Positions 1 to 59,125 of a stretch of DNA of 59,125 nt are shown piece after piece; position 1 is the first letter of the stretch, and the number at the start of each line of letters is the position of its first letter. The DNA lies in the NCBI GenBank assembly GCA_964499705.1, contig CAZCME010000026.1, positions 1-59,125 of the forward strand, written 5' to 3'. The translations under genes and the position numbers were made by a program. This DNA comes from an uncultured bacterium. GTDB taxonomy: Bacteria; UBA8481. The notes beneath the pieces were generated by a model that saw nothing but the letters and a program-made list of their open reading frames with translations, was not told where the DNA came from and did no database searches.

Positions 1-3000
1 TTCGCACTCCTGCAAGCGATAGTCCCGTCGCAGAATCGACAACGAGCGAGGCAAACGTATTCGCCGTGTCGATCTGAAGCCGGTAACCCGAGATCCCGAC
101 ATTGTCGGCCGCCGCCGTCCACGAGAACGTGATCGTCGTGGTATTCGTGTCCGTGTTTGCCGTCGGCAGCGTCAGCAGCGCGGCCACAGGTGCCATCGTG
201 TCGACCCGAAGCTCCCGCGATGCAGATGCCATCGAGTTCGTCGCAATGTCGACCGCCAGAACACGCCAGAAATACGTGTCGTTGGCCGATAGCGTTCGCG
301 TTCCAACGAGAGAAAGCCCTGTCGCCGAATCAGCAACGAGCGAGACAAACGTATTCGCCGTGTCTATCTGCAGCCGGTATCCCGAGAGCCCGACGTTGTC
401 CGCCGAAGCTGTCCAGGTGAACGTGATCGTCGTGATATTCGTGTCCGTATTCGCCGCAGGTAATGTGAGGGAAGCGGCGACAGGCGCCGTCGTATCGACA
501 ACGAGCTTTCGAAAGGCGCTGACAACTGTGTTGGCAACGTTGTCGGTCGAGATCACTCTCCAGAAGTACGTGTCATTGGCGGGTAATGTTCTGGCGACTG
601 AAAGCGCAAGTCCGGTCGCCGAATCAACAAACGGCGCAACGAATGTATTCGATGTGTCCATCTGCAATCGATATCCGGCGACACCGGAGAGCGTATCGAC
701 GGAAGCCGCCCACGAGAAGGTGATCGTCGTCGCATTCGTTTCCATGTTGTTCGCCGGAGCGGAGAGCGTAGCCGCCGACGGAGAGTACGTGTCAGCCTCG
801 AATCGGACTAGCGCGGTATCCTGGAACCCCGTCGCATCAGTCGCCACGATCGTGATCGTCGCCGGGCCGGAGTCCAGCGGAATCCGATAAACCAGCGTGT
901 ACGAATCCTCGTTAAACCCTGAATCGAGATTGGTAATAATCTGGAACGCGGCGCTGCCGGAAACGCTTGTCTCGTTGACGTCAGAAATGAAGACCGTGAT
1001 CGTGTCGATCTGTCCGGCACCAGCGCCCGCCGGATTGAAGTAGACGGTATCCGGCGTCAGTCCCACTGTAATCGGCGTGTCCGGATGGAAATGCGTCAAC
1101 GAACTCGAGATGATGGCAATGCCGGAAATAACCGGCACGCCGGAATCAACGACCAACCGCCGGATCGCCGCACCGGCCGTATCGGCGTTGGAGACGCTGT
1201 CATGAGCGATCACGCGCCAGTAATAAGGCGAGTCGGCTAGCCCCGGCGAAGTGTAAGACGTTGTCGTCACCGAGGCAGACTCCAGAATCGCGCCGAAGCC
1301 CATGCCGTTTGATATCTGAACGAGGTATTGCTTCGTCCCCGCGCCCGTATCGTTTGACGCAAGCCATGAAAATGTCGGCGTTGTGTCGCCGAGCGTCTGC
1401 GAATCGCCGGGGTTGATGAGCCCGACAACGGGCGGTGTCTGAATGTCGCGCAGCCACAAAACGACCATGGAATCCTCGTTGCCCGCCGTGTCTCGAGCGA
1501 TGAGAACCATCGTCGTATCGCCGAGCCCCACTTCGATCGAGTATGTGAAAGCGTACGGCGGCAGCGCGTCGAACTGCGGTCCTTCTCCAAAATGCTGCGG
1601 GAAGAAAACAGAATCGGCGCCCGTCGCGATAATCGAGATGGTGTCGTTCTGGCCAATGCCGGTGCCGGTATTGTTGAAGACGATGGTATCGATCGGCAGC
1701 ATCGTATCGACGCCACCTGAATCGGTGAAGAAACCGGGAACGCTCGACGCGACGGAGACAGATACGATGACAGGCGCGGTTCGGTCGACGATGAACCGCA
1801 CGCTCGGCGTGTAGACGGTTGTATTGCGCGCGTCGTCGCGAGCAAGAATACGCCAGGAATACGCGCCTTCGGCAAGCAGGACGGCTGTATCGGAAGTTGC
1901 AGTTGCAATATCCGAATCCACGGCGAACGGTCCCGTGAATGTGCCGGGCGTATCGATCTGGAGATGATACGCATTCAAGCCCGACAACGTGTCGACCGCA
2001 GCGGTCCAATCAAAGCCCACGAACACGGCGTTGGTCTCGCTGTTGTCCACGGGGTAAACGCCTGCCGGTGCCGTCGGTGGCACCGTATCAGTATAAAGCG
2101 TCCTTGAGGTCGCGGCGACCGTGTTGCCGGCATCGTCAATAGCCACGATGCGCCAATAATACGTGTCATTGGCCGCAAGCGCGCGAGTAGCGCTGACGCT
2201 TAATCCGGTAGACGAATCGATAAACGGAGTCGTGAACGCCGTGGTGGTGTCAATCTGCAGTCGATGCTCGAACAGCCCTGACTGCGTATCGCTCGATGAA
2301 CTCCACGAGAAGAAAACATTGGCAACATTCGTCTCGGTCAGATCGACCGGTAGCGTCAGAGCCGGGGCCGTGGGTAGAGTCGTGTCGATGCGAAGCTGCT
2401 GGCTCGCTGATGCCGTCGAGTTCGTCGCGCTGTCGATCGTAATCACGCGCCAGTAATACGTGTCGTTGGCCGATAGCGTTCGCACACCTGCAAGCGATAA
2501 CCCTGTCGCTGAATCAGCAACAAGCAAGACAAACGTATTCGCCGTATCGATCTGCAGCCGGTATCCCGAGAGCCCAACGCTGTCAGCCGAAGCCAACCAC
2601 GAGAACGTGATCGTCGTGACATTCGTGTCCGTGTTCGCCGCCGGCAGCGTCAGCAGCGCGGCCACTGGTACCGTCGTGTCGATGCGAAGCCGCCGGCTAA
2701 CTGATGCCATCGAATTCGTCGCGCTGTCGATCGCAAGTACGCGCCAGAAATATGTGTCGTTCGCCGATAGCGTTCGCACTCCTGCAAGCGATAGTCCCGT
2801 CGCAGAATCGACAACGAGCGAGGCAAATGTATTCGCCGTGTCGATCTGAAGCCGGTAACCCGAGATCCCGACGTTATCGGTCGCAGCCGTCCATGTGAAC
2901 GTGATCGTCGTGACATTCGTATCTGCGTTCGCCGCTGGCATAACGAGCCCGACCACTGCTGGCACCATCGTGTCAATCCGAAGCTGGCGGCTCACCGATG

Positions 3001-6000
3001 CGGTCGAGTTCGTCGCGCTGTCGACCGCCAGAACGCGCCAAAAATACGTGTCGTTGGCCGTGAGCGTTCTTGTACCGGACGTAGCAAGCCCGGTCGTTGA
3101 GTCGACAAGCAGCGTCACGAACGTACCCGCCGTGTCGATCTGCAGCCGATGCTCCAAAAGACCCGAGAGCGTATCGCTCGACATACTCCACGAGAAGAAG
3201 ATCGTCGTCGTATTCGTATCGGTCAGATCGGCCGGCAGCGTCAGAACCGGCGCCGTGGGAAGAGTGGTGTCGATCAAGATCCGCCGCGAGCTCGACACCG
3301 TCGTATTGCTTGCTCCGTCGACCGTGATAACGCGCCAGAAATACGTGTCGTTTGCCGCAAGCGCGCGGGTTCCGGAAGTCTCGATCCCTACGCTCGAATC
3401 GACCAGCAGCGAGACAAATGTTCCCGCTGTGTCGATCTGCAGGCGATGTTCCACAATGCCCGAGACCGTATCGCCGCCCGACGTCCACGAAAACGTGATC
3501 GTCGTAAAGCGCGTCTCGCTCAGATCAGCAGGCCCAGCAAGAACCGCTGCGACCGGCGCGATCGTGTCGATAACGATGAAGCGCGAAACCGAGACGGTCG
3601 TGTTACGCGCGTCGTCAATCGCCACAACACGCCAATAATACGTATCGTTGGCTGCCAGCGTGCGCAAAGCGCTGACAGCAAGACCGGTCGATGAATCGAC
3701 AACCAGTGAGACGAACATGCCCGCCGTGTCGATCTGCAACCTGTGCTCGAAGATCCCCGTAAGCGTATCGACGGCGGCCGACCAGGAGAAGAGGATGGTC
3801 GTCACATTCGTCTCCGTGGCATCAGTTGGAGCTGTAAGCAGCGCCGCCACAGGCGGCAATGTGTCGGTCACAATCCGGCGGAAGGGGGGAGTCGAAACCG
3901 TCGTGTTGCCGCGATTGTCGCGGACGACGACGCGCCAGTAGCGTGTGTCATTCGAAGCGAGCGTCAGCCATGCGGAAAGAGCGAGGCCGTTCGAGCTGTC
4001 CGTCGCGATCACCGCAAAAGTGGAATCGGTCGCCGTCTGGATCCGGTATTCCTGCAGACCAGATTCCGTGTCGGATGACGCATTCCACGAGAATGATACG
4101 ATAAGCGTGCTCGTCTCCAATCCATCCGCCGGCGATGATAAGGTGAACGGCGCGGGAGTCGTCGTGTCCACGATCGGCCTCACGAATGAATCGAACGCCG
4201 GAGTTGCCGCGGTCGTGTTCCCCGCGTCGTCGTACGCGGTCACGCGCCAGAACCATGTGTCGTTCCCCGATGGAACCCAGATGTAATCGGTGTCCGTCGA
4301 GATCGTGCCGGCCTCGAACGTGATGAGCGAAAAGATCGAATCACGCGAGAACTGGATCGTGTACTTGTTCAAGCCCGTAAGCGTGTCGGTCGACGCATTC
4401 CAGAGAAACGTCACCGGCGCGACGACGGAATCGCCGTTCCGAGGTGAAACGAGACCGAAGGCTACGGGAGGCACGGTATCGACGACGAGAGTTCGCGACT
4501 CGTTCGCGGTCGTGTTGCCCGCGTCGTCATACGCCACAACACGCCAGTACGTCGTGTCGTTCGCCGCCAGAGTCGTGACGGCCGCAGTCTCGCGCGACAG
4601 TCCCGACGAGGAATCGAGCGTGATCGAGGTGAAGATCTTGTCTGAGGCGAATTGGAGATGGTATCGATTCAGACCGGTGAACGAATCGCCCGACGCGCCC
4701 CACGCGAATCGCACCGTTCTCGTGGCCGTCTCGTGGAGATCCACAGGGGAAAAGAGCACGAACGCCGCCGGAGGTTGCGTGTCGACGTAGAGGGTCCGCG
4801 TCTCCGAGGAGTATCTTACATTTCCCAGCGTGTCATAAGCCGCCACGCGCCATAAGTATGTGTCGGGACCCGGCAGAAGCACCGTAGTGCTGTTGCCGAG
4901 GCCCGCGGTGGAATCCACGATCATCGTTGAGAAATTCTGGATGCGCGCGATCTGGATATGATACCGGTTGAGCGCCGTGTGCGTGTCCGTTGTCGCGCTC
5001 CAGAAAAATGTCACCGACGTCGCGCGCGTCTCCGTGTTCGCGGCGGGCGCCGTCAACACGAACGGCATCGGCGGTTCCGTGTCCACCACGACGACCGAGT
5101 CGCCCGGCTTCGATACCGTCGTGTTCGCTCCGAAATCGACCACGATCACACGCCAGTGGAACGTGTCCGAACCCGTGAGATTCACGACGGCCGATGTGTC
5201 ATTCGCGGAAACGATCGAATCCTTATAGAACGACGAGAAGGCCGAGTCTGTGGAAAGTTGGATCCGATAATGAGCAAGCCCGATAGTGTCGAACGATGGG
5301 CTCCACTGGAACGTGATCGACGTTGCGGATGTCTCAGTCCGCACGACCGGTATGAGCTGATAAAAAGTGTTCGGCGGTGCGGAGTCGTCGGGCGGAGAGC
5401 TGACGAAAGATTCATACGTCGATCCGGAAGCGTTTGTCGCCTGCCGCGAGTTTCCCACGTCGTCGAACGCATACACGCGCCAGTACCACGTGTCCTGCGG
5501 GAATTCCACGGTGATATCCGTATCGGGCGCGAGGATCAACGAATCAACCGAGAGAAAGCTGAAGATCGAGTCCGGACCGACCTGGACGCGATACGACGAG
5601 AGGCCGCTCTGCGTGTCCGTTGTCGGGAACCATGCGAGCCGGACGTTCGAGGGAGTGCCTGTTCCGTTCACCGGCGTCTCAAAGCCGAACGAGCTCGGCG
5701 GCTGCGTGTCGACGATCAGCCTCCGCGATGAACTCGCGGCCATCGTGTTCCCCGCGTCGTCATAAGCGATGACACGCCAGTAGAACGTGTCGCTTCCCGC
5801 GAATGCGGCAGGCGCCGAATTCGCTTGCCCCGCCGATGAATCGAGAACGATCGTCGCGTATGCCGTGTCGCGGGCCACCTGAAGTTGATACCGATTCAGT
5901 CCGCTCAACGTATCCGAGCTTGGTGTCCACGAAAAAAGGATCGACGTCGCGAATGTCTCCAAGCCGTCCGCGGGCGTATCGAGCGCGAACGCAGTCGGCA

Positions 6001-6600
6001 CCGTCGTGTCCGTGAAAAGAGACCTCGTGTCCGAAGAGATCCGCGTATTACCGAGATCGTCGACCGCGATCACCCGCCAGTAGTATGTATCGTTCGCGGC
6101 CAGGATCACCGTCGACTCCGTCGCGAGGCCCGCGGACGAATCCACGATGAGCGCGACAAACTCCGTGTCGCGTGTTATCTGGAGCAGGTGACGGTTCACG
6201 CCGCTATGCGAATCGCCGGCCGCATTCCATCGGAACGTGATCGATGCCGCGCTCGTTTCCGACCCCGACGCAGGCACGAGAAGTGTGAACGGAACGGGCG
6301 GCTCGGTGTCGACAAGCACCACCGAATCCCCGGGCTTCGAGCCTCTCGTCTCGCCAGATATCGCGACGGCCAGAACGCGCCAGTGGTATGTCTCCGCGCC
6401 CACCAGAGACAGCACCGCAGATGTGGATGTCACCGGCACGGTCGAATCGACGACCAGAATCGCAAACCCCGTATCGCGCGCCACCTGCAACCGGAACCCC
6501 GAGAGAATCGTCGTATCCGTCGGCAGCGTCCACACATATGTCAGGCTCGGCGCAGTCGTCTCGGTCCCGTTCGGCGGAGAGATCTGGTAGAAAGTATCGA
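1..6600 (-). repeat. Intragenic tandem Ig/FN3-like repeats of giant A, period about 294-297 bp (98-99 aa) where measured
   Basis: The motif encoding 'DTY.WRV' recurs at 276, 570, 2163, 2460, 2754, 3048, 3345 and 3642. Bases 1-100 match 2773-2872 at 99/100. A less regular stretch lies at about 890-1450. Confidence 0.85.
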
Positions 6601-9600
6601 TCAGCGTCGATGTGTCGAAGACCGTGATCGTCGTCGTTCCTGTCTTTCCGTTCGACGATCTCACCGCGATCGTGCAGGTTCCAACCTGCGTGAGGCTGAT
6701 CGTCTCGAACCGTATGCCGCGGAAAAAGACTCCGCTCGTATCGGGTCTGACGCCCGTCGGCGAAGTGAAGATCACGGTCTCCGCGAAACCGCTGAATATC
6801 CCCTTCTCCGCATGCCTCGCATCGATCCGGATTTGAAACGAGTCTCCCGCCCGCACCAACGCCGGCGCGCGAATTTCAAAATCGGTCAATTCCCCCTGAG
6901 TGTCTTTACTGAAGAAAACATCGTCGAGATAGCACAGTCCCGAAACCGCGAATGACGAGTTGACGCGGATTGGATTGAAGTCGACGAGGTTCGTCGTGTC
7001 CATGCCGATAAAGTGCGAGAGCGGAATGATCACGCGACGCCACTCAGTCGCGCTCGGCCTCACATACGAATCCAGCGCCAGCGTCGTCTCCGAGCCGCCG
7101 TTCTGCCGCATGCTCGTGAAGAGAAGCGGCACGTCGGTGTCCTCCAGTGTCGTATCGCCGCGAATCCAGAAAGTCAGCGACGCCAGCGTCGAGATGTTCA
7201 GGTTCCCGAGGCCTTCTTCGAATCCGCCCTGGCCCGCCGGGCTCGTCGCGAAGGACCAGCGGTTCGACGCAATTCCCGAAACTTTCTGGTCGGTCGTCGA
7301 CGCGACTGTCGCCACGCCCCACGCAAACGTTCCGCGATTCAAGTTGTTCAGCGAGTCGCCTTCCATGTCGTCGACGATGACGTTTCCGCTCGATATCACC
7401 TGAATCACCCTCGTGCAGCTCCGGCCCGAAGCCGTCGCCGTGATCGTCACCTGACCCGGCGCGCTCAGTCGATACGAATCCACCGCGATTCCGTATGAGA
7501 AGGAATCGCCGGCCGGAAAGAGCATCCCCAATGAAGCCGAGAGCGTCACGGTTTCGAATGTGGAACGGTAGACGCCGCTGTCGCGATGCAAAGCCCAGAC
7601 CCGGATCTGGAACGAATCGCCCGCCGCAACCGTCGGCGGCGCTTCCAGTTCGAGCCCGACGTATGTGTCCGGCAGGCCGGTATCGAGGAGGAGATCGTCG
7701 AGATAACCGGACGCGACTCCCGACTGATCCGGCACGATCTTGAAATGCCAGTTCTCAAGACTCCGCGTGTCCACTCCGCGAAAGTCCGCGATCGGAATCA
7801 CGGCGCGCCTCCAAGCCGTCGTCACCGGCACAACATATTTCGTCAGCAACAGAGCGCTCTCGACGCCATTCGTTCCCTTCAATCCAAACTGTAGCTTGTC
7901 CGACAGGTTTGCTCCCGCGTTCGCGCGAATCCAGAACGCAACCGCCGAACATCGTGTCACGTCCATCCCGAGATTGTATCGACTGAATCCCTGGCCGATG
8001 CCTCCCGTCACTCCTCCCTGCGCGTTGAAAGTATACGCATACGAATAGGAATCATTCTGCGCGAGCGCGTTCGAATAGACCCCCGCGTAATTTCCGTTCG
8101 GCCAGAAGAAGGAATCGCTCGCGATATTGTTGGGATCGACGCCGTCGGCAAAGTTGTCAATGACCGTCGGGGACCTCACGATGATCACCGTTGTTCCCGG
8201 CGAATTATCCCGAAGCACCTGGATCGTCGTCGTCCCCGCGCCGCAGATCGAAACCGTCTCCGTCCGGATCCCGTTCACGAAGGAGTCCGTCCGGAGCGGC
8301 GTGATCCGCCCGGGCAGAGCGAAGAGATCGACCGTGCCGTTGAATGTCGTGACCGTATCTCCGGCCGCAGTGAGCGCCGTTATGCGGATCACGAACGACT
8401 CGCCGGAATAAATCGGCTGCGACAAAACCTCGACGCGATAGAAACCCTGGACCATCGCGATCGTCTTGGAGCCGAACCATGTCCCTGTCGTGTCGCCGAA
8501 CGTGATCGTCTTCACTCCGTACTGCGTTCCCGTGCACGTCAGAGCTTCCGTTCGCACACCGTTCACGAGTGCTCCCGACACCGTCGGCGTGATCGTGTCG
8601 CCCGCCGGCATCGCGATCGTCGTCGTCGCGTTGTAGGTCTGGATCAATCCGCTCTCCGCGTGCATCGCGCTGATCGTCCAGTTGAACGGAACGCCGAACG
8701 TCCCTGTTTCCGTCCCCGTCACCTGGAATCCCGCGAGCGTCTGAGGCGCCGAAAGCGTGAAGACGATATCGTCGACGTAGAGCGTTCCGGCGGCCCAGGG
8801 AGCGGCATTGTCGCGGATCAGAATCTCGTCCAACGACGACGTATCGACCGCTCCGAACGCCGAAAGAGGTATGATCGCGCGGCGCCATTCCGAGTTTGCA
8901 ATGTTGACGTATGTCGAGAGCGGCACCGTCACCGATGTGACGCCGTCGTTCAATGTCACCTCCATTCCGGAATTGGCAAGTGCGTCCGTGCCGCGGACCC
9001 AGAACGCAAGGTACTTCGTCTGCCGCACGTCCAACCCGGATGGAAATGGTTCCTTGAATCCCCGCGCAAAACTTCCCGTTGATTTGAAAACGGTCGCAAT
9101 CGATCGGGGCGTCGAATGCTTCTGCGTCGTGCTGTTGGATATCAAGGCGACATCGATCGGATCGGCGCCGTTGGAGACGACGACGGCCACACCCGTCTGG
9201 AAGTTCGTCAGGTTCGCGTCATCCAAATTATCGACGAGGATCACCGAGCCGCCCGAAGGAGTGAACGCGACATTGTCGATGAAGAATCGCTCGTGACCAC
9301 CCTGGAAAGTGAACGAGACATTATCCATGTTCGTCAGGTCCACGCCGCCGGAGATGAACGGATCGAGCGCCATCGTGAAACTCTTCCACGACGTCGTGAG
9401 AGCGGTATCGACAAGAATCTTCACCTCCTGAAAAGTCGTCCTGTCCTTCAAGCCGACTTGAAAACTCTCGCCGCCCGCGTTGCCCCGCGCGTCGAATCGG
9501 ATAGCGACAACGCCATATTGTGAAAGATTGGTTCCGGGTAGAACGGAAAAGACGCCGAACCCGGGATCTCCCTCCAGCGAACGAACTTTGCCTGCCCTGC

Positions 9601-12600
9601 TGTCCGTCTGCGTGGTGTCCATCCAGAAATGAGCCGCCGCGCCCCAGAACCCGAGGTCGTTGCCGCCGAAATAGTTATTGGCGTTTCCGTCGTCCCAATC
9701 AAGCTCCACCCAGCCGAAGACCGCAGTCTGCGTCTCGCTCTCGACCGACTCCAGATTCTCCGTCGTCACCTTCGTCACGTAATACTCGAACGTCACTCCC
9801 TCACGCCCCGTCAACGTCGCGTCGTTGTCCGTGTAGGATGCCGTCGGCGTCGGCTGAGTCGTAAGCTTCACGAATGCGCCGCTGTCTTTTTCGCGCCGGT
9901 AGACGTTGTATCCGCGAATGAAGCTTGGATTCGGATCACTCCACTTCAACAGGATCTGGTTGCTCTGCGCGATCGTGTACACGTTCGTCGGCGCAAGCGG
10001 CGGCACGCCGGCGTCGGTGACAAATCGGAGATCGTCGATGTAGATCGTGTCCGAGAGCGGCGCCCCCTGGTTGTTCGAGAAGTAAAGGTTGATGTTCTGG
10101 AGAAGGGCCAGCGAAAGAGTCGAGTTGTTCGTGAAATGCGTCAGCGGAATGACAACCTGCTTCCATACAGACGTAACCCCTCCGGTCAGATAATTCGTCA
10201 CCGAGGGACCCGTCTCGATCCCTGCCGTATCCTTCAATCGCACTTTGAACTTGTCCCCACCAGCTACGCCCTTGACCCAGAACGAGAGAGCGTTGTAGTT
10301 CCGCGCATCATAGCTGCCGTTCTGCAGAACAGTCAGCCAGCCTCCGTCCGCCGCGCCTCCTGCCGAAACATTGAACGCGATCCTGCGGGACCGGACTCCC
10401 GCATGCGTTTCCGTCGTGGTGTACGTATCAGCGACCGTCCCGCCGTTGGAAGTGAAGTTCGAGATCGCCCCGCCCATCCGATTGACGTTGCTTGTGACTT
10501 CGAAGTCATCGACGTAGCCGGGATCGGACAGACTCTGCGAATACACCTCGAACATCCAGAGCGAATATCCGTTGCCGGTCGCGCGCTGACGGCCCTTCAT
10601 CCGGACGTAACGAGCGGACGGTTGCGGCTGGAGGTAGATCCGGTCGACGCCTCCGTCGCCCTGTTCGGTGGAATACACCGTCGTATAGCTTGCTGCGTTG
10701 AGGGGATCCGCTCCGTCGACCGCATACTGGATGTCGTATTTGAGAGCGAATGCGGGCTCCCACCACAAGACGACCGTGCCGATCGTCTGGTTGCTCCCGA
10801 GATCGATGTAGATCCATTCGTTGTCGGTGTATTCGGATTCCCAGCGCGTGATCTTGTCATCATCGGAAACAAAGGTGGCGTTGTTTCCCGATGCCGCGCG
10901 CACGCTCGACGCGGTCGCGACCTTGTTCACGGAACTCGCGGTCGGAGGCGCGGTGTTGAAACCGGACATCCCGATCCGGTTCATCGCGCGGATCATGTTG
11001 TCGTTCTGCATCATCTGGGTCCAGACCATCCCCGACCGGTAATTCTCGATGGCGATGATCTGCGGCCCCATGTCGAACCCGCCGTTGATGCGGCTCATGA
11101 AGGATGAGCCGCCGGAAGCGTCTTCCGGGAGGGGTCCCGACGGCGAGGAGCCGATGTTGTAGCATTGAACGAACCCGTAATTACCCAGGATCGAACCACC
11201 CATGTATTCGGGCCACCCGAGCGTGGAGTAACGCCATTGCATGTGGCGCATCGCGCCTACGACTTCGGTGGAAAGAAACGGCAGCGACGCGACCGTCGCG
11301 AAAGGATTCACGACGCCGCCGTGCGTCCTGACGTTGGCTTGGACGCCGGTACCCACCGAGGCCACGGCATCGCTCGTGACGAGCATGTTGCTTGTGTACC
11401 ACGCGCCGCCGCCGTTAGAGATATCCTGCGTCGCGGCGGAGAGTCCCCACACGTCGTAATCGTACGTGTTGTATTCCTCCGGATTCTTCTGCCAGATCGC
11501 GACCGAGGCATCCCGCTGACTCTTCGTCCAGTTCTTCGTGATCGTGAAGTCGTTCCGACCGGTGTGCGGCCCCGTCGTGGTCTGCGTCGCGCGGCCGTCG
11601 TACCAGAGGTTCACCCACTGCGACCAGTAGAGGACGCGGCCATCGTAACAGGTGCCGCACGCGTTGTTCCATGCGTCCTTCGCCTGCGTGATGTTGGCGG
11701 TGCCGCGAGGCGAGCCCGCCGACATGATCCGCGCCAGCATCCGTTCGCTGTAGTCTCCGTTCTCGAACATGTCGTACTTGTTCCAGTCGAAGCTCTCCTG
11801 GATCTGCCGCGCCGTGATCTCGGCCTCGGTTCCCCGAAAATATTCCTGCGCGAGCATCATCCCGATCATGAGGTCGCCCATGTCGTCGCGCGATCTCCAC
11901 GAATCGAAGTATGCGGCCGGCCGATATTTTTTCGCGCCGGAGCGGTAGTAATGATGATGAAAGCTTTCGTACGGAGAATTGACGTAGTTGGTCGCAAGCT
12001 CGTACGGGCCGTCGACGGTGAACGGGCCTGGATAGTGACCGTACACATCGTCCGGATAGGCCGTGTTCGGCCCCTTCAGCAGTTGTCGAATACCGTCCAG
12101 GAGCCCCTTTACGCGGGTGTAGGCCTGGCTGTAACTGATCCAGCCCCGCTTGTGCCCGATGCAGTATGCGGCGATGGCGGGCGAGAAGGACGCGACGCTC
12201 GTCTGTATCTGAAAGCTCCTGTTGTCCACGTCGGCCTCGGACGGTGGGAAGTAGTTCGCGTCGCCGTCGAGGACGTTCACCCAGAACCAGTCGAAGATCC
12301 TCCGCTCGTACGAGTCGAGAAACGCGTCGTTCGAGACCGCGGTCGTATCGAGCGGGCTGGAGTCATCGAGACCGTTGGAGTTGAGATCCGACTGAACGTA
12401 GGGAACTTTCTCCACCGCGATGCCGCAGATCTGCGGGTTGTCCGTCTGCCCCACGATTGTGATCTTCAGAACACCCTCGTTCACCGGAAAAAATGGAATC
12501 ACGAAGTCATACGCGGTGTACGAATCCCCGGCGACGGCGAAGATGTCGAAGTTGTCGAGGATGCGGTAGCCGCGCTGCGTGACGTCGATGTCGTTCAAGT

Positions 12601-13258
12601 AGACGCGGAACTTCCGCTGGTTGATCGCCGAAAAGAACGTCTCCGCGAACTTCAAGTGCACACGGTAGTAACCTCCGGTGTCCCATCCCGCCGGAGGAAC
12701 GTCGAAGCGGAACTCGAGCGGGTTGCCCCATCGCGCCGAGTAGTAGACGGAATCCTGATCCGTGCGGAGGATATTGAACGCGGTGTTGGCCCAGGCGACG
12801 TTGCCGCCGATGACGTATCCGTAGCCCGCCGCATTGGTCGAATCGTAGGCGCGGTCACCGAGCCATGTTCGTCCGGCGGTGTCGACATAGGTTCCGGTCG
12901 TCCCGATGTTATAGTAGTAGGCGGTGTTGCCGTTCTGCATCGGCCCGAAGGGAACAGCATGAGCGGGAGCAGCGCTCAAGATTCCGAAGATGCAGATTCC
13001 GGCAAGCGGCAGAAGGGCGAATAAATCCGAAATCTGAAATCCGAAATCTGAACTAAATCCTAAATTCCAAATCCCAAAAAATCCCACTGCATGTGGCCTA
13101 TTGTCAGGTTTTCGGATTTGGGATTTCGTTAGGATTTCGGATTTAGAGGTTAGGATTTCCGGACTTGCAAGAGTCCGATCAGGATTTGATTCCGATATTT
13201 TTTCACAGCTTCTAAAAGAGCCGAACGGGAATGCTCGCGACTCCCGGCGCTGTATCAT
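1..13258 (-). CDS. Giant secreted multidomain protein A (>4419 aa, 3'-partial): signal peptide, malectin, GH144/glucoamylase-family-like (alpha/alpha)6 domain, F5/8 type C (CBM32), several CIA30/CBM11-like domains, FN3, long Ig/FN3-like repeat stalk
   Basis: Translated by hand at both ends and at internal motifs. ATG at 13258 overlaps the LacI stop (ATGA). The frame reads ...LFALLPLAGICIFGILSAAPAHA|VPFGPMQNGNTAYYYNIG..., ...YFDSWRSRDDMGDLMIGMMLAQEYFRGTEA... and ...VVDSATGLSLAGVR at the window edge. No ORF-track entry ends in this frame, consistent with no stop before the edge. Collinear with paralog B. Alternative start is GTG at 13087. Confidence 0.9.
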   Translation of the reverse strand, partial: MIQRRESRAFPFGSFRSCEKISESNPDRTLASPEILTSKSEILTKSQIRKPDNRPHAVGFFGIWNLGFSSDFGFQISDLFALLPLAGICIFGILSAAPAHAVPFGPMQNGNTAYYYNIGTTGTYVDTAGRTWLGDRAYDSTNAAGYGYVIGGNVAWANTAFNILRTDQDSVYYSARWGNPLEFRFDVPPAGWDTGGYYRVHLKFAETFFSAINQRKFRVYLNDIDVTQRGYRILDNFDIFAVAGDSYTAYDFVIPFFPVNEGVLKITIVGQTDNPQICGIAVEKVPYVQSDLNSNGLDDSSPLDTTAVSNDAFLDSYERRIFDWFWVNVLDGDANYFPPSEADVDNRSFQIQTSVASFSPAIAAYCIGHKRGWISYSQAYTRVKGLLDGIRQLLKGPNTAYPDDVYGHYPGPFTVDGPYELATNYVNSPYESFHHHYYRSGAKKYRPAAYFDSWRSRDDMGDLMIGMMLAQEYFRGTEAEITARQIQESFDWNKYDMFENGDYSERMLARIMSAGSPRGTANITQAKDAWNNACGTCYDGRVLYWSQWVNLWYDGRATQTTTGPHTGRNDFTITKNWTKSQRDASVAIWQKNPEEYNTYDYDVWGLSAATQDISNGGGAWYTSNMLVTSDAVASVGTGVQANVRTHGGVVNPFATVASLPFLSTEVVGAMRHMQWRYSTLGWPEYMGGSILGNYGFVQCYNIGSSPSGPLPEDASGGSSFMSRINGGFDMGPQIIAIENYRSGMVWTQMMQNDNMIRAMNRIGMSGFNTAPPTASSVNKVATASSVRAASGNNATFVSDDDKITRWESEYTDNEWIYIDLGSNQTIGTVVLWWEPAFALKYDIQYAVDGADPLNAASYTTVYSTEQGDGGVDRIYLQPQPSARYVRMKGRQRATGNGYSLWMFEVYSQSLSDPGYVDDFEVTSNVNRMGGAISNFTSNGGTVADTYTTTETHAGVRSRRIAFNVSAGGAADGGWLTVLQNGSYDARNYNALSFWVKGVAGGDKFKVRLKDTAGIETGPSVTNYLTGGVTSVWKQVVIPLTHFTNNSTLSLALLQNINLYFSNNQGAPLSDTIYIDDLRFVTDAGVPPLAPTNVYTIAQSNQILLKWSDPNPSFIRGYNVYRREKDSGAFVKLTTQPTPTASYTDNDATLTGREGVTFEYYVTKVTTENLESVESETQTAVFGWVELDWDDGNANNYFGGNDLGFWGAAAHFWMDTTQTDSRAGKVRSLEGDPGFGVFSVLPGTNLSQYGVVAIRFDARGNAGGESFQVGLKDRTTFQEVKILVDTALTTSWKSFTMALDPFISGGVDLTNMDNVSFTFQGGHERFFIDNVAFTPSGGSVILVDNLDDANLTNFQTGVAVVVSNGADPIDVALISNSTTQKHSTPRSIATVFKSTGSFARGFKEPFPSGLDVRQTKYLAFWVRGTDALANSGMEVTLNDGVTSVTVPLSTYVNIANSEWRRAIIPLSAFGAVDTSSLDEILIRDNAAPWAAGTLYVDDIVFTLSAPQTLAGFQVTGTETGTFGVPFNWTISAMHAESGLIQTYNATTTIAMPAGDTITPTVSGALVNGVRTEALTCTGTQYGVKTITFGDTTGTWFGSKTIAMVQGFYRVEVLSQPIYSGESFVIRITALTAAGDTVTTFNGTVDLFALPGRITPLRTDSFVNGIRTETVSICGAGTTTIQVLRDNSPGTTVIIVRSPTVIDNFADGVDPNNIASDSFFWPNGNYAGVYSNALAQNDSYSYAYTFNAQGGVTGGIGQGFSRYNLGMDVTRCSAVAFWIRANAGANLSDKLQFGLKGTNGVESALLLTKYVVPVTTAWRRAVIPIADFRGVDTRSLENWHFKIVPDQSGVASGYLDDLLLDTGLPDTYVGLELEAPPTVAAGDSFQIRVWALHRDSGVYRSTFETVTLSASLGMLFPAGDSFSYGIAVDSYRLSAPGQVTITATASGRSCTRVIQVISSGNVIVDDMEGDSLNNLNRGTFAWGVATVASTTDQKVSGIASNRWSFATSPAGQGGFEEGLGNLNISTLASLTFWIRGDTTLEDTDVPLLFTSMRQNGGSETTLALDSYVRPSATEWRRVIIPLSHFIGMDTTNLVDFNPIRVNSSFAVSGLCYLDDVFFSKDTQGELTDFEIRAPALVRAGDSFQIRIDARHAEKGIFSGFAETVIFTSPTGVRPDTSGVFFRGIRFETISLTQVGTCTIAVRSSNGKTGTTTITVFDTSTLIDTFYQISPPNGTETTAPSLTYVWTLPTDTTILSGFRLQVARDTGFAILVVDSTVPVTSTSAVLSLVGAETYHWRVLAVAISGETRGSKPGDSVVLVDTEPPVPFTLLVPASGSETSAASITFRWNAAGDSHSGVNRHLLQITRDTEFVALIVDSSAGLATESTVILAANDTYYWRVIAVDDLGNTRISSDTRSLFTDTTVPTAFALDTPADGLETFATSILFSWTPSSDTLSGLNRYQLQVARDTAYATIVLDSSAGQANSAPAAFAGSDTFYWRVIAYDDAGNTMAASSSRRLIVDTQPPSSFGFETPVNGTGTPSNVRLAWFPTTDTQSGLSSYRVQVGPDSIFSFLSVDSLILAPDTDITVEFPQDTWYWRVYAFDDVGNSRQATNASGSTYESFVSSPPDDSAPPNTFYQLIPVVRTETSATSITFQWSPSFDTIGLAHYRIQLSTDSAFSSFYKDSIVSANDTSAVVNLTGSDTFHWRVIVVDFGANTTVSKPGDSVVVVDTEPPMPFVLTAPAANTETRATSVTFFWSATTDTHTALNRYHIQIARIQNFSTMIVDSTAGLGNSTTVLLPGPDTYLWRVAAYDTLGNVRYSSETRTLYVDTQPPAAFVLFSPVDLHETATRTVRFAWGASGDSFTGLNRYHLQFASDKIFTSITLDSSSGLSRETAAVTTLAANDTTYWRVVAYDDAGNTTANESRTLVVDTVPPVAFGLVSPRNGDSVVAPVTFLWNASTDTLTGLNKYTIQFSRDSIFSLITFEAGTISTDTDYIWVPSGNDTWFWRVTAYDDAGNTTAATPAFDSFVRPIVDTTTPAPFTLSSPADGLETSTLIVSFSWNASSDTESGLQEYRIQTATDSTFAVIATDSSNGLALSAWLTLASNDTRYWRVVVRDNRGNTTVSTPPFRRIVTDTLPPVAALLTAPTDATETNVTTILFSWSAAVDTLTGIFEHRLQIDTAGMFVSLVVDSSTGLAVSALRTLAANDTYYWRVVAIDDARNTTVSVSRFIVIDTIAPVAAVLAGPADLSETRFTTITFSWTSGGDTVSGIVEHRLQIDTAGTFVSLLVDSSVGIETSGTRALAANDTYFWRVITVDGASNTTVSSSRRILIDTTLPTAPVLTLPADLTDTNTTTIFFSWSMSSDTLSGLLEHRLQIDTAGTFVTLLVDSTTGLATSGTRTLTANDTYFWRVLAVDSATNSTASVSRQLRIDTMVPAVVGLVMPAANADTNVTTITFTWTAATDNVGISGYRLQIDTANTFASLVVDSATGLSLAGVRTLSANDTYFWRVLAIDSATNSMASVSRRLRIDTTVPVAALLTLPAANTDTNVTTITFSWLASADSVGLSGYRLQIDTANTFVLLVADSATGLSLAGVRTLSANDTYYWRVITIDSATNSTASASQQLRIDTTLPTAPALTLPVDLTETNVANVFFSWSSSSDTQSGLFEHRLQIDTTTAFTTPFIDSSTGLSVSATRALAANDTYYWRIVAIDDAGNTVAATSRTLYTDTVPPTAPAGVYPVDNSETNAVFVGFDWTAAVDTLSGLNAYHLQIDTPGTFTGPFAVDSDIATATSDTAVLLAEGAYSWRILARDDARNTTVYTPSVRFIVDRTAPVIVSVSVASSVPGFFTDSGGVDTMLPIDTIVFNNTGTGIGQNDTISIIATGADSVFFPQHFGEGPQFDALPPYAFTYSIEVGLGDTTMVLIARDTAGNEDSMVVLWLRDIQTPPVVGLINPGDSQTLGDTTPTFSWLASNDTGAGTKQYLVQISNGMGFGAILESASVTTTSYTSPGLADSPYYWRVIAHDSVSNADTAGAAIRRLVVDSGVPVISGIAIISSSLTHFHPDTPITVGLTPDTVYFNPAGAGAGQIDTITVFISDVNETSVSGSAAFQIITNLDSGFNEDSYTLVYRIPLDSGPATITIVATDATGFQDTALVRFEADTYSPSAATLSAPANNMETNATTITFSWAASVDTLSGVAGYRLQMDTSNTFVAPFVDSATGLALSVARTLPANDTYFWRVISTDNVANTVVSAFRKLVVDTTAPVAASLTLPAANTDTNITTITFTWTASADNVGLSGYRLQIDTANTFVSLVADSATGLSLVGTRTLSANDTYFWRVLAVDIATNSMASASRELRVDTMAPVAALLTLPTANTDTNTTTITFSWTAAADNVGISGYRLQIDTANTFASLVVDSATGLSLAGVR
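13023..13158. repeat. Inverted pair of heptamer arrays (AAATCYG-like / CGGATTT-like) forming an imperfect palindrome
   Basis: Left arm AAATCCG AAATCTG AAATCCG AAATCTG AACT AAATCCT AAATTCC AAATCCC (13023-13075). Right arm CGGATTT GGGATTT CGTT AGGATTT CGGATTT AGAGGTT AGGATTT (13113-13158). AT-rich relative to the flanks. Confidence 0.9.
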
Positions 13259-14280
13259 GCAGCCGGAACCTGCGCGACCGACCGGCCCGGGATCAGTGTG
13301 GGCGGAAGACATACTTGGATATCGAACTGCTCGTTCGCTATCGCGTCGGCAACCGCTTCGCCCATGGCCGCGATCGGTTGGGCGACGGTCGTGAGTTCGG
13401 GTTCCAATTGCGAGGCAAGGACGGTGCCGTCAAATCCGGTGATGGAAATTTGATCCGGAATGCGAATTCCATTCTTCAGAAAAACGTCGCACAAACCCAG
13501 GGCCATGTCATCGTTTGCGGCGACGATTGCGTCCGGCAATTCGCCGTTCTTCAGCCAATGTTCGGCGGCGGCACGACCACCCTCGCGGGTGAATCCTCCC
13601 GCAACGACGTCGTTCCTGTCGACCTTGAGCCCGTGCTTTCTTGCTGCGGAGAAAAAAGTCGCCGAACGCTCCCGAGCATCCGAAAGATTGCGCGGACCTT
13701 CCACGAAACCGATCCTTCGGTGACCACGCGCCACGAGCAGATCGACGACCTGGCGAATCCCATCGGCGTTGTCCACGTCGATCGATCCGAATCCATCCGC
13801 AATTTTCTCGCTGCAGACGACGAGTCCGCGGACACCCCGCTCGGCGAGAAACTTAATGCGGGCATCATTCTTCGGAGGTCCAAGGAGGATCACGCCTTTG
13901 AAGATGAGGCTCTCATAATTCGCCGCCAGCATTTCCAGCGTGGGCTCGGTCGACACCAGGTTCGTGGTGCGGGGAATATTAAAGAGAGCAATGGCGTGCC
14001 CGCGCTTCGTCATCGCCTCATCGATGGATCGAATGAGCGCATGGTAGGTGTTGTTGAGGAAGAGATCCTCCAGACCCGTGACGATGGCCGCCATATTGAA
14101 GCGCGATCCGCTGGAGAGATGACGCGCCGCAAGGTTGACATGGAAACGACGTTCGCGAACGATCCGTTCGACTTTCCTGCGGGTCTTCTCGCTGACATGG
14201 GGATGGCCGTTCAAGACGCGGGAGATGGTCATCTTGGAGACCCCGGCCTCCCGGGCGATCTGGCTTATGGATCCGTTCAA
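13255..14280 (-). CDS. LacI/GalR-family transcriptional repressor, copy A (341 aa)
   Basis: HTH SISQIAREAGVSKMTISRVLNG, hinge NLAARHL, and GHRRIGFV, AIVAANDDMALG, RIPDQISITGFDG and LTTVAQP motifs. TTG start after GGAGAAAGGGA. Confidence 0.95.
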   Translation of the reverse strand: MNGSISQIAREAGVSKMTISRVLNGHPHVSEKTRRKVERIVRERRFHVNLAARHLSSGSRFNMAAIVTGLEDLFLNNTYHALIRSIDEAMTKRGHAIALFNIPRTTNLVSTEPTLEMLAANYESLIFKGVILLGPPKNDARIKFLAERGVRGLVVCSEKIADGFGSIDVDNADGIRQVVDLLVARGHRRIGFVEGPRNLSDARERSATFFSAARKHGLKVDRNDVVAGGFTREGGRAAAEHWLKNGELPDAIVAANDDMALGLCDVFLKNGIRIPDQISITGFDGTVLASQLEPELTTVAQPIAAMGEAVADAIANEQFDIQVCLPPTLIPGRSVAQVPAA

Positions 14281-14345
14281 TCCGTCCCTTTCTCCGCCAG
14301 TCGGCGCGCCCAGCCCCCGAACATGTCCCGAACAACCAGATTCTA

Positions 14346-14359
14346 TGTTACCGGTATCA
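14346..14359. promoter_or_regulatory. LacI-family operator O1 (TGTTACCGGTATCA), over the predicted transcription start of cassette A
   Basis: Near-palindrome with central CG, identical at 31298-31311, immediately downstream of the -10 box. Confidence 0.8.
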
Positions 14360-14387
14360 ATTATAGGCGCCCTTTACTCATTGTCAA
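14360..14387 (-). promoter_or_regulatory. Sigma70-type promoter TTGACA-N16-TATAAT driving lacI-A and giant A
   Basis: Plus strand ATTATA at 14360-14365 and TGTCAA at 14382-14387. The same boxes and spacing occur at 31312-31339. Confidence 0.85.
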
Positions 14388-14412
14388 TGGGAATAATGCA
14401 CTATTATGCTTT

Positions 14413-14426
14413 TGTAAGCGGTTACA
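14413..14426. promoter_or_regulatory. LacI-family operator O2 (TGTAAGCGGTTACA)
   Basis: Near-perfect palindrome, identical at 31367-31380 and 35142-35155. Confidence 0.85.
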
Positions 14427-14429
14427 TAA

Positions 14430-14663
14430 TCAATTAGAGAGGATTTCGATGTTTATGAATCCATTGCCAACGCCGTCAACTTACGGTCGAAACGCTCGAC
14501 TTCTCCCGATCGCCTCAAATCGAATGAACGGGTCCACATCATCGAAGGCTTCACTTTTGACGGCATCCTGGTGTACACTAAAGGCGTGATCAGAAAGTTC
14601 CAGAACAGGGACGTTTTCTACATCTTCGTTTCCGCCAAAAGGTGGGACCGTAAAGCGCGATGA
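14430..14663 (+). pseudogene. 5'-truncated MqsR/DUF4258-like toxin remnant
   Basis: After an in-frame TAA (14427-14429) the frame reads SIREDFDVYESIANAVNLRSKRSTSPDRLKSNERVHIIEGFTFDGILVYTKGVIRKFQNRDVFYIFVSAKRWDRKAR*. There is no ATG/GTG/TTG near its 5' end. The stop overlaps the ATG of the zinc-finger gene (ATGA). The C-terminal 'VYTK...IFVSAK' resembles MqsR-type RNases. Confidence 0.6.
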
Positions 14664-14866
14664 GAAAGTACGATCGATGTCCGCTCTGTAACAAGAAAGG
14701 AATCCAGCAGCGTAACCGAAGCGTGAAAGTCGTGCTGGATGATGGCTACACGCAAGTATTGTCGGCTCAACCTCATAATTTTTGCCCCCACTGCGGCCAA
14801 TGTTTCTACGATCATGATGCGGTTGAAGCTCTGACCCGTCGCAAGAAGCGAAAGAAAGCCGCCTGA
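14660..14866 (+). CDS. YgiT-type zinc finger protein (MqsA N-terminal-like antitoxin, no HTH), 68 aa
   Basis: CPLC...CPHCGQCFY motifs with typical spacing, followed by a short basic helix. Confidence 0.8.
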   Translation: MRKYDRCPLCNKKGIQQRNRSVKVVLDDGYTQVLSAQPHNFCPHCGQCFYDHDAVEALTRRKKRKKAA

Positions 14867-14892
14867 TCCCTGTTCTCTTATTATCTCCCGCA

Positions 14893-16239
14893 TTATCTCG
14901 GCAGCGCGTCATTGAGTTTTCCCTGCAGCTCGCGCCAGACCAGAAATGGTTTGTCCACTTCCCCGCTGGCGCTGACTGCGAATTGAGTGCCGTCGCCCGT
15001 CAGTTGCGCCGCCAGAATCAAATTCCGGCCCACAATCCAGTATTCGCCTTTGACGGTAAAACGCGACGAGCCCGGCGCGGGATTCAAAAGTCCGCTCGAC
15101 TTCCATCCGCGCGATAACACCTCCGCTGTCGCGCTGCTGATCCAGTCATATTCCGGAGGACCTGACCGGTAGGCGAAAGGAGCGATGTAAACACCCCATG
15201 TTCGAGCTGGTGCGGCAATTTCCTGTTCCAATCGTGGTAGCTTCGAGTTCGCATCCGGGCGCGCCTGCTCCGTACGCGCCTGGTCGATCGTCGATTTGCT
15301 CCGCTTGGGCGGATCTCCATGCGTGGATCCGAACTGGTACGAGAGCGAGATAAGATTCTGATCGCCGAGATCGCCGGTGGGCACATAGGCGTAATCGAGA
15401 AGGACGTCGTTCCACTTGAAGCCCGCGCCGAGCGTGAATCCACTGCCTGCGTCGTTCGCCGAATTGGCGCCCGCTCGGAACACAACATGTTCCGGCCAGA
15501 CCCAGAACTCGCCGCCAATCTTGCCTTCGATCTCCTGGTTCTTGACATACACAACATCGGTATTCAATCCCCATCGACCGTTCACCGCACGGTACCCCGC
15601 TCCGACCCGCACCGTGATCGGCAGTTCGTCGCCGGCGGTGACGAACTTCAGGTTCGAACCGAAATTCAGTACCGAGAGTCCCACGGTCAGACCCTCGACG
15701 GGAGGCCTCCACATCGCGCCGAGATCGACCGCGACGGCGCTGGCGCTGTAATTATCGAGCGTCTCGTGAATCACTTTCACTGTCCCGCCAAGGTCGATGA
15801 CTTCCGATAATGTTCTCGCGTATGTCAGAGAGAAGGAGAGATCGTATGCGGAGGCGCTGCCCAGTATTGCAGATGGTCCGCCGCCGGCAATAATTTCGCG
15901 ACGCTCCAGGGCGCCAAGATCAACATAAATTCCGTTGACGGCAAGTGTGGAAGCCTCTCCGAGCGGATGAACATATCCGAGATAATTGTAGTCCATGTCG
16001 AGAAAGAGCGTGTTGTGCGCGAAACCGACTTCCTGCTTCCGGACGGTTGCGATGCCGGCAGGATTAAAATGCATGCCGTAGACATCGTCTGCCCACGCCG
16101 TATTCGCTTCGCCCATGGCCGCCGACTTGGCGCCGACGCCGATCTCCAGAAATGCCGCGCCTGTCGTGCCTGCGCCGCTGGCTGAGGCAGGAATGATGCC
16201 CGCAAGAATGCAGGCGATCATCAAACAAAGAGGCCTCAT
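14893..16239 (-). CDS. PorV/PorQ-like (UPF0164) outer-membrane beta-barrel with C-terminal alpha/beta extension, copy 1 (448 aa)
   Basis: Signal peptide, then GAGTTGAAFLEIGVGAKSAAMGEA, HFNPAGIA, ELPITVRVGAGY, and DYAYVPTGDLGDQNLISLSYQF. ATGA overlap with the stop of giant B. Confidence 0.88.
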   Translation of the reverse strand: MRPLCLMIACILAGIIPASASGAGTTGAAFLEIGVGAKSAAMGEANTAWADDVYGMHFNPAGIATVRKQEVGFAHNTLFLDMDYNYLGYVHPLGEASTLAVNGIYVDLGALERREIIAGGGPSAILGSASAYDLSFSLTYARTLSEVIDLGGTVKVIHETLDNYSASAVAVDLGAMWRPPVEGLTVGLSVLNFGSNLKFVTAGDELPITVRVGAGYRAVNGRWGLNTDVVYVKNQEIEGKIGGEFWVWPEHVVFRAGANSANDAGSGFTLGAGFKWNDVLLDYAYVPTGDLGDQNLISLSYQFGSTHGDPPKRSKSTIDQARTEQARPDANSKLPRLEQEIAAPARTWGVYIAPFAYRSGPPEYDWISSATAEVLSRGWKSSGLLNPAPGSSRFTVKGEYWIVGRNLILAAQLTGDGTQFAVSASGEVDKPFLVWRELQGKLNDALPR

Positions 16240-19200
16240 CGGATGATCATCACCTTCTTCACCACCGTCTCCGCGCCGGATTTCATAACGGCCAGATAAA
16301 CGCCCGATGCGAGTTCGCGACCGTCATCTCCGCGCGCATCCCAGTGGAACCGTCCCTCCGCGGAATTTTTTGACATCTCCGCGACTCTTCGGCCTGCGGA
16401 ATTATATACGGTGATCGTCGCCTGTGCCGTCAATCCGTCGAAGATGATTCCGCTCGTGCCGTCTCCCGATTGGAACGGCGTCCCGTTCGCCGCTCGGCCA
16501 TCGTTCGGCACATACGGATTCGGATAGACGATGAGGCTCTGCAGATTCACCTTCGTATCCTGTCCCGCCAGAACGGCGAAGAGCGTGAAGTGGTTCACCT
16601 GGCAGATGATGACATTATTGACAGCGTCAACCCTGCAGCTCAGATCCTTGATCCAGCTATGCGTCACATCGTCCCACCAGTAGAGCGCCAGTCTGTCCTC
16701 GCTGATCGCGGTCTGTCCGATCCCGTCCGACTTGAGATCGGTATCCTGGTACGGAATCCGGAGCGTGAACGGCTTGGCAAAGCTGCGCTTTCCGTCCTCG
16801 CGCACAAAGACCCGGAACGCGCCTCCTCCCGGCGCCTGGACTCCGGCGCCCAGCGGAGACGCCGCTGGAGCAGTATCGAGGATCGTGACTCGGATCCATA
16901 CCGTTTCGCTGACGCCGCCGATGGGCAGCTCGAATCGCGTCCCGCCGTCGGCGATCATGATCGTTCCCGATTCGTACGGATTGAATTGCTGCCGCCTGAT
17001 ATGCGTCGATCCATCGTTATACTCATGAACCGTCGAATCCACCCGATTCAATTTAATGCGTAGATAAGAGGGATTAGGATCCGTGTTTCCATTCTTGTCC
17101 GTACCGACGGCGCGCACGTCATACGAGCCATCCGGCAGCGTGTCGGGAACAACCCAGTAGATTCCCCAGAACGGCGCCTGCGTGTCCGGGTTCGGACGAT
17201 TCGACGGAACATTCTGCCATGTGCCGCCCGATGACGGACGGAATTCGTAACGCACGGAGACATACGAATCGCCGTATGTTGATATGATCGAGATTTCATT
17301 TCCAGCCATCACTTCTTCGCGTAAAGGTTGCCACGAAACGTCGGACATCGAAGGCGTGTTGTCAGTAACGACGATTCGGATGGTTGTCGTGGATGTGTTG
17401 TTGGCCGGATCGATGATCTTGACTTTGAGATCGTATGTGTCTCCGAGCACGGTGGAGTCGAACACAACGGTGATCGTCCAGATCGTATCAGTCACCTGCG
17501 TCGCCTGCATCGACTCTCCTTGACCGAGCGGCGAGAGGTCGACGAAGACGTCCGAGACGGCGTTCGAGTCATCGACCGTGATCGTGATGACCACAGTCGT
17601 CGTTCCAGTATTACTGACGACTGATGGCGATGCCAAAGGCGAATCCAGAACGATCGGCGCGACCGTATCCGGTCCCGCCATGGTAAACGTTTCCGTCGCG
17701 CTCACGGAATTATTTCCCAGTTCGTCATACGCCAGAACCCGCCAATAGAAGACGCCCGCTTCGAGAGAAGCTCTTGTATCTGCGGAAGTGAATTGCCAAC
17801 TGTCAACACGCGGCGCGGTAAAGAGACCGCTGGTATCGATCTGGAACCGGTATCTTGCGATGCCGGAAATGGAATCGGACGACGCGTTCCAGGAGAGCAA
17901 AGTCGGGGAGTAGACGCGCTCACCTTTCACCGGGAAGACCGGGCTCGCCGGACCCGGCGGCGCCGTATCCACCGCGACGCGCGAATCGCCGATCACAGTC
18001 GTATTGCCCGCTACGTCGATAGCGATGACACGCCAGAAGAGCGTGTCGTTAGCGGTCAGGGTCACGGTGACGAACGTGTCCGTCACCATGGTATCGATCG
18101 TATAACTACCCGCGAAATCCGTATCCACGATCAACCTGTATGTGATCGGCGGCGAGGAATCTTTCGCGTTACCCCATTGGAATTTAACGTTGACTGACGT
18201 TGTCTCTGTGCCATGCACCGGCGCCGTCAACGGGAAACTCTCGGGGCGCGTCGTGTCGCTCGTCAGCACGCGGAAGCTCTCCGGCGACGATGCAACAGTA
18301 TTTCCTGCGTCGTCGATCGCGATGATTCTCCAGAAATATGTATCCATCGAGAGCTTGATGGTCGTCTCCGTGCCGAAGTGGAACGAATCGACGGCTAGCG
18401 CGCCCGCAAACGTTCCAAGTGTATCGATCTGAATGCGATACCGGTTCAGACCCGACAGAGTATCCGTCGCGGCGAGCCATCGCAGGAATACGGGCGACGG
18501 CGTATCGGCGCCGCGGATCGGCGTATCGAGAACGGGCAGCGCGGGAGCGACCGTGTCGATCACGAACAGCCTCGGGGTCGATGCGTTTGTGTTGCCTGCA
18601 TCGTCCACGACGAAGATTCTCCAGAGATACGTGTCGTTCGGCGCCATGGTCACAATTCCGCTGTTGGATAGCCCTGTCGACGAATCAGCTAATAACGAAA
18701 TGAAGAGACCCGAAGTGTCGACTTGAATGCTGTAATGATTCACACCCGAGAGCGCATCAAGGACCGTATCCCATGAGAAGGAAATGGACACCAGTCTGGT
18801 CTCGGTCACATCCGCGGGGCCTCGCTGCGTCGGAAGTGGCGGAGGCACGGTATCGATCGTGAATCCGGAATCCACCGAGATGCTGGTGTTCCCCGCCTGG
18901 TCAATCGCAAGAACGCGCCAGCGATATGAGCTGTTGGCCGGGATGACGAGTGTTCCAGACGGGTTTCTTCCCGTCGGCGAATCCGCGATCAGGGTGGTGA
19001 ACGTCCCGAGCGTATCGACCTGCAGCCTGTAATCCGATATTCCCGAGAGAGAATCGACCGAGGCGGTCCATGTGAAGAGAAGCCGCGTCGCGTTCGTCTC
19101 CAGGCCGGACACCGGCGAAGCAGGATAGCCTGCCGACGGTGGTACCGTATCGATGAAGAATCTCGAATCAGTCGTCGCCGTCGTATTGCCCGCATCGTCA

Positions 19201-22200
19201 CTTATGATGAGCCGCCACCGGTACGTGTCGTTCGCCGCCAAAGTGAACGAGGCCTGTGTAACAAGTCCCACCACGGAATCCACGATGTTGGCGAGGAAAG
19301 TTCCGGCGGTATCGATCTGAATCCGGTACTGTTTGACGCCCGACAAAGTGTCCGTGGATGCGGACCAGAGGAAGCCGATCAGGACGGAGGAAGTCTCCGC
19401 ATTCTGAGCGGGCGCCAGGTGCGGAGCCGCCGTGGGTGGAACCGTATCGACGATGATCCGCCTGAACGAGGGAGTGGACACCGTGGTGTTGAGGCTGTTG
19501 TCCACCGCCAGGATGCGCCAGTACCGCGTGTCGTTGGCGGGCACGGTCGTCGTTCCGGTTGTCGTGATGCCCGTCAGGCTGTCCACGAGAAGTACGCTGA
19601 AGGTCGAATCGGACGAGATCTGGAGCCGGTACGAATACAGTCCTCCTCCCGAATCCGACGACGCGGTCCACGTGAAGATCTGAACCGGTGTCGAGGTTTC
19701 AAGAAGATCCGCCGGAGAAGAAAGCGAGAACGAGACGGGCGGCGTCGTATCGGAGAGGAGCCGGACGAACGTCTCGAACGCCGACGTCGCGGCGACCGTG
19801 TTTCCCGCGTCATCGAACGCGAAGACGCGCCAGAACCACGTGTCGTTTCCTGTCGGCGTCCAGATGTAATCCGTGTCCGGAGCATTCACCGAACCGGAGA
19901 AACTGATGATGGAGAAGATCGAGTCGCGCGCGAAATCGAATGTATATCTGTTGAGCCCCGTATGCGTGTCGCTCGACGGATTCCAGATGATCGTCACCAT
20001 CGCAAGCACGGTCTCGCCGTTGCGGGGCGAGATCGGAGCGAACGGGATCGGCGGAGTCGTATCGACATATAGCGTACGCGTTTCTGACGACGCGGTCGTG
20101 TTGCTCGCATCGTCGATCGCGATGACGCGCCAATAGTATGTGTCGGTGCCAACAAGTGCGATCGTCGTCTCGGCAGCGAGAAAAGCCGTCGAATCGATCA
20201 TGAGCGGCGCGAAGGCCGGCGACCTCGAAATCTGGATCTGATGCCGATTCAATCCCGAAAGAGCATCCACGACCGTGTCCCACGTGAACCTGATCGCCGT
20301 CACGTTGGTCTCGACGCCGTTCGACGGCAGACGCAGCGTCGGCGCGGGCGGCGGCGCCGTGTCGATCGTGAATCCGGAATCGGGCGATGCGATCGTGTTT
20401 CCCGCCCGATCGATCGAGACGATTCTCCAGCGATAGGCGACGTTCGCCGGCGGAGTGACGATCCCGCCCGCGATTCCGCCGGTCGACGAGTCCGACACAA
20501 GCGTCACGAAAGTGCCGAGCGTATCGACCTGGATCCTGTAGTCCGCGAGGCCCGAGAGTGTATCCGCCGATGCCGTCCAACTGAAAGCGATCGACGCGGC
20601 ATTCGTCTCCAGCCCGGCGGACGGGCTCACGGGATACGCCGAGGTCGGCGGAACCGTGTCGATGAAGAAGCGCGAATCGGTCGTCGTCGTCGTGTTGCCG
20701 GCATCGTCCTTCACGATGAGCCGCCACCGGTATGTGTCGTTCGCGGGCAACGAGAGCACAGTCTGCGTGACGAGCCCCAATACGGAATCGGTGACATTGA
20801 AAGCGAACGTTCCCGACGTATCGACCTGGATCCGGTATTCCTTCACGCCCGAGACCGTATCGACGGAGGCTGTCCACGCGAATGAGATGAGAACGGCGGA
20901 TGTCTCCGCATCCTGCGCGGGCGACAGGAGCGGAGCCGCGGACGGCGGAATCGTATCGACGATGATCCTGCGGAAGGAGGGCGTCGAGACGGTCGTGTTG
21001 AGATTGTTATCGACCGCCACCACGCGCCAGTACTTCGTGTCGTTGACCGGCACGGCCGTCGTACCTGTCGTGGTCACTCCGGTGATGCTGTCCAGGAGAA
21101 GCGCGCTGAAGATGGAGTCGGATGCGATCTGCAGCCGGTACGTGTTCAGGCCCGCTTCCGAATCCGACGACACGCTCCATGTGAACACGCGCAGCGCGAT
21201 CGAAGTTTCCAGGAGATCGGCCGGTGAAGAGAGCGAAAAGGCGGAGGGAGGCGTCGTGTCCGCGAGCGGCCGGACGAACGTTTCGAACGCCGAAGTAGCA
21301 GCGACCGTATTCCCCGCGTCGTCGACCGCGAAGACCCTCCAGAACCACGTGTCGTTCCCCGTCGGCGTCCAGATGAAGTCGGTATCGGGCACGGCGACGG
21401 ACCCGGAGAAATTGACGAGCGTGAAGAGCGAATCGCGGGAGAACTCGAACGTGTACTTATTGAGTCCCGAGTGCGTATCGCCCGACAGGCCCCACAGGAT
21501 TGTCGCGGTCGCGGCCACGGTCTCCCCGTTGCGGGGCGAGACCAGCGCGAACGGAATCGGCGGAGTTGTGTCGACATACAGCGCCCTGGTCTCGGACGAC
21601 GTCGTCGTGTTGCCCACGTCATCGATCGCGATGACTTTCCAGTAGTACGTGTCCGTTCCCGCTAGGATTACGACCGTCTCAGTCGCCAGAAGCGCGGATG
21701 AATCGATCAGAAGCGTCGCGAAGATCGGCGACCGAGCAACCTGGATCCGATACCGGTTTAATCCGCTGTGCAAATCCCCCGAGGCGCTCCATGAAAACCG
21801 GATCGTCGTGAAGGACGTTTCGAGATTGTTCGGCGGCCCGGAGAGATTGAACGCGGCGGGCGGCTGCGTGTCGATGAAGAGGATCCTCGTATCTGTCGAG
21901 ATCCTCACGTTGCCCAGCGTGTCCCGGGCGACCACACGCCAGAAATACGTGTCAAGCCCGGGCAACATCACGGTTGTGCCGGTCGAGACGCCGTTCGACG
22001 AATCCACGAGAAGAACCGCGAACGAGGAGACGCGAGCCACCTGGATGCGATACTGAGCAAGCGAGGTGTGGGAATCCGTCGCCACCTGCCACGCGAACGG
22101 AATCGAGAGCCCGGATGTTTCGTACGAGTTGGACGGCAATGAGAGCGCGAACGGCACGGGCGGCTCCGTATCGACGACCACGATGGAGTCTCCCGGCAGC

Positions 22201-25200
22201 GACACGGTCGTGTTGGCCGCGAAGTCGACCGCCATGACGCGCCAGTGGAAGGTATCCGACCCGAAGATCGAGAGGACCGCCGAATCCCGGGAGGCCGGAA
22301 CAATCGTGTCGATCGTCAATGGAACGAAGCTCGACGAGGGCGAGAGTTGTACGCGATAGTGCGCAAGGCCGATGCTGTCGGTTGAAGCGCTCCATGCGAA
22401 TGTCACGCTCGCCGCGGAAGTCTCCGTCCGCGCGACGGGGATCAACTGGTTGAAGATCGTCGGGGGCGTCGTGTCGTCCGGCGGGGAACTGACGAACGAA
22501 TCGTAGGTCGCTCCTCCCCCGTTCGTCGCATACCGCGTGTTCCCGACGTCGTCCCGCGCTGTGACGCGCCAAAACCACGTGTCCTGCGGCAGGAGAATCG
22601 CCAGGTCGGTGTCCGGCGCGGCGAGCGTCGTATCGATCGCCACGAATCCGAACGCGGAATCGTTCGATACCTCGACGCGATATGAGGCGAGACCCGAATG
22701 CGTGTCGCCGGACGCGTTCCACCGGATCGTCACATTCGACATCGTCGTCGCGCCGTTGACAGGCGTATCGCGCGTGAAGGGCACGGGCGGCTCCGTGTCG
22801 ACGACGAGCGTTCTCGTCTCCGACGAAACCGTCGCGTTTCCCGCCGTGTCGTATGCAACGACGCGCCAGAAGATCGTGTCGCTCGCGGAAAGGCCCGGTC
22901 CGCCGAACAGAACGGTCGTGCTCGTGGCAAGCGCCGCGGTGGAATCAAGCAGGAGCGCGCCGAAGGACGGCGAGAGGGAAAGCTGGATCCTGTAATTCTT
23001 CAGACCCGAATGCGTGTCTCCGGAAGAGGTCCACGAAAACGCGATGGAGACACCGGACGTTTCGAGCGAATTCGCGGGCGACGATAACGAGAAGGCGAAG
23101 GGCGGCATCGTATCGATCCGCACGACGCGAAACGTGTCGGCCGTCGTCCGGATGTTCCCGAGATCGTCGATCGCGCGCACGCGCCAGTAGTAGGTGTCGT
23201 TAGCCGCCAGGGCGATCGTCGACTCGGTCGCGAGTCCCGCGGGCGAGTCGGCGAGCGGCACGGTAAAGACCGAATCCCGGCTGATCTGGACTCTGTACCC
23301 GTTGAGCCCCGAATGAGAATCCGACGACGCGTTCCATCGGAACGTCACCGAGGTTGCCGAGGTATCGGCGCCGGCGGACGGCGACGACAGGCCGAATCCG
23401 ACCGGCGGCTCCGTGTCGATGACGAGAATCGAATCGCCGGGAAGAGAGATCCGCGTGTTCCCCGAAATCGCGTACGCCTGGACGCGCCAATGATATGTCT
23501 CCGTTCCCGTGACGGACACCCACGCGGACGATTCGGTCGCGGCCACGATCGAATCTACCGCCAGGGGCGTGAAGGAATCGTACCGCGAAAGCTGGACGCG
23601 GAACTGAGAGAGCACGGTCGTGTCGGCCGGCATGGTCCACTCGAAGCGAACGATGGGCGACGTCGTCTCCAGCCCGGCCACCGGAGACAGCTGATGGAAC
23701 GTGTCGATGGGAATCGAGGAGTCCGTGATCGTGATCGTCGTCGTCCCGGATTTCCCCGTCGCGGATACAACCGTGATCGTCGCGGCTCCGACCTGGGTGA
23801 TGCTGATCGTCTCGAACCGGATGCCGGCGAAAAAGTTTCCGCTGGTGTCCGGAGCGAGGGACGCCGGAGTCGTGAAAGAAACCGAATCCGTGAAGCTCCG
23901 CAGGATTCCCTTATCCGCGTGCCGCGCATCGATCCGGATCATGAAGGAATCGCCCGCGCGCGCGAACGACGGAGCGCGGACCTCGAAATCCACCAACTCA
24001 CCCTGCGTGTCGTTGGTGAAAAGGACATCGTCCACGTACATTCCGCCGGCGATGGTGTTGCCGGACTGGTTGCTCACGCGGATGAAGTTGAAGTCCTGCA
24101 GATTCGCCGTATCCAGACCCGTGAAGTGCGAAAGCGGAATCAGGACGCGCCGCCACTCGGAAGAAACAGGCCTGACAAACGAGTCGAAAACGAGATTCGT
24201 CTCCGCGCCGCCGTTCTGCCGGATGCTCGTGTAGAGGCTCCTCACATCGGTATCGTCCAATGTCGAATCGGCCCGCACCCAGAAGGCGAGCGACGCGAGC
24301 GACGTGACATTCAAGCCGCCCAACGCCTCTTCCAGGCCGCCGGAAGTGCCATTGGCCGCATTGAACGTCCAGAGCGTCGACGCGAGACCGGACTTCTGCT
24401 GGTCGGTCACAAGGGCGCGCGATGCGACGCCCCAGGCGGAGGTCGCCAGCCCGAGGTTGTTGCGCGAATCCCCTTCCATATCGTCGACGATCACGTTGCC
24501 GCTCGGAAGAACCGTGATCGGGATCGTGCAGGAGACACCGCCCGATGTCGCGGTCAGGACGATCGTTCCCGGAGTCGTAAGCGCGAAGGAATCGACCATG
24601 ATGCCCCTCGACATGGCCTTCGACGCGGGAATAACCGATCCCATGGACGGCGAAATCGAAATGAGATCCGACGTGAACGGATAGACTCCGCTCTCCGCGT
24701 GCAGCGCCCAGAGTCGAAGGCTGAAGGATTCGCCCACGACGACGCTCGGAGGAGCGCTCGCTTCGAACGCGATGTAGGTATCGGGCATGTCCGTTTCCAT
24801 GCGGATGTCGTCGAGGTATCCGGATATGAGGCCGGCGACGTCCGGAACGATCTTGAAATGCCAGTTCTCGACGATCTTCGTGTCGAGCCCTCGGAAGTCC
24901 TTCAGCGGAATGTACGCGCGGCGCCACGCGGTCGTGACCGGCACGACGTAGCTGCAGACGAGAAGAGCGGTCTCCACGCCCGTCGTCGCCTTCAATCCGA
25001 GATACAGCTTGTCCGCCTTGTTCATGCCGGAGGCGCCGCGGATCCAGAAGGAGATCGCCGTGCAGCTCGCGACGTTCATGCCCCGGTAATAGCGCGCGAA
25101 TCCCTGCCCGATCCCGCCCGTCACCCCGGCCTGCGCGTCGAACTCGAAGAGGAAGGAACGCGAATCGGAATGCGACGCGGCGCCGGAGTAGGAACCGCGG

Positions 25201-28200
25201 TAGTTGCCGTTCGGCCACGAGAAGGAATCGTCGGCGATATTGTTCGGATCGACCCCGTCGGCGAAATCATCCACGATGAGAGGCGGGCGCATCGTGATGG
25301 AGCGCGTCCCGGACGAATTCTGGAAAAGGACGCGGATGGTGTCGACACCGACCGAATGAATGGAGACCGTCTCGAAGCGGATGCCCGCGACGAAGGAATC
25401 CGTCCGCGCGGGCGCGATCCGGCCCGGCACCACCTCGAGATCGACCTGTCCCGCGAAGCTCGTCAAAGTGTCGCCCAGAAAATCGAGCGCCGTGATCTTG
25501 ATGAGAATGGAGTCTCCCGAATTGTACGGCCCGACGGAGACCGTCTCCACGCGGAACGAACCCTGGATGATCTGGAATATCCTCGTTCCTCTCCTCGTCG
25601 TCGTCGTCGAATCCGTGACCGTGACGGTCTTCGCTCCGTATGTATCGCCTGTGATCGTGATGTTGGCGGACCCCACGCCGTTCGTGACTGTCGCCGTCGC
25701 CGGCGTCAACGTGTCACCCGCGGGAATCGTGATCGAACACGTTCCCGTAAACGTCCGGATCAGGCCTGAGTCGGAATGCGTTGCCTTGATGACGATCCCT
25801 AGCGGAATTCCGAACGCCCATGTATCCGGCCCCATGATCTGAAACCCGTAGTGCGACGTGGGCGCAGAGAGAGTGAACTGGATATCGTCGAAGTAAATCG
25901 ATCCGCCGACGGCCGGGCTCGCGTTGAACTGACATTTGATGTTATCGAGCGAAGTCGTGTCGACGCCGGGAAAATCGGAGAGCGGGATGACGGCGCGGCG
26001 CCATTCCGACATCGACGGAATCACGTATGTGCAGAGCGAAACGGACGCGTTCGCTCCACCGTCATCGAGGATCACCTTCATGTCCGTCGTCGCCAGTGCG
26101 TCGGAGCCTTTCACCCAGAACGTGAGATACTTCGTAGCGGAGGCGTTCAACTGAGCGGGAAATGGCTCGGAAAATCCGCGCGGCTGCGTGCCGCCGGGCG
26201 CGAACGTCATGAGAAGAGACCTCTGCACCGAATGGCGTTCCGCGCCCGAATTCGCCATCGTGGCGACATTGATCGGATCTCCGCCGCTGGCGATCAACGT
26301 CGCGACTCCTCCCTGGTAGTTCGTGAGATCGACCGCGCTCGCGTCGAAATTGTCGACGAGGATGACGGAACCTCCCGATGGCATGAACATGATGTTGTCG
26401 AGGAAATACCGCTCATGAGCGCCCTGGAAGGTGAAGGAAATGTTATCGAGGTTCGTCATGTCGACTCCGCCGGAGATGAACGGATCGAGCGGCACGACGA
26501 ATGTCTGCCAGCCAGTCGTGACTACCGTGTCCATCAGGATCTTCACTTCCTGAGAGGTCGTCCTGTCCTTCAAGCCGACTTGGAAACTTTCGCCGCCGGC
26601 GTTGCCCTTGACATCGAACCTGAGAGAGACGACGCCGTATTGATTGATATTCGTGCCTGGAAGCACGGAAAAGATGCCGAATCCCGGATCTCCTTCCGCG
26701 CTCCGGATCTTGCCATTGCGGCCGTCGGCCTGGACGCCGTCGGTCCAGAAATGAGCTGTCGCTCCCCAGAAACCGAGATCGGTACCGCTGAATATATTGG
26801 TCGCGGCGGCATCATCCCAATCGATCTCGACGGCGCCGTAGATCGCGGTCCGCGTGTCGCACGCGCTGGATTCCAAGCCGCCGGTCGTCAACTTCGTCAT
26901 GTAATACTCGTACGTGGTTCCTTCCCTGCCCGCCAGCGCCGCGTCGTTGTCGTTATAGTAGAGCGTCGTGACGGGAGTCGACGTGATCCTTGCGAAGGCG
27001 CCGCTGTCTTTTTCGCGACGGTAGACGTGATAACCGGCGATCTGGACCGGATCCGTGTCGCTCCACTTCAATCGGATCTGAGTCCCGACGGAAGCGATCA
27101 ACGGATATGTCGGCGGTACCGGAGGAATCTCCGCGTCCGTGACGAACTTCAGATCGTCGATGTAGACCGTGCTGTTCGTCGTTCCACCCTGCGCATTGGA
27201 GAAATAGAGATTGACGTTATTGAGGTGTCCGAGATCGACGGCCGAACCGCTCGTGAAATCCGTAAGGGGAACGATCACGCGTTTCCAGCTCGTCGTGATG
27301 CCTCCCGTCAGGTAACTATCCGCCGACTTCGCCGGCTCCACGTTCGCCGTGTCCTTCACGCGCACCTGGATCTTCTCTCCGCCCGATGCCCCCTTGACCT
27401 GGAACGACAACGCCGAGTAGCTCCGAGCGTCGTAGTTCCCGTTGTCGGCCGTGGAGTAGAAACCCGCGGACTGGCCGCCGCCGGATACATTGAACGTGAC
27501 CCATCGCGATCGGATTCCCGCGTAGACTTTTCCGGTCGCCGTGTCCGTCTCGTAATTGCTCGACGCGGTTCCACCGCCGCCCGTGAACGTCCCCATCGCC
27601 TCCCCCATCCTGTTCACGCCTGACGCGACTTCGAAGTCGTCGATGAGGCCGGGAACGGCGAGCTCCGTGGAGAAAACATCGAAGCCCCAGAGCGAATACG
27701 CGTACACCGTGCCGCGCTCTCGGCCCTTCATCCTGACGTAGCGGCCCGTCCTCGAGGGCGAGAGCGGAATCCGGTCGACGCCGCCATTGCCGCCGTTGTC
27801 GGTGTACACCGTCGCATAGTTGGCGTCGTTCGAGGGATCCGCGCCGTTCGCCGCCACCTGGATGTCGTATTGCTTCGCATAGGCAGGCTCCCACCACAAG
27901 ACGACCGAACTGATCGTCTGGTCGGCGCCGAGGTCGATGTAGATCCACTCGTTGTCGGTGAACTCCGATTCCCAGCGCGTGGTCTTGTCGTCATCCGTGG
28001 CCTTGTTCGCGGTGTTGTTCGTCGCGGCCCGGACGCTCGACGCGGTCGCGGTCTTATTGAGGGACGATGGCGTCGGGGGCGCGCTCGTCCAGCCCGACAT
28101 TCCGAAGCGGTTCATGGCGCGCTGCATGTTGTCGTTGGCCATCATGAGGTTCCAGACAAGGCCAGACCTCTGGTTTTCGATCGCGACGATCTGCGGCCCC

Positions 28201-30203
28201 ATGTCGAATCCCGCGTTGTATATGCTGGAGAAGAAAGATCCGCCGGAAGCATCATCGTTGCCGGGCCCCTTGGGCGATGAGCCGATGTTCCAGGCCTGAA
28301 CAAATCCGTAGTTCCCGCTGATCCCCGTGCCCATGTACTCGGGCCACCCGAGCACGAAGTATCTCCAGTACATATGGCGCATCGCGTTGGTGACCTCCGT
28401 GGCCAGGAACGGAAGCGAGGCGACGGTGGCGAACGGATTGATGTTGCCGCCGTGCGTGCGGATGTTCAAGCCTCCCATCTGGCCGGTTCCCTTGTCGTTC
28501 GCCGCGTTGCCCTCGACATACATGTCGACCGCGTGATACCAGACGCCGCCCGTGTTCGAGAGATCCTGCGTCGCGGCGGACAATCCCCAGGCATCGTAAT
28601 CGTAGCTGTTGTACTCGCCGGGCAGGGCCCGCACGTCCGTGACCGACCGGTCTCGCATGGCTTTCACCAGGTTCGAGTGGACCTGGAAGTCGTTTCGCCC
28701 GGTCTGCGTCCCCTGCGTCGTCTGCGTGTACCGCCCGTCGTACCAGAGGTTCGGCCACTGACTCCAGTACAGCACGCGGCCGTACTGCCCATTCGCGTCC
28801 GCGTCGTTCCATGCCGAAACCGCCTGAGCGTTGTACGTGCTGGCGCGGGGCGAACCGGCGGACGCAAGGAACATCATCATCTTCTCGCTGTAGTCGGCCC
28901 AGAGCCCCCACTTGTTGTAGTCGAGGCTCTCGACGAGCTGACGGGCGACCACCTCGGCGTCGGTGCCGCGGAAATATTCCTGGGCGAGCCAGAAACCGAT
29001 GACAAGGTCTCCGTTGTCGTCTATCGAACGCCATCGGTCGAATCCCGGATAGGGAGAGAATCGCCGGGAGGAATTCGGATCGCGCCAGTAATGATGATGA
29101 TAGGTCTGGTACGTGTCGTTCACGTAATTGTTGGGATCGTCGTATGCGCTGTATTCGGAAAAGGGACCGGCATCCGGGTAATGATTCGTGACGTCGTCGG
29201 GATACGCGGTGTTCGGGCCCTTTTTGAACCGCTGCACACCCTTCAGGATGCCGTAGACGCGGGTGTAGGCGTCGTTGTAGCTGATCCATCCGCGATGGGC
29301 TCCGACGATATACGCCGCGATCGCCGGGGAGATCGAAGCGATACTCGTGTTGTTCTGGAAGCTGACGCCGTTGATATCGGCTTCCGACGGCGGGAGATAG
29401 TACTGGTCGCCCGGCAGAACGTTATCGTAGAACCAGTTGAATATCTTGCGCTCGTACAGCTCGAGAAAAGCGTCGTTCGACATCGCATCCGTGTCGCCGG
29501 CCTCGTCGGCGATCCCGTCCATGTCCAGGTCGGATACGATATTGGCGACCTTCTCGATCGCGATACCGCAGACTTTGGGGTTATCGACGCCGCCGGAGCT
29601 CGTGAGCGTGACCTTCAGGACACCGTCGTTGCAGGGGAAAAAGGGAACGACGAAGTCGTATGCGGTATATGTGTCGCCCGCGCGGGCGAAGATGTCGAGA
29701 TTGTCCGCGATCCGGTATCCGCGCGCCGTCACGTCGCTGTCATTCAAGTAGATTCTGAACTTCCGCTGGTTCGCCGCCGTGAAGAAATTCTCGGAGAGCT
29801 TCACGGTCACGCGGTAACATCCGCCCGTGTCCCAGACCGTCGCCGGCACGTCGAACCGGAATTCCAGCTCGTTGTTCCACCGTTCGGAATAGTAGATCGA
29901 GTCCTGGTCGGTAGCCTTGATGTCGCTTCCCGTGTTGGACCATGCGACATTGCCCGCAATGACATAACCGTACCCCTGAGCGCTCGTCGAATCGTACAAC
30001 CGATCTCCCTGCCATGTTCGCCCCGCCGTATCGACGTACGTGCCGGTCGTGCCGACGTTGTAGTAATACGCCGAGTTGCCGTTCGGCATGGCCTGGAACG
30101 GAATGGAGTGAGAGGGAATCGAGCAGAGCACGGGAAGGAACAGGAACGGAACGAGAACGCGGAGCAGTATCGATTCGAGGAACGCGCCGGTTTTCTCCGT
30201 CAT
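16236..30203 (-). CDS. Giant secreted multidomain protein B (4655 aa): malectin, GH144-like domain, CBM32, CIA30/CBM11-like domains, about 20 Ig/FN3-like stalk repeats, anchor module, T9SS type A/FlgD-like C-terminal sorting domain
   Basis: ORF track 16236..30458. Start reassigned to MTEKTG (30203), which follows the LacI-B stop and precedes a signal peptide. Motifs: malectin IYYSERW...KLSENFF...RKF...DIF; glycoamylase-type TSIAS, GAHRGWI, WGLSA, GNYGF and DMGPQIVAIENQRSGLVW; discoidin TTRWESEFTDNEWIYIDLG; CTD IVYPNPY...WDARGDDGRELASGVYL...VKKVMIIR. Confidence 0.93.
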   Translation of the reverse strand: MTEKTGAFLESILLRVLVPFLFLPVLCSIPSHSIPFQAMPNGNSAYYYNVGTTGTYVDTAGRTWQGDRLYDSTSAQGYGYVIAGNVAWSNTGSDIKATDQDSIYYSERWNNELEFRFDVPATVWDTGGCYRVTVKLSENFFTAANQRKFRIYLNDSDVTARGYRIADNLDIFARAGDTYTAYDFVVPFFPCNDGVLKVTLTSSGGVDNPKVCGIAIEKVANIVSDLDMDGIADEAGDTDAMSNDAFLELYERKIFNWFYDNVLPGDQYYLPPSEADINGVSFQNNTSIASISPAIAAYIVGAHRGWISYNDAYTRVYGILKGVQRFKKGPNTAYPDDVTNHYPDAGPFSEYSAYDDPNNYVNDTYQTYHHHYWRDPNSSRRFSPYPGFDRWRSIDDNGDLVIGFWLAQEYFRGTDAEVVARQLVESLDYNKWGLWADYSEKMMMFLASAGSPRASTYNAQAVSAWNDADANGQYGRVLYWSQWPNLWYDGRYTQTTQGTQTGRNDFQVHSNLVKAMRDRSVTDVRALPGEYNSYDYDAWGLSAATQDLSNTGGVWYHAVDMYVEGNAANDKGTGQMGGLNIRTHGGNINPFATVASLPFLATEVTNAMRHMYWRYFVLGWPEYMGTGISGNYGFVQAWNIGSSPKGPGNDDASGGSFFSSIYNAGFDMGPQIVAIENQRSGLVWNLMMANDNMQRAMNRFGMSGWTSAPPTPSSLNKTATASSVRAATNNTANKATDDDKTTRWESEFTDNEWIYIDLGADQTISSVVLWWEPAYAKQYDIQVAANGADPSNDANYATVYTDNGGNGGVDRIPLSPSRTGRYVRMKGRERGTVYAYSLWGFDVFSTELAVPGLIDDFEVASGVNRMGEAMGTFTGGGGTASSNYETDTATGKVYAGIRSRWVTFNVSGGGQSAGFYSTADNGNYDARSYSALSFQVKGASGGEKIQVRVKDTANVEPAKSADSYLTGGITTSWKRVIVPLTDFTSGSAVDLGHLNNVNLYFSNAQGGTTNSTVYIDDLKFVTDAEIPPVPPTYPLIASVGTQIRLKWSDTDPVQIAGYHVYRREKDSGAFARITSTPVTTLYYNDNDAALAGREGTTYEYYMTKLTTGGLESSACDTRTAIYGAVEIDWDDAAATNIFSGTDLGFWGATAHFWTDGVQADGRNGKIRSAEGDPGFGIFSVLPGTNINQYGVVSLRFDVKGNAGGESFQVGLKDRTTSQEVKILMDTVVTTGWQTFVVPLDPFISGGVDMTNLDNISFTFQGAHERYFLDNIMFMPSGGSVILVDNFDASAVDLTNYQGGVATLIASGGDPINVATMANSGAERHSVQRSLLMTFAPGGTQPRGFSEPFPAQLNASATKYLTFWVKGSDALATTDMKVILDDGGANASVSLCTYVIPSMSEWRRAVIPLSDFPGVDTTSLDNIKCQFNASPAVGGSIYFDDIQFTLSAPTSHYGFQIMGPDTWAFGIPLGIVIKATHSDSGLIRTFTGTCSITIPAGDTLTPATATVTNGVGSANITITGDTYGAKTVTVTDSTTTTRRGTRIFQIIQGSFRVETVSVGPYNSGDSILIKITALDFLGDTLTSFAGQVDLEVVPGRIAPARTDSFVAGIRFETVSIHSVGVDTIRVLFQNSSGTRSITMRPPLIVDDFADGVDPNNIADDSFSWPNGNYRGSYSGAASHSDSRSFLFEFDAQAGVTGGIGQGFARYYRGMNVASCTAISFWIRGASGMNKADKLYLGLKATTGVETALLVCSYVVPVTTAWRRAYIPLKDFRGLDTKIVENWHFKIVPDVAGLISGYLDDIRMETDMPDTYIAFEASAPPSVVVGESFSLRLWALHAESGVYPFTSDLISISPSMGSVIPASKAMSRGIMVDSFALTTPGTIVLTATSGGVSCTIPITVLPSGNVIVDDMEGDSRNNLGLATSAWGVASRALVTDQQKSGLASTLWTFNAANGTSGGLEEALGGLNVTSLASLAFWVRADSTLDDTDVRSLYTSIRQNGGAETNLVFDSFVRPVSSEWRRVLIPLSHFTGLDTANLQDFNFIRVSNQSGNTIAGGMYVDDVLFTNDTQGELVDFEVRAPSFARAGDSFMIRIDARHADKGILRSFTDSVSFTTPASLAPDTSGNFFAGIRFETISITQVGAATITVVSATGKSGTTTITITDSSIPIDTFHQLSPVAGLETTSPIVRFEWTMPADTTVLSQFRVQLSRYDSFTPLAVDSIVAATESSAWVSVTGTETYHWRVQAYAISGNTRISLPGDSILVIDTEPPVGFGLSSPSAGADTSATSVTFRWNASSDSHSGLNGYRVQISRDSVFTVPLADSPAGLATESTIALAANDTYYWRVRAIDDLGNIRTTADTFRVVRIDTMPPFAFSLSSPANSLETSGVSIAFSWTSSGDTHSGLKNYRIQLSLSPSFGALLLDSTAALATSTTVLFGGPGLSASDTIFWRVVAYDTAGNATVSSETRTLVVDTEPPVPFTRDTPVNGATTMSNVTIRWNASGDTHSGLASYRVEVSNDSAFGFVAIDTTLAAPDTDLAILLPQDTWFWRVTARDDVGNTRYATNGGGATYDSFVSSPPDDTTPPTIFNQLIPVARTETSAASVTFAWSASTDSIGLAHYRVQLSPSSSFVPLTIDTIVPASRDSAVLSIFGSDTFHWRVMAVDFAANTTVSLPGDSIVVVDTEPPVPFALSLPSNSYETSGLSIPFAWQVATDSHTSLAQYRIQVARVSSFAVLLVDSSNGVSTGTTVMLPGLDTYFWRVVARDTLGNVRISTDTRILFIDTQPPAAFNLSGPPNNLETSFTTIRFSWSASGDLHSGLNRYRIQVARSPIFATLLIDSSALLATETVVILAGTDTYYWKVIAIDDVGNTTTSSETRALYVDTTPPIPFALVSPRNGETVAATATILWGLSGDTHSGLNKYTFEFSRDSLFTLVNFSGSVAVPDTDFIWTPTGNDTWFWRVFAVDDAGNTVAATSAFETFVRPLADTTPPSAFSLSSPADLLETSIALRVFTWSVSSDSEAGLNTYRLQIASDSIFSALLLDSITGVTTTGTTAVPVNDTKYWRVVAVDNNLNTTVSTPSFRRIIVDTIPPSAAPLLSPAQDAETSAVLISFAWTASVDTVSGVKEYRIQVDTSGTFAFNVTDSVLGLVTQTVLSLPANDTYRWRLIVKDDAGNTTTTTDSRFFIDTVPPTSAYPVSPSAGLETNAASIAFSWTASADTLSGLADYRIQVDTLGTFVTLVSDSSTGGIAGGIVTPPANVAYRWRIVSIDRAGNTIASPDSGFTIDTAPPPAPTLRLPSNGVETNVTAIRFTWDTVVDALSGLNRHQIQISRSPAFAPLMIDSTAFLAAETTIALVGTDTYYWRVIAIDDASNTTASSETRTLYVDTTPPIPFAPISPRNGETVLAMVTIIWNPSSDTHTGLNRYTFDFARDSIFSIISFSGSVNAPDTDYIWTPTGNDTWFWRVFAFDDAGNTVAATSAFETFVRLLSDTTPPVSFSLSSPADLLETSTPVQIFTWTASSDSGGGLYSYRLQISSDSTFSVLLVDSLTGITTTGTTTVPANDTRYWRILAVDNSLNTTVSTPSFRRIIVDTVPPTAAPHLAPAQNAETSSVLIGFLWSASTDTLSGVKQYRIQIDTAGTFLANIVDSVVGLVTQASFTLAANDTYRWRLIISDDAGNTTATTDSRFFIDTVPPSAGYPASPVSGLETNATRLLFTWTASVDSLSGISDYRLQVDTLGTFTTLIADSPTGRNPSGTLVIPANSSYRWRVLAIDQAGNTSISVDSGFTIDTVPPPLPTQRGPADVTETRLVSISFSWDTVLDALSGVNHYSIQVDTSGLFISLLADSSTGLSNSGIVTMAPNDTYLWRIFVVDDAGNTNASTPRLFVIDTVAPALPVLDTPIRGADTPSPVFLRWLAATDTLSGLNRYRIQIDTLGTFAGALAVDSFHFGTETTIKLSMDTYFWRIIAIDDAGNTVASSPESFRVLTSDTTRPESFPLTAPVHGTETTSVNVKFQWGNAKDSSPPITYRLIVDTDFAGSYTIDTMVTDTFVTVTLTANDTLFWRVIAIDVAGNTTVIGDSRVAVDTAPPGPASPVFPVKGERVYSPTLLSWNASSDSISGIARYRFQIDTSGLFTAPRVDSWQFTSADTRASLEAGVFYWRVLAYDELGNNSVSATETFTMAGPDTVAPIVLDSPLASPSVVSNTGTTTVVITITVDDSNAVSDVFVDLSPLGQGESMQATQVTDTIWTITVVFDSTVLGDTYDLKVKIIDPANNTSTTTIRIVVTDNTPSMSDVSWQPLREEVMAGNEISIISTYGDSYVSVRYEFRPSSGGTWQNVPSNRPNPDTQAPFWGIYWVVPDTLPDGSYDVRAVGTDKNGNTDPNPSYLRIKLNRVDSTVHEYNDGSTHIRRQQFNPYESGTIMIADGGTRFELPIGGVSETVWIRVTILDTAPAASPLGAGVQAPGGGAFRVFVREDGKRSFAKPFTLRIPYQDTDLKSDGIGQTAISEDRLALYWWDDVTHSWIKDLSCRVDAVNNVIICQVNHFTLFAVLAGQDTKVNLQSLIVYPNPYVPNDGRAANGTPFQSGDGTSGIIFDGLTAQATITVYNSAGRRVAEMSKNSAEGRFHWDARGDDGRELASGVYLAVMKSGAETVVKKVMIIR
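17660..23700 (-). repeat. Intragenic Ig/FN3-like repeat stalk of giant B, including a duplicated five-module block (offset 1509 bp)
   Basis: Repeating DT.PP...L.SP...T...F.W.AS.D..SG...YRIQ...DTY.WRV.A.D.AGN. The sequence encoding WTPTGNDTWFWRVFA.DDAGNTVAATSAFETFVR occurs at about 19831 and about 21340. Confidence 0.85.
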
Positions 30204-30220
30204 CGACTTCCGGCGACGAA

Positions 30221-31246
30221 TCACTCTGTCGGAATCCGCCGGACCGACCGGCCCTCGAAAAGGACGGGCGGTAGACGAAGCTCCAGATCGAACCGCTCGC
30301 TCACCGTCGCTTCCGCCACGGCTTCCCCGATGGCCGCGAGCGGCTGCGCAACCGTCGTCAGCGCGGGATCGAGCTGACGGGCCAGGAGCGTGCCATCGAA
30401 GCCGGTGATGGAAACCTGCTCGGGAATCCGGATGCCGCTCTGGGTGAACACATCGCACAGCCCCGCCGCCATGTCGTCGTTGGCGGCGACGATGGCGTCG
30501 GGAAGTTCGCCGGTCTTCACCCAGTGATGCGCGGCATGGCGACCGCCCTCCCGAGTGAAATCGCCCGCGACGATATCCTTCCTGTCGACTTTGAGACCGC
30601 GCTGCTTCATCGTCGCGCAGAATGCCGCGGAGCGTTCCCGCGCGTCCGACAGATCGCGCGGTCCTTCGACGAAGCCGATCCTTCGATGTCCATGCTCCAC
30701 AAGATGGTCGACCACCATGCGGATACCCTCCGCGTTGTCCACGCCAATGGAGCCGAATCCCTTCGCGATCTTCTCGCTGCAGACGACGAGGCCGCGGACG
30801 CCCCGATCGGCGAGAAATCCGATCCGTGAGTCATGCGTCGGGGGGCCGAGCAGAATGACGCTCTTGAAGATGAGACTCTCGAAATTCGCCGCCAAAAGCT
30901 CCAATGTCGGATCCAGAGGCGACGAGGCCGACGTGCGAGGAATGTTGAAGAGCGCGATGGCGTGACCGCGCTGCTTCATCGCGTCCTCGATTGACCGGAT
31001 GAGCGCATGATAGATATTGTTGAGAAAGAGATCCTCCAGGCCCGTCACGACCGCCGCCATGGGAAAGCGCGTGCCGCGGGAGAGATGACGCGCCGAGAGG
31101 TTGACGTGAAACCCGCGCTGCCGGACGATTTTCTGCACCTTGCGCCGCGTCTTTTCACTGACATGGGGATGGCCGTTCAGGACGCGGGAGATGGTCATCT
31201 TGGAGACGCCGGCCTCCCGGGCGATCTGGCTGATGGATCCGTTCAA
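30221..31246 (-). CDS. LacI/GalR-family transcriptional repressor, copy B (341 aa)
   Basis: Same motifs as copy A, with an identical HTH. Start set at TTG 31246 by alignment with copy A (both 1026 bp, same SD). The ORF-track extension to 31312 runs into the promoter. Confidence 0.95.
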   Translation of the reverse strand: MNGSISQIAREAGVSKMTISRVLNGHPHVSEKTRRKVQKIVRQRGFHVNLSARHLSRGTRFPMAAVVTGLEDLFLNNIYHALIRSIEDAMKQRGHAIALFNIPRTSASSPLDPTLELLAANFESLIFKSVILLGPPTHDSRIGFLADRGVRGLVVCSEKIAKGFGSIGVDNAEGIRMVVDHLVEHGHRRIGFVEGPRDLSDARERSAAFCATMKQRGLKVDRKDIVAGDFTREGGRHAAHHWVKTGELPDAIVAANDDMAAGLCDVFTQSGIRIPEQVSITGFDGTLLARQLDPALTTVAQPLAAIGEAVAEATVSERFDLELRLPPVLFEGRSVRRIPTE

Positions 31247-31297
31247 TGCATCCCTTTCTCCGGCCTCGCCCGCCGTGTCCGGTATCGCCGCATCCCC

Positions 31298-31311
31298 TGT
31301 TACCGGTATCA
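31298..31311. promoter_or_regulatory. LacI-family operator O1 (TGTTACCGGTATCA), cassette B
   Basis: Identical to 14346-14359 and in the same position relative to the -10 box. Confidence 0.8.
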
Positions 31312-31339
31312 ATTATACCGCTCTTCATCTCCGTGTCAA
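31312..31339 (-). promoter_or_regulatory. Sigma70-type promoter TTGACA-N16-TATAAT driving lacI-B, giant B and PorV-like 1
   Basis: Plus strand ATTATA at 31312-31317 and TGTCAA at 31334-31339. Confidence 0.85.
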
Positions 31340-31366
31340 CAGGCATATATGGTTTATTAGCGTGTA

Positions 31367-31380
31367 TGTAAGCGGTTACA
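31367..31380. promoter_or_regulatory. LacI-family operator O2 (TGTAAGCGGTTACA), cassette B
   Basis: Identical to 14413-14426 and 35142-35155. Confidence 0.85.
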
Positions 31381-31438
31381 TCATCATTATTTCGAGAGCG
31401 GGTAGCGAGCCGGAAGCGAGGCCGGGCGGACGGATCGG

Positions 31439-34400
31439 TCAGCGGGCGATCGTGATCCTCGCGGGGGTCCGCGCGACCCGCAGGAGGCCATCCGGAGCCG
31501 ACACCGGCCTGCCGTCGACCTTCACGTCGTGCCCCCTCAGCTCAGCCGGCAGCGGGATCACGACGCCCCGGGACGGATGGACGCCGGCGGAGAGTTCGAT
31601 CTCGTAGCCGGCCGCGACCGGCTTGATCGTATAACCGAGCGACCCAAAGAGCGTCGGCAATCCGCGGATCGTCACGCCCTTGTCGTACCATTCCTTCGGT
31701 ATCCCCGCCGCGACGAACAACTCCTCTTCCTGCTCATATACGATGAGCGTCCGGAGGGCGCTGATGTAACCGGAGCCGACCCAGGTGTGGGGCATGTCGC
31801 CGATGTAAGACGGAGCGCGCTTTCTGGCATAAACCATCTCCGCCATGTGGTTCCACGCGAAGGGGCGGACCGAGTCCCTTGTGAGCCACCGGAGCATCGC
31901 CAGAGCCCGGTCGCGTTCTCCCATCCGGACGAACGAAGCGGCGTTGCGAACCTCGTACGGCGTGAACGATCTCTCACTCCCTGGTTCCATCCCCTTCGCG
32001 AATTCGGCGTAGTACTTGTCGTACATCCGCTTCACGATCTCCTTCGGAAGATGCTCCACGTCGCCCGTCACCATGATCGCAATCGACGTGGACGTAGGAT
32101 CGAAATCTCCCTTCTCCACGCACCCGGGAATGTAATCGATCTTCCTCTCCTCGATCGTCGTCCGGATGGACTCCAGAACGGCCGCGCGAAACTCTTCGAG
32201 CTCCTTGCGCATCCATGCCGCATCCTCCTTCCGGGCCAGGACTTCCGCGAGGTGAATCGCGTCCTTCAATCCCCGAAGGCCCCAGAAGTTGTCCCAGTGA
32301 CTGTGCATCGCGGGATAATAGCCTTCGTGGCTGTTCGAGGGCGGAAGAATTCCGCGAAATGCTCGCTTCGCCGGATCGTTCATGAACTCCGGCGTCATCC
32401 TCATGCGTCTCAGGCCGGCCTGAAACTTCATCGCCCATGCCATCTTCGGATAGACGGTCGCGAGAAATTTCCGGTCGCCCGTCATGTCGAAATACCTCCG
32501 GATCGCGAAGACGAACTCTCCCTGCGAATCGTATTCCTTCCCTTCCCCGCTCCCGTCGTCGACGTTGAATCCGACCGGATGGCCGCCCTCGAAGAAGATG
32601 TACGGGACCATGCCGTCCAATGCCGTCCCGTTCGCCGCGACATGCGGCAGGACGGCGTCGAGCCATTTCTTCACGTCATTTTTCAGGCCCATCTGCAGGA
32701 GAGCCACGCTCGTCATCGCGCCGTCCCGGACCCAGGAGTGGTTATAATTCCGCGGACCCGGCTTGATCCAGGGGCCGTCCTTGTTGATGAGGATGTAAGC
32801 GATATTGGAGCGCATGACATCGACGAGCCTCGGCTCCGGAATCTCGATCGTGAATCGGAGCAACAGGTCCGACCAGAATTTCTTCCGTTCCGCGAGGATC
32901 GCCTCGAAGAAAGATGGTGCCTTCGCTCCGGCGGGAAACACGGTCGCATCATGCATCGAATAGACGAGAACGACCTCGTCGGAAGCGCCCGGCTCGAGTT
33001 GGAAATCGTATGCGAGCGCGGCGGACGCGAGCCCGTCCGGATCCCGGGCGAAATCGGCGGAGGGCATCTCGCCCCGGGCCAGAAGAGCGACGGCGCTCCC
33101 CTCCCTGTTCGCCGCCGCTCCCCGCCGCGCCGGACTCTTCGCGGCGTACAGCCTCGGTCTGTCGTTCACCGACATCGCGGTCACGCCGTTCTTCTCGCCG
33201 AAGCCGATCGTGTTGATCGCGCTGTGGCCTCCGTGCTGCCAGACCGGATTCAACTGGACCGGTAGAACCGCGAGCGAGAGCGCGATCTTCCTCGCGTCCG
33301 GCGATGTGTTCGTGACCCGGTATCGCACCGCGGTCCATGATTTTCCCGGAGCGCCCGCGCTCACCGCGCGGATGTCCAGGCGCGCGGAATGGCTTTGCCA
33401 GGCCACGCCGGGAATCGGGAGAATTCCATCCGCGAGATCCTGCGTCACCTCGCAGTCGGCGAACGTGATGAGCTTCTCTCCGTCCGACAAGAACGGCAGC
33501 ACGGTAAACCCGTTCTTGTACGGTTCGATCGCTCCGTTCTCGGACAGGAGGCTCTCCTCCTCGTCATCGGGAACACCCGAGACCGTCCAGAATTCCTGGA
33601 GCCTGCGGAGATGAAGAGGATACATTCCCTCGGGCGCATCCTTCGCCAGAGCCTGGTAGACCTTGATCGGAGTGGCCTTTTCTTCGGAACCTTTCAGCTC
33701 GATCTCCGCCAGCGAAAATCCCCGACCGGCGCCCTCGCGGCACCGGATCCGGATCTGACGTGCCGAGATCGGGTTGAAGAAGAGGAGATCGGTTCCGCCG
33801 TTGCCTTCAGTCGTCGCATGCACGGTCGTCCACTTGGATCCGTCCGCGGAACATTCGACCGCATACGAACGCGGGTAATCGTCGCCCCACGCCAGGAGAA
33901 GGCCGCCGAGATCCCATCGCCGCGGAAGCTGTAGAAGAATCTCGGTCGGACCGGGACCATCGCCTTGCCAGCACGTGGACGTATCGCCGTCCAGGACGGC
34001 CACAGGATCGCGACCGGCGGCGGTCGCGATCGGTGGATTGTTGCCGTCATGAAAGACGACTTCCCAGAACGAGAATCCCCATCCGGTTCCGCGCTGGACG
34101 CAATTGATCCTCATGGTCGTGACGAGCGCGGGCTTGAAGTAGATGATATCCCGGAGCCCGTCGCCGTCGGACGTCGCGTAGACGCGTCGAAAAACGCCGT
34201 CGCGTCCCGCGATCTCCACGGTATAGATCTCGCCGAAAGCGGTCTCCCAGAAGATCGTCAGGCCGCAGAGCTCGCGCGGCTCGTCGAACTCGGCCTGCCA
34301 ATACTGACTGTCCGCGAAGTTGCTGCTCCATCGCGTCGTCATGTCCCCATCGAGCGCCTTGCCTGCCGCGTAAGCGTCGTCGCCGGAGGACGCTGTGGCG

Positions 34401-34957
34401 CGGCCCGGGCCGGCGGGAGGATTCACGAGAATCTCGAAGAGCGAATTTCCCCATTCGGTCGCGCGTTTCTTGAGATCGAGCTTCATATATCGCGCGCGCA
34501 CAGGATCCGCGAGCTTGATCGCCTCCCGGCCGCCCTCGCCGGACTCCTTGCCGTGAACTTTTTTCCAGTCCAAGCCATTCTCGGAGACGAGGAGATCGTA
34601 GGATTTGGTGTAGGCATTCTCCCAGACGAGGACGATTTCCCGCAGTTCGATAGCGCGCCCGAAATCAATCCGGAACCACTGCGCATCCTCGAAGGCGCTG
34701 GACCAGCGGGTCGTCAAGTCGCCGTCGATGGCCATATCGGGCGTCAGGCTGTCGGAATCGGAGCTGGACGCGGTCGCGATCCACGGAACTGCTGATTCCC
34801 AGGCATTCGCGCCGTACGGCGTGGAGACGGTACCGGCGCACGCGGACGACCAGACGAGGCTGAGGAGCGCGGTTGCCAAGCAGGTGCGCGCCCGGCCCAG
34901 GAACCTCCGGCTACGAAGACTGCATCCATCCCATCCGACCCGTCTCACTCCGCGCAT
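31439..34957 (-). CDS. Secreted protein with three F5/8 type C (discoidin) domains and a C-terminal six-hairpin glycoside-hydrolase-like domain (about 1172 aa)
   Basis: Three AIDGD..TRWSS / VLDGD..T.W discoidin units. Catalytic-domain-like motifs ILINKDGPWIKPGPRNYNHSWVRDGAM, EYDSQGE, ILPPSNSHEGY, HSHWDNFW, WNHMAE and YIGDMPHTWVGS. Start ATG 34957 follows GAGGAACGGAG and precedes a signal peptide; GTG 35038 is an alternative. Confidence 0.85.
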   Translation of the reverse strand: MRGVRRVGWDGCSLRSRRFLGRARTCLATALLSLVWSSACAGTVSTPYGANAWESAVPWIATASSSDSDSLTPDMAIDGDLTTRWSSAFEDAQWFRIDFGRAIELREIVLVWENAYTKSYDLLVSENGLDWKKVHGKESGEGGREAIKLADPVRARYMKLDLKKRATEWGNSLFEILVNPPAGPGRATASSGDDAYAAGKALDGDMTTRWSSNFADSQYWQAEFDEPRELCGLTIFWETAFGEIYTVEIAGRDGVFRRVYATSDGDGLRDIIYFKPALVTTMRINCVQRGTGWGFSFWEVVFHDGNNPPIATAAGRDPVAVLDGDTSTCWQGDGPGPTEILLQLPRRWDLGGLLLAWGDDYPRSYAVECSADGSKWTTVHATTEGNGGTDLLFFNPISARQIRIRCREGAGRGFSLAEIELKGSEEKATPIKVYQALAKDAPEGMYPLHLRRLQEFWTVSGVPDDEEESLLSENGAIEPYKNGFTVLPFLSDGEKLITFADCEVTQDLADGILPIPGVAWQSHSARLDIRAVSAGAPGKSWTAVRYRVTNTSPDARKIALSLAVLPVQLNPVWQHGGHSAINTIGFGEKNGVTAMSVNDRPRLYAAKSPARRGAAANREGSAVALLARGEMPSADFARDPDGLASAALAYDFQLEPGASDEVVLVYSMHDATVFPAGAKAPSFFEAILAERKKFWSDLLLRFTIEIPEPRLVDVMRSNIAYILINKDGPWIKPGPRNYNHSWVRDGAMTSVALLQMGLKNDVKKWLDAVLPHVAANGTALDGMVPYIFFEGGHPVGFNVDDGSGEGKEYDSQGEFVFAIRRYFDMTGDRKFLATVYPKMAWAMKFQAGLRRMRMTPEFMNDPAKRAFRGILPPSNSHEGYYPAMHSHWDNFWGLRGLKDAIHLAEVLARKEDAAWMRKELEEFRAAVLESIRTTIEERKIDYIPGCVEKGDFDPTSTSIAIMVTGDVEHLPKEIVKRMYDKYYAEFAKGMEPGSERSFTPYEVRNAASFVRMGERDRALAMLRWLTRDSVRPFAWNHMAEMVYARKRAPSYIGDMPHTWVGSGYISALRTLIVYEQEEELFVAAGIPKEWYDKGVTIRGLPTLFGSLGYTIKPVAAGYEIELSAGVHPSRGVVIPLPAELRGHDVKVDGRPVSAPDGLLRVARTPARITIAR

Positions 34958-35141
34958 ACTCCGTTCCTCATCATCCCTTCCATCCCTCAAGCCGCAGGCC
35001 GGGGCTCTGCGCCACCCCCTCACCACCCGCCCCCTCACCGAGTCGTCGGCGCCCTCAACCTCGTCACACCCATGACGCTCCGCCCTTTATCCTAAGCCGC
35101 TTCGCGACTGACCGTCAAGGTGACAGTCCTGTTTATTTCGT

Positions 35142-35155
35142 TGTAAGCGGTTACA
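35142..35155. promoter_or_regulatory. Third copy of operator TGTAAGCGGTTACA in the divergent intergenic region
   Basis: Exact match to both O2 sites; a TATAAT follows at 35162-35167. Confidence 0.85.
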
Positions 35156-35276
35156 TCAGCATATAATGACGCATCACCGCGCGGGTCCCTCGCGGCGGCG
35201 CGGTGATTTCCCGACCCGATCGCGACGGATATCACGCGGGCACTTCGCCGGCCACCCTTTTTTCCCCTTATTATAC

Positions 35277-35304
35277 TTGCCAAAGCGTATTATCTACCTA
35301 TTAT
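35277..35304 (+). promoter_or_regulatory. Possible sigma70 promoter TTGCCA-N16-TATTAT for the lipoprotein and GH99-like genes
   Basis: Each hexamer is one base from consensus, with the same 16-nt spacing as the other two promoters, 46 nt upstream of the ATG. Confidence 0.45.
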
Positions 35305-35350
35305 CGGCTTGTCTAGGATGCGCCAGTTCAGGGGATGAGGAGGATGTTCC

Positions 35351-35926
35351 ATGAGGAAATCGTCGATTCTATTGACCACGGTACTTGTCTTGGCCGCCTG
35401 CGGAAAGACGGAAGCTCCGGCGCCCACGCCCGCTTTGCCGACCGCGGAGGTCGTCTCGGGGCAGCCCGCGCAGGAACCCGCGCCGGCTTCCGCGACAACA
35501 GTTTTCTGGCAGCAGAATTTTGATTCCGTCGAGGGGTGGTTCGACATGAATGACGACAAGTCATATGCGAGCCTACTGACGGGTGAATCCGGAGGGAAGG
35601 CGAAGCTGACGGAGGCGGGCCCGGATGAGTGGGGCAAGTCCGCAATTCTCATCAAGGATCTCGACATGTCCCGGGCCCCAATGCTCGAAGCGACCGTGGT
35701 TGCCATAGACGGCGGCAAGTGGGGCGTCGGCATTGTTCCCGATCCCTGGAACGACGCGGACTACAAGGAGCTTCTCCCGTGGCAGGAAGCGTCGGGCACC
35801 AAGACCGTGGATCTCGCCGCGGCCACGGGTTGGAGCGGCATGAAGAATGTGAACCTCGTCATCCTCGTCGCGAACGAAGGCAAGTCGGTCACGTTCGACG
35901 ACGTGAAGATTCAATACACGAAGTAA
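35351..35926 (+). CDS. Lipoprotein with Pro/Ala linker and probable carbohydrate-binding beta-sandwich domain (191 aa)
   Basis: Strong SD GAGGAGG, lipobox MRKSSILLTTVLVLAA|C, APAPTPALP linker, and a Trp-rich domain bounded by QQNFD and VTFDDVKI. Confidence 0.85.
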   Translation: MRKSSILLTTVLVLAACGKTEAPAPTPALPTAEVVSGQPAQEPAPASATTVFWQQNFDSVEGWFDMNDDKSYASLLTGESGGKAKLTEAGPDEWGKSAILIKDLDMSRAPMLEATVVAIDGGKWGVGIVPDPWNDADYKELLPWQEASGTKTVDLAAATGWSGMKNVNLVILVANEGKSVTFDDVKIQYTK

Positions 35927-35943
35927 AATAATCTGAGCGAGGC

Positions 35944-37809
35944 GTGAACCGGATCCGAAATCCTGCGCGCAATTTCGATTACGCGCGTGGGCATGCCGTT
36001 TCATTCATCGCGCTTTTGACGATCCTGGCTTGCGGATCGCCGCCCGCGGAGCCGCCATCGAGCCAGGTCGTTTTCGATGGGCCTCCCCTCGTCGTGGCTC
36101 ATTACATGCCCTGGTACTCGACGCCCGATGTCTCCGGCTCGTGGCGCCACTGGGCGGTCAATGAAGGCCACATTCCGAAACGTTTCTGGCACGATCCCGA
36201 ACGCAGGGACAAGAACGGCTGGCGCGATATCGCATCGGTCTTCCATCCCGCGATCGGTCCTTATGACTCGGCGGACCCCCACCTCTGCGAATATCACATC
36301 CTTCTGGCCCGGCTTGCCGGCATCGACGCGTTTGTCGCGGATTGGTATGGCCCTCAATCCTACGAGGACAAGGCCTTTTCCATGATGCGTCGGGTCGCCG
36401 GAGAGATCGGCGGCTTCAAGGTCATGATCTGCTGGGAGGACCAGGCGTGTTTTCCGCCGTACGCCTCCGTCCGCTCGCGTTCCGAAGCGCTCGAAGAAGC
36501 CATGAAAAACTTGCGGTTCCTCAACGAGACCTGGTTCTCCTCCGCGGCGTATCTCAGGATCGCAGGCCGTCCGGTCCTGACGAACTTCGCCTGGAACGAT
36601 CCCGGCTCCGACATGACCAAGGCCTGGGCCGCGACCGAATGGGACAGCATTCTCGCGCAGGCGAAGCATAGGCCGGTCTTTATTCACGACTGGCAATCGC
36701 ATCGAAAGGTGAATGAGTTCGAATCCTACGAATCCGTCATGCCATGGGGCTCGACGTATCACATGGAGAACGATGCTCCGGAATTCTGGAATTCTGCGGA
36801 CGCTTCACGCGGGAAAGGCCGCTTCTCGTTCCGGAGCGGCACGGTGCTCCCCGGATTCGATAATCGCGGCGTCGGAGGTTGGGGTTCCCAGGGCGCCATC
36901 GGCGTCACGCCGTTCGGCGACGGAAGAAAGCTCCAGGCCACGTTCGATGCGTGTCTTTCGCGACATCCGCAATTTGTCCAGATCGCGACCTGGAACGACT
37001 TCAACGAAGGGGCCACCATAGAACCTGTCCGAATCGGCGTGGCGATTCCCTCCTACCCGCAGGCTGGATACGGATACAGAATGCTCGATATCGTCCAGCA
37101 TAACGCTGGGCTTCTTAAAAACGCGACCTTCGACAGCGCGGCGCTCCGGATTCCCGCGTGGATCTACGCATGCCGCAAGCGGGCCGCCGCCACCGGCGAC
37201 AGCGCGGCTGGCTCACGCATCGACGCGGTTCGAACGCTGTTGCTTGTCGGAAAAACCGCGGAGGCACGGACTACCATCGAGGAAATCTACAATTCGTTTC
37301 CCGCGAAGCTCGTCACCAACAGGGATCTCGCGGCTTATGTCGAGCCAGTCGACCGGGGAGCCGTCGTCGATGTCGGTTGGGTCGCGGAATGGAACGTGAA
37401 CGATTGCCTGTGGAGATTCCAGAAGGATTTCGAGGACGATCAGCGCCCTCCTCATCCGGGCAGGCAATGGATCATCGGGCTCCATCCCAACTCCAAGGAC
37501 AAGCCCTGTCTCCTGACGCGCGCCTTCAAGCCCCGTCGGGACAGTCGGCTGACGCTGTCCGCCTCCTCGACCACCGCCCGCCCCAACGTCGCGGACTTCG
37601 CGCTCCGCGTCAAGATCGATGGAAAGGTGGTGCATGAAGAGGTCATTTCAGCCGGCCCGAAACCATCGCGCCATGGCTGGAAGAATGTCAGCGTCGCGCT
37701 GGGAAAATTCGCCGGACAGGAGATCGAGCTCGCCATCGAATGCGCCTCGGGAGGAAAAGATCCGTGGAATCATGAGCATGCGTTCCTGGCTGACGTCCGG
37801 GTAAGGTAG
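35944..37809 (+). CDS. GH99/GH71-like glycoside hydrolase, probable lipoprotein, with a C-terminal beta-sandwich domain (621 aa)
   Basis: VVAHYMPWY, DIASVFHPAIGPYDSAD, AGIDAFVADWYG, VLPGFDNRG and QIATWNDFNEGATIEP motifs; ILAC lipobox-like sequence. Confidence 0.85.
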   Translation: MNRIRNPARNFDYARGHAVSFIALLTILACGSPPAEPPSSQVVFDGPPLVVAHYMPWYSTPDVSGSWRHWAVNEGHIPKRFWHDPERRDKNGWRDIASVFHPAIGPYDSADPHLCEYHILLARLAGIDAFVADWYGPQSYEDKAFSMMRRVAGEIGGFKVMICWEDQACFPPYASVRSRSEALEEAMKNLRFLNETWFSSAAYLRIAGRPVLTNFAWNDPGSDMTKAWAATEWDSILAQAKHRPVFIHDWQSHRKVNEFESYESVMPWGSTYHMENDAPEFWNSADASRGKGRFSFRSGTVLPGFDNRGVGGWGSQGAIGVTPFGDGRKLQATFDACLSRHPQFVQIATWNDFNEGATIEPVRIGVAIPSYPQAGYGYRMLDIVQHNAGLLKNATFDSAALRIPAWIYACRKRAAATGDSAAGSRIDAVRTLLLVGKTAEARTTIEEIYNSFPAKLVTNRDLAAYVEPVDRGAVVDVGWVAEWNVNDCLWRFQKDFEDDQRPPHPGRQWIIGLHPNSKDKPCLLTRAFKPRRDSRLTLSASSTTARPNVADFALRVKIDGKVVHEEVISAGPKPSRHGWKNVSVALGKFAGQEIELAIECASGGKDPWNHEHAFLADVRVR

Positions 37810-37834
37810 CGCGAAAGGGACGGAGAAGCCCGCT

Positions 37835-39274
37835 TTACATTCCTCCGGGATTCCGCACGGGCCGCTCCGTCGTAATGACGTCAACTCCGAGTCGCTCCAG
37901 CTCTTTGTTCACTTCCACGAGCATTTCATCCCACACCGGGAAGGGGCGATCGACGCTGCCGGCGAAATCGAAGTTGCGAATGACCTCGCTGCCGCTCATG
38001 AGGCGGGCCGCAATAATGACGGCCCTGCCTTCGATCCAGTAATCTCCTTCGATGCTGTAAAGCGCCTTGTCGCGAACAAGCGTGTGCAATCCCGCCTTGC
38101 GCCAGTCGTGGCGCAATATTTCCATGGTCGCCTTGCCGAACCAGTCCAGGTCCTCGGGGCCCGAGCGGAATATGAATTCCGCCGCATGAAGCCCTTTGCG
38201 CCCCTCGCCCGCCATGGGTCTCCCCGCCTTCGCGGGACGTTCCCCCCAGTCGATCGGGGGTCTGCCGCCGCCGAACTGATACGTCAGCGAGACGAGATTC
38301 TGATCGCCGACTTCTCCGAAAGGCACATACGCGTAATCGACCGCGATATCGTTCCAGTGAAACGCGGCGCCGGCGGTGAAGCCCGAACCGACATCGTTGG
38401 CGGAATTGAAGCCCGCCCTCACGGCGAATTGCTTCGGGAGAACCCAGACTTCTCCTCCCACCTTCGCCTCCACATCCTGATCCTTCACCCAGACGACATC
38501 GCTCGTGAGACCGTATCGGCCGCCGGGCGAACGATACCCAAGGCCAAGCCGGAGCGTGATGGGGAGTTCCTCCCTTTCCCGCACGAACTGGAGCCGGGAA
38601 CCGAGATTGGCGATGGAAAGACCGACGGTGAGTCCCTGCAGCGGTTGGTACCATTTGAGGCCGAGGTCGACCGCGCCCGCCGTGGCGCTGAAGCGATCGA
38701 GCTTTTCGTGCACGATCTTCACCGAGGCTCCGACGTCGAGAAACCGCGACAATGCCCGCGCATACGTGATCGAGCCCGCGATGTCCGATCCATCCGAACG
38801 ACCGAGAATCTGGTTTGCGACACCGGAGGCGATCGTCGTTCGATCGATCTCGCCCAGGTCCACGTACAAAGCATTCACTCCGAGGGCGGCATTCGTTCCG
38901 ATCGGCTGGACGTAGCCGATGTAGTTGTACTGGAGATCCTCGAAGAGCGTGTTGTGAAAGAACCCAACCTCGCTGCGGCCGTTTCTCGCGATGCCCGACG
39001 GATTGAAATACAGCCCGTACGCGTCGTCAGCCCACGCAACTCCCGCCTCCCCCATCGCCCCCTGCCGCGCGCCGACACCGAAGTTGAGGAATTCCGCGCC
39101 CGTGGAACCCGCGTTGGAAACGGCTTCCACCGGTCCGATCATCATCATGAGGCAGACGCAGAAAATGATGAGACAGAAGAGATGACCAGATTTGGAAGCG
39201 ATTGAAATCGCGGGGGGCGGGCAGACGTATTCAGGTCCCCTCCGGAGCTTCTTACTCCAGTCGCTCCTGGTCAC
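37835..39274 (-). CDS. PorV/PorQ-like outer-membrane beta-barrel with C-terminal extension, copy 2 (479 aa)
   Basis: NAGSTGAEFLNFGVGARQGAMGEA, YFNPSGIA, and DYAYVPFGEVGDQNLVSLTYQF; clear paralog of 14893..16239. GTG start after AAAGGGG; the exact start is uncertain. Confidence 0.88.
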   Translation of the reverse strand: MTRSDWSKKLRRGPEYVCPPPAISIASKSGHLFCLIIFCVCLMMMIGPVEAVSNAGSTGAEFLNFGVGARQGAMGEAGVAWADDAYGLYFNPSGIARNGRSEVGFFHNTLFEDLQYNYIGYVQPIGTNAALGVNALYVDLGEIDRTTIASGVANQILGRSDGSDIAGSITYARALSRFLDVGASVKIVHEKLDRFSATAGAVDLGLKWYQPLQGLTVGLSIANLGSRLQFVREREELPITLRLGLGYRSPGGRYGLTSDVVWVKDQDVEAKVGGEVWVLPKQFAVRAGFNSANDVGSGFTAGAAFHWNDIAVDYAYVPFGEVGDQNLVSLTYQFGGGRPPIDWGERPAKAGRPMAGEGRKGLHAAEFIFRSGPEDLDWFGKATMEILRHDWRKAGLHTLVRDKALYSIEGDYWIEGRAVIIAARLMSGSEVIRNFDFAGSVDRPFPVWDEMLVEVNKELERLGVDVITTERPVRNPGGM

Positions 39275-39314
39275 CGTATCCCCTTTATGCCTTCCACCTT
39301 CATATCGGCCGAAA

Positions 39315-40976
39315 TCAACGAATCACCATGAACTTCTTCACGACGCGTTCGCCGTTCGGAGCCCGGATGACGGCGATGTAGGTGCCCGACGCCACCTCCC
39401 GGTTGTCGTCGGCATGGACGTCCCACTGGACGCTCCCGCCCGTGTTCGTCGCGTGAATCGTGGAGACGCGACGGCCGGTCACGGTGAAGATGTCGATATC
39501 GACGGTCGACGTCACGTTCCTGAAGATGATGCCCGTCGTGTTGTCGCCCTTGACGAACGGTTGGCCCGTTTGCGGATCGTTGTCGTATGGAATGAACGGA
39601 TTCGGATAGATGAGCACTCCCGAGAGGTTAGACGCGGGAGCGGCTCCGAAGACCGCGAAGTCCGTGAAGTGGCGCGTCCTGCAACGGATCACGTTCTTCA
39701 CGGGATCGATGACGCAGCCTTCCATCTTGATCCAGGTGGAGGAATTCCTGTCGTAGTAATAAATCGCGAGGTCTTTCTCGGCCACGGTGAGGCCCGCATC
39801 CGAGTAGGGCATCTCCATCGTCACCCAGTCATCGAATGTCGATTGTCCATCCTCTCGTTCAAAGCGGCGGTAATACCCGTCGCCCGGAATGACAAGACCG
39901 CTTCCCGGCAGGGGCGGCGGCGCATCGGGCGAGGATGTCCGGAAGATCGTGATCCGGATCCACATCGTGTCAGTCGAACCCATGGCTTCCGGCGGCATCG
40001 CGAACATCGAGCCTTCGACGACGAACGCCGTGTCGGTCGTCCACTTCACGTACCGGTGACGGCGGACGTGGATTCCCTCGATGGGATCGTTCCATTCGTT
40101 GATCCAGGAATCGGTCGCATCCTTCACGAGCCTGACATAGGTCGGGCTCGGATCCGTCTCGCCATTCGTATTGATGCCGACGGCGCGCACATAATAAGGC
40201 CCGTCCGCAACCAACTCGGTATTCCAGAGAATACCCCAGTAGGGAGGCGTCGTGTCCGGATTGGCATCGCTCCAGAGAGCCGTGGAGCAAGGCATCCAGG
40301 CTCCCCCCAGAGCGGAACGATACTCATAGAGAACGGAGGCGAAGGAGTCGCTGTAACCGACGGAGACCGTGACGGCGTTACCCGCGATCCGGACGCCTTC
40401 GTTCAATCCGGAGAGCCCCGGCGAGAGCGATACGATCGACGTGAAGGGTTCCGAGGTGTCGGTCACGACAAGCGTGCATGTGGTTGTCGACTGGTACCCG
40501 TTCCTGTCGAAGGCGATGATGGGCAGAACGAAAGTATCGGCGAAGACGGTGGAGTCGATCGTCAGCGACAGATTCCAGATCGAATCGCCGGATGTGGTAT
40601 CGGGCGCGATGCCGTCGTTTCTCAAGCTTGTGGAATCGGACCTGCCCATCAGGGAGAGATGGACGAGCACGGTATCGACGCTTGTCGTGTCCACCGCGGT
40701 AACGGAAATGACGACCGCGAAGTTTCCGTTGGAGACGGACGAAGGCGTGGCCCTTGCCGAAAGAATATCGGGGCCGGCCGTGTCGTACACCACGGTCTGC
40801 GTATCGGCGGCGTTGGAATAAGACGTCACCGTGCCGATGAACGGGGACGAATAATCGATCTGGGCCGTGTTGGTGATCCATGTGTTGGCCGGTGTTGCGG
40901 CCGATGTGGGAAGTATCAGCGCGCAGAGCAGCAGCAGCGTTAGCGCCGCCATGCCTGCGAAGGCAAACTTGTTCAT
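39315..40976 (-). CDS. Secreted anchor-like protein (553 aa): N-terminal DUF11-type donor hairpin, Ig-like anchor module, T9SS type A-like CTD
   Basis: Signal peptide MNKFAFAGMAALTLLLLCALILPTSAA, then TPANTWITNTAQIDY...SNAADTQTV. The rest aligns with the C-terminal ~490 aa of giant B and ends IYPNPF...WDVHADDNREVASGTYI...VVKKFMVIR. ATG 41081 is an alternative start. Confidence 0.88.
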   Translation of the reverse strand: MNKFAFAGMAALTLLLLCALILPTSAATPANTWITNTAQIDYSSPFIGTVTSYSNAADTQTVVYDTAGPDILSARATPSSVSNGNFAVVISVTAVDTTSVDTVLVHLSLMGRSDSTSLRNDGIAPDTTSGDSIWNLSLTIDSTVFADTFVLPIIAFDRNGYQSTTTCTLVVTDTSEPFTSIVSLSPGLSGLNEGVRIAGNAVTVSVGYSDSFASVLYEYRSALGGAWMPCSTALWSDANPDTTPPYWGILWNTELVADGPYYVRAVGINTNGETDPSPTYVRLVKDATDSWINEWNDPIEGIHVRRHRYVKWTTDTAFVVEGSMFAMPPEAMGSTDTMWIRITIFRTSSPDAPPPLPGSGLVIPGDGYYRRFEREDGQSTFDDWVTMEMPYSDAGLTVAEKDLAIYYYDRNSSTWIKMEGCVIDPVKNVIRCRTRHFTDFAVFGAAPASNLSGVLIYPNPFIPYDNDPQTGQPFVKGDNTTGIIFRNVTSTVDIDIFTVTGRRVSTIHATNTGGSVQWDVHADDNREVASGTYIAVIRAPNGERVVKKFMVIR

Positions 40977-41077
40977 CCGGCCATCCCGCCGATTTCGGGC
41001 GCACGTATCGAGCCGGGTCCGGGACGCACGTGTCGCGTCCGTCTTCAAAGCCGTGTTCCGCACGGCCGGCGATGCTC

Positions 41078-41497
41078 TCATCGAGCTCGCTCCGCGGGAG
41101 CCGCCGGGCTGATCAAGCCCGGCCGGCTGCCTCGCTGGAGCATGCACGTCGGGAAGGAGATCCCGGGTGCCATCGATTCGATTCGACGCGTTCCACACAA
41201 GTGTGTTCCTATCAACGGATGCCGGTTCGCGGTTGCGCGGTTCGCCGCGGGCGTTCTTGCCCGCGTTGCCGTCGCCGCCGCCGCCGGATCCGCCTTCCGC
41301 ACAAATGCGTACCGCACTAGTGCGTCCACCTTTCGGTGGTGGAACCGTCGTGGTCCGTCCGCGTGTTGTCGGATTCTCATGGAGAGCAGTTCTATCTGCC
41401 ATCCCGATCGATCCTTCCGTGCCAAAGCACGGCCACGCGGTATTTCATTCGCGCGTTCATGGATTCGCTCCACCCTTATCCGGGCGGGCGCGGTCAT
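41078..41497 (-). CDS. Possible hypothetical basic protein (139 aa)
   Basis: Fills the gap in the operon on the same strand, and its stop overlaps an in-frame ATG (41081) of the next gene. No recognisable motif and only a weak SD. Confidence 0.3.
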   Translation of the reverse strand: MTAPARIRVERIHERANEIPRGRALARKDRSGWQIELLSMRIRQHADGPRRFHHRKVDALVRYAFVRKADPAAAATATRARTPAANRATANRHPLIGTHLCGTRRIESMAPGISFPTCMLQRGSRPGLISPAAPAERAR

Positions 41498-41513
41498 CGG
41501 CCTAAGCGGCCTC

Positions 41514-41531
41514 GGAGACGCAAGCGTCTCC
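41514..41531 (-). terminator. GC-rich hairpin GGAGACGC-AA-GCGTCTCC downstream of the DUF11 gene (no U-tract; pause or stabilising stem)
   Basis: Perfect 8-bp inverted repeat 48 nt after the stop codon. Confidence 0.45.
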
Positions 41532-41579
41532 CCGCGTATCCGTCCCTCTACTGCCAGGTGCGGAGCTCATCCTCCGGGC

Positions 41580-42623
41580 CTATTGGATGAAGACCCTGAA
41601 ACGCACGAACTTGTTGTCTCCGGCCGCCACCTGGTTCTTGATCCATCGAACATGAGTGACCGTGCCGCCTGCGAATGTCGTCAGATTGGTCCAGTCGCCC
41701 GATGTGAACGAAGCGCTTGGATTGGCCAGCGTCGACACCTGGCAGATGAATCCTGCGTTGGTATCCGTCGCATGAAGCGTGGCGTCCGCGCCGAGCGTGA
41801 ACATCGAGTACGACGCCGTATCGAACGTGGTGTTCGCCGGAATCGTGTCCCGAATAATCACGGAATCGGCGGATGCCGTTCCAATGTTGTTATATGTCAA
41901 CCTGTAGGTGATTCGGGCGCCCGGTATCGGAGCGCTGGGATTGATGCCCATCGAAACGCTGTCGACGATCTTGTTGAGCGTCAGGCGCGCCGCGGCCAGA
42001 ACGGCGCCGGCAAATTCGTTCGAACCCGCTCCGCCTTCCGCGTACAGAATCCCGTTGTCACCCGTGTATTGTCCGGTCGAGTCGGCGGTCCCGACATTTC
42101 CCTGGTAGATTTTCAGTCGAAAATCCGCCCGGGCCTGATCCGGCGAATTGGCCGGCGTCGAGTGCGCCCAGATGGCGACGGAGCATTGCTTGGAGCCTCC
42201 TGCCGCCACGGTCGCGGCCGTGGTCCTCGTGTCCGCAAGCGCCCATGTGGAATCGTTGTCGACCCAGAGCTGGAACGTCCAGCCCACGGCGCCGTTGTTC
42301 AACGTGAAGCTGTCCACTTCGATCTGGAACGTATCGGCCCTGTTTCCGGTGTTATAGAAGGTGTAGGTGAAGATCTTCGTCTCACCGATGGAAAGACCCT
42401 GCGTGTCGATATTGCTGATGGTATCGCCCGCGATCGCCCTGACCGTCGTGTCTATGAACAGCGTTGTCGTTTCCTGGGCGTTGCCATTGACGTTGTACGT
42501 CACCTGCGCCCGATTGCTGAGTGTCGTGCCCGAAACCGTGCCGTTGGCGGAGGCGCGGGTCGGAAAGGCGATGAGCGCCAGCAACACCGCGCCCATGCTC
42601 CATGTCAGTCTGTTGAGATTCAC
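41580..42623 (-). CDS. Secreted DUF11 (conserved repeat domain) protein, candidate major pilin (347 aa)
   Basis: GTG start after AAGGAG and a signal peptide ending ASA. N-terminus GTVSGTTLSNRAQVTY. C-terminal LTLNK...PIPGARITYRLTYNNIGTASADSVIIRDTIPANTTF...VRWIK...VRFRVFIQ*. Confidence 0.88.
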   Translation of the reverse strand: MNLNRLTWSMGAVLLALIAFPTRASANGTVSGTTLSNRAQVTYNVNGNAQETTTLFIDTTVRAIAGDTISNIDTQGLSIGETKIFTYTFYNTGNRADTFQIEVDSFTLNNGAVGWTFQLWVDNDSTWALADTRTTAATVAAGGSKQCSVAIWAHSTPANSPDQARADFRLKIYQGNVGTADSTGQYTGDNGILYAEGGAGSNEFAGAVLAAARLTLNKIVDSVSMGINPSAPIPGARITYRLTYNNIGTASADSVIIRDTIPANTTFDTASYSMFTLGADATLHATDTNAGFICQVSTLANPSASFTSGDWTNLTTFAGGTVTHVRWIKNQVAAGDNKFVRFRVFIQ

Positions 42624-42712
42624 AATATTCTCCTTATCGAATCGATGTTTATCCGTTATCACGGGCTCCGGCCCCTCGCGCGGAATCCGTTGCTTCTATG
42701 GTTTGATCGTCA

Positions 42713-44251
42713 TCACCTCCCGATACCGATTTGCGTCGACGCCACTTTCGTGTCTACGGCCGTCCAAACTTCATGAGCCTCCAGCTCGGCGAGCTGAACA
42801 AACCGCCACGCCGGAGTTTTCGTGAAGTACGGGCTCCCTTTCGGGATGAAGATCATCAGATATCGGATGGGCATGGACGCATCGACCGCGATCGCGACGC
42901 GCTTCAACGGATCTCCTCGCGTCGATCTTTCATCGGCGCCGGCGCCCGCATCGATCCCGAATCCCGGATAGCTCCAGTTCACCGTGTCCCGCGCCACCAT
43001 CACGTAATAGCTCTTCGGATACGCATTGCCCCGCCAGACGGTCTCCACGGATGTCAGCAGTTTTTCGGAACCGAGGTCCACGAGCACCCACTGGTCCGTG
43101 TCGGCGGGATCCGAGGAGGTTGCCATGCCCGTGAAGTAGTCGTTTCTGCCATCCGTGATTCTCTCCAGCGCGGGCCGCTTGCTCTCAACATATTGCTCGT
43201 CCGTCAGAAGCGCGAAGGAGCCCCAGGCGCGCGCGCCGACGGCGATGTTGTTCGCGAATGTGGTGAACCGGAACCACGGGGTCGCCGTTCCGTGACCGGC
43301 GGAATCTTCGGTGACGATCTGGTATTCGTACGCCGTCCGCGGCAGAAGGCCGCCGAAATCGGCGACGAAGGAAAGCGTATTTTCCTCCACGCGTGCCGCG
43401 GTCTTCATGAGCCTGTCGCCGCCCGCCTCACGCCACTCCATCCAGGCTCGGCAGGGCACATTCGCGGAGAAGCGGAAGAGAGCGGAGTCGCGGCCGAGGA
43501 TATAGCGGGGATTCCAGGTGAAGGGATAAGGCGAGCCCTTCGTGCGGAATTTCAGGGGCTTTGAATCGCTCGATCCCAGGTCCTCGGCGGTGAGAATCCA
43601 GACGTGATAGTCGGAGCCCGGCATCAGGTTTTCCAGCCGCGCCTCGTGATCCATCACCATCTCATAGGACGGCGCCGACTGGGATTTCATCCGGTCTGCA
43701 TTCAGGCCGTAAAGGATCGACGTCTTGACCGGCATCGTCGTCTTCCACCGGATCACCGCGCTCTTCTCCTCGATCTCCGCCGTCTCGATCGCGTAAACTT
43801 CGGCCGTTGACGCATCGGCAGGAATCAGGCGGAGCTCGCTCACTTGGAAATCCGGATCGCTGAATTCGATGGTGACCATGGCGGCGCGGGCGACCGAGGG
43901 AGCAAATTCAAGCGAGGTTCGCTTTCCATCCGGTGTCATCGATGGTGCCACCGTCGGCTGGCTCCATGAGACCGCATCCTTCGACAGGCTCACCGTCACC
44001 CGCGCGGGCGCGCCCTGGCATTCGAGCTCGACGCCCTTCAAGACGGCTTCGTTCTGAAGGAGAAGGAAGAGCTGAAGCGGGGAGGAATCTGGACGCGCGG
44101 CGGTGGAAAAATCGCCGTCGTGAATACTCGCCAGCTCGCGGCCGTTTCCGGACACGGAGAAGGGCACAGGGAGCACAACAGCGGCGTTCGCAAAGGCAAC
44201 GTCGGCGAAGGGCAACAGGCAGAGAGCGCAGATCCAGCTCATTCTCTTCAT
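42713..44251 (-). CDS. Secreted discoidin-FN3-FN3-discoidin protein (512 aa)
   Basis: Start MKRMSWICALCLLPFADVAFA at 44251 has an ATGA overlap with the giant C stop. Motifs SAVIRWKT...HEARLENLMPGSDYH, GLLPRTAYEYQI and ITDG...DQWVLVDLG...PKSY. Confidence 0.85.
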   Translation of the reverse strand: MKRMSWICALCLLPFADVAFANAAVVLPVPFSVSGNGRELASIHDGDFSTAARPDSSPLQLFLLLQNEAVLKGVELECQGAPARVTVSLSKDAVSWSQPTVAPSMTPDGKRTSLEFAPSVARAAMVTIEFSDPDFQVSELRLIPADASTAEVYAIETAEIEEKSAVIRWKTTMPVKTSILYGLNADRMKSQSAPSYEMVMDHEARLENLMPGSDYHVWILTAEDLGSSDSKPLKFRTKGSPYPFTWNPRYILGRDSALFRFSANVPCRAWMEWREAGGDRLMKTAARVEENTLSFVADFGGLLPRTAYEYQIVTEDSAGHGTATPWFRFTTFANNIAVGARAWGSFALLTDEQYVESKRPALERITDGRNDYFTGMATSSDPADTDQWVLVDLGSEKLLTSVETVWRGNAYPKSYYVMVARDTVNWSYPGFGIDAGAGADERSTRGDPLKRVAIAVDASMPIRYLMIFIPKGSPYFTKTPAWRFVQLAELEAHEVWTAVDTKVASTQIGIGR

Positions 44252-47200
44252 TGCACGATCACCCGGTACCGGATGACGGCCTGCGGTTCGCCGGCTGTCA
44301 CGAGAAGCTTTCTCCAGCGAACATACCGGACCGATGACGGTACGCCCGGCACGCCGGACGTGTAATCGGCGGAATAGAAACTCTGGTCGGGCGCCGCAAT
44401 GGTCGCATACTGGAACTCCCAGCCGGCGATGTTCGTCACCGTGTCGCGGAACGCGGTCGTCGTGGCGACGGTATCGACGACGATGACCGAATCCGCGGGC
44501 GACCAGCCCGCATTCTGGAATGTGAGCGAATACTGGAGCGTCGAACCGGGGTAAGGGCCGAAGGATGTCGAATCGAGAGCTTTCGTGATCGTGAAGGTCG
44601 TGGCGGCAACACCTCCGGCCGAATCGGACCTGTTGCCGTTGGAGTCGACCGCGTAAACGAAGAAGTAGTACGTCTCCCCAGGCAATACCGACGTGTCGAT
44701 CCGCGAGGTGTCGATGATTATACCGTTGAAGAGGAGCGTCGCTGCAGCGAGAGAATCGTTTGAGCCGTGACGGTAGACGCGATACCCGACGAGATCCGTC
44801 TCCGTGTTGTTGTTCCACGAAATCCGCACGCCGGTTTCACCGAGGATCGCCGCGACCGCGGTGAATCCGGTCGGCTTCGCGGGTTTCAGAGCATCCGCGA
44901 CGAAATATGACGAGTCTCCGAATGCCGTCCAGTTCCCGGATGGATCGTAAGCGGCGACGCGCCACCAGACCCGTCCGCTCAGGTTGAACGGCGCCTGCGT
45001 CTCGTTCGTGTTTGTCAGATGCGCGCGCCAGATCGTCATGCGGAAGTCCGAGTCCGTCGCCAGTTCGAGATAATACTTAACCGTCCCATTGATGTCGGTC
45101 GTCGCGGCCCAGCGGATGTTCGGCCGCGTCCCCGTCTCCGCGCCGTACGCGGGCTGCTGCGTCGCAGGCGCCGCCGCCGGATCCGTAACGTCTCCCTCCA
45201 CCCACTGGATGTCATCGATCAGAAACGCGCCGGAACAGGTCGAAGCGGCGCCGGCCACCGCGAAGAGGAAACGGTTGAATCTCGTCTTGTCGAATCCGAG
45301 CGCGGTGTAATCGGCGAGCGGTATCCGGACACGGCGCCAGTCGGGACCGAGGTTCGGAATATAACTGTTCAGGGAAAGCGCCCACTCCGTACCGTTGCCC
45401 GCGTGCCGCACCTTCACGTCCATATTGCCCCAGGAGTCGGGGCTGGCGCTCGTGCCGGTCTCAAGGCGCACCATCATCTCAAGCGCGGCCGCGCTCGAAA
45501 CATTCAACGCCGGATAGTCGAAGATCATTCCCTGCCATCGATTCGACGAATTGTTGATGCTGTAATCCATCCGCAGGGATCCCGCGCCCGCGTAATGAAC
45601 CGAGGTTTCCTGCCGGAAGGGCGGATTCGCCGCTTCGGAAAACGGGGTCGCGGTCGTTCCATATGCGGTGGTCGCGATCGCGGTGTCGTTGAAGACTTCC
45701 AGAACGCATGTGTCGATCTTCTTCATGAAATTGATATGATCGATATCGATCACCGGACTGGTCGTCCCGCCGTATACGGCCGGATCGTCGTACAGGAACG
45801 CCATGTTCGAATCTCCGAAGATAAGATCGCACTGCGTCCAGGCCGCGAGCGGGATTACGACTTCCTGCCAGCTCGTCGTCGCTCCGCCGGAAGAGAGGAA
45901 CTTCCATACATCCACCTTCTGATTGCCGCCGGGTCTCGGTAGCTCCAACCGAAGAATGTCGCCCGGGGTACCGTCGCCCGACCGCAGGCCGAACGAGATC
46001 GCGCGGTAGAAGTCGGTGGAATCCGCCAAATCGGCGCCGCCGCCGCCCGGTACAGTGATGTAGCCTCCGAAGGATCCGCCGGGCACGGAACCGGTGATGC
46101 GGAGGAAGTTGCCGCCGTCCTTCGGATAGAGCGGCGCGTCGGTGCGGTTTTCGAGCGTGATGGCCGCGCCGCCGTTTTCGAACTTCGACGTGTCGCCGTT
46201 CCATAGATTCTTAGCCCGGACCGTGTTGAAGTCATCCAACACGCGCATCTCCACTTCCATCGTGTCCGATCCCGGTGTCGTCGCCCAGTTGCTGACATGG
46301 TCCTTCGCGGACACCTTGTAGCGGTTGAAACCGACGCGGCCGATCGCCGAGTCGAACGTGCTGCCGAGCGCGGAGTCGTTGATCGCGTTGTCCGCCACGT
46401 TCGTCGATGCGTTCACAAGCTCGGTGCCGGCGCCGGAATCATTGTCGGCAACGGCCCACGTCAGCCATATTTCACGGTCGTTATCGGTATCCGTCGGCGC
46501 GTCGGCGGTCGTGTCGCGCCGCGAGTTGACGTTCGTGAGAATCGGCCCATAGCGGTCCTCGATGAGCTTCACATACACGGTGTCGTACCGGGTTCCGGTC
46601 GTGTCGTACAATGCGAGTTGCCACGTCGTCTCGCCCCAGAGAATCCGGAAATTCGAAACTTCGAAGTTGAAGACGAACGGTGTCGTGATATCCGTCTGCG
46701 GGCCGGATTCGAAGATGGATGAAGCGACCGCCCTCGCGGCTCCGCCGGAGGCCACGACGGTGCATGTCACGATCACGGTCTCCGCGCTGTTCGTCCAGAC
46801 CGTGTCCGCGGGACTCGCCGTGCCTGTGTCGATCGGTCCGGTGCCCGCGTAGAAATACGACGCGGCCGCGCCCGACATCGTGATCGTCAGAACGTCCGGC
46901 GTCACTACCGGAGTTTCCATGGCGATCGAATCGGAATAGAAGGAGGAATTTTCGTAAGGAGCCGTCGTGTCGACGGCGGCGACGCGGTAGTGATAGACCG
47001 TGTCGTTCTGGAGCCCCGTGTCCGTGAATGCGAGCGTCGCCGCGCCGACCGCTCCACGGAGAACCCACAACGTCGTATCGCGATTCTGCGAACGATAGAC
47101 GCGGTACCCGCCGAGCGATACGGCCGCTTCATTCTCCTCGGACGTCGTCACGGGCTTCCATGTGACCGTGATCTGCGTGCTGTCATACGATCGCGCGGCC

Positions 47201-50200
47201 ACCGTGTCAGGAGCCCGGGGCGCGACCGTATCCGCCGAGAGCGACGTGTCAGCCGCTCCGAGTCGCCACGCCGCGTATACGACCGTCAACCTTTGCGCTC
47301 CGCCGATCCGCTGCAGGATCTTAGCGGAATCCGTCGTGCTCCAGTACTGCCGCGTCGCCGTCACGTCGGCGGTATCCGTGAAGAGCCCGTTCGTATCGAT
47401 CGCGCCCGCCGACGGAACGATCGTATTCTTCTCCAGCACGTTTGCTTTCGAGGACGCGTCGAGATAGAAGCCCCAGCCGGCATTCGAGTCAGCTTCGTTC
47501 TGGACGAAGCGGTTGAACGACGATCCCAGCGCCTTGAAACCCGCGGCGCGATTCTGCCGCGCGATGCCGCCGCGGACGACGTTGTTGTCCGATCCGGTCG
47601 CGCCGTTGTTCTGGAAGAGGAATCCGTCGTTCGTGCTGCTGTCCGCCGAACAGGCGATGACGAAATTCACGTTCGAACCGTCGTAAAAGAGGAAGCCCAC
47701 GTCGCTGTTGCCGCGCGCCGCGCACGAGGTGATCGTGCAGCCCGTGGTCTGATCGAGCATGAAACCGTCGTTGGCGTTCACCTCGGACGTGCAGGAATCC
47801 AGGCGGGTGCCCGTCGCCTGTTTCAAGTAGAAACCCTGGAGCGCGCTCGACCGGACGCGAAGGTTCGTGAAGGTGTTGTTCGTCGCGCCAAGGTTTCCCT
47901 CCACGTAGACGCCCACATCACCGGCGCTCGTCACCGTCAGATCGAGGAAGGTGTTGTTCGGGCTCCTGACGTTCACTCCGCGCCAGACAGGCGACGTGAT
48001 CCGGATCGTCTCGATCGTGTTCGCTCCGCTGTCGGCGATCCAGAGTCCGGCGCTCGCCCCCCCCGTCGTCGTGCAATAGCCGAGGCGATTTCCCGAGGAT
48101 GTTTCCGTCAGCGAAATTCCGCTCGCGAAAACGCTCTGAGCCGCCGTGCAATTGGTGAGCGTGTTCTGATGCGCGGCGACGAGAAGGAAATTATCCTGGC
48201 CGGACCGGTTCGCGGAGCACCACCGGAACGTGTTCGTGTCGGCGCTGTTATGGATGCTGAAGCCGCGATTACCGCAGGAATCGACGAAGTTCGTGTCGTA
48301 GATTCCATACCGCGTGTTGTCGACGTCGAAGCCGTCGTTGGAAGAATAGCGGACGAGATTGGAGCGGAACGTATTGGAGTCGGCGTTCGCCCGGACGAGG
48401 AAACCGTCCGTTCCCGCCGAATCGACCTGGTTCGACGTGAAGACATTCCAGCTTGTCCCCGCGTCGGAAATATAAAAGCCCTGGTCCGCCGTTCCATTGC
48501 CCGTCGTATTCGAGGTGAAGACGTTGCTCTTCGATGCGCCCGTCACCGCGTACGCCGCCGTCGCGTTCGATTCCGAGCGGTTCGACGTGAACGTGTTCGT
48601 GTCGGAACCGATGACAGAGAACCCTTCCGCGCGATTCGAATAGGAGACGCAGGAAAGAAACGTGTTGAGATTCGCCGCGCTGATCACGTATCCGAGGCTC
48701 GTGTTCGTCTCCGATGTCGCGTTCGAAACCGTGGCGTATCGCGCGCCGCCGAAGTAGAAACCGGCGTAGCCGCTGCGAGTCGCATGGCATCGGTCCATCG
48801 TCCATGAATCCGATCCGCCCTCCAGAATGAACCCGATGTTGCCCGTTCTCTGGGCGCGCACGCGGAGAATCGACCCCGTGTCGGCCGTCGTCACATAGAC
48901 GCCGTTGTATCCGTCGCGGACCTGGAAGTCGGAGAGATAAACGGCCGACGTCGTCGAGCAGTGGAGCGACCGGAAGGAAGCGACGGAAGAATCGAAAAAG
49001 TTGATGACGGTGAGGGAGGAGTCGACGCCCTGGATCCAGAGGGGCGAGACCGTGATCCGGACCGTGTCGGGAGGAGCGAACGCTCCGGCGTCGATGAGGA
49101 TCGTGTCGCCCGCGGAGAGATCCGCCACCACGGCCTCGATCGTCCGCTTCGGCGCGGCGGGCGTCAGTCCCGAGTTCGCGTCGTTGCCGACCGCTCCGGT
49201 GTACGAATCGCTGGCATTGTATGTTCCGTCGTTGACGTACCATTTGTTCGGCCCGGAGATCGTGACTGCGGCGGCGGACGGGACCGAGTCCGAATAATAC
49301 GCTTCGTTCAGGAACGGCGACGCGTTGTCGAACGCCGTGACGCGGTAGAAATATACGTCGTTCTCCACGAGGCTCGAGTCCGTGTACCGCGTGTCCGACG
49401 CGGATACCGTGCCGCGGAGTATCCAGTAGGTCGTATCCGAGCTCTTCGCTTGATAGATGCGGTATCCGGTCACATTCACCGCAAACGGATCTCCCTCGGC
49501 GTCGGCCGTCACCGGCGACCATGAGACGCGGATCTGCCCGGCGGAGACGGCGGTTACCGAATCCGGAGCGCGCGGCGCGACCGTGTCCGATCCGAAAGTC
49601 GTATCGACCTCGCCCAATCGGTAGGGCGGATACACGAACGTCGCCGCCTGAGGACCTTTGAAGCGCGTGGAGAAGACCGCGGTGTCGACGGAGCCCCACC
49701 AGTTTCGGAGCGCGTTCTGGCCCGCAAGATCGGTCCAGACCGCCGTGTCTCCAGCGGCGCCTGTCGGGAAATTATTCTTCGCGATCGTGTTGCCCGCGGA
49801 ACCGGAGTTGACGTACAGACACGCTTCGATACTCGATTCCATCTGGTTCCCCACCAGGACGTTGTTGTCCGAGTTGATCAGCTTGAAACCGCTCTTGCGG
49901 TGATTCCTCGCGAGATTTCCCGAGAGATAATTGTTGTCGGAACCGGAGCCCCCGTTGTCGATGAGGAGGATTCCGTCCGTCGTGTTCGTCTCGGCCCTGT
50001 TGCGCGACAGGATATTCCAGGTCGCCCCATAAAGGAGAATGCCTACGTCCGCGTTGCCGCTCGCGACATTGGCGGTCACGGTGCAGCCGACGGTCGAGAG
50101 CATGTGGATGCCGTCGTCGCCGTTCCCGGTCACAGTGTTGGACTCGAAGATCTCGCCCGTGCCCGAGACGGCCTGGATGCCGATGTTGGCGCCGTTGGAA

Positions 50201-53200
50201 ACCGTGTTGGAGACGAATCGATTCGTGTCGGACCGGACGGCGCCGTCGAAGTGCGCGCCGACGTCCGTGGCTCCAGTGATGACGTTCCCCATAAACGTGT
50301 TTCCCGGCGTCCGGACCGCGAGCCCCCGCCATGCGGGCGAGATGATGCGGTTGTAGTTGAACGTGCCGAAACCCAGGTCATCCAGCCAGAACGACGGTCC
50401 GCCTTCGCTCGTCGATGTGCATCCGTACACCGTGTTACGGATAGATGTGTTGACGAAGCTGAAGGCCGCGCTGTTGGAGACGGCCGAAGTGCAGGAGAAG
50501 ACGATGTTCGAGTCGGCATCCTCGAACTTGTAGTTGTCGGCACCCGTCGATCCGTGCGATCCGCACCAACGGAAGACGTTCGTATCGGAATTGGCTCGCA
50601 CGTAATAGCCGTATCCGGTCGGACGATAGACATAGTTGGTGTCCAGGATGCAGCGGCTGGCGTCGTCGAGGTCGTAACCGTCTCCGGCGGGAGTATCGAC
50701 GCGGTTCTGACGGAGTATTGTGCCTTCGGATTTCACGTAGAATCCGTCGGCATTCGGATTGCGAATGACGCTTCCCGTGATGATGTTGCCCTCGCCAGCG
50801 TCGATCCAGAATCCCTGGCCGGTATTCCGGGTCGATCGGTTCGAGGTGAAGACGTTGGACGAGGCGCCCGTGATGATTGAATACGCCGCCCAGAGATTCG
50901 TATCCGCGTCGTTATCCTCTGCGAGATTCTGATTGGCCTGGCTGAACCAGAATCCTTCCTGCGTGTTCGAGTCGGCACGGTTGGACCGGACAGTGTTCGT
51001 ATCGGAGAAATATCCCACAGCAATGCCCTTGATGTTGAAGAAAGAATAGTTTCCGACAAGCGTTGCGAACTTTGACGTGGCGACCATGATGCCCCAACCG
51101 TTTCCGGCGCGGTTGCCGTCCACGTGGCAGTTCTCCACGCGCCACGAATCCGAAGCGACCTCCAGGAGTATCCCGACCTCCGCGTTCGAAGCGCGCACCC
51201 GCTGCACGACACCCGTGTCGCCCGCGACGGAATGAATTCCGCGATAACCGTCGCGAACCCAGAGATCCTGGATCCGGACGAAGCTGCACGGCGTGTAGAT
51301 CGAGTTGAAGCTCGCCTGTGTGGAGTCGTTGAAATTGATGATGGTCTTCGCCGAGTCGACACCCTGGACCAAGACGATGTCCGTGTCGATTCGCACCGTA
51401 TCGGTCGGCGAGAATGTTCCGGCGTCGATATTGACCGTATCGCCCGAAGTCAGGAACGGGAAAACGGCCGCAAGCGTCAGCTTCGGCAGCGCGGGCGTCA
51501 ACCCGGAGTTGGCGTCATTGCCGACGGCGCCCGTGTACGAATCGCTCCCGTCATACGCGGCATCGTTGATATACCAGGCGTTGGGCACAAGGGTGTCGAC
51601 GGTCGCAGCGGCGATCGCGCTGCATTTCGTGTCCGCGTAAAAGGATTGGTTGTCGTACGGCGAGCTCGTGTCGAACGCGGTTACTTTATAGAAGTAGCTC
51701 TCGCCCGAATTGAGACCCGAGTCAACGAAGGAGAGCGTGCCCGCACCCAACGTCGCGCGCAGATACCAGAGCGACGTGTCGGGATTCTTCGCGGTCCAGA
51801 GCTTGTATCCGGCGAGTTGTACCGCGAAAGGATCGCCCTCTTCGTCGACGGTGACAGGGTGCCACGTAATCGTGATCTGCGTGGACGCAACGGCCGCGCA
51901 GGTATCGGGTGAGCGCGGCGCGACGGTGTCGGCGCCGGCGGTCGTGTCGATCAAGCCCAGCCGATACGGAATGTAGATCGCGCTGCCCGCCGCGCCGCCC
52001 GTGATCTTCGACCGGACGACCGCCGAGTCGGTCGTGTTCCAGTAATTCCTCGATATATCCATTCCGGCAGGCTCGACATTGACGCTGTCGGCACCGGTCG
52101 CGTTCGGGATGATGTTGTTCTTGGCGAATATGCCTCCGGTCGCGGCGGCTTCCCAGTAGACGGAATTCATGGTGTTCGATTCGAAACGGTTCGCCACGAC
52201 GACGTTGCCGGTCGAACCGCCCTGGAGATAAATGCCGCGCTGCTTGTTCCAGCGGAACGTGTTCCGCTCCAGACGGTTCCCGGTCGAGATGTCGAATCGG
52301 ATGCCGTCCTGGGCGCTCGACTCAATGAGGTTGTCCTGGAAGACCTGGTTGTTGGCGGCCGTCACGAGATGCACGCCGTTCTGCTGAGTGCGGCGGAACG
52401 TATTGCCGATGATCGAATCGTTCGTGGAACCGTTGATCTGGAGATTGTGCTGAAGCTGGGAATCGACGAAGTTCCAGCGGACGTTGGAATAAGACGAGCC
52501 GTTCGCGATCTGGATGCCGATCTGGCCGCAATTGTCGATCGTGTTCGAATCGATACGGTTGAATTTCGAATTATCGGACGCGATTCCCATGAACGTGCTG
52601 TATCCGACGTGATTCGAGAGAATCGTGTTCGTTTCGGCGCTCGAATTCAGCAGGATCCCGTGCGCTCCGGCTTTGTTGACATGGCTGTTCTGGACGAGAT
52701 TCCATCGCCCGGTCACGACGTTGATGCCGTGATTGACGGGCGTGTCGATCCAGCACCGGTCGACCGTGTTGTAGTCGGAGCCGCCGTTCACGAGAATGCC
52801 GATGTTGGCCGCGTTCGTCACGCGGACTCGTTCCAAGGAACAGAAGTCGGAGAAGGAAAGACTCACGCCGATATTCGGCGCCTTTACCCAGAGATCGCGG
52901 ATCGTGACCGTATCGACGGAGATCGCGATATTGGCGGACGCCGTGAAGCTGATGACGGAAAGTGCCGAGTCGACGCCGATCAGGAAGACGCCGGTGTCGT
53001 CGATGTCAAGCTGCGCGGCGCGCGTGCATTCGCCGGCGTCGAAGTAGACCGTGTCGCCATTCGAGAGAAGCGGTATGACGGCGCCGAGCGACCGTTTCGG
53101 CTTGATCGGCAGGAGCCCGTGGTTGGCGTCGTCGCCGATGGCGCCGGTGAAGGAGTCGCTCGCGTTGTACGCCGAATCGTTCACGTACCACTTGTTCGCG

Positions 53201-56200
53201 ACCGCGGCGGTCTCGATCGTGACGAGCGTTGTGTCGGTTCCCCACGTCGTGGTCTCGTAGACGATCCGCAGCGAGGCCACGCCGAGATCGGTGCCGAACT
53301 TGATCGTTGTCGAGCAGACGCCGTTCGTGAAAGCCACCGTCGAAATATTGATGGTGGGTAATCCCGTTGCCGTGATCGCCACGCCTGCCGCCGTAAAGTT
53401 GGTGACCGTGTCGCCGCGCGCGTCGACGGCAAGAATGCGAAGCGTGCGGGATTCTCCGAACTCCACCGTGTCGCCCGGACCGGTAAACCGGAACCGCATG
53501 TTCGGGTTGGAGTCCTGATTAGCCGCGGGTCCCGGCGTCCATCCCGGACTCGGCTTGATGTTGTTCCGGAAAACACCTGCTCCGTCCCAGGCCCGGATGT
53601 AGGACGAATCCTCCAGCGTCCCGGGGAAGGCCACGTCATCGACGGTGTCGCCTCCGTTGTTCATGAGAATCATCCGGCCGCCGCCGTTATTCAGGTCTCC
53701 CATGAATCCAGACGTGCACGTGAAGCTATTGATCGCGGCGCTGTTGGAGTCGAAGATGTATGCGCCTCCGTTGTTCGCGGTCCTGTGATAGAGCACCATG
53801 TAGCCGCGCGGAGGAATCGTGTCAGAAAGCAGCATCTTCGTCGCGCCGGTGACTCCTAGACGCCACGACGAGAGCGGCGCGGGAGAATCGGCGCGGTTGA
53901 AAAGCTCGACCCACTCGTCCTCGTTTTCCTCGGGAGAAACAGGCGCGCCGTCCCAGTCGACCGTGCCCACATTGACCATGATCTCGTTGATCAGAACCTG
54001 CGGGACGGGGCCAACCGTGAACTCGGCCCGACCCGTCTCCCCTGTCGTCGCTTCCGTGGCGGTCAGCGTGTCGAGCCCATTTGCCGCGCCCGAGAGCGTC
54101 AAGGTCGCGGTGATCTGTCCCGAGTCGGACGCGACAAACACGGCGGACGTCGGAGAAATCGATCCGCCTGCCACCGTGAAGTTCACGGTTCCCGTATAAT
54201 CTTCCTTGCGAGCGCCGTTGATCGTACGGGCGATGATCGTGACGCCGAATTGGTAGTCGTTGGAAACCTTGGATGGAGCCGTGACATCGAAGTGATGGAG
54301 CGGTCCTGGCGTCACGGCGATAGCGCTTGACGTCAGGTTCCACGAAACCGCGGTGATTGTATCCACGGAACTTGTCCCCAGCCACCGATGCCCGTCCTTC
54401 GTTCCCGTCTCCGTCGAAAGAGCAACGAAGATTTCCTGGTTGTAGATCCGCGACCCATTCGCGGTCTCCCACAAGGTCAGGACGATTCCCGTGTCATCGG
54501 TATTCGACCTCAGCTTCACCGTCGTCACGCCGCGTTGCGACCCGTTTCCGCCGCCGGTCGCGGAGACAGTCACGATGAGCCGCTCACCAAGACCCACCGT
54601 GTCCGTCGAACCGGTGCTCGATCGGAGCGTCACGGTCACGCCGGTCAGGTTGGTATCGATCAATCCATTGTCGAACCCTTCCGTGTATGTGTTCGTTTCC
54701 GTTGCTGGAGCCGCGGCCCAGTCCAGGTTCGAGAATGTCGTATCGCGGCCGTTGTAGCCGCGGAAGATCGAGCGTCCCTGCAGCGCGGTGGCATTCGTGG
54801 CGTTGTGATCATAATTCTCGTTGTCATTCCAGATCTGCGCACCCACCGCGTCGGAATCGTCGCTGGTGTTGGTCGTCGCCGTGTTCTTCCACATGAGAAA
54901 CGAGACGATCGTGGAGGAATCAAGCGTCGTGGAGGCGTAGAGACCCATCGAACCCGCCTGGCCGAGCCTGTTTCCGAATGACGCGAAGGGGAAGACGTGC
55001 GCCGCGTTGTCCGTGTCGGTGAAAACGGTCTCGTGCGCGCCGCTCTCGCCGTAATGCACGACCAGGTGCTTGCCGGACGGGATCGATACAGTCGGGAGGA
55101 ACGTGTCACCGGTGCTGTAGTCCGTAATAAACCATCCGGCGGTCGAAACAGTCCCGGTCGATCGATTGTAGATTTCCACCCATTCGTCGCGGTCCGCGCT
55201 CGAGGGATTGACGACGTCGACAGGCAGTATTTCGTTGATGATGAGCCTATTGTCGAGAAGCGGATAGACTACGACCGTGCCGGTGAAACCCGACGAATCT
55301 GCCGTGATCGTATCCGCGCCGACAGCTCCGCCACCGGAGATCGTGACCGAACATGTCGTGTCGCCGTTCCACGCGGATAAGAACGGTATCGTCGTCGGGG
55401 AAATCGTTCCCTTGGCGACGGACAGCGTCACCGTGTCCCGGAACGAGGTGACCGTGTTTCCATCGAGGTCCCTTGCGATGACGCGGAGATTAAACGCCGT
55501 GCCTCGCTTGACGGTGCGCGATTGAACGAGGAGCACAGGGTCGGTTTCATACACATCGAAATGATCCACGACGCGCTGCGCGCGAAATTCGATCTTCGTC
55601 GAGGTTTCGGAATTGAGCCCCGGGTCGTAAGAGACGATCCGGACCCAATGCGATTCCTCCGAGAGGTTGCCGATCGTCAACCATGTGTTGTACGTGTACG
55701 TGTCAACGACGATGTTATTGAAGAGCGAATCGACGCGCGTGACCTGGACGCGGTACCGCACCGGCGGCGTCGAGTCCGTTGACGCAGTCCACGTGCAGCC
55801 GACGGCATTGAAGACCCATGCGCCCGCGGCAGGCGCGGTGATGACGGCGGCGGTCGGAGGAACGGCGGTCTGGACGGTCAAGGCAAGAATTCCGTTAATG
55901 GGGCCTGGCGCCGTCGTCTCCGTGCCATACGTCGTATCCGCAGTCACTGTGCAGGCGCCTGTGAACCCGGTGATCGTCACGGATTCCATTACCATCCCAT
56001 TGCGCGTATCCGTTGTGGAATAGGTGTTGAACGTGTCGGCCGTCGTCGTGGGATTGATCGTACCCTGCGAAATCCTGAGGCGCGCAAATCCCGTCATGCT
56101 CGCCGCCGCCGTGTCGGATACTTTTCTCCCGAACGTGTCCTGCGCCGTTATGTGCAGCGAGAATGGCACTCCTGTTTCGACATACGTTCCCGACAGGCAC

Positions 56201-59125
56201 GAAAGCGAGAACTTGATCCGACTGCCGCCGTACGATCTCCCTCGCGGATCCTGCGTCGCAATGTTGAGCCAGTCGGCGTCCGCGTTGTTGTCGTTGTAGT
56301 GTCCCGCATTCCGCAGCTCCGAGTCAGTCCGCATCTGGGCGCCCGTGTTCGCGTTCTGCGTCGTCGTCCGCGTAATCGCTTCGTTGTTGGCATCGAGCCA
56401 GGCCTTGGCAAGGTTGACGCCATCAACGCCGGGCGCTCCGGCGGCGGGAGTCTGGCCCAGTCCGACGCCGTCGATCACGTCTGTGTCGCCGGACGGAGGC
56501 GTGTCGATCGTGAGCGTATTCCGCAGAAGAGCAAACGCATTGGCGGCGCCTGCGGTGAAGGCGATGAGACCCGTGGAATCGGCGCCCGCCGCGGCCCAGC
56601 TCGCGAAGAGGTAGTAGCCGAAGGCCGGAATCGTGTCGTTGGTGGTAAAAATATATTTATTGAGCGTCGTGGAGGTGGCGCCGGGCGTCACGTTTACCGA
56701 CCACTTCTGGAGGCTCGCACCCTTCAATCTGACCGTCGTGTCGGTAGGATTGTGCAGCATGACGTAGTCGTTGCCGGCCGTCCCGCCGTTGCCGTTCCCG
56801 ACCTCGGCGATGACGAGGTTCCGCAAGCCCGACGCGCTATCGAAGATGATCTGGAAGTATGCCGCGTTGGAGTCCGTGAATGTGCCATACGAACTGTTGA
56901 GGTCTTTGACTCGAACGCGCCAGAAGTAGGTAACGCCTCCTTCCAGAAATGGCGCCGTGTCGGGATAATCCGTGTACTGGTTCGTGGTCGACTGCGTTTC
57001 GGCGAAGATCCGGGAGTCGCCCTTCCAGACTTCAAAAGCAAATCCCGTCTGCGCGTCGTTCGGATCCGAATCGCCGAATGTCCAGGAAAACCTGGGGATG
57101 TTGTCGGAGATCGAGAAGGAATTGCTCTTGCTGTCGACCAGGACGTTAGCGGGAATGGCCGGCGCCGAATTGATCCGAAAGGCGAAGTCCGACCCCATTG
57201 ACCACGGACCCCAGCCGAAGTCATCCCGCGTCCGCACTCTCCAGTAAAAGGTGTCTCCCGTACCGATCCCGGCGAGAGCCTCCCAAGTCGTCGCGTTCGA
57301 ATCGGTGTTATGGGAGAATTTCTCCTGGCTGACGGAGGAAAAGTCGGAGTTGTTGTCGATCTGCACATGCCACGCGGGATTTTTGGCGGAAAGAGTGCCG
57401 TCCGTGTCGGTGATGGTCCACGAAAAGATCGGCGTGGCATCGTTCAGGATCGCGCCGTCGCCGTAGACCGTCGTGTCGCCCGTCTGCGTGATGCCGAGGT
57501 CGGTGGGCGTGTCCGGCGTCGTGTTGATGCGGCCGTCGGCGTTGATGTCGATGTCGATGAACCAGTCGATATCGGAGTCGGTGACCTCCGCGGACGTGCT
57601 GGTGTTGGAGAGGACATCAAGCATGGAGGATGTCGCTGCGAATGTGCCGGTCGCGCCTGTGCGGAACGGGCGCATGTAGGCGGGAGTGTCGAACTGATCG
57701 GAGTTGCTGCTGACACCCTGGCCGATGCCGACGGTCATCCGGAGCGTCATCGGAGGACGTTTGCCGCCCAGGAGATCGGCCCAGCGGATGTCGTATTCGA
57801 ACGTGTCATAGTTGGTCGTGTTACGGAAGGAAGTTCCAACCTGCCTCCGGATGTTGCCAATGGCGCGACCGCCCGGCGCCTTCCAGATCGCCGTGCCCGA
57901 CATTCCACCGCCCACCGCGATCGGCGTGATCGCGATCGCGCGTTCCCATTCGCAAACCTGCTCGTCCGAAGACTGCGACGGCCGCTCGATGAAGATCCGC
58001 TGGAACTGCGTGTCTTCGTAGACATTGTTCGAAATATCATCCGGCACGCCATGCCAATGGCCATCGTTGTCGTTCGGCCCGTAGGATGTGACTGCGACAT
58101 AGAGATCGCCATTCCGGACGCCGGTGTCGCGAAAGAACTCGTCCAGATCGATCGTGGCTTCAATGGCAGGATCTTCCGCCCCTGATGCGGCAACGATCTG
58201 CGATCGATTATCCATGTCCGTGTCGCCGTTGGCGCCCAGCGTGCCCCTGACTTCGAAACTCGGACTGCCGGAACCTATAGTCGAACCGCCACCGCTCCAA
58301 TCCCGGTAACGCCCCTCGACATAGTCGTTTCCAGCGTTGCCATCGCGTCCGATGAAGATATCGTGATCCATGATCGTGCCGGCCTTCTGCCAGATGCCCG
58401 CATACCAACCGCGGTTCACTGTTGAAGTCTCGTCGGCAATGAAAATGTAGTTGTCGCCGTTTCCAGTATTGAAGGGATTGGATGCGATGTAGAGCTCATT
58501 CGTGACAGGACTGTAGTCCCACTTGAGCTGATTCGGACCATCGGCTTCCGATGTCTCGTTGCGGCGAGTCGCCGTCATGCTCGGATCTTCGTTTGTCGAA
58601 GCCACGCTGTCCGGACCGTCCAGGGCGCCGTCGCCGATGGCCCAGCGGTTCGGAAGCATGGCGTTGGCGGAGCCGCCGGTGATATCCATCTGGTGCCGCT
58701 CCCCGCGCGCGTCGGCCGTGTTCGAACCGAGATGGCGCGTGCCGGTAGCGGCGTCGCCCGGCAGCCACCAGTTTCCGAAATCCTGGACCGAGGTCGCCAC
58801 GCCCGGTCCCTGCTTTGTCACGGACGAGGACGTGTCGCGCGAGACATCCGTGTCGATCGCGACAAGCACAAACGGGTTCGCTGTTGCGGATCCGTCCTTG
58901 AAGGAAACCAGCATGCGGAAGGAATCGGACGATGCGGCGATCCGGAATTCCGTCATGTCGAAGTTGTCCGCCGTCAAGCCCGGGTTGTCGATCTCGCCCT
59001 CGGGACGCACGTCACCGGTTCCGTCCTTCCAGACGAAGGCGCCGTTGACGACCCGCGATTCGTTGCTGCTCATCCCCGTCGACAATCCCGGGAAATCGAC
59101 GTCGTCGCCGTCGGTGGCGAACGTG
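44248..59125 (-). CDS. Giant surface protein C (>4958 aa, 5'-partial): DOMON/glucodextranase-like region, FN3/Ig, three lamin-tail domains, three parallel beta-helix + FN3 modules, two CIA30/CBM-like domains, C-terminal incomplete DUF11 domain
   Basis: ORF track 44248..59085; the frame stays open to the window edge (TFATDGDDVDFPGL...). LTD motifs LVIAEV/LIINEI/VLINEI...(D/E)(Y/W)V.(L/I).N. Three WY(V/I)ND..Y..SDS.TGA.G.DAN.GL.P..PK caps are followed by NosD-like repeats. Ends TITKAL...PGSTLQYSLTFQNAG...VVDTV...VRWRK...IRYRVIVQ*. Confidence 0.92.
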   Translation of the reverse strand, partial: TFATDGDDVDFPGLSTGMSSNESRVVNGAFVWKDGTGDVRPEGEIDNPGLTADNFDMTEFRIAASSDSFRMLVSFKDGSATANPFVLVAIDTDVSRDTSSSVTKQGPGVATSVQDFGNWWLPGDAATGTRHLGSNTADARGERHQMDITGGSANAMLPNRWAIGDGALDGPDSVASTNEDPSMTATRRNETSEADGPNQLKWDYSPVTNELYIASNPFNTGNGDNYIFIADETSTVNRGWYAGIWQKAGTIMDHDIFIGRDGNAGNDYVEGRYRDWSGGGSTIGSGSPSFEVRGTLGANGDTDMDNRSQIVAASGAEDPAIEATIDLDEFFRDTGVRNGDLYVAVTSYGPNDNDGHWHGVPDDISNNVYEDTQFQRIFIERPSQSSDEQVCEWERAIAITPIAVGGGMSGTAIWKAPGGRAIGNIRRQVGTSFRNTTNYDTFEYDIRWADLLGGKRPPMTLRMTVGIGQGVSSNSDQFDTPAYMRPFRTGATGTFAATSSMLDVLSNTSTSAEVTDSDIDWFIDIDINADGRINTTPDTPTDLGITQTGDTTVYGDGAILNDATPIFSWTITDTDGTLSAKNPAWHVQIDNNSDFSSVSQEKFSHNTDSNATTWEALAGIGTGDTFYWRVRTRDDFGWGPWSMGSDFAFRINSAPAIPANVLVDSKSNSFSISDNIPRFSWTFGDSDPNDAQTGFAFEVWKGDSRIFAETQSTTNQYTDYPDTAPFLEGGVTYFWRVRVKDLNSSYGTFTDSNAAYFQIIFDSASGLRNLVIAEVGNGNGGTAGNDYVMLHNPTDTTVRLKGASLQKWSVNVTPGATSTTLNKYIFTTNDTIPAFGYYLFASWAAAGADSTGLIAFTAGAANAFALLRNTLTIDTPPSGDTDVIDGVGLGQTPAAGAPGVDGVNLAKAWLDANNEAITRTTTQNANTGAQMRTDSELRNAGHYNDNNADADWLNIATQDPRGRSYGGSRIKFSLSCLSGTYVETGVPFSLHITAQDTFGRKVSDTAAASMTGFARLRISQGTINPTTTADTFNTYSTTDTRNGMVMESVTITGFTGACTVTADTTYGTETTAPGPINGILALTVQTAVPPTAAVITAPAAGAWVFNAVGCTWTASTDSTPPVRYRVQVTRVDSLFNNIVVDTYTYNTWLTIGNLSEESHWVRIVSYDPGLNSETSTKIEFRAQRVVDHFDVYETDPVLLVQSRTVKRGTAFNLRVIARDLDGNTVTSFRDTVTLSVAKGTISPTTIPFLSAWNGDTTCSVTISGGGAVGADTITADSSGFTGTVVVYPLLDNRLIINEILPVDVVNPSSADRDEWVEIYNRSTGTVSTAGWFITDYSTGDTFLPTVSIPSGKHLVVHYGESGAHETVFTDTDNAAHVFPFASFGNRLGQAGSMGLYASTTLDSSTIVSFLMWKNTATTNTSDDSDAVGAQIWNDNENYDHNATNATALQGRSIFRGYNGRDTTFSNLDWAAAPATETNTYTEGFDNGLIDTNLTGVTVTLRSSTGSTDTVGLGERLIVTVSATGGGNGSQRGVTTVKLRSNTDDTGIVLTLWETANGSRIYNQEIFVALSTETGTKDGHRWLGTSSVDTITAVSWNLTSSAIAVTPGPLHHFDVTAPSKVSNDYQFGVTIIARTINGARKEDYTGTVNFTVAGGSISPTSAVFVASDSGQITATLTLSGAANGLDTLTATEATTGETGRAEFTVGPVPQVLINEIMVNVGTVDWDGAPVSPEENEDEWVELFNRADSPAPLSSWRLGVTGATKMLLSDTIPPRGYMVLYHRTANNGGAYIFDSNSAAINSFTCTSGFMGDLNNGGGRMILMNNGGDTVDDVAFPGTLEDSSYIRAWDGAGVFRNNIKPSPGWTPGPAANQDSNPNMRFRFTGPGDTVEFGESRTLRILAVDARGDTVTNFTAAGVAITATGLPTINISTVAFTNGVCSTTIKFGTDLGVASLRIVYETTTWGTDTTLVTIETAAVANKWYVNDSAYNASDSFTGAIGDDANHGLLPIKPKRSLGAVIPLLSNGDTVYFDAGECTRAAQLDIDDTGVFLIGVDSALSVISFTASANIAISVDTVTIRDLWVKAPNIGVSLSFSDFCSLERVRVTNAANIGILVNGGSDYNTVDRCWIDTPVNHGINVVTGRWNLVQNSHVNKAGAHGILLNSSAETNTILSNHVGYSTFMGIASDNSKFNRIDSNTIDNCGQIGIQIANGSSYSNVRWNFVDSQLQHNLQINGSTNDSIIGNTFRRTQQNGVHLVTAANNQVFQDNLIESSAQDGIRFDISTGNRLERNTFRWNKQRGIYLQGGSTGNVVVANRFESNTMNSVYWEAAATGGIFAKNNIIPNATGADSVNVEPAGMDISRNYWNTTDSAVVRSKITGGAAGSAIYIPYRLGLIDTTAGADTVAPRSPDTCAAVASTQITITWHPVTVDEEGDPFAVQLAGYKLWTAKNPDTSLWYLRATLGAGTLSFVDSGLNSGESYFYKVTAFDTSSPYDNQSFYADTKCSAIAAATVDTLVPNAWYINDAAYDGSDSYTGAVGNDANSGLTPALPKLTLAAVFPFLTSGDTVNIDAGTFSPTDTVRIDTDIVLVQGVDSAKTIINFNDSTQASFNSIYTPCSFVRIQDLWVRDGYRGIHSVAGDTGVVQRVRASNAEVGILLEVASDSWRVENCHVDGNRAGNGWGIMVATSKFATLVGNYSFFNIKGIAVGYFSDTNTVRSNRADSNTQEGFWFSQANQNLAEDNDADTNLWAAYSIITGASSNVFTSNRSTRNTGQGFWIDAGEGNIITGSVIRNPNADGFYVKSEGTILRQNRVDTPAGDGYDLDDASRCILDTNYVYRPTGYGYYVRANSDTNVFRWCGSHGSTGADNYKFEDADSNIVFSCTSAVSNSAAFSFVNTSIRNTVYGCTSTSEGGPSFWLDDLGFGTFNYNRIISPAWRGLAVRTPGNTFMGNVITGATDVGAHFDGAVRSDTNRFVSNTVSNGANIGIQAVSGTGEIFESNTVTGNGDDGIHMLSTVGCTVTANVASGNADVGILLYGATWNILSRNRAETNTTDGILLIDNGGSGSDNNYLSGNLARNHRKSGFKLINSDNNVLVGNQMESSIEACLYVNSGSAGNTIAKNNFPTGAAGDTAVWTDLAGQNALRNWWGSVDTAVFSTRFKGPQAATFVYPPYRLGEVDTTFGSDTVAPRAPDSVTAVSAGQIRVSWSPVTADAEGDPFAVNVTGYRIYQAKSSDTTYWILRGTVSASDTRYTDSSLVENDVYFYRVTAFDNASPFLNEAYYSDSVPSAAAVTISGPNKWYVNDGTYNASDSYTGAVGNDANSGLTPAAPKRTIEAVVADLSAGDTILIDAGAFAPPDTVRITVSPLWIQGVDSSLTVINFFDSSVASFRSLHCSTTSAVYLSDFQVRDGYNGVYVTTADTGSILRVRAQRTGNIGFILEGGSDSWTMDRCHATRSGYAGFYFGGARYATVSNATSETNTSLGYVISAANLNTFLSCVSYSNRAEGFSVIGSDTNTFTSNRSESNATAAYAVTGASKSNVFTSNTTGNGTADQGFYISDAGTSWNVFTSNQVDSAGTDGFLVRANADSNTFRSNLVRYSSNDGFDVDNTRYGIYDTNFVDSCGNRGFSIHNSADTNTFRWCSANRSGQDNFLLVAAHQNTLTNCTAAQSVFASGISLTETSSGNRLGYCTTTGGASAGLWIADSGANTIETIRITSPVWRGVNVRSPNNTFLDLTVTSAGDVGVYVEGNLGATNNTFTNLRVRSSALQGFYLKQATGTRLDSCTSEVNANDGFMLDQTTGCTITSCAARGNSDVGFLFYDGSNVNFVIACSADSSTNDGFLFQNNGATGSDNNVVRGGIARQNRAAGFKALGSSFNRFVQNEADSNAGWGFYLDASSKANVLEKNTIVPSAGAIDTNGLFTDTADVTATRQYWSTTDSAKILQRIGGAQRLTVVYAAWRLGAADTSLSADTVAPRAPDTVAARSYDSTQITVTWKPVTTSEENEAAVSLGGYRVYRSQNRDTTLWVLRGAVGAATLAFTDTGLQNDTVYHYRVAAVDTTAPYENSSFYSDSIAMETPVVTPDVLTITMSGAAASYFYAGTGPIDTGTASPADTVWTNSAETVIVTCTVVASGGAARAVASSIFESGPQTDITTPFVFNFEVSNFRILWGETTWQLALYDTTGTRYDTVYVKLIEDRYGPILTNVNSRRDTTADAPTDTDNDREIWLTWAVADNDSGAGTELVNASTNVADNAINDSALGSTFDSAIGRVGFNRYKVSAKDHVSNWATTPGSDTMEVEMRVLDDFNTVRAKNLWNGDTSKFENGGAAITLENRTDAPLYPKDGGNFLRITGSVPGGSFGGYITVPGGGGADLADSTDFYRAISFGLRSGDGTPGDILRLELPRPGGNQKVDVWKFLSSGGATTSWQEVVIPLAAWTQCDLIFGDSNMAFLYDDPAVYGGTTSPVIDIDHINFMKKIDTCVLEVFNDTAIATTAYGTTATPFSEAANPPFRQETSVHYAGAGSLRMDYSINNSSNRWQGMIFDYPALNVSSAAALEMMVRLETGTSASPDSWGNMDVKVRHAGNGTEWALSLNSYIPNLGPDWRRVRIPLADYTALGFDKTRFNRFLFAVAGAASTCSGAFLIDDIQWVEGDVTDPAAAPATQQPAYGAETGTRPNIRWAATTDINGTVKYYLELATDSDFRMTIWRAHLTNTNETQAPFNLSGRVWWRVAAYDPSGNWTAFGDSSYFVADALKPAKPTGFTAVAAILGETGVRISWNNNTETDLVGYRVYRHGSNDSLAAATLLFNGIIIDTSRIDTSVLPGETYYFFVYAVDSNGNRSDSAGGVAATTFTITKALDSTSFGPYPGSTLQYSLTFQNAGWSPADSVIVVDTVATTTAFRDTVTNIAGWEFQYATIAAPDQSFYSADYTSGVPGVPSSVRYVRWRKLLVTAGEPQAVIRYRVIVQ
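46900..53200 (-). repeat. Three tandem beta-helix + FN3 super-repeats in giant C
   Basis: Modules begin at about 53196, 51583 and 49249 with the same cap motif. Each ends (Y/W)RLG..DT....DTVAPR.PD followed by an FN3 domain. Confidence 0.8.

Follow-up and report, generated by a model that had tools for sequence, protein, structure and literature searches.

A CLIPPER (DUF11) isopeptide domain split among neighboring proteins of an uncultured bacterium and its possible role in plug-and-socket surface assembly

In an uncultured bacterium of the GTDB lineage UBA8481, two neighboring proteins end, and two begin, in what look like parts of one Ig-like domain. Do these parts belong to a single divided fold, and if so, between which chains are they rejoined? 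The window analyzed here is the whole of contig CAZCME010000026.1 (assembly GCA_964499705.1), a stretch of 59,125 nucleotides. A preliminary description of it proposed that a DUF11 fold is split among a giant protein (giant C), a 347-aa protein, and a 553-aa protein that would join head to tail into a filament. The chain ends and starts on which it relied are as described, and all elements of the cluster lie on the minus strand (below, the C-terminal part of the domain-bearing chains is called the socket and the N-terminal part the plug):

44248..59124, minus: giant C ORF, running off the contig; ends ...VIRYRVIVQ, then stop
44602..59124, minus: giant C body, a putative distal adhesin (>4958 aa in the window)
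44251..44601, minus: giant C C-terminal socket, CLIPPER/DUF11 strands 1-7 only; RYRVIVQ, then stop codon
44581-44583, minus: Lys4848 of the giant C socket
44473-44475, minus: Asp4884 of the giant C socket
42713..44251, minus: 511/512-aa secreted protein with F5/8 type C and FN3-like domains
41580..42623, minus: 347-aa ORF; ends ...FVRFRVFIQ, then stop
42432..42545, minus: 347-aa plug, the mature N-terminal strand 8-9 hairpin
42513-42515, minus: invariant Asn37 of the 347-aa plug
41991..42431, minus: 347-aa middle Ig-like domain, weakly DUF11/CARDB-like, without the Lys/Asp pair
41583..41990, minus: 347-aa socket, CLIPPER strands 1-7; FRVFIQ, then stop codon
41970-41972, minus: Lys218 of the 347-aa socket
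41847-41849, minus: Asp259 of the 347-aa socket
40977..41579, minus: spacer between the 347-aa and 553-aa genes, 603 nt, non-coding, strongly structured as RNA
39315..40976, minus: 553-aa ORF; starts TPANTWITNTAQIDY...SNAADTQTV
40788..40895, minus: 553-aa plug, the mature N-terminal strand 8-9 hairpin, present in 6/6 orthologues
40869-40871, minus: Asn36 of the 553-aa plug
39318..40787, minus: 553-aa anchor body, Ig-like domains and then a T9SS-type C-terminal domain (CTD)
about 39318-39569, minus: T9SS-type CTD of the 553-aa protein
37835..39274, minus: PorV/PorQ-family outer-membrane barrel with an extra C-terminal domain, putative receptor of the 553-aa CTD

We compared these ends, by profile-profile alignment (hhalign), with a 119-column canonical DUF11 repeat unit derived from 45 units of multi-repeat proteins. 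Positions 186-321 of the 347-aa family, including the last residue, align to unit columns 1-85 (probability 98.3, E 1.6e-14), and positions 1-38 of its mature N-terminus, which in the protein described here begins NGTVSGTTLSNRAQVTY... after the signal peptide, align to columns 86-119. Taken by themselves, the 40 N-terminal columns score 28.6 (E 9e-6), a value reached by none of 200 column shuffles (top shuffle 14.7). On columns 87-118, the score of six 553-type N-termini is 28.9, reached by none of 100 shuffles (top shuffle 25.9). Sockets end at unit column 85 and plugs begin at column 86-87, so that the cut falls exactly where it had been placed. Columns 4-52 of the unit HMM match giant C residues 4845-4895, and the giant C socket is 34% identical to that of the 347-aa protein. 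The 347-aa protein scores 26.6 bits against PF01345 (cut-off 24.6) and 41.4 bits against TIGR01451 (cut-off 24); giant C scores 27.7 bits against TIGR01451 and 19.1 bits, below the cut-off, against PF01345. The C-termini of giant C and the 347-aa protein are a DUF11 ("CLIPPER", CnaA-like isopeptide) domain that stops right after strand 7, and the strand 8-9 hairpin that it lacks forms the mature N-terminus of both the 347-aa and the 553-aa protein. A chance origin is unlikely, since the canonical unit HMM matches only two of the 23845 six-frame ORFs of at least 90 aa in the 4.67-Mb genome, giant C and the 347-aa protein.

The roles first assigned to the three proteins also hold: giant C has a socket only, the 347-aa protein a plug and a socket, and the 553-aa protein a plug only, followed by a sorting-type CTD. 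Because about 310 N-terminal residues of giant C lie beyond the contig end, its acceptor-only character was checked on a relative's 6238-aa orthologue, which has a signal peptide and lacks the hairpin motif. Between plug and socket of the 347-aa protein lies a middle domain whose positions 41-135 align to unit columns 3-93 (E 1e-4, hhalign) and whose strands are modeled by AlphaFold2 (AF2) at pLDDT mostly 88-95.

That DUF11 is the CLIPPER isopeptide domain (PMC12617251) is an identification that goes beyond the preliminary description. In CLIPPER 9IFR, Lys715 on strand 1 is bonded to Asn806 on the penultimate strand with Asp748 as the catalytic residue, at spacings of 33 from Lys to Asp and 91 from Lys to Asn (PMC12617251). 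The cluster shares with this domain its sequence family, the Lys-Asp-Asn triad with its spacing (unit columns K7, D41, and N96), and a surface-adhesin stalk setting. In 9IFR, however, nine strands and the bond belong to one chain, whereas here the chain is cut after strand 7, strands 8-9 and the Asn are found N-terminally, in a different protein or in the same one, and the triad is divided: the socket carries Lys and Asp, the hairpin Asn. All three residues are invariant in an alignment (A3) of 29 sequences with identity down to 21%; placed on the unit, Asp is aligned in 29/29 family members and the Asn column is matched in 28/29. Giant C retains Lys and Asp, and the 553-aa plug retains Asn in 6/6 orthologues. 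With the triad divided in this way, which the preliminary description did not mention, the joint may be covalent, and the conserved residues point to a Lys-Asn isopeptide bond that probably forms across it. The sections of PMC12617251 on which we draw make no mention of a split or intermolecular CLIPPER.

At the other end of the cluster, residues 55-553 of the 553-aa protein are 38% identical to the C-terminus (residues 4249-4740) of another giant protein, giant B, in which this module is fused; the identity bears out the idea of a detached anchor. The genome contains seven paralogous anchor modules (giant B and six more); they begin at residue 100 or before and run to the end, all of them leaving the hairpin uncovered. 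The 553-aa CTD scores 20.9 bits against TIGR04183 (cut-off 23) and 34.1 bits against the PorZ C-terminal region, matches that lie under curated cut-offs, and the adjacent barrel scores 170.7 bits against NF033709 (cut-off 90, E 5.7e-50). Of the 23 PorV/PorQ-type barrels in the genome, 19 are encoded directly behind an ORF ending in such a CTD. The term T9SS-like, used from the start for this anchor, has to be taken loosely because a canonical T9SS is not evident: GldL, GldM, and the catalytic part of PorU are not recognizable in the genome, and a SprA-like ORF scores below its cut-off. In known T9SS anchoring, PorZ and PorU retain the CTD and PorZ sits on PorQ (PMC10947112), and type B CTD proteins bind PorP-like barrels (PMC9143113). 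The present locus resembles the PorZ-PorQ and SprB-SprF/PorP-like pairs in that a CTD protein is encoded beside its own presumed barrel (PMC10947112, PMC9143113); it differs in those undetected or weakly matching components, in a CTD under cut-offs, in the extra C-terminal domain of the barrel, and in an organism that is not a Bacteroidota.

The genes co-occur in relatives. The order giant, 511-aa, 347-aa, 553-aa, PorV/Q-like barrel is found again: L001 and L003 keep the four-gene order at 40-58% identity, and L002 keeps its 347-553-barrel part. Each part occurs exactly once in this genome and in one relative. In two of the four genomes that have the system, a single giant gene is accompanied by two 347-aa and two 553-aa genes, and two relatives carry second 347-553-barrel modules without a giant. 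A long spacer follows the 347-aa gene in 5/5 modules (gaps from ORF coordinates), with RNA folding computed for two of the five. The 603-nt spacer in the window has a fold z-score of -7.36, none of 20 shuffles folds equally well, and it shows no Rfam match, terminator-like site, or conserved reading frame; such a long structured spacer would make unequal expression possible. The split design is also widespread beyond this phylum, a point absent from the preliminary description. An analogous operon, represented by at least 2620 mostly proteobacterial proteins, encodes two plug-plus-socket proteins and then a ~2000-aa protein that starts with a plug, contains an OmpA domain, and ends in a barrel. 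A plug-only base occurs in nearly all of these loci with enough DNA, and a socket-only tip in one, where a 605-aa socket-only protein with an extra N-terminal domain is added.

On balance, we lean toward reading the cluster as a plug-and-socket surface assembly of a split CLIPPER isopeptide domain that docks in trans. Complementary halves of one cross-linking Ig-like domain suggest that the three proteins probably plug together head to tail, the plug of each filling the socket of its outer neighbor (giant adhesin <- (347-aa)n <- 553-aa anchor, where n is 1 or more). After docking, Lys and Asn would probably bond autocatalytically, giving a covalent joint without a sortase. The 553-aa protein would terminate the chain, having no socket, and would tether it to the outer membrane by a T9SS-type CTD that stays uncleaved and binds the adjacently encoded PorV/PorQ-like barrel. 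The export route in this model is likewise conjectural: the 347-aa protein, giant C, and the 511-aa protein have neither a CTD nor an evident route across the outer membrane. Several observations favor trans docking: plugs and sockets complement each other exactly and share one triad, the core-facing residues of the two plugs nearly coincide, socket-only and plug-only proteins are encoded by neighboring genes, the anchor body is detached here and fused in other giants, and the same logic recurs in a distant, abundant operon. The 553-aa plug is also unstructured when modeled without a socket (coil, pLDDT 22-27 in the AF2 monomer), but the shallow alignment behind that model (7 sequences, mean pLDDT 58) confounds the contrast with the 347-aa model. 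Counted against trans docking is the confident AF2 monomer of the 347-aa protein, as expected of a self-closed, circularly permuted monomer.

If true, this would be an undescribed way of building surface fibers in two-membrane bacteria, and our literature searches returned no description of such a split-domain assembly. SpyTag/SpyCatcher, SnoopTag/SnoopCatcher, and isopeptag are engineered split isopeptide Ig-like domains that reconstitute and bond spontaneously, one piece carrying the reactive residue and the other its partner and the catalytic residue; they are laboratory constructs with a one-strand tag, made from Gram-positive CnaB-type or pilin domains. The split here would instead be natural, in a CnaA-like domain, with a two-strand tag. 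Chaperone-usher pili (type 1 and P pili) combine an acceptor-only tip adhesin, shaft subunits that carry both an N-terminal donor and an acceptor, and a terminator; their donor is a single strand, the joint is non-covalent, and assembly depends on a periplasmic chaperone and an usher. Polarity and the book-keeping of tip, shaft, and terminator are the same in the assembly proposed here (chaperone-usher polarity is summarized in PMC11821415), but a scan of the five cluster proteins showed no chaperone or usher, nor a sortase motif or type IV pilus gene, in line with the initial impression, which saw no usher, sortase, or type IV pilus genes in the window. BsaA of Clostridium perfringens, of the TasA family, exchanges donor strands and locks them with an intermolecular N-E-K isopeptide bond (PMC11580942). 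Its N-terminal segment enters the neighbor's beta-sheet and an autocatalytic Asn-Lys lock forms without a sortase (PMC11580942), as is proposed here. BsaA differs in having a TasA/camelysin fold rather than a CnaA-like Ig fold, a one-strand donor rather than a hairpin, and a catalytic Glu rather than Asp, in its Gram-positive setting with SipW, and, in the account given in the sections of PMC11580942 on which we draw, in lacking separate socket-only tip and plug-only anchor proteins; no TasA-family match was found in the cluster proteins scanned. Archaeal threads (Saci_0406) combine donor-strand complementation with a proposed spontaneous intersubunit isopeptide bond (PMC9715654), a combination proposed in both systems, but there the N-terminal amine of Asp24 bonds Asn57 of subunit n+2, and the threads are archaeal, with no Pfam domain and no outer membrane.

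How many 347-aa subunits would stand in a chain is a separate matter. A true homopolymer shaft, with n exceeding 1, is a tentative proposal that we place below an even chance. Docking in trans could instead be strictly 1:1:1 (giant <- 347-aa <- 553-aa), the n = 1 case of the assembly we favor, giving a three-piece adhesin and contradicting the filament of the preliminary description. The single copy of each part in this genome and one relative fits such a connector, and a CTD that exports a defined complex is easier to imagine than polymer export. We nevertheless regard it as unlikely, if a serious contender, since the giant-less second modules of two relatives are hardly sensible for a pure connector and the long structured spacer behind the 347-aa gene also speaks against it. 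Furthermore, the core-facing residues of the two plugs, read from sequence, are almost alike (L/N/A/V/Y in the 347-aa and I/N/A/I/Y in the 553-aa plug), so the 347-aa socket should also take the 347-aa plug; plug-socket covariation is uninformative at Neff 39.

The 347-aa protein might also be a circularly permuted monomer, its own hairpin completing its own C-terminal domain through an intramolecular Lys218-Asn37 bond, with the middle domain bridging both ends and only giant C and the 553-aa protein pairing in trans as a two-part split adhesin. This reading is kept alive by the AF2 monomer (mean pLDDT 86.9, pTM 0.70), which folds the hairpin as strands at pLDDT ~91, and with plug and socket on one chain, self-closure is kinetically the easiest route. 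Other donor-strand pilins also self-close when modeled as AF2 monomers (the 'closed form' of TafA, PMC11821415), which cuts both ways. Copy numbers are harder to reconcile with it: two 553-aa proteins against one giant in two of the four genomes mean that plug-only proteins outnumber socket-only ones, so that one or more anchor plugs can find a socket nowhere but on a 347-aa protein and would be left partnerless if these sockets were self-closed. The distant operons, with a near-universal plug-only base and a socket-only tip in just one, raise the same difficulty, and linkage of the 347-aa gene to the anchor gene in every module would have no reason. We judge self-closure rather improbable.

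Far less plausible is that nothing is complemented, the sockets being complete, shortened 7-strand Ig domains and the N-terminal segments the first strands of the following domain, with a functionless remnant of strand 8-9 likeness. Some DUF11 relatives are 7-stranded (DUF7507, PMC12617251), and another Ig-like domain always comes after the hairpin, but giant B has the homologous first anchor domain without a hairpin, and the hairpin therefore does not belong to that domain. Nor would this reading explain the invariance of Lys, Asp, and Asn over 29 sequences if plug and socket never meet, a cut precisely at column 85/86, or the confinement of sockets and plugs to neighboring genes. An artifact, one giant gene split into four ORFs by frameshifts or misassembly of a draft contig off whose end giant C runs, is refuted for practical purposes by the signal peptide on each downstream ORF and the separate genes conserved in the same order in relatives.

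The remaining member of the cluster, the 511-aa protein, has neither plug nor socket and no second copy in the genome, and matches PF00754 (43.8 bits) and PF00041 (28.6 bits). The ATG of its gene overlaps the giant C stop codon (ATGA), and the gene is kept between the giant and 347-aa genes, with identities of 40% in L001 and 48% in L003.

The source genome is a 4.67-Mb draft (96% complete) of which the window is one entire contig, and the features that concern us lie on its minus strand:

44248..59124, minus, giant C, over 4958 aa, with its start beyond the contig end
42713..44251, minus, 511/512-aa secreted protein, its own ATG overlapping the stop codon of giant C (ATGA)
41580..42623, minus, 347-aa protein
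40977..41579, minus, spacer of 603 nt
39315..40976, minus, 553-aa protein
37835..39274, minus, 479-aa barrel
16236..30458, minus, giant B, 4740 aa, downstream of the 479-aa barrel
14893..16239, minus, second barrel, after giant B, 50% identical to the 479-aa barrel

Curated models recognize DUF11 in the C-terminal domains of the 347-aa protein (PF01345, 26.6 bits, cut-off 24.6; TIGR01451, 41.4 bits, cut-off 24) and of giant C (TIGR01451, 27.7 bits, above 24; PF01345, 19.1 bits, below the cut-off of 24.6), and the two domains are 34% identical to each other. The Pfam alignments cover only profile positions 4-72 and 4-54 of 114. Since a partial Pfam alignment is by itself no proof of truncation, we built a canonical unit of 119 columns from 45 units cut out of multi-repeat DUF11 proteins and compared it, profile to profile, with the family formed by the 347-aa protein and its homologs. 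Family positions 186-321, the final residue included, align with unit columns 1-85 (probability 98.3, E 1.6e-14), and the mature N-terminus, positions 1-38, aligns with columns 86-119. The N-terminal 40 columns of the family alone score 28.6 (E 9e-6), which none of 200 column shuffles equals (mean 8.5, maximum 14.7), and the N-termini of the 553-aa protein and five orthologs score 28.9 on columns 87-118, equaled by none of 100 shuffles (maximum 25.9). The same registers come from a plain HMM search, which places residues 323-346 of the 347-aa protein at columns 61-84, its residues 28-44 at columns 87-103, and residues 25-43 of the 553-aa protein at columns 85-103. The preliminary description had proposed that a DUF11 fold is split among these proteins and that alignment to a DUF11 profile would identify the absent strands; the profile alignment and shuffles bear this out. 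Instead of forming an uninterrupted beta-sandwich of about nine strands in one stretch of chain, both C-terminal domains (strands 1-7, hereafter the socket) stop at column 85, directly before the stop codon, and columns 86-119 are located in a hairpin of strands 8 and 9 (the plug) with which the mature 347-aa and 553-aa proteins begin. Genome-wide, the canonical unit matches 2 of 23845 ORFs, giant C and the 347-aa protein. Searches of solved structures by sequence gave no match at E <= 1 for the family profile and none for one multi-repeat DUF11 protein. The socket at 41583-42020 (minus) gave only chance phmmer matches to antibody VH framework 3 (E 4e-4 to 1), and its VH-like stretch, ...ADSV..R.TI.A.T..., is a trap for automatic annotation.

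According to the accessible part of a 2025 survey in which DUF11 is renamed CLIPPER, the domain has a nine-strand CnaA-like Ig fold, the structure 9IFR holds an intramolecular isopeptide bond between Lys715 and Asn806 with Asp748 as presumed catalyst, and the bonded residues of CnaA-like folds lie on the first and penultimate strands (PMC12617251). The triad of the canonical unit is K7, D41, and N96, with a spacing that agrees with 9IFR. In the 347-aa family, these residues are present and invariant across 29 sequences with identity down to 21% (in the HMM alignment, Asp in 29 of 29 and Asn in 28 of 29, the remaining one being unaligned by the HMM), but they are divided, with Lys and Asp in the C-terminal seven-strand part and Asn in the N-terminal hairpin. 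The 347-aa protein carries K218 and D259 in its socket and N37 in its plug, giant C carries K4848 and D4884, and the 553-aa protein carries N36; the Asn is kept in all six hairpins of the 553-aa type. In engineered tag/catcher pairs, the reactive partners are likewise separated by the cut. With Lys and Asp in the socket and Asn in the plug, the natural cut therefore parts the reactive partners as it does in those pairs, a feature absent from the observations of the preliminary description.

The plug and socket content of the three proteins agrees with the roles first proposed for them, giant C as acceptor only, the 347-aa protein as donor and acceptor, and the 553-aa protein as donor only. The 347-aa protein has a complete Ig domain between its plug and its socket. 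In the 553-aa protein, the plug is present and the socket absent; its residues 55-553 share 38% identity with the C-terminal 492 residues of giant B, in which FN3-like repeats and no hairpin precede the homologous region. Seven modules in the genome match the 553-aa body, each starting at residue 100 or before and running through its end, and residues 1-54 are covered by none of them. Giant C bears a socket, and its first residues align about 310 residues into the orthologous 6238-aa ORF of a relative, which starts with a signal peptide and without the hairpin motif. The close family is small (8 proteins, 45-100% identity), and the 347-aa gene occurs in four of five genomes of the phylum sample, including all three of high quality; the genome lacking the gene is 86% complete. 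The co-occurrence of the genes in related genomes, which had been put forward as a check, holds as well, the order giant, 511-aa, 347-aa, 553-aa, and barrel being conserved in two loci of close relatives, L001 and L003. A second module of 347-aa, 553-aa, and barrel genes, without a giant, occurs in L003 and in a third such locus, L002. In inventories at E <= 1e-5, two genomes have one giant socket and one 347-aa gene each, and the other two have one giant socket, two 347-aa genes, and two anchors each. The second modules (L002 8942-11554, L003 15507-17625) lie directly upstream of ftsA/ftsZ-like genes, called from N-terminal sequences only.

Beyond the close family, profile searches recover proteins 320-357 aa long that share the plug, middle domain, and socket and end in ...F.V.I[DN] and the stop codon; these are 16 of the best 150 representatives. 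Relatives were confirmed in 434 of 597 metagenome stretches, one Atlas cluster has 4792 members, and among 8000 proteins scored at least 2620 match at E <= 1e-15; these come from Steroidobacteraceae, Pseudomonadales, and other groups, and their only names are 'hypothetical' or 'uncharacterized repeat protein'. Their operon is conserved. Two plug-and-socket proteins, the first of about 335 aa and the second of about 380 aa, come before one of about 2000 aa, which has a signal peptide, a plug at its N-terminus, a complete DUF11, an OmpA-type domain (PF00691, 42.8 bits), and, at the C-terminal end, a long region resembling a barrel. Counted with a strict regular expression, which undercounts since it misses the variant plug V.RN.GSV, a second plug-bearing gene comes next in 41 of the 52 loci that extend 900 nt or more downstream, and the long plug-bearing gene in 22 of the 34 that extend 2600 nt or more; in five of six inspected exceptions, the long gene is present with a variant plug. 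Of the 26 loci that are 11 kb or longer, 18 have three consecutive plug-bearing genes. At one distant locus, a 605-aa protein ends in a socket and has no plug; it also carries a complete DUF11 and an additional domain at its N-terminus. The distant operon therefore has the same logic on a different base, with a socket-only distal protein, plug-and-socket proteins in the middle, and a plug-only membrane protein.

Several details of these distant loci are worth recording. The proteins of about 2000 aa also carry an SdrD_B-like part (L039 12851-18847, and likewise L038, L051, L059, and L067), their OmpA domain is of the peptidoglycan-binding kind, and their C-terminal region of about 850 aa resembles a large barrel; the protein may double as base and export pore, and the C-terminal 998 aa, compared with solved structures by sequence, had no meaningful relative. 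Between the two pilin-like genes of L039 (about 11070-11620) and L051 (10855-11544) lies a small gene (ORF of 180-230 aa) whose product is a DUF11-like socket ending in ...RFRA.. and the stop codon, with Asn at the position of the catalytic Asp; it may act as a cap or as a decoy resembling a chaperone. The 1335-aa metagenomic protein P0137 has an N-terminal plug, a C-terminal socket, and an internal stretch resembling the hairpin, which precedes a second middle domain, and may be a fused form of two subunits. We set it aside as a 'Rosetta stone' and keep it as a lead only, since its plug and socket were recognized and the internal hairpin and the domain preceding it were not.

The simplest reading of the cluster is head-to-tail assembly of the three proteins, in which the plug of the 553-aa anchor would fill the socket of the 347-aa protein, the plug of the latter would fill the socket of giant C or of another 347-aa protein, and the docked Lys and Asn would then bond as they do inside canonical CLIPPER domains. 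Docking between chains is favored by the existence of socket-only and plug-only proteins and by the near-universal plug-only base of the distant operon. Because plug-only proteins outnumber socket-only ones in two genomes, an anchor there must use the socket of a 347-aa protein, and because the core-facing plug residues, judged from sequence, are almost the same (L/N/A/V/Y in the 347-aa and I/N/A/I/Y in the 553-aa protein), one socket could accept both plugs. The rival explanation is that the hairpin of the 347-aa protein completes its own C-terminal domain, making the protein a self-closed, circularly permuted monomer. An AF2 monomer model of the mature protein (mean pLDDT 86.9, pTM 0.70) has strands in residues 8-34 at a pLDDT of about 91, as such a monomer would give. 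According to the accessible part of a study of TafA, however, monomer models of this true donor-strand pilin self-close too (PMC11821415), so the model leaves the choice between closure in cis and docking in trans undecided. The AF2 model of the 553-aa protein, which is poor overall (mean 58, seven sequences), renders the plug as coil at pLDDT 22-27, and covariation within the family (APC-corrected mutual information, 131 members, Neff 39) places 3 plug-socket pairs among the top 40 vs 3.0 expected. Putative homopolymerization of the 347-aa protein is favored by the giant-less modules and by the plug core common to both proteins; the one-of-each inventories of two genomes do not favor it.

We tentatively put forward a broader version of assembly in trans, one that we consider possible though somewhat improbable: that diderms of several phyla build covalent surface fibers from a cut CLIPPER domain, as a natural SpyTag/SpyCatcher, without sortase, usher, or chaperone. 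The Asn-bearing N-terminal hairpin would snap into the seven-strand Lys/Asp socket of the previous subunit and the bond would form autocatalytically; the tip would consist of socket-only adhesins and the base of plug-only outer-membrane proteins, held by the CTD and PorV/Q-like barrel here and represented by the OmpA-domain and barrel protein of about 2000 aa in Pseudomonadota. If this were true, it would amount to a new pilus class with thousands of unannotated genes.

We compared the proposed joint with several known fibers. Its assembly polarity matches that of chaperone-usher pili; no PapD-like chaperone or PapC-like usher was matched by the five cluster proteins in Pfam and NCBIfam, in keeping with the earlier remark that no usher is present. 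Type V pili (FimA/Mfa1) have a lipoprotein precursor, a protease-trimmed N-terminus, and a C-terminal donor strand, whereas the signal peptides here end in Ala-x-Ala without a lipobox Cys and the donor is N-terminal; the cluster proteins have no match to the FimA/Mfa family. Sortase pili rely on a C-terminal LPXTG-type signal and a pilin-specific sortase, whereas the chains of giant C and of the 347-aa protein stop with the last socket strand and carry no such signal; TIGR04226 gave weak, sub-threshold matches in distant relatives only. The TasA/camelysin family has no match among the cluster proteins, and the TasA/BsaA triad is N-E-K in the TasA/camelysin fold vs K-D-N in the CnaA-like domain here, although the 'exchange and lock' idea, as presented in the accessible part of the BsaA study (PMC11580942), matches the proposed joint; the likeness to archaeal threads in this respect is loose (PMC9715654). 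We rate the split CLIPPER version as a new form of a known kind, donor-strand fibers with an isopeptide lock. The literature searched (most subscription journals lay outside the search) described neither a split CLIPPER/DUF11 domain nor such fibers, and did not contain the name TIGR01451. Joints formed in trans would constitute a new route to surface fibers and giant adhesins in outer-membrane bacteria, needing no sortase, usher, or chaperone and possibly with a covalent bond at every joint. They would also account for a large family whose current names are no more than 'hypothetical' or 'uncharacterized repeat protein', extend the recently defined CLIPPER domain to an intermolecular role, and yield natural, orthogonal tag/catcher pairs, with a tag of two strands, for use in protein engineering. 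The arrangement further suggests how an adhesin of 0.5 MDa that has no sorting domain could rely on that of a small partner.

For the base, a T9SS-like CTD and a PorV-like barrel had been proposed. The barrel stands: the 479-aa protein matches the PorV/PorQ family NF033709 over positions 1-326 of 326 (170.7 bits, cut-off 90, E 5.7e-50). The CTD of the 553-aa protein falls below curated cut-offs (TIGR04183, 20.9 bits vs 23; PF18962, 15.1 bits vs 27) and matches only the last 93 positions of the PorZ model. Of the 23 PorV/PorQ-like barrels in the genome, 19 come right after an ORF that closes with this kind of CTD (in the window, for example, at 14893-16547 and 37835-39647), so that CTD and barrel appear to be the standard surface-anchoring cassette of this organism; many of these ORFs are giants of 1700 to 9700 aa. 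Judging from profile matches, the core of a canonical T9SS (SprA/Sov, GldK/L/M/N, PorU) is not evident in this 96%-complete genome, which has an SprA-like ORF at 97.8 bits (below the cut-off of 200), only CTD-like matches to PorU with no catalytic part, a weak partial GldK match (34 bits), and no match to GldL or GldM, which is weak evidence as the control genomes are without a T9SS. Precedents for an uncleaved CTD held on a dedicated barrel are PorZ-PorQ and SprB-SprF, as described in the accessible parts of PMC10947112 and PMC9143113, and the cassette looks like a system of anchoring by CTD and private barrel outside Bacteroidota. As for passage across the outer membrane, it is only a guess that giant C and the 347-aa and 511-aa proteins hitch-hike on the CTD of the anchor after docking in the periplasm.

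Two further elements of the cluster are the 511/512-aa protein and the spacer. The former (42713-44251, minus) has F5/8 type C and FN3-like domains without plug, socket, or CTD; its gene is translationally coupled to giant C and keeps the same position in L001 and L003. A small gene hidden in the 603-nt spacer was ruled out, its frame being unconserved with just a 33-nt match to one relative, and the spacer has neither an Rfam match nor a terminator-like site. As RNA, the spacer (40977-41579, minus) folds far better than shuffled sequences (z -7.4, none of 20 shuffles as good), as does the second spacer of L003 (z -5.4). Spacers of 205-635 nt (lengths taken by hand from ORF coordinates) lie directly 3' of the 347-aa gene in five of five modules, and the structured spacer may set the ratio of the 347-aa to the 553-aa protein.

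Follow-up and report, generated by a model that had tools for sequence, protein, structure and literature searches.

A CLIPPER/DUF11 domain split between separate surface-protein genes: a candidate connector for covalent head-to-tail assembly

Introduction

How could a giant surface protein in which no sorting tail is found be held on the outer membrane of a diderm bacterium? The question is raised by a locus in a window of 59,125 nucleotides (the whole stretch of DNA that was analysed), in which one operon encodes three kinds of protein: one with only an acceptor half of an Ig-like domain (A), one with both a donor half and an acceptor half (C), and one with only a donor half (D). The domain belongs to the CLIPPER/DUF11 family, which has a CnaA-like fold (PMC12617251); the triad in the crystal structure 9IFR consists of Lys715, Asp748 and Asn806, with an isopeptide bond seen by X-ray between Lys715 and Asn806 and Asp748 nearby. 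A sequence-only reading of the window had proposed that such a triad is distributed between subunits here and that it would give a covalent polymer. The complementary halves in A, C and D are probably connectors between proteins, which would snap together, and in this way a split CLIPPER may ligate the giant adhesin A to an outer-membrane anchor. In the literature, we found no report of split CLIPPER halves that join proteins.

The genes and their products

The features of the locus are as follows.

44251..59124, minus strand: gene A, giant surface protein of at least 4958 aa (ORF; 5' end cut by the contig end)
44251..44610, minus strand: acceptor half-CLIPPER at the C-terminus of A, strands 1-7 (TIGR01451 and our own HMM)
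42716..44251, minus strand: gene B, secreted protein with FN3 and F5/8 type C (discoidin-like) domains (Pfam)
41583..42623, minus strand: gene C, 347-aa candidate link protein (signal peptide, donor hairpin, middle Ig-like domain, acceptor half-CLIPPER)
42441..42545, minus strand: donor hairpin of C, residues 27-61, CLIPPER strands 8-9 (own HMM)
41991..42434, minus strand: middle Ig-like domain of C, residues 64-211 (VIA-align of the model)
41583..41990, minus strand: acceptor half-CLIPPER of C, residues 212-347 (Pfam DUF11, TIGR01451 and own HMM)
39318..40976, minus strand: gene D, 553-aa putative anchor protein (signal peptide, donor hairpin, anchor module, T9SS-type C-terminal tail)
40779..40895, minus strand: donor hairpin of D, approximately residues 28-66 (own HMM)
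37838..39148, minus strand: gene E, PorV/PorQ-family outer-membrane protein (NF033709)

Gene A encodes right-handed beta-helix/NosD regions, lamin-tail domains, and FN3 and Ig domains (Pfam matches Beta_helix, 2.1e-84; NosD, 3.5e-66; LTD, 1.9e-24), and a search of its last 399 aa gave no T9SS tail. In its complete homologues, from the genomes G002 and G003, a signal peptide comes first and there is no donor hairpin. The stop codon of A (44248-44250) overlaps the ATG of gene B (ATGA). B matches F5_F8_type_C (3.4e-11) and fn3 (1.7e-6) and contains no CLIPPER half; a B-like gene is found at the same place in G001 and G002. C and D each bear a signal peptide with the donor hairpin right behind it; in C, the hairpin directly follows the ASA signal-peptidase site.

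D has no acceptor. Its C-terminal tail scores 20.9 bits against TIGR04183 (cut-off 23) and 15.1 bits against Pfam Por_Secre_tail (cut-off 27), and it matches the C-terminus of PorZ at 1e-8; NCBI lists one D homologue under the name of a T9SS C-terminal target domain protein. Gene E lies directly downstream of D and matches NF033709 with 171.2 bits (cut-off 90; E 4e-50). The genome contains an ORF that matches SprA below the cut-off (E 2.4e-28), and no PorU-type sortase above the cut-off.

The split of the domain

To locate the halves within the domain, we used an HMM of our own (145 positions), built on 250 intact CLIPPER domains taken from 99 giant proteins. The acceptor of C reaches 64.0 bits at positions 7-84, with a second piece up to position 94, and also exceeds the cut-offs of Pfam DUF11 (30.3 bits against 24.6; profile positions 4-72 of 114) and TIGR01451 (41.2 bits against 24). 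The acceptor of A matches our HMM with 32.9 bits at positions 8-65, with K and D aligned, and TIGR01451 with 28.2 bits, above the cut-off of 24; its DUF11 match of 21.5 bits (profile positions 4-54 of 114) is under the cut-off of 24.6. In both acceptors, the match to these families is limited to the first part of the profile. The chain of A stops where strand 8 would start and that of C ends past strand 7, and in all 27 C-family proteins the C-terminus falls in the same final alignment column. Judged by these profiles, the acceptors of A and C are CLIPPER/DUF11 (PF01345, TIGR01451) domains that lack the last two strands.

The donor hairpins of C (13.8 bits, positions 97-133; best of 1600 shuffles, 8.8 bits) and D (14.8 bits, positions 97-131) match the remaining part of the HMM. 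All of 40 donor hairpins (two are duplicates) map to positions 95-140, and 36 outscore the best of 1600 shuffles; the isolated hairpins have no Pfam match. The acceptors span positions 4-96 and the donors 95-140, on separate genes: the domain is truly divided into the halves that the sequence-only reading named. The assignment to an isopeptide-type Ig-like domain was also borne out, the CnaA-like CLIPPER/DUF11 family being one with a solved Lys-Asn bond (PMC12617251). The complete nine-strand CnaA-like fold is not found in one polypeptide; what the acceptors lack stands at the start of other proteins. The split point is the beta7-beta8 loop, which leaves Lys and Asp in strands 1-7 and Asn in the last hairpin.

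The triad and its conservation

The six codons named in the sequence-only reading all lie on the minus strand and encode the residues claimed (three were also read by eye). The Lys codons are AAG at 41970-41972 (Lys218 of C, in RLTLNKIVDSV) and AAA at 44581-44583 (A, in TFTITKALDST); the Asp codons are GAC at 41847-41849 (Asp259 of C, in SVIIRDTIPAN) and GAT at 44473-44475 (A, in SVIVVDTVATT); and the Asn codons are AAT at 42513-42515 (Asn37 of C, in GTTLSNRAQVT) and AAC at 40869-40871 (Asn36 of D, in NTWITNTAQID). In the printed alignments of C and A from the window, both Lys residues align to HMM column K17 and both Asp residues to D51, and the match starts place the hairpin Asn at N107. The triad spacing in the HMM is thus 34 and 90, against 33 and 91 in 9IFR; 9IFR did not come up in PDB searches by sequence, so the residue mapping to that structure is one of spacing and family assignment instead of direct alignment.

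Profile searching extended the C homologues from 13 (25-63% identity) to 27 (21-63%), and Asn37, Lys218 and Asp259 are three of only 11 invariant columns among these 27 C-family proteins. Lys and Asp are unchanged in nine of nine acceptors and are kept in four of four acceptor-only A proteins, and Asn is unchanged in six of six D-type donor-only proteins; the expected conservation in homologues therefore holds. By these alignments, the placement of the triad exceeds chance. K-D-N is also present in 209 of the 250 intact CLIPPER domains, so the triad is the norm of the family and part of its retention could be inherited. The unusual feature is the spread of the triad over separate genes. The window proteins share with 9IFR the family by HMM, a first-strand Lys, an Asp about 34 residues later and a penultimate-strand Asn about 90 later, and CLIPPER, too, is found in giant surface proteins; but CLIPPER has its nine strands and the triad in one chain, with an intramolecular bond.

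Distribution of the halves

Among 39,897 ORF translations from the genome, which is 96% complete, there were exactly two acceptors (A and C), two donors (C and D) and no intact CLIPPER; the next best matches had E values of 0.81 and 5.1. Residues 55-553 of D align at 38% identity with the C-terminal 492 aa, the anchor end, of a single-chain giant protein, H (E 9e-101). The giant adhesin H is encoded in the same window; it is followed by gene I, to which gene E is 50% identical. Neither H nor any of six longer single-chain homologues (6/6) contains a CLIPPER or a hairpin, and the halves thus appear only where the adhesin and the anchor are separate proteins.

The gene order A-B-C-D-PorV-like is found again in G001 and G002, and the arrangement is kept in four of the five genomes of the phylum set. 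C is located between A and D in every cassette examined. G002 and G003 have extra C-D pairs without an extra acceptor-only gene, so that donors outnumber acceptors in these two genomes.

A related cassette occurs in 413 gammaproteobacterial loci (Steroidobacteraceae and Woeseiaceae). It consists of two donor-plus-acceptor proteins, a small acceptor-only protein, and a donor-only protein of about 2000 aa with an OmpA domain, and all four genes are present in 44 of the 44 fully flanked loci. The Lys and Asp positions vary in the small acceptor-only protein, and for this reason not every joint need be covalent. The 413 loci suggest that the split-CLIPPER principle is common in environmental bacteria. 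A broader proposal, which we make tentatively and would put somewhat short of an even chance, is that the split CLIPPER represents an unrecognised and widespread way in which diderms assemble surface fibres and giant adhesins by autocatalytic head-to-tail ligation, a tailless giant adhesin being carried out by the T9SS tail of an anchor that is covalently bound to it. The tip would then be acceptor only, the links donor and acceptor, and the outer-membrane anchor donor only.

A proposed model of covalent head-to-tail joining

For the window, the reading towards which we lean, at slightly better than an even chance, is that the halves complement each other in trans, head to tail (A<-C<-D), and that an autocatalytic Lys-Asn bond between the molecules locks them. 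The acceptor would be the C-terminal end of A or C, an open CLIPPER fold with a buried Lys and the catalytic Asp, and the donor, about 35 residues at the start of the mature C or D chain, would provide the missing beta8-beta9 hairpin with its Asn. Once the downstream protein has been exported by Sec and has lost its signal peptide, its hairpin, now a free N-terminus, would enter the open fold of the upstream protein and rebuild the hydrophobic core, and Lys and Asn would react autocatalytically with the loss of ammonia, as they do inside an intact CLIPPER. Because the acceptors are C-terminal and the donors N-terminal, the product would be a linear chain, which would mimic the single-chain giant adhesin H. 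Through this chain, tail-less A would gain the T9SS-type tail of D and its PorV-like partner, and we infer that A, C and D, in this order, would be exported as one unit. The polymer of the sequence-only reading was not upheld as such: the two acceptors and two donors of this genome fit a defined A-C-D chain equally well, and C may complement in cis.

If this model is true, it describes a new principle of diderm surface assembly, covalent and free of sortase, chaperone and usher, by which separately exported proteins become one linear chain. It would also explain how a Sec-exported adhesin of ~5000 aa is anchored without a sorting tail, and would widen the role of CLIPPER, an intramolecular staple, to that of a connector between molecules.

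Predicted structures and alternative explanations

When the C acceptor (residues 208-347) was modelled with the N-terminus of D using ESMFold2, the score was 0.34, against 0.01 for the best of three controls; between runs, at least 95% of contacts are the same, and the partner pLDDT is at least 55. This result speaks weakly for the pairing: of 80 solved complexes, 58 came up to the mark, as did two of 110 mismatched pairs, and at scores of 0.60 or below it was reached by only seven of the 80 solved complexes together with both mismatches that passed. Because the partners are halves of one domain, the pass may only reflect a likeness to solved intact folds. The AF2 model of C alone (mean pLDDT 81.6) has hairpin strands at residues 34-37, 40-45, 48-53 and 57-60. 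For its middle domain, 45 of the 50 VIA-align rows listed begin at model residues 62-67, and the best match listed, with 117 residues aligned at Z 11.4 and rmsd 3.1, is to the PorA N-terminal domain (6kjk_A).

In this monomer model, whose overall pTM is 0.63, the hairpin has a pLDDT of 81-91 and is probably docked in cis on the acceptor of C itself, and for this reason C may be a circularly permuted, self-locked protein with an intramolecular bond, which would leave the insertion of the D hairpin into the A acceptor as the only intermolecular joint. We consider this unlikely, and the evidence is divided. CnaA-like domains tolerate inserted domains (PMC12617251). The linkers between the hairpin and the middle domain, and between the middle domain and the acceptor, are 2-3 residues long in the model, so side-by-side packing is possible, and two donors and two acceptors balance here too. 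The hairpin of D, which has no acceptor, has a pLDDT of about 30 (30-41 per 10-residue block over residues 1-48 of the N-terminal fragment folded alone, with no secondary structure in residues 1-47). However, this contrast is weak because the D model is itself poor (mean pLDDT 41). AF2 monomers tend to fill open folds in cis when possible, a bias that also weakens the case for self-locking. Moreover, in the A-less C-D pairs of G002 and G003, the conserved hairpin of D would be left without a partner, and a C locked onto itself would be tied to neither A nor D, although it always lies between them in the cassettes examined.

Complementation might instead occur in trans without a covalent bond, as in chaperone-usher or type V pili, with the triad a matter of packing or inheritance. 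Non-covalent donor-strand fibres are common (PMC11821415), the bond residues are missing from some DUF11 domains (PMC12617251), and the variable Lys and Asp positions of the small gammaproteobacterial acceptor agree with such a joint. On the contrary, Lys, Asp and Asn are invariant at identities as low as 21%, they are kept even in proteins that have one side of the triad only, and it would presumably be costly to bury a Lys and an Asp that have nothing to react with; we regard a purely non-covalent joint as quite improbable. Least probable of all is that there is no complementation: the acceptors would be seven-stranded Ig folds that are stable as they are, and the N-terminal motif would serve in sorting or recognition, or else the genes would be the debris of fission. 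The absence of a Pfam match for the isolated hairpins would be compatible with this, but the halves tile the intact domain, every piece has its own signal peptide, the arrangement persists in four of the five genomes of the phylum set and in the 413 gammaproteobacterial loci, and the halves are missing from single-chain relatives.

Comparison with known systems

Covalent joining in trans by an isopeptide bond would have several partial parallels. Sortase-assembled Gram-positive pili also have covalent inter-subunit links and Ig-like pilins with CnaA/CnaB-type domains, but there sortase acts at an LPxTG motif; no such motif occurs in A, B, C or D, which agrees with the sortase-independence proposed earlier. 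The division of roles resembles that of chaperone-usher pili (FimH/FimA/PapH), where the tip is acceptor only, the shaft both, and the terminator or anchor donor only, and the next N-terminus completes the Ig fold. The tiling shows this same architecture, an incomplete Ig fold with an N-terminal donor segment on the next subunit. In those pili, a single strand is donated with the help of a chaperone and an usher and no covalent bond forms, whereas the window proteins donate two strands and have an isopeptide triad, and no PapD-like chaperone or usher family was found by Pfam and NCBIfam in B, E and the other neighbours scanned.

[quoted passage not shown] As proposed for the window, an N-terminal segment of BsaA enters the sheet of the next subunit and an inter-subunit Asn-Lys bond needs an acidic residue. 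BsaA differs in its TasA-like fold, its homopolymer, its Gram-positive host, and its SipW and type IV pilus genes. The last 399 aa of A, and C and D, have no match to the TasA-like family in Pfam and NCBIfam (DUF11-type matches only), and the putative catalytic residue is Asp, unlike the N-E-K triad of BsaA/TasA. In the archaeal thread Saci_0406, donor-strand complementation is likewise combined with a proposed inter-subunit isopeptide bond, from the N-terminal amine of Asp24 to Asn57 of subunit n+2 (PMC9715654). This thread is without a Lys-Asp-Asn triad and has an unrelated fold and an archaeal host.

The isopeptag/pilin-C, SpyTag/SpyCatcher and SnoopTag/SnoopCatcher pairs are engineered splits of Gram-positive CnaB-type domains. 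As proposed for the window, a reactive strand is supplied in trans to a truncated Ig-like domain with the other residue and the catalytic acid, and ligation is spontaneous; the window, in contrast, would have a natural CnaA-like split with a two-strand hairpin donated in a diderm host. If the bond forms, the locus would be a natural counterpart of tag/catcher ligation, derived from a CnaA-like domain, and a possible source of new orthogonal hairpin/acceptor pairs.

CLIPPER Halves in the Window

Proteins A, C, and D carry at their C-terminus an acceptor, i.e., a CLIPPER (DUF11) half with strands 1-7, a Lys and an Asp, or at their mature N-terminus a donor, i.e., a hairpin with strands 8-9 and an Asn, or both. 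Their genes and those of B and E, listed below in the order of transcription, and all of the triad codons are located on the minus strand of the window, which is the entire contig.

A, minus strand: giant surface protein of at least 4958 aa, 5' end cut by the contig end
B, minus strand: secreted protein with FN3 and F5/8-type-C domains, its ATG overlapping the stop codon of A
C, minus strand: protein of 347 aa
D, minus strand: anchor protein (553 aa) that ends in a T9SS-type tail
E, minus strand: outer-membrane protein of the PorV/PorQ family

The C-termini of A and C match DUF11 (PF01345/TIGR01451) over the first part of the profile only: positions 4-54 (A) and 4-72 (C) of the 114 positions of the Pfam model. 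In a 2025 survey, DUF11 is renamed CLIPPER and assigned a CnaA-like fold, in which an isopeptide bond links the first and the penultimate strands; the crystal structure 9IFR contains an intramolecular Lys715-Asn806 bond with Asp748 close by (PMC12617251). The word “split” is absent from the text of that survey. PDB sequence searches with the C acceptor, the acceptor profile A2, and the intact-array protein P0016 returned no CLIPPER entry, including 9IFR itself, so the crystal structure could not be aligned residue by residue; the top matches, antibody VH domains, were at chance level and were rejected.

Pfam returned no DUF11 match for the hairpins on their own (49 and 51 aa), and our own HMM of intact domains took its place. 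We collected 781 CLIPPER domains from giant multi-repeat proteins found by profile search, each picked solely by its match to the acceptor part and extended to a fixed length, and 250 diverse domains from 99 proteins yielded a model of 145 positions. Its conserved residues are Lys 17, Asp 51, and Asn 107, with spacings of 34 and 90 (33 and 91 in 9IFR), and the full set is present in 209 of the 250 domains. The acceptors of A, C, and their homologues correspond to positions 4-96; in the printed alignments of A and C from the window, the Lys falls on K17 and the Asp on D51, and both proteins end with that range. The first 40 or so mature residues of C, D, and their relatives correspond to positions 95-140 in all 40 segments (two of them duplicates), and 36 of the 40 exceed 8.8 bits, which is the top score among 1600 shuffles, the segments having been chosen by a motif expression, which is a bias. 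The hairpins of the window score 13.8 bits (C) and 14.8 bits (D), and the donor Asn, as deduced from the match starts, falls on N107. The CLIPPER domain is therefore cut in the beta7-beta8 loop; judged by their HMM positions, acceptor and donor tile it without a gap and with an overlap of at most a position or two.

Conservation of the Lys-Asp-Asn Triad

The sequence-only reading had proposed an isopeptide triad distributed between subunits. Translation confirmed all six of the Lys, Asp, and Asn codons that it named, with residues and contexts exactly as claimed (three were also checked by eye), and the expected conservation of these residues in homologues was borne out. C has 13 homologues, with identity down to 25%, and a profile search extended the family to 27 proteins. 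Only 11 columns of their alignment are invariant, and these include Asn37, Lys218, and Asp259, as well as the signal-peptidase Ala26; the C-termini of all 27 proteins fall on the same last alignment column. Lys and Asp are invariant in nine of nine acceptors (four of type A and five of type C), and Asn in six of six D-type donors. The triad observation is real and non-random. The strands concerned alternate in hydrophobicity (L-x-L-x-K-x-V, I-x-I-x-D-x-I, and L-x-N-x-A-x-V-x-Y), and it is these patterns that directly point to predicted buried strand positions for Lys, Asp, and Asn.

Genomic Context and Single-Chain Relatives

Among the 39,897 ORF translations of the window's own genome (96% complete), there are two acceptors (A and C) and two donors (C and D); for the donors, only the absence of further matches is informative, since C and D had themselves been part of the training set of the donor HMM. 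A full-sensitivity scan of the same translations found no intact CLIPPER domain. The C family is present in four of the five genomes of the GTDB phylum set. The order A-B-C-D-PorV-like is repeated in the related genomes G001 and G002, and an extra C-D pair occurs in G002 and G003. The complete A homologues (G002 and G003) start with a signal peptide and have no hairpin.

The window contains two further giants.

H, window 14893-30458, minus strand: single-chain giant of 4740 aa with its own T9SS-type tail
J, window 2-13312, minus strand: third giant ORF, 4437 aa, running off the contig end

Residues 55-553 of D share 38% identity with the final 492 aa of H, and H has its own PorV/PorQ-like neighbour, I, which is 50% identical to E. 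H is thus a single-chain counterpart of the A/C/D set, one that lacks CLIPPER. Both CLIPPER and the hairpin are absent from H and from all six longer single-chain homologues of D; a “Rosetta stone”, in which an intact CLIPPER domain precedes a D-type anchor module in one chain, was found in none of these six (969-2765 aa). The halves are thus confined to cases in which the adhesin and the anchor are made as two polypeptides, where they sit exactly at the free ends.

Tail-bearing giants are numerous in the window's own genome, and the tail end of the PorU model matches eleven ORFs there, including ones of 5746, 9487, and 9673 aa. No PorU scored above the cut-off in this genome; the SprA match, a 2168-aa ORF (G000:C5:205477-209034, E 2.4e-28), lies below it.

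A Related Cassette in Gammaproteobacteria

A search for related loci, seeded with a 10-row subfamily alignment of the C family, found the C subfamily in 413 gammaproteobacterial loci (Steroidobacteraceae, Woeseiaceae, and unclassified bins). A four-gene cassette is present in all 44 fully flanked loci (L020-L098, e.g., L022:7920-16673).

Gene 1: donor+acceptor protein
Gene 2: small acceptor-only protein of about 165 aa, between the two C-like genes
Gene 3: second donor+acceptor protein
Gene 4: donor-only protein of about 2000 aa

The donor-only protein of L022, the one example scanned, contains CarboxypepD_reg, intact DUF11, SdrD_B, and an OmpA peptidoglycan-binding domain, and its C-terminal region resembles a beta-barrel. 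Of the hairpins detected, 36 of 41, 40 of 40, and 35 of 36 retain the donor Asn; Lys and Asp are both retained in 31 of 43 acceptors (nine others are gapped at the Lys) and in 34 of 40. The small acceptor-only protein varies at both positions: in L021, L022, L025, L028, and L035, it has K or Q in place of the Lys and D, N, or S in place of the Asp, although for this gene some ORFs were picked in the wrong frame. These substitutions suggest that the joint at this protein may not be covalent in every species.

Structure Models

The AF2 monomer model of C, based on the 27-row alignment, has a mean pLDDT of 81.6 and a pTM of 0.63. Because the confidence of the hairpin is high (pLDDT 81-91), the model suggests that the hairpin may be docked in cis on the acceptor of C itself. 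VIA-align divides the model into a middle domain (residues 64-211) and a C-terminal domain (211-347), with the hairpin in neither range. For the middle domain (window 41991-42434, minus strand), the nearest structure is the PorA N-terminal domain, from the T9SS (6kjk_A: Z 11.4, rmsd 3.1, 117 residues aligned), followed by many generic Ig and MG domains at Z 9-10.6. A Foldseek search with the whole C model gave merely generic multi-Ig matches (TM at most 0.34), which were set aside.

Folding of the N-terminal 141 residues of D in isolation yielded a model of low quality (mean pLDDT 41), in which residues 1-48, including the hairpin, range from 30 to 41 in pLDDT when taken in blocks of ten, and residues 1-47 lack secondary structure. 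Complex prediction for the C acceptor (208-347) with the D N-terminus gave weak support, with a score of 0.34 (best of three controls 0.01), in a range, 0.60 or below, where the mark was passed by only seven of the 80 solved complexes and by both of the passing mismatches; across all scores, 58 of those 80 and 2 of 110 mismatched pairs passed it. At least 95% of contacts are shared between the runs, and the partner has a pLDDT of 55 or more. Because the two chains are halves of one domain, the pass may mirror likeness to solved intact folds.

Proposed Mechanism and Alternatives

We infer the order A-C-D, the bond, and joint export of the three proteins. Once exported by Sec and stripped of its signal peptide, the downstream protein would offer its free N-terminal hairpin to the protein upstream and so complete the CLIPPER fold left open there, and Lys and Asn would then react, aided by Asp. 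Since the acceptors are C-terminal and the donors N-terminal, the product would be a linear chain, A<-C<-D, resembling the single-chain giant H, and A would thereby acquire D's T9SS-type tail and come within reach of the PorV-like E. The split and a design that acts in trans are well supported by the comparisons; the putative covalent bond and the topology of the chain are plausible.

A reading in which C is complemented in cis by its own hairpin and only A and D are joined in trans agrees with the monomer model of C; it would leave the D hairpin of the extra C-D pairs in G002 and G003 with no partner, and we consider this reading unlikely. Complementation in trans without a covalent bond would suit the substituted acceptor-only proteins of Gammaproteobacteria, and the invariance of the triad in the C family argues for the bond; this reading deserves a little less credit still. 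That the halves do not complement each other in any manner would be consistent with the missing Pfam match of the isolated hairpins; the tiling of the two halves argues against it, and we regard it as very improbable.

A covalent chain built in trans from CLIPPER halves would follow the logic of chaperone-usher pili, which have an acceptor-only tip, a shaft with both, and a donor-only terminator; the donor here differs in consisting of two strands, and no chaperone or usher family was found among the neighbour genes scanned. Its proposed chemistry is that of intact CLIPPER domains, and the engineered pairs of the isopeptag and tag/catcher kind share it. Among natural systems, BsaA of C. perfringens comes closest: its donor strand brings Asn35 to Lys74 in a bond that requires Glu56, but its fold resembles that of TasA (bioRxiv 10.1101/2024.11.04.621531). 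In archaeal threads, donor strands occur together with a bond of another type (PMC9715654). No description of a split CLIPPER domain or an intermolecular CLIPPER bond was found in the main text of the literature searched, a 2026 review included. Two candidate precedents were rejected: the tafi paper, which is unrelated and matched the search term only via “DUF1102”, and the F-ENA preprint, in which DUF11 appears only as stalk domains.

Minor Observations

Two proteins show other architectures. P0053, a giant of 3865 aa, has a hairpin match near the N-terminus of the listed sequence and an intact CLIPPER domain further on, with no acceptor half in the first ~440 residues inspected; P0135 (1335 aa) has a C-like module with a truncated acceptor at its end. 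J and H have an N-terminal region in common.

The overlap between the start of B and the stop of A is ATGA (44248-44251), which suggests possible translational coupling of the two genes. C and D are separated by a gap of about 600 nt (window 40977-41579, minus strand), and a CGAATCGAA-type motif, with a short inverted repeat rich in GC after it, is common to the upstream regions of the six D-type genes examined.

Window 41177-41185, minus strand: CGAATCGAA-type motif within the C-D gap

The 9-mer of this motif is not enriched in the window (3 matches, 3.2 expected), and Rfam has no match anywhere in the window. Three adjoining genes (window 30224-37806) encode a regulator of the LacI family, a protein of 1199 aa that contains three F5/8-type-C domains, and, on the plus strand, a GH99/GH71-like glycosidase.
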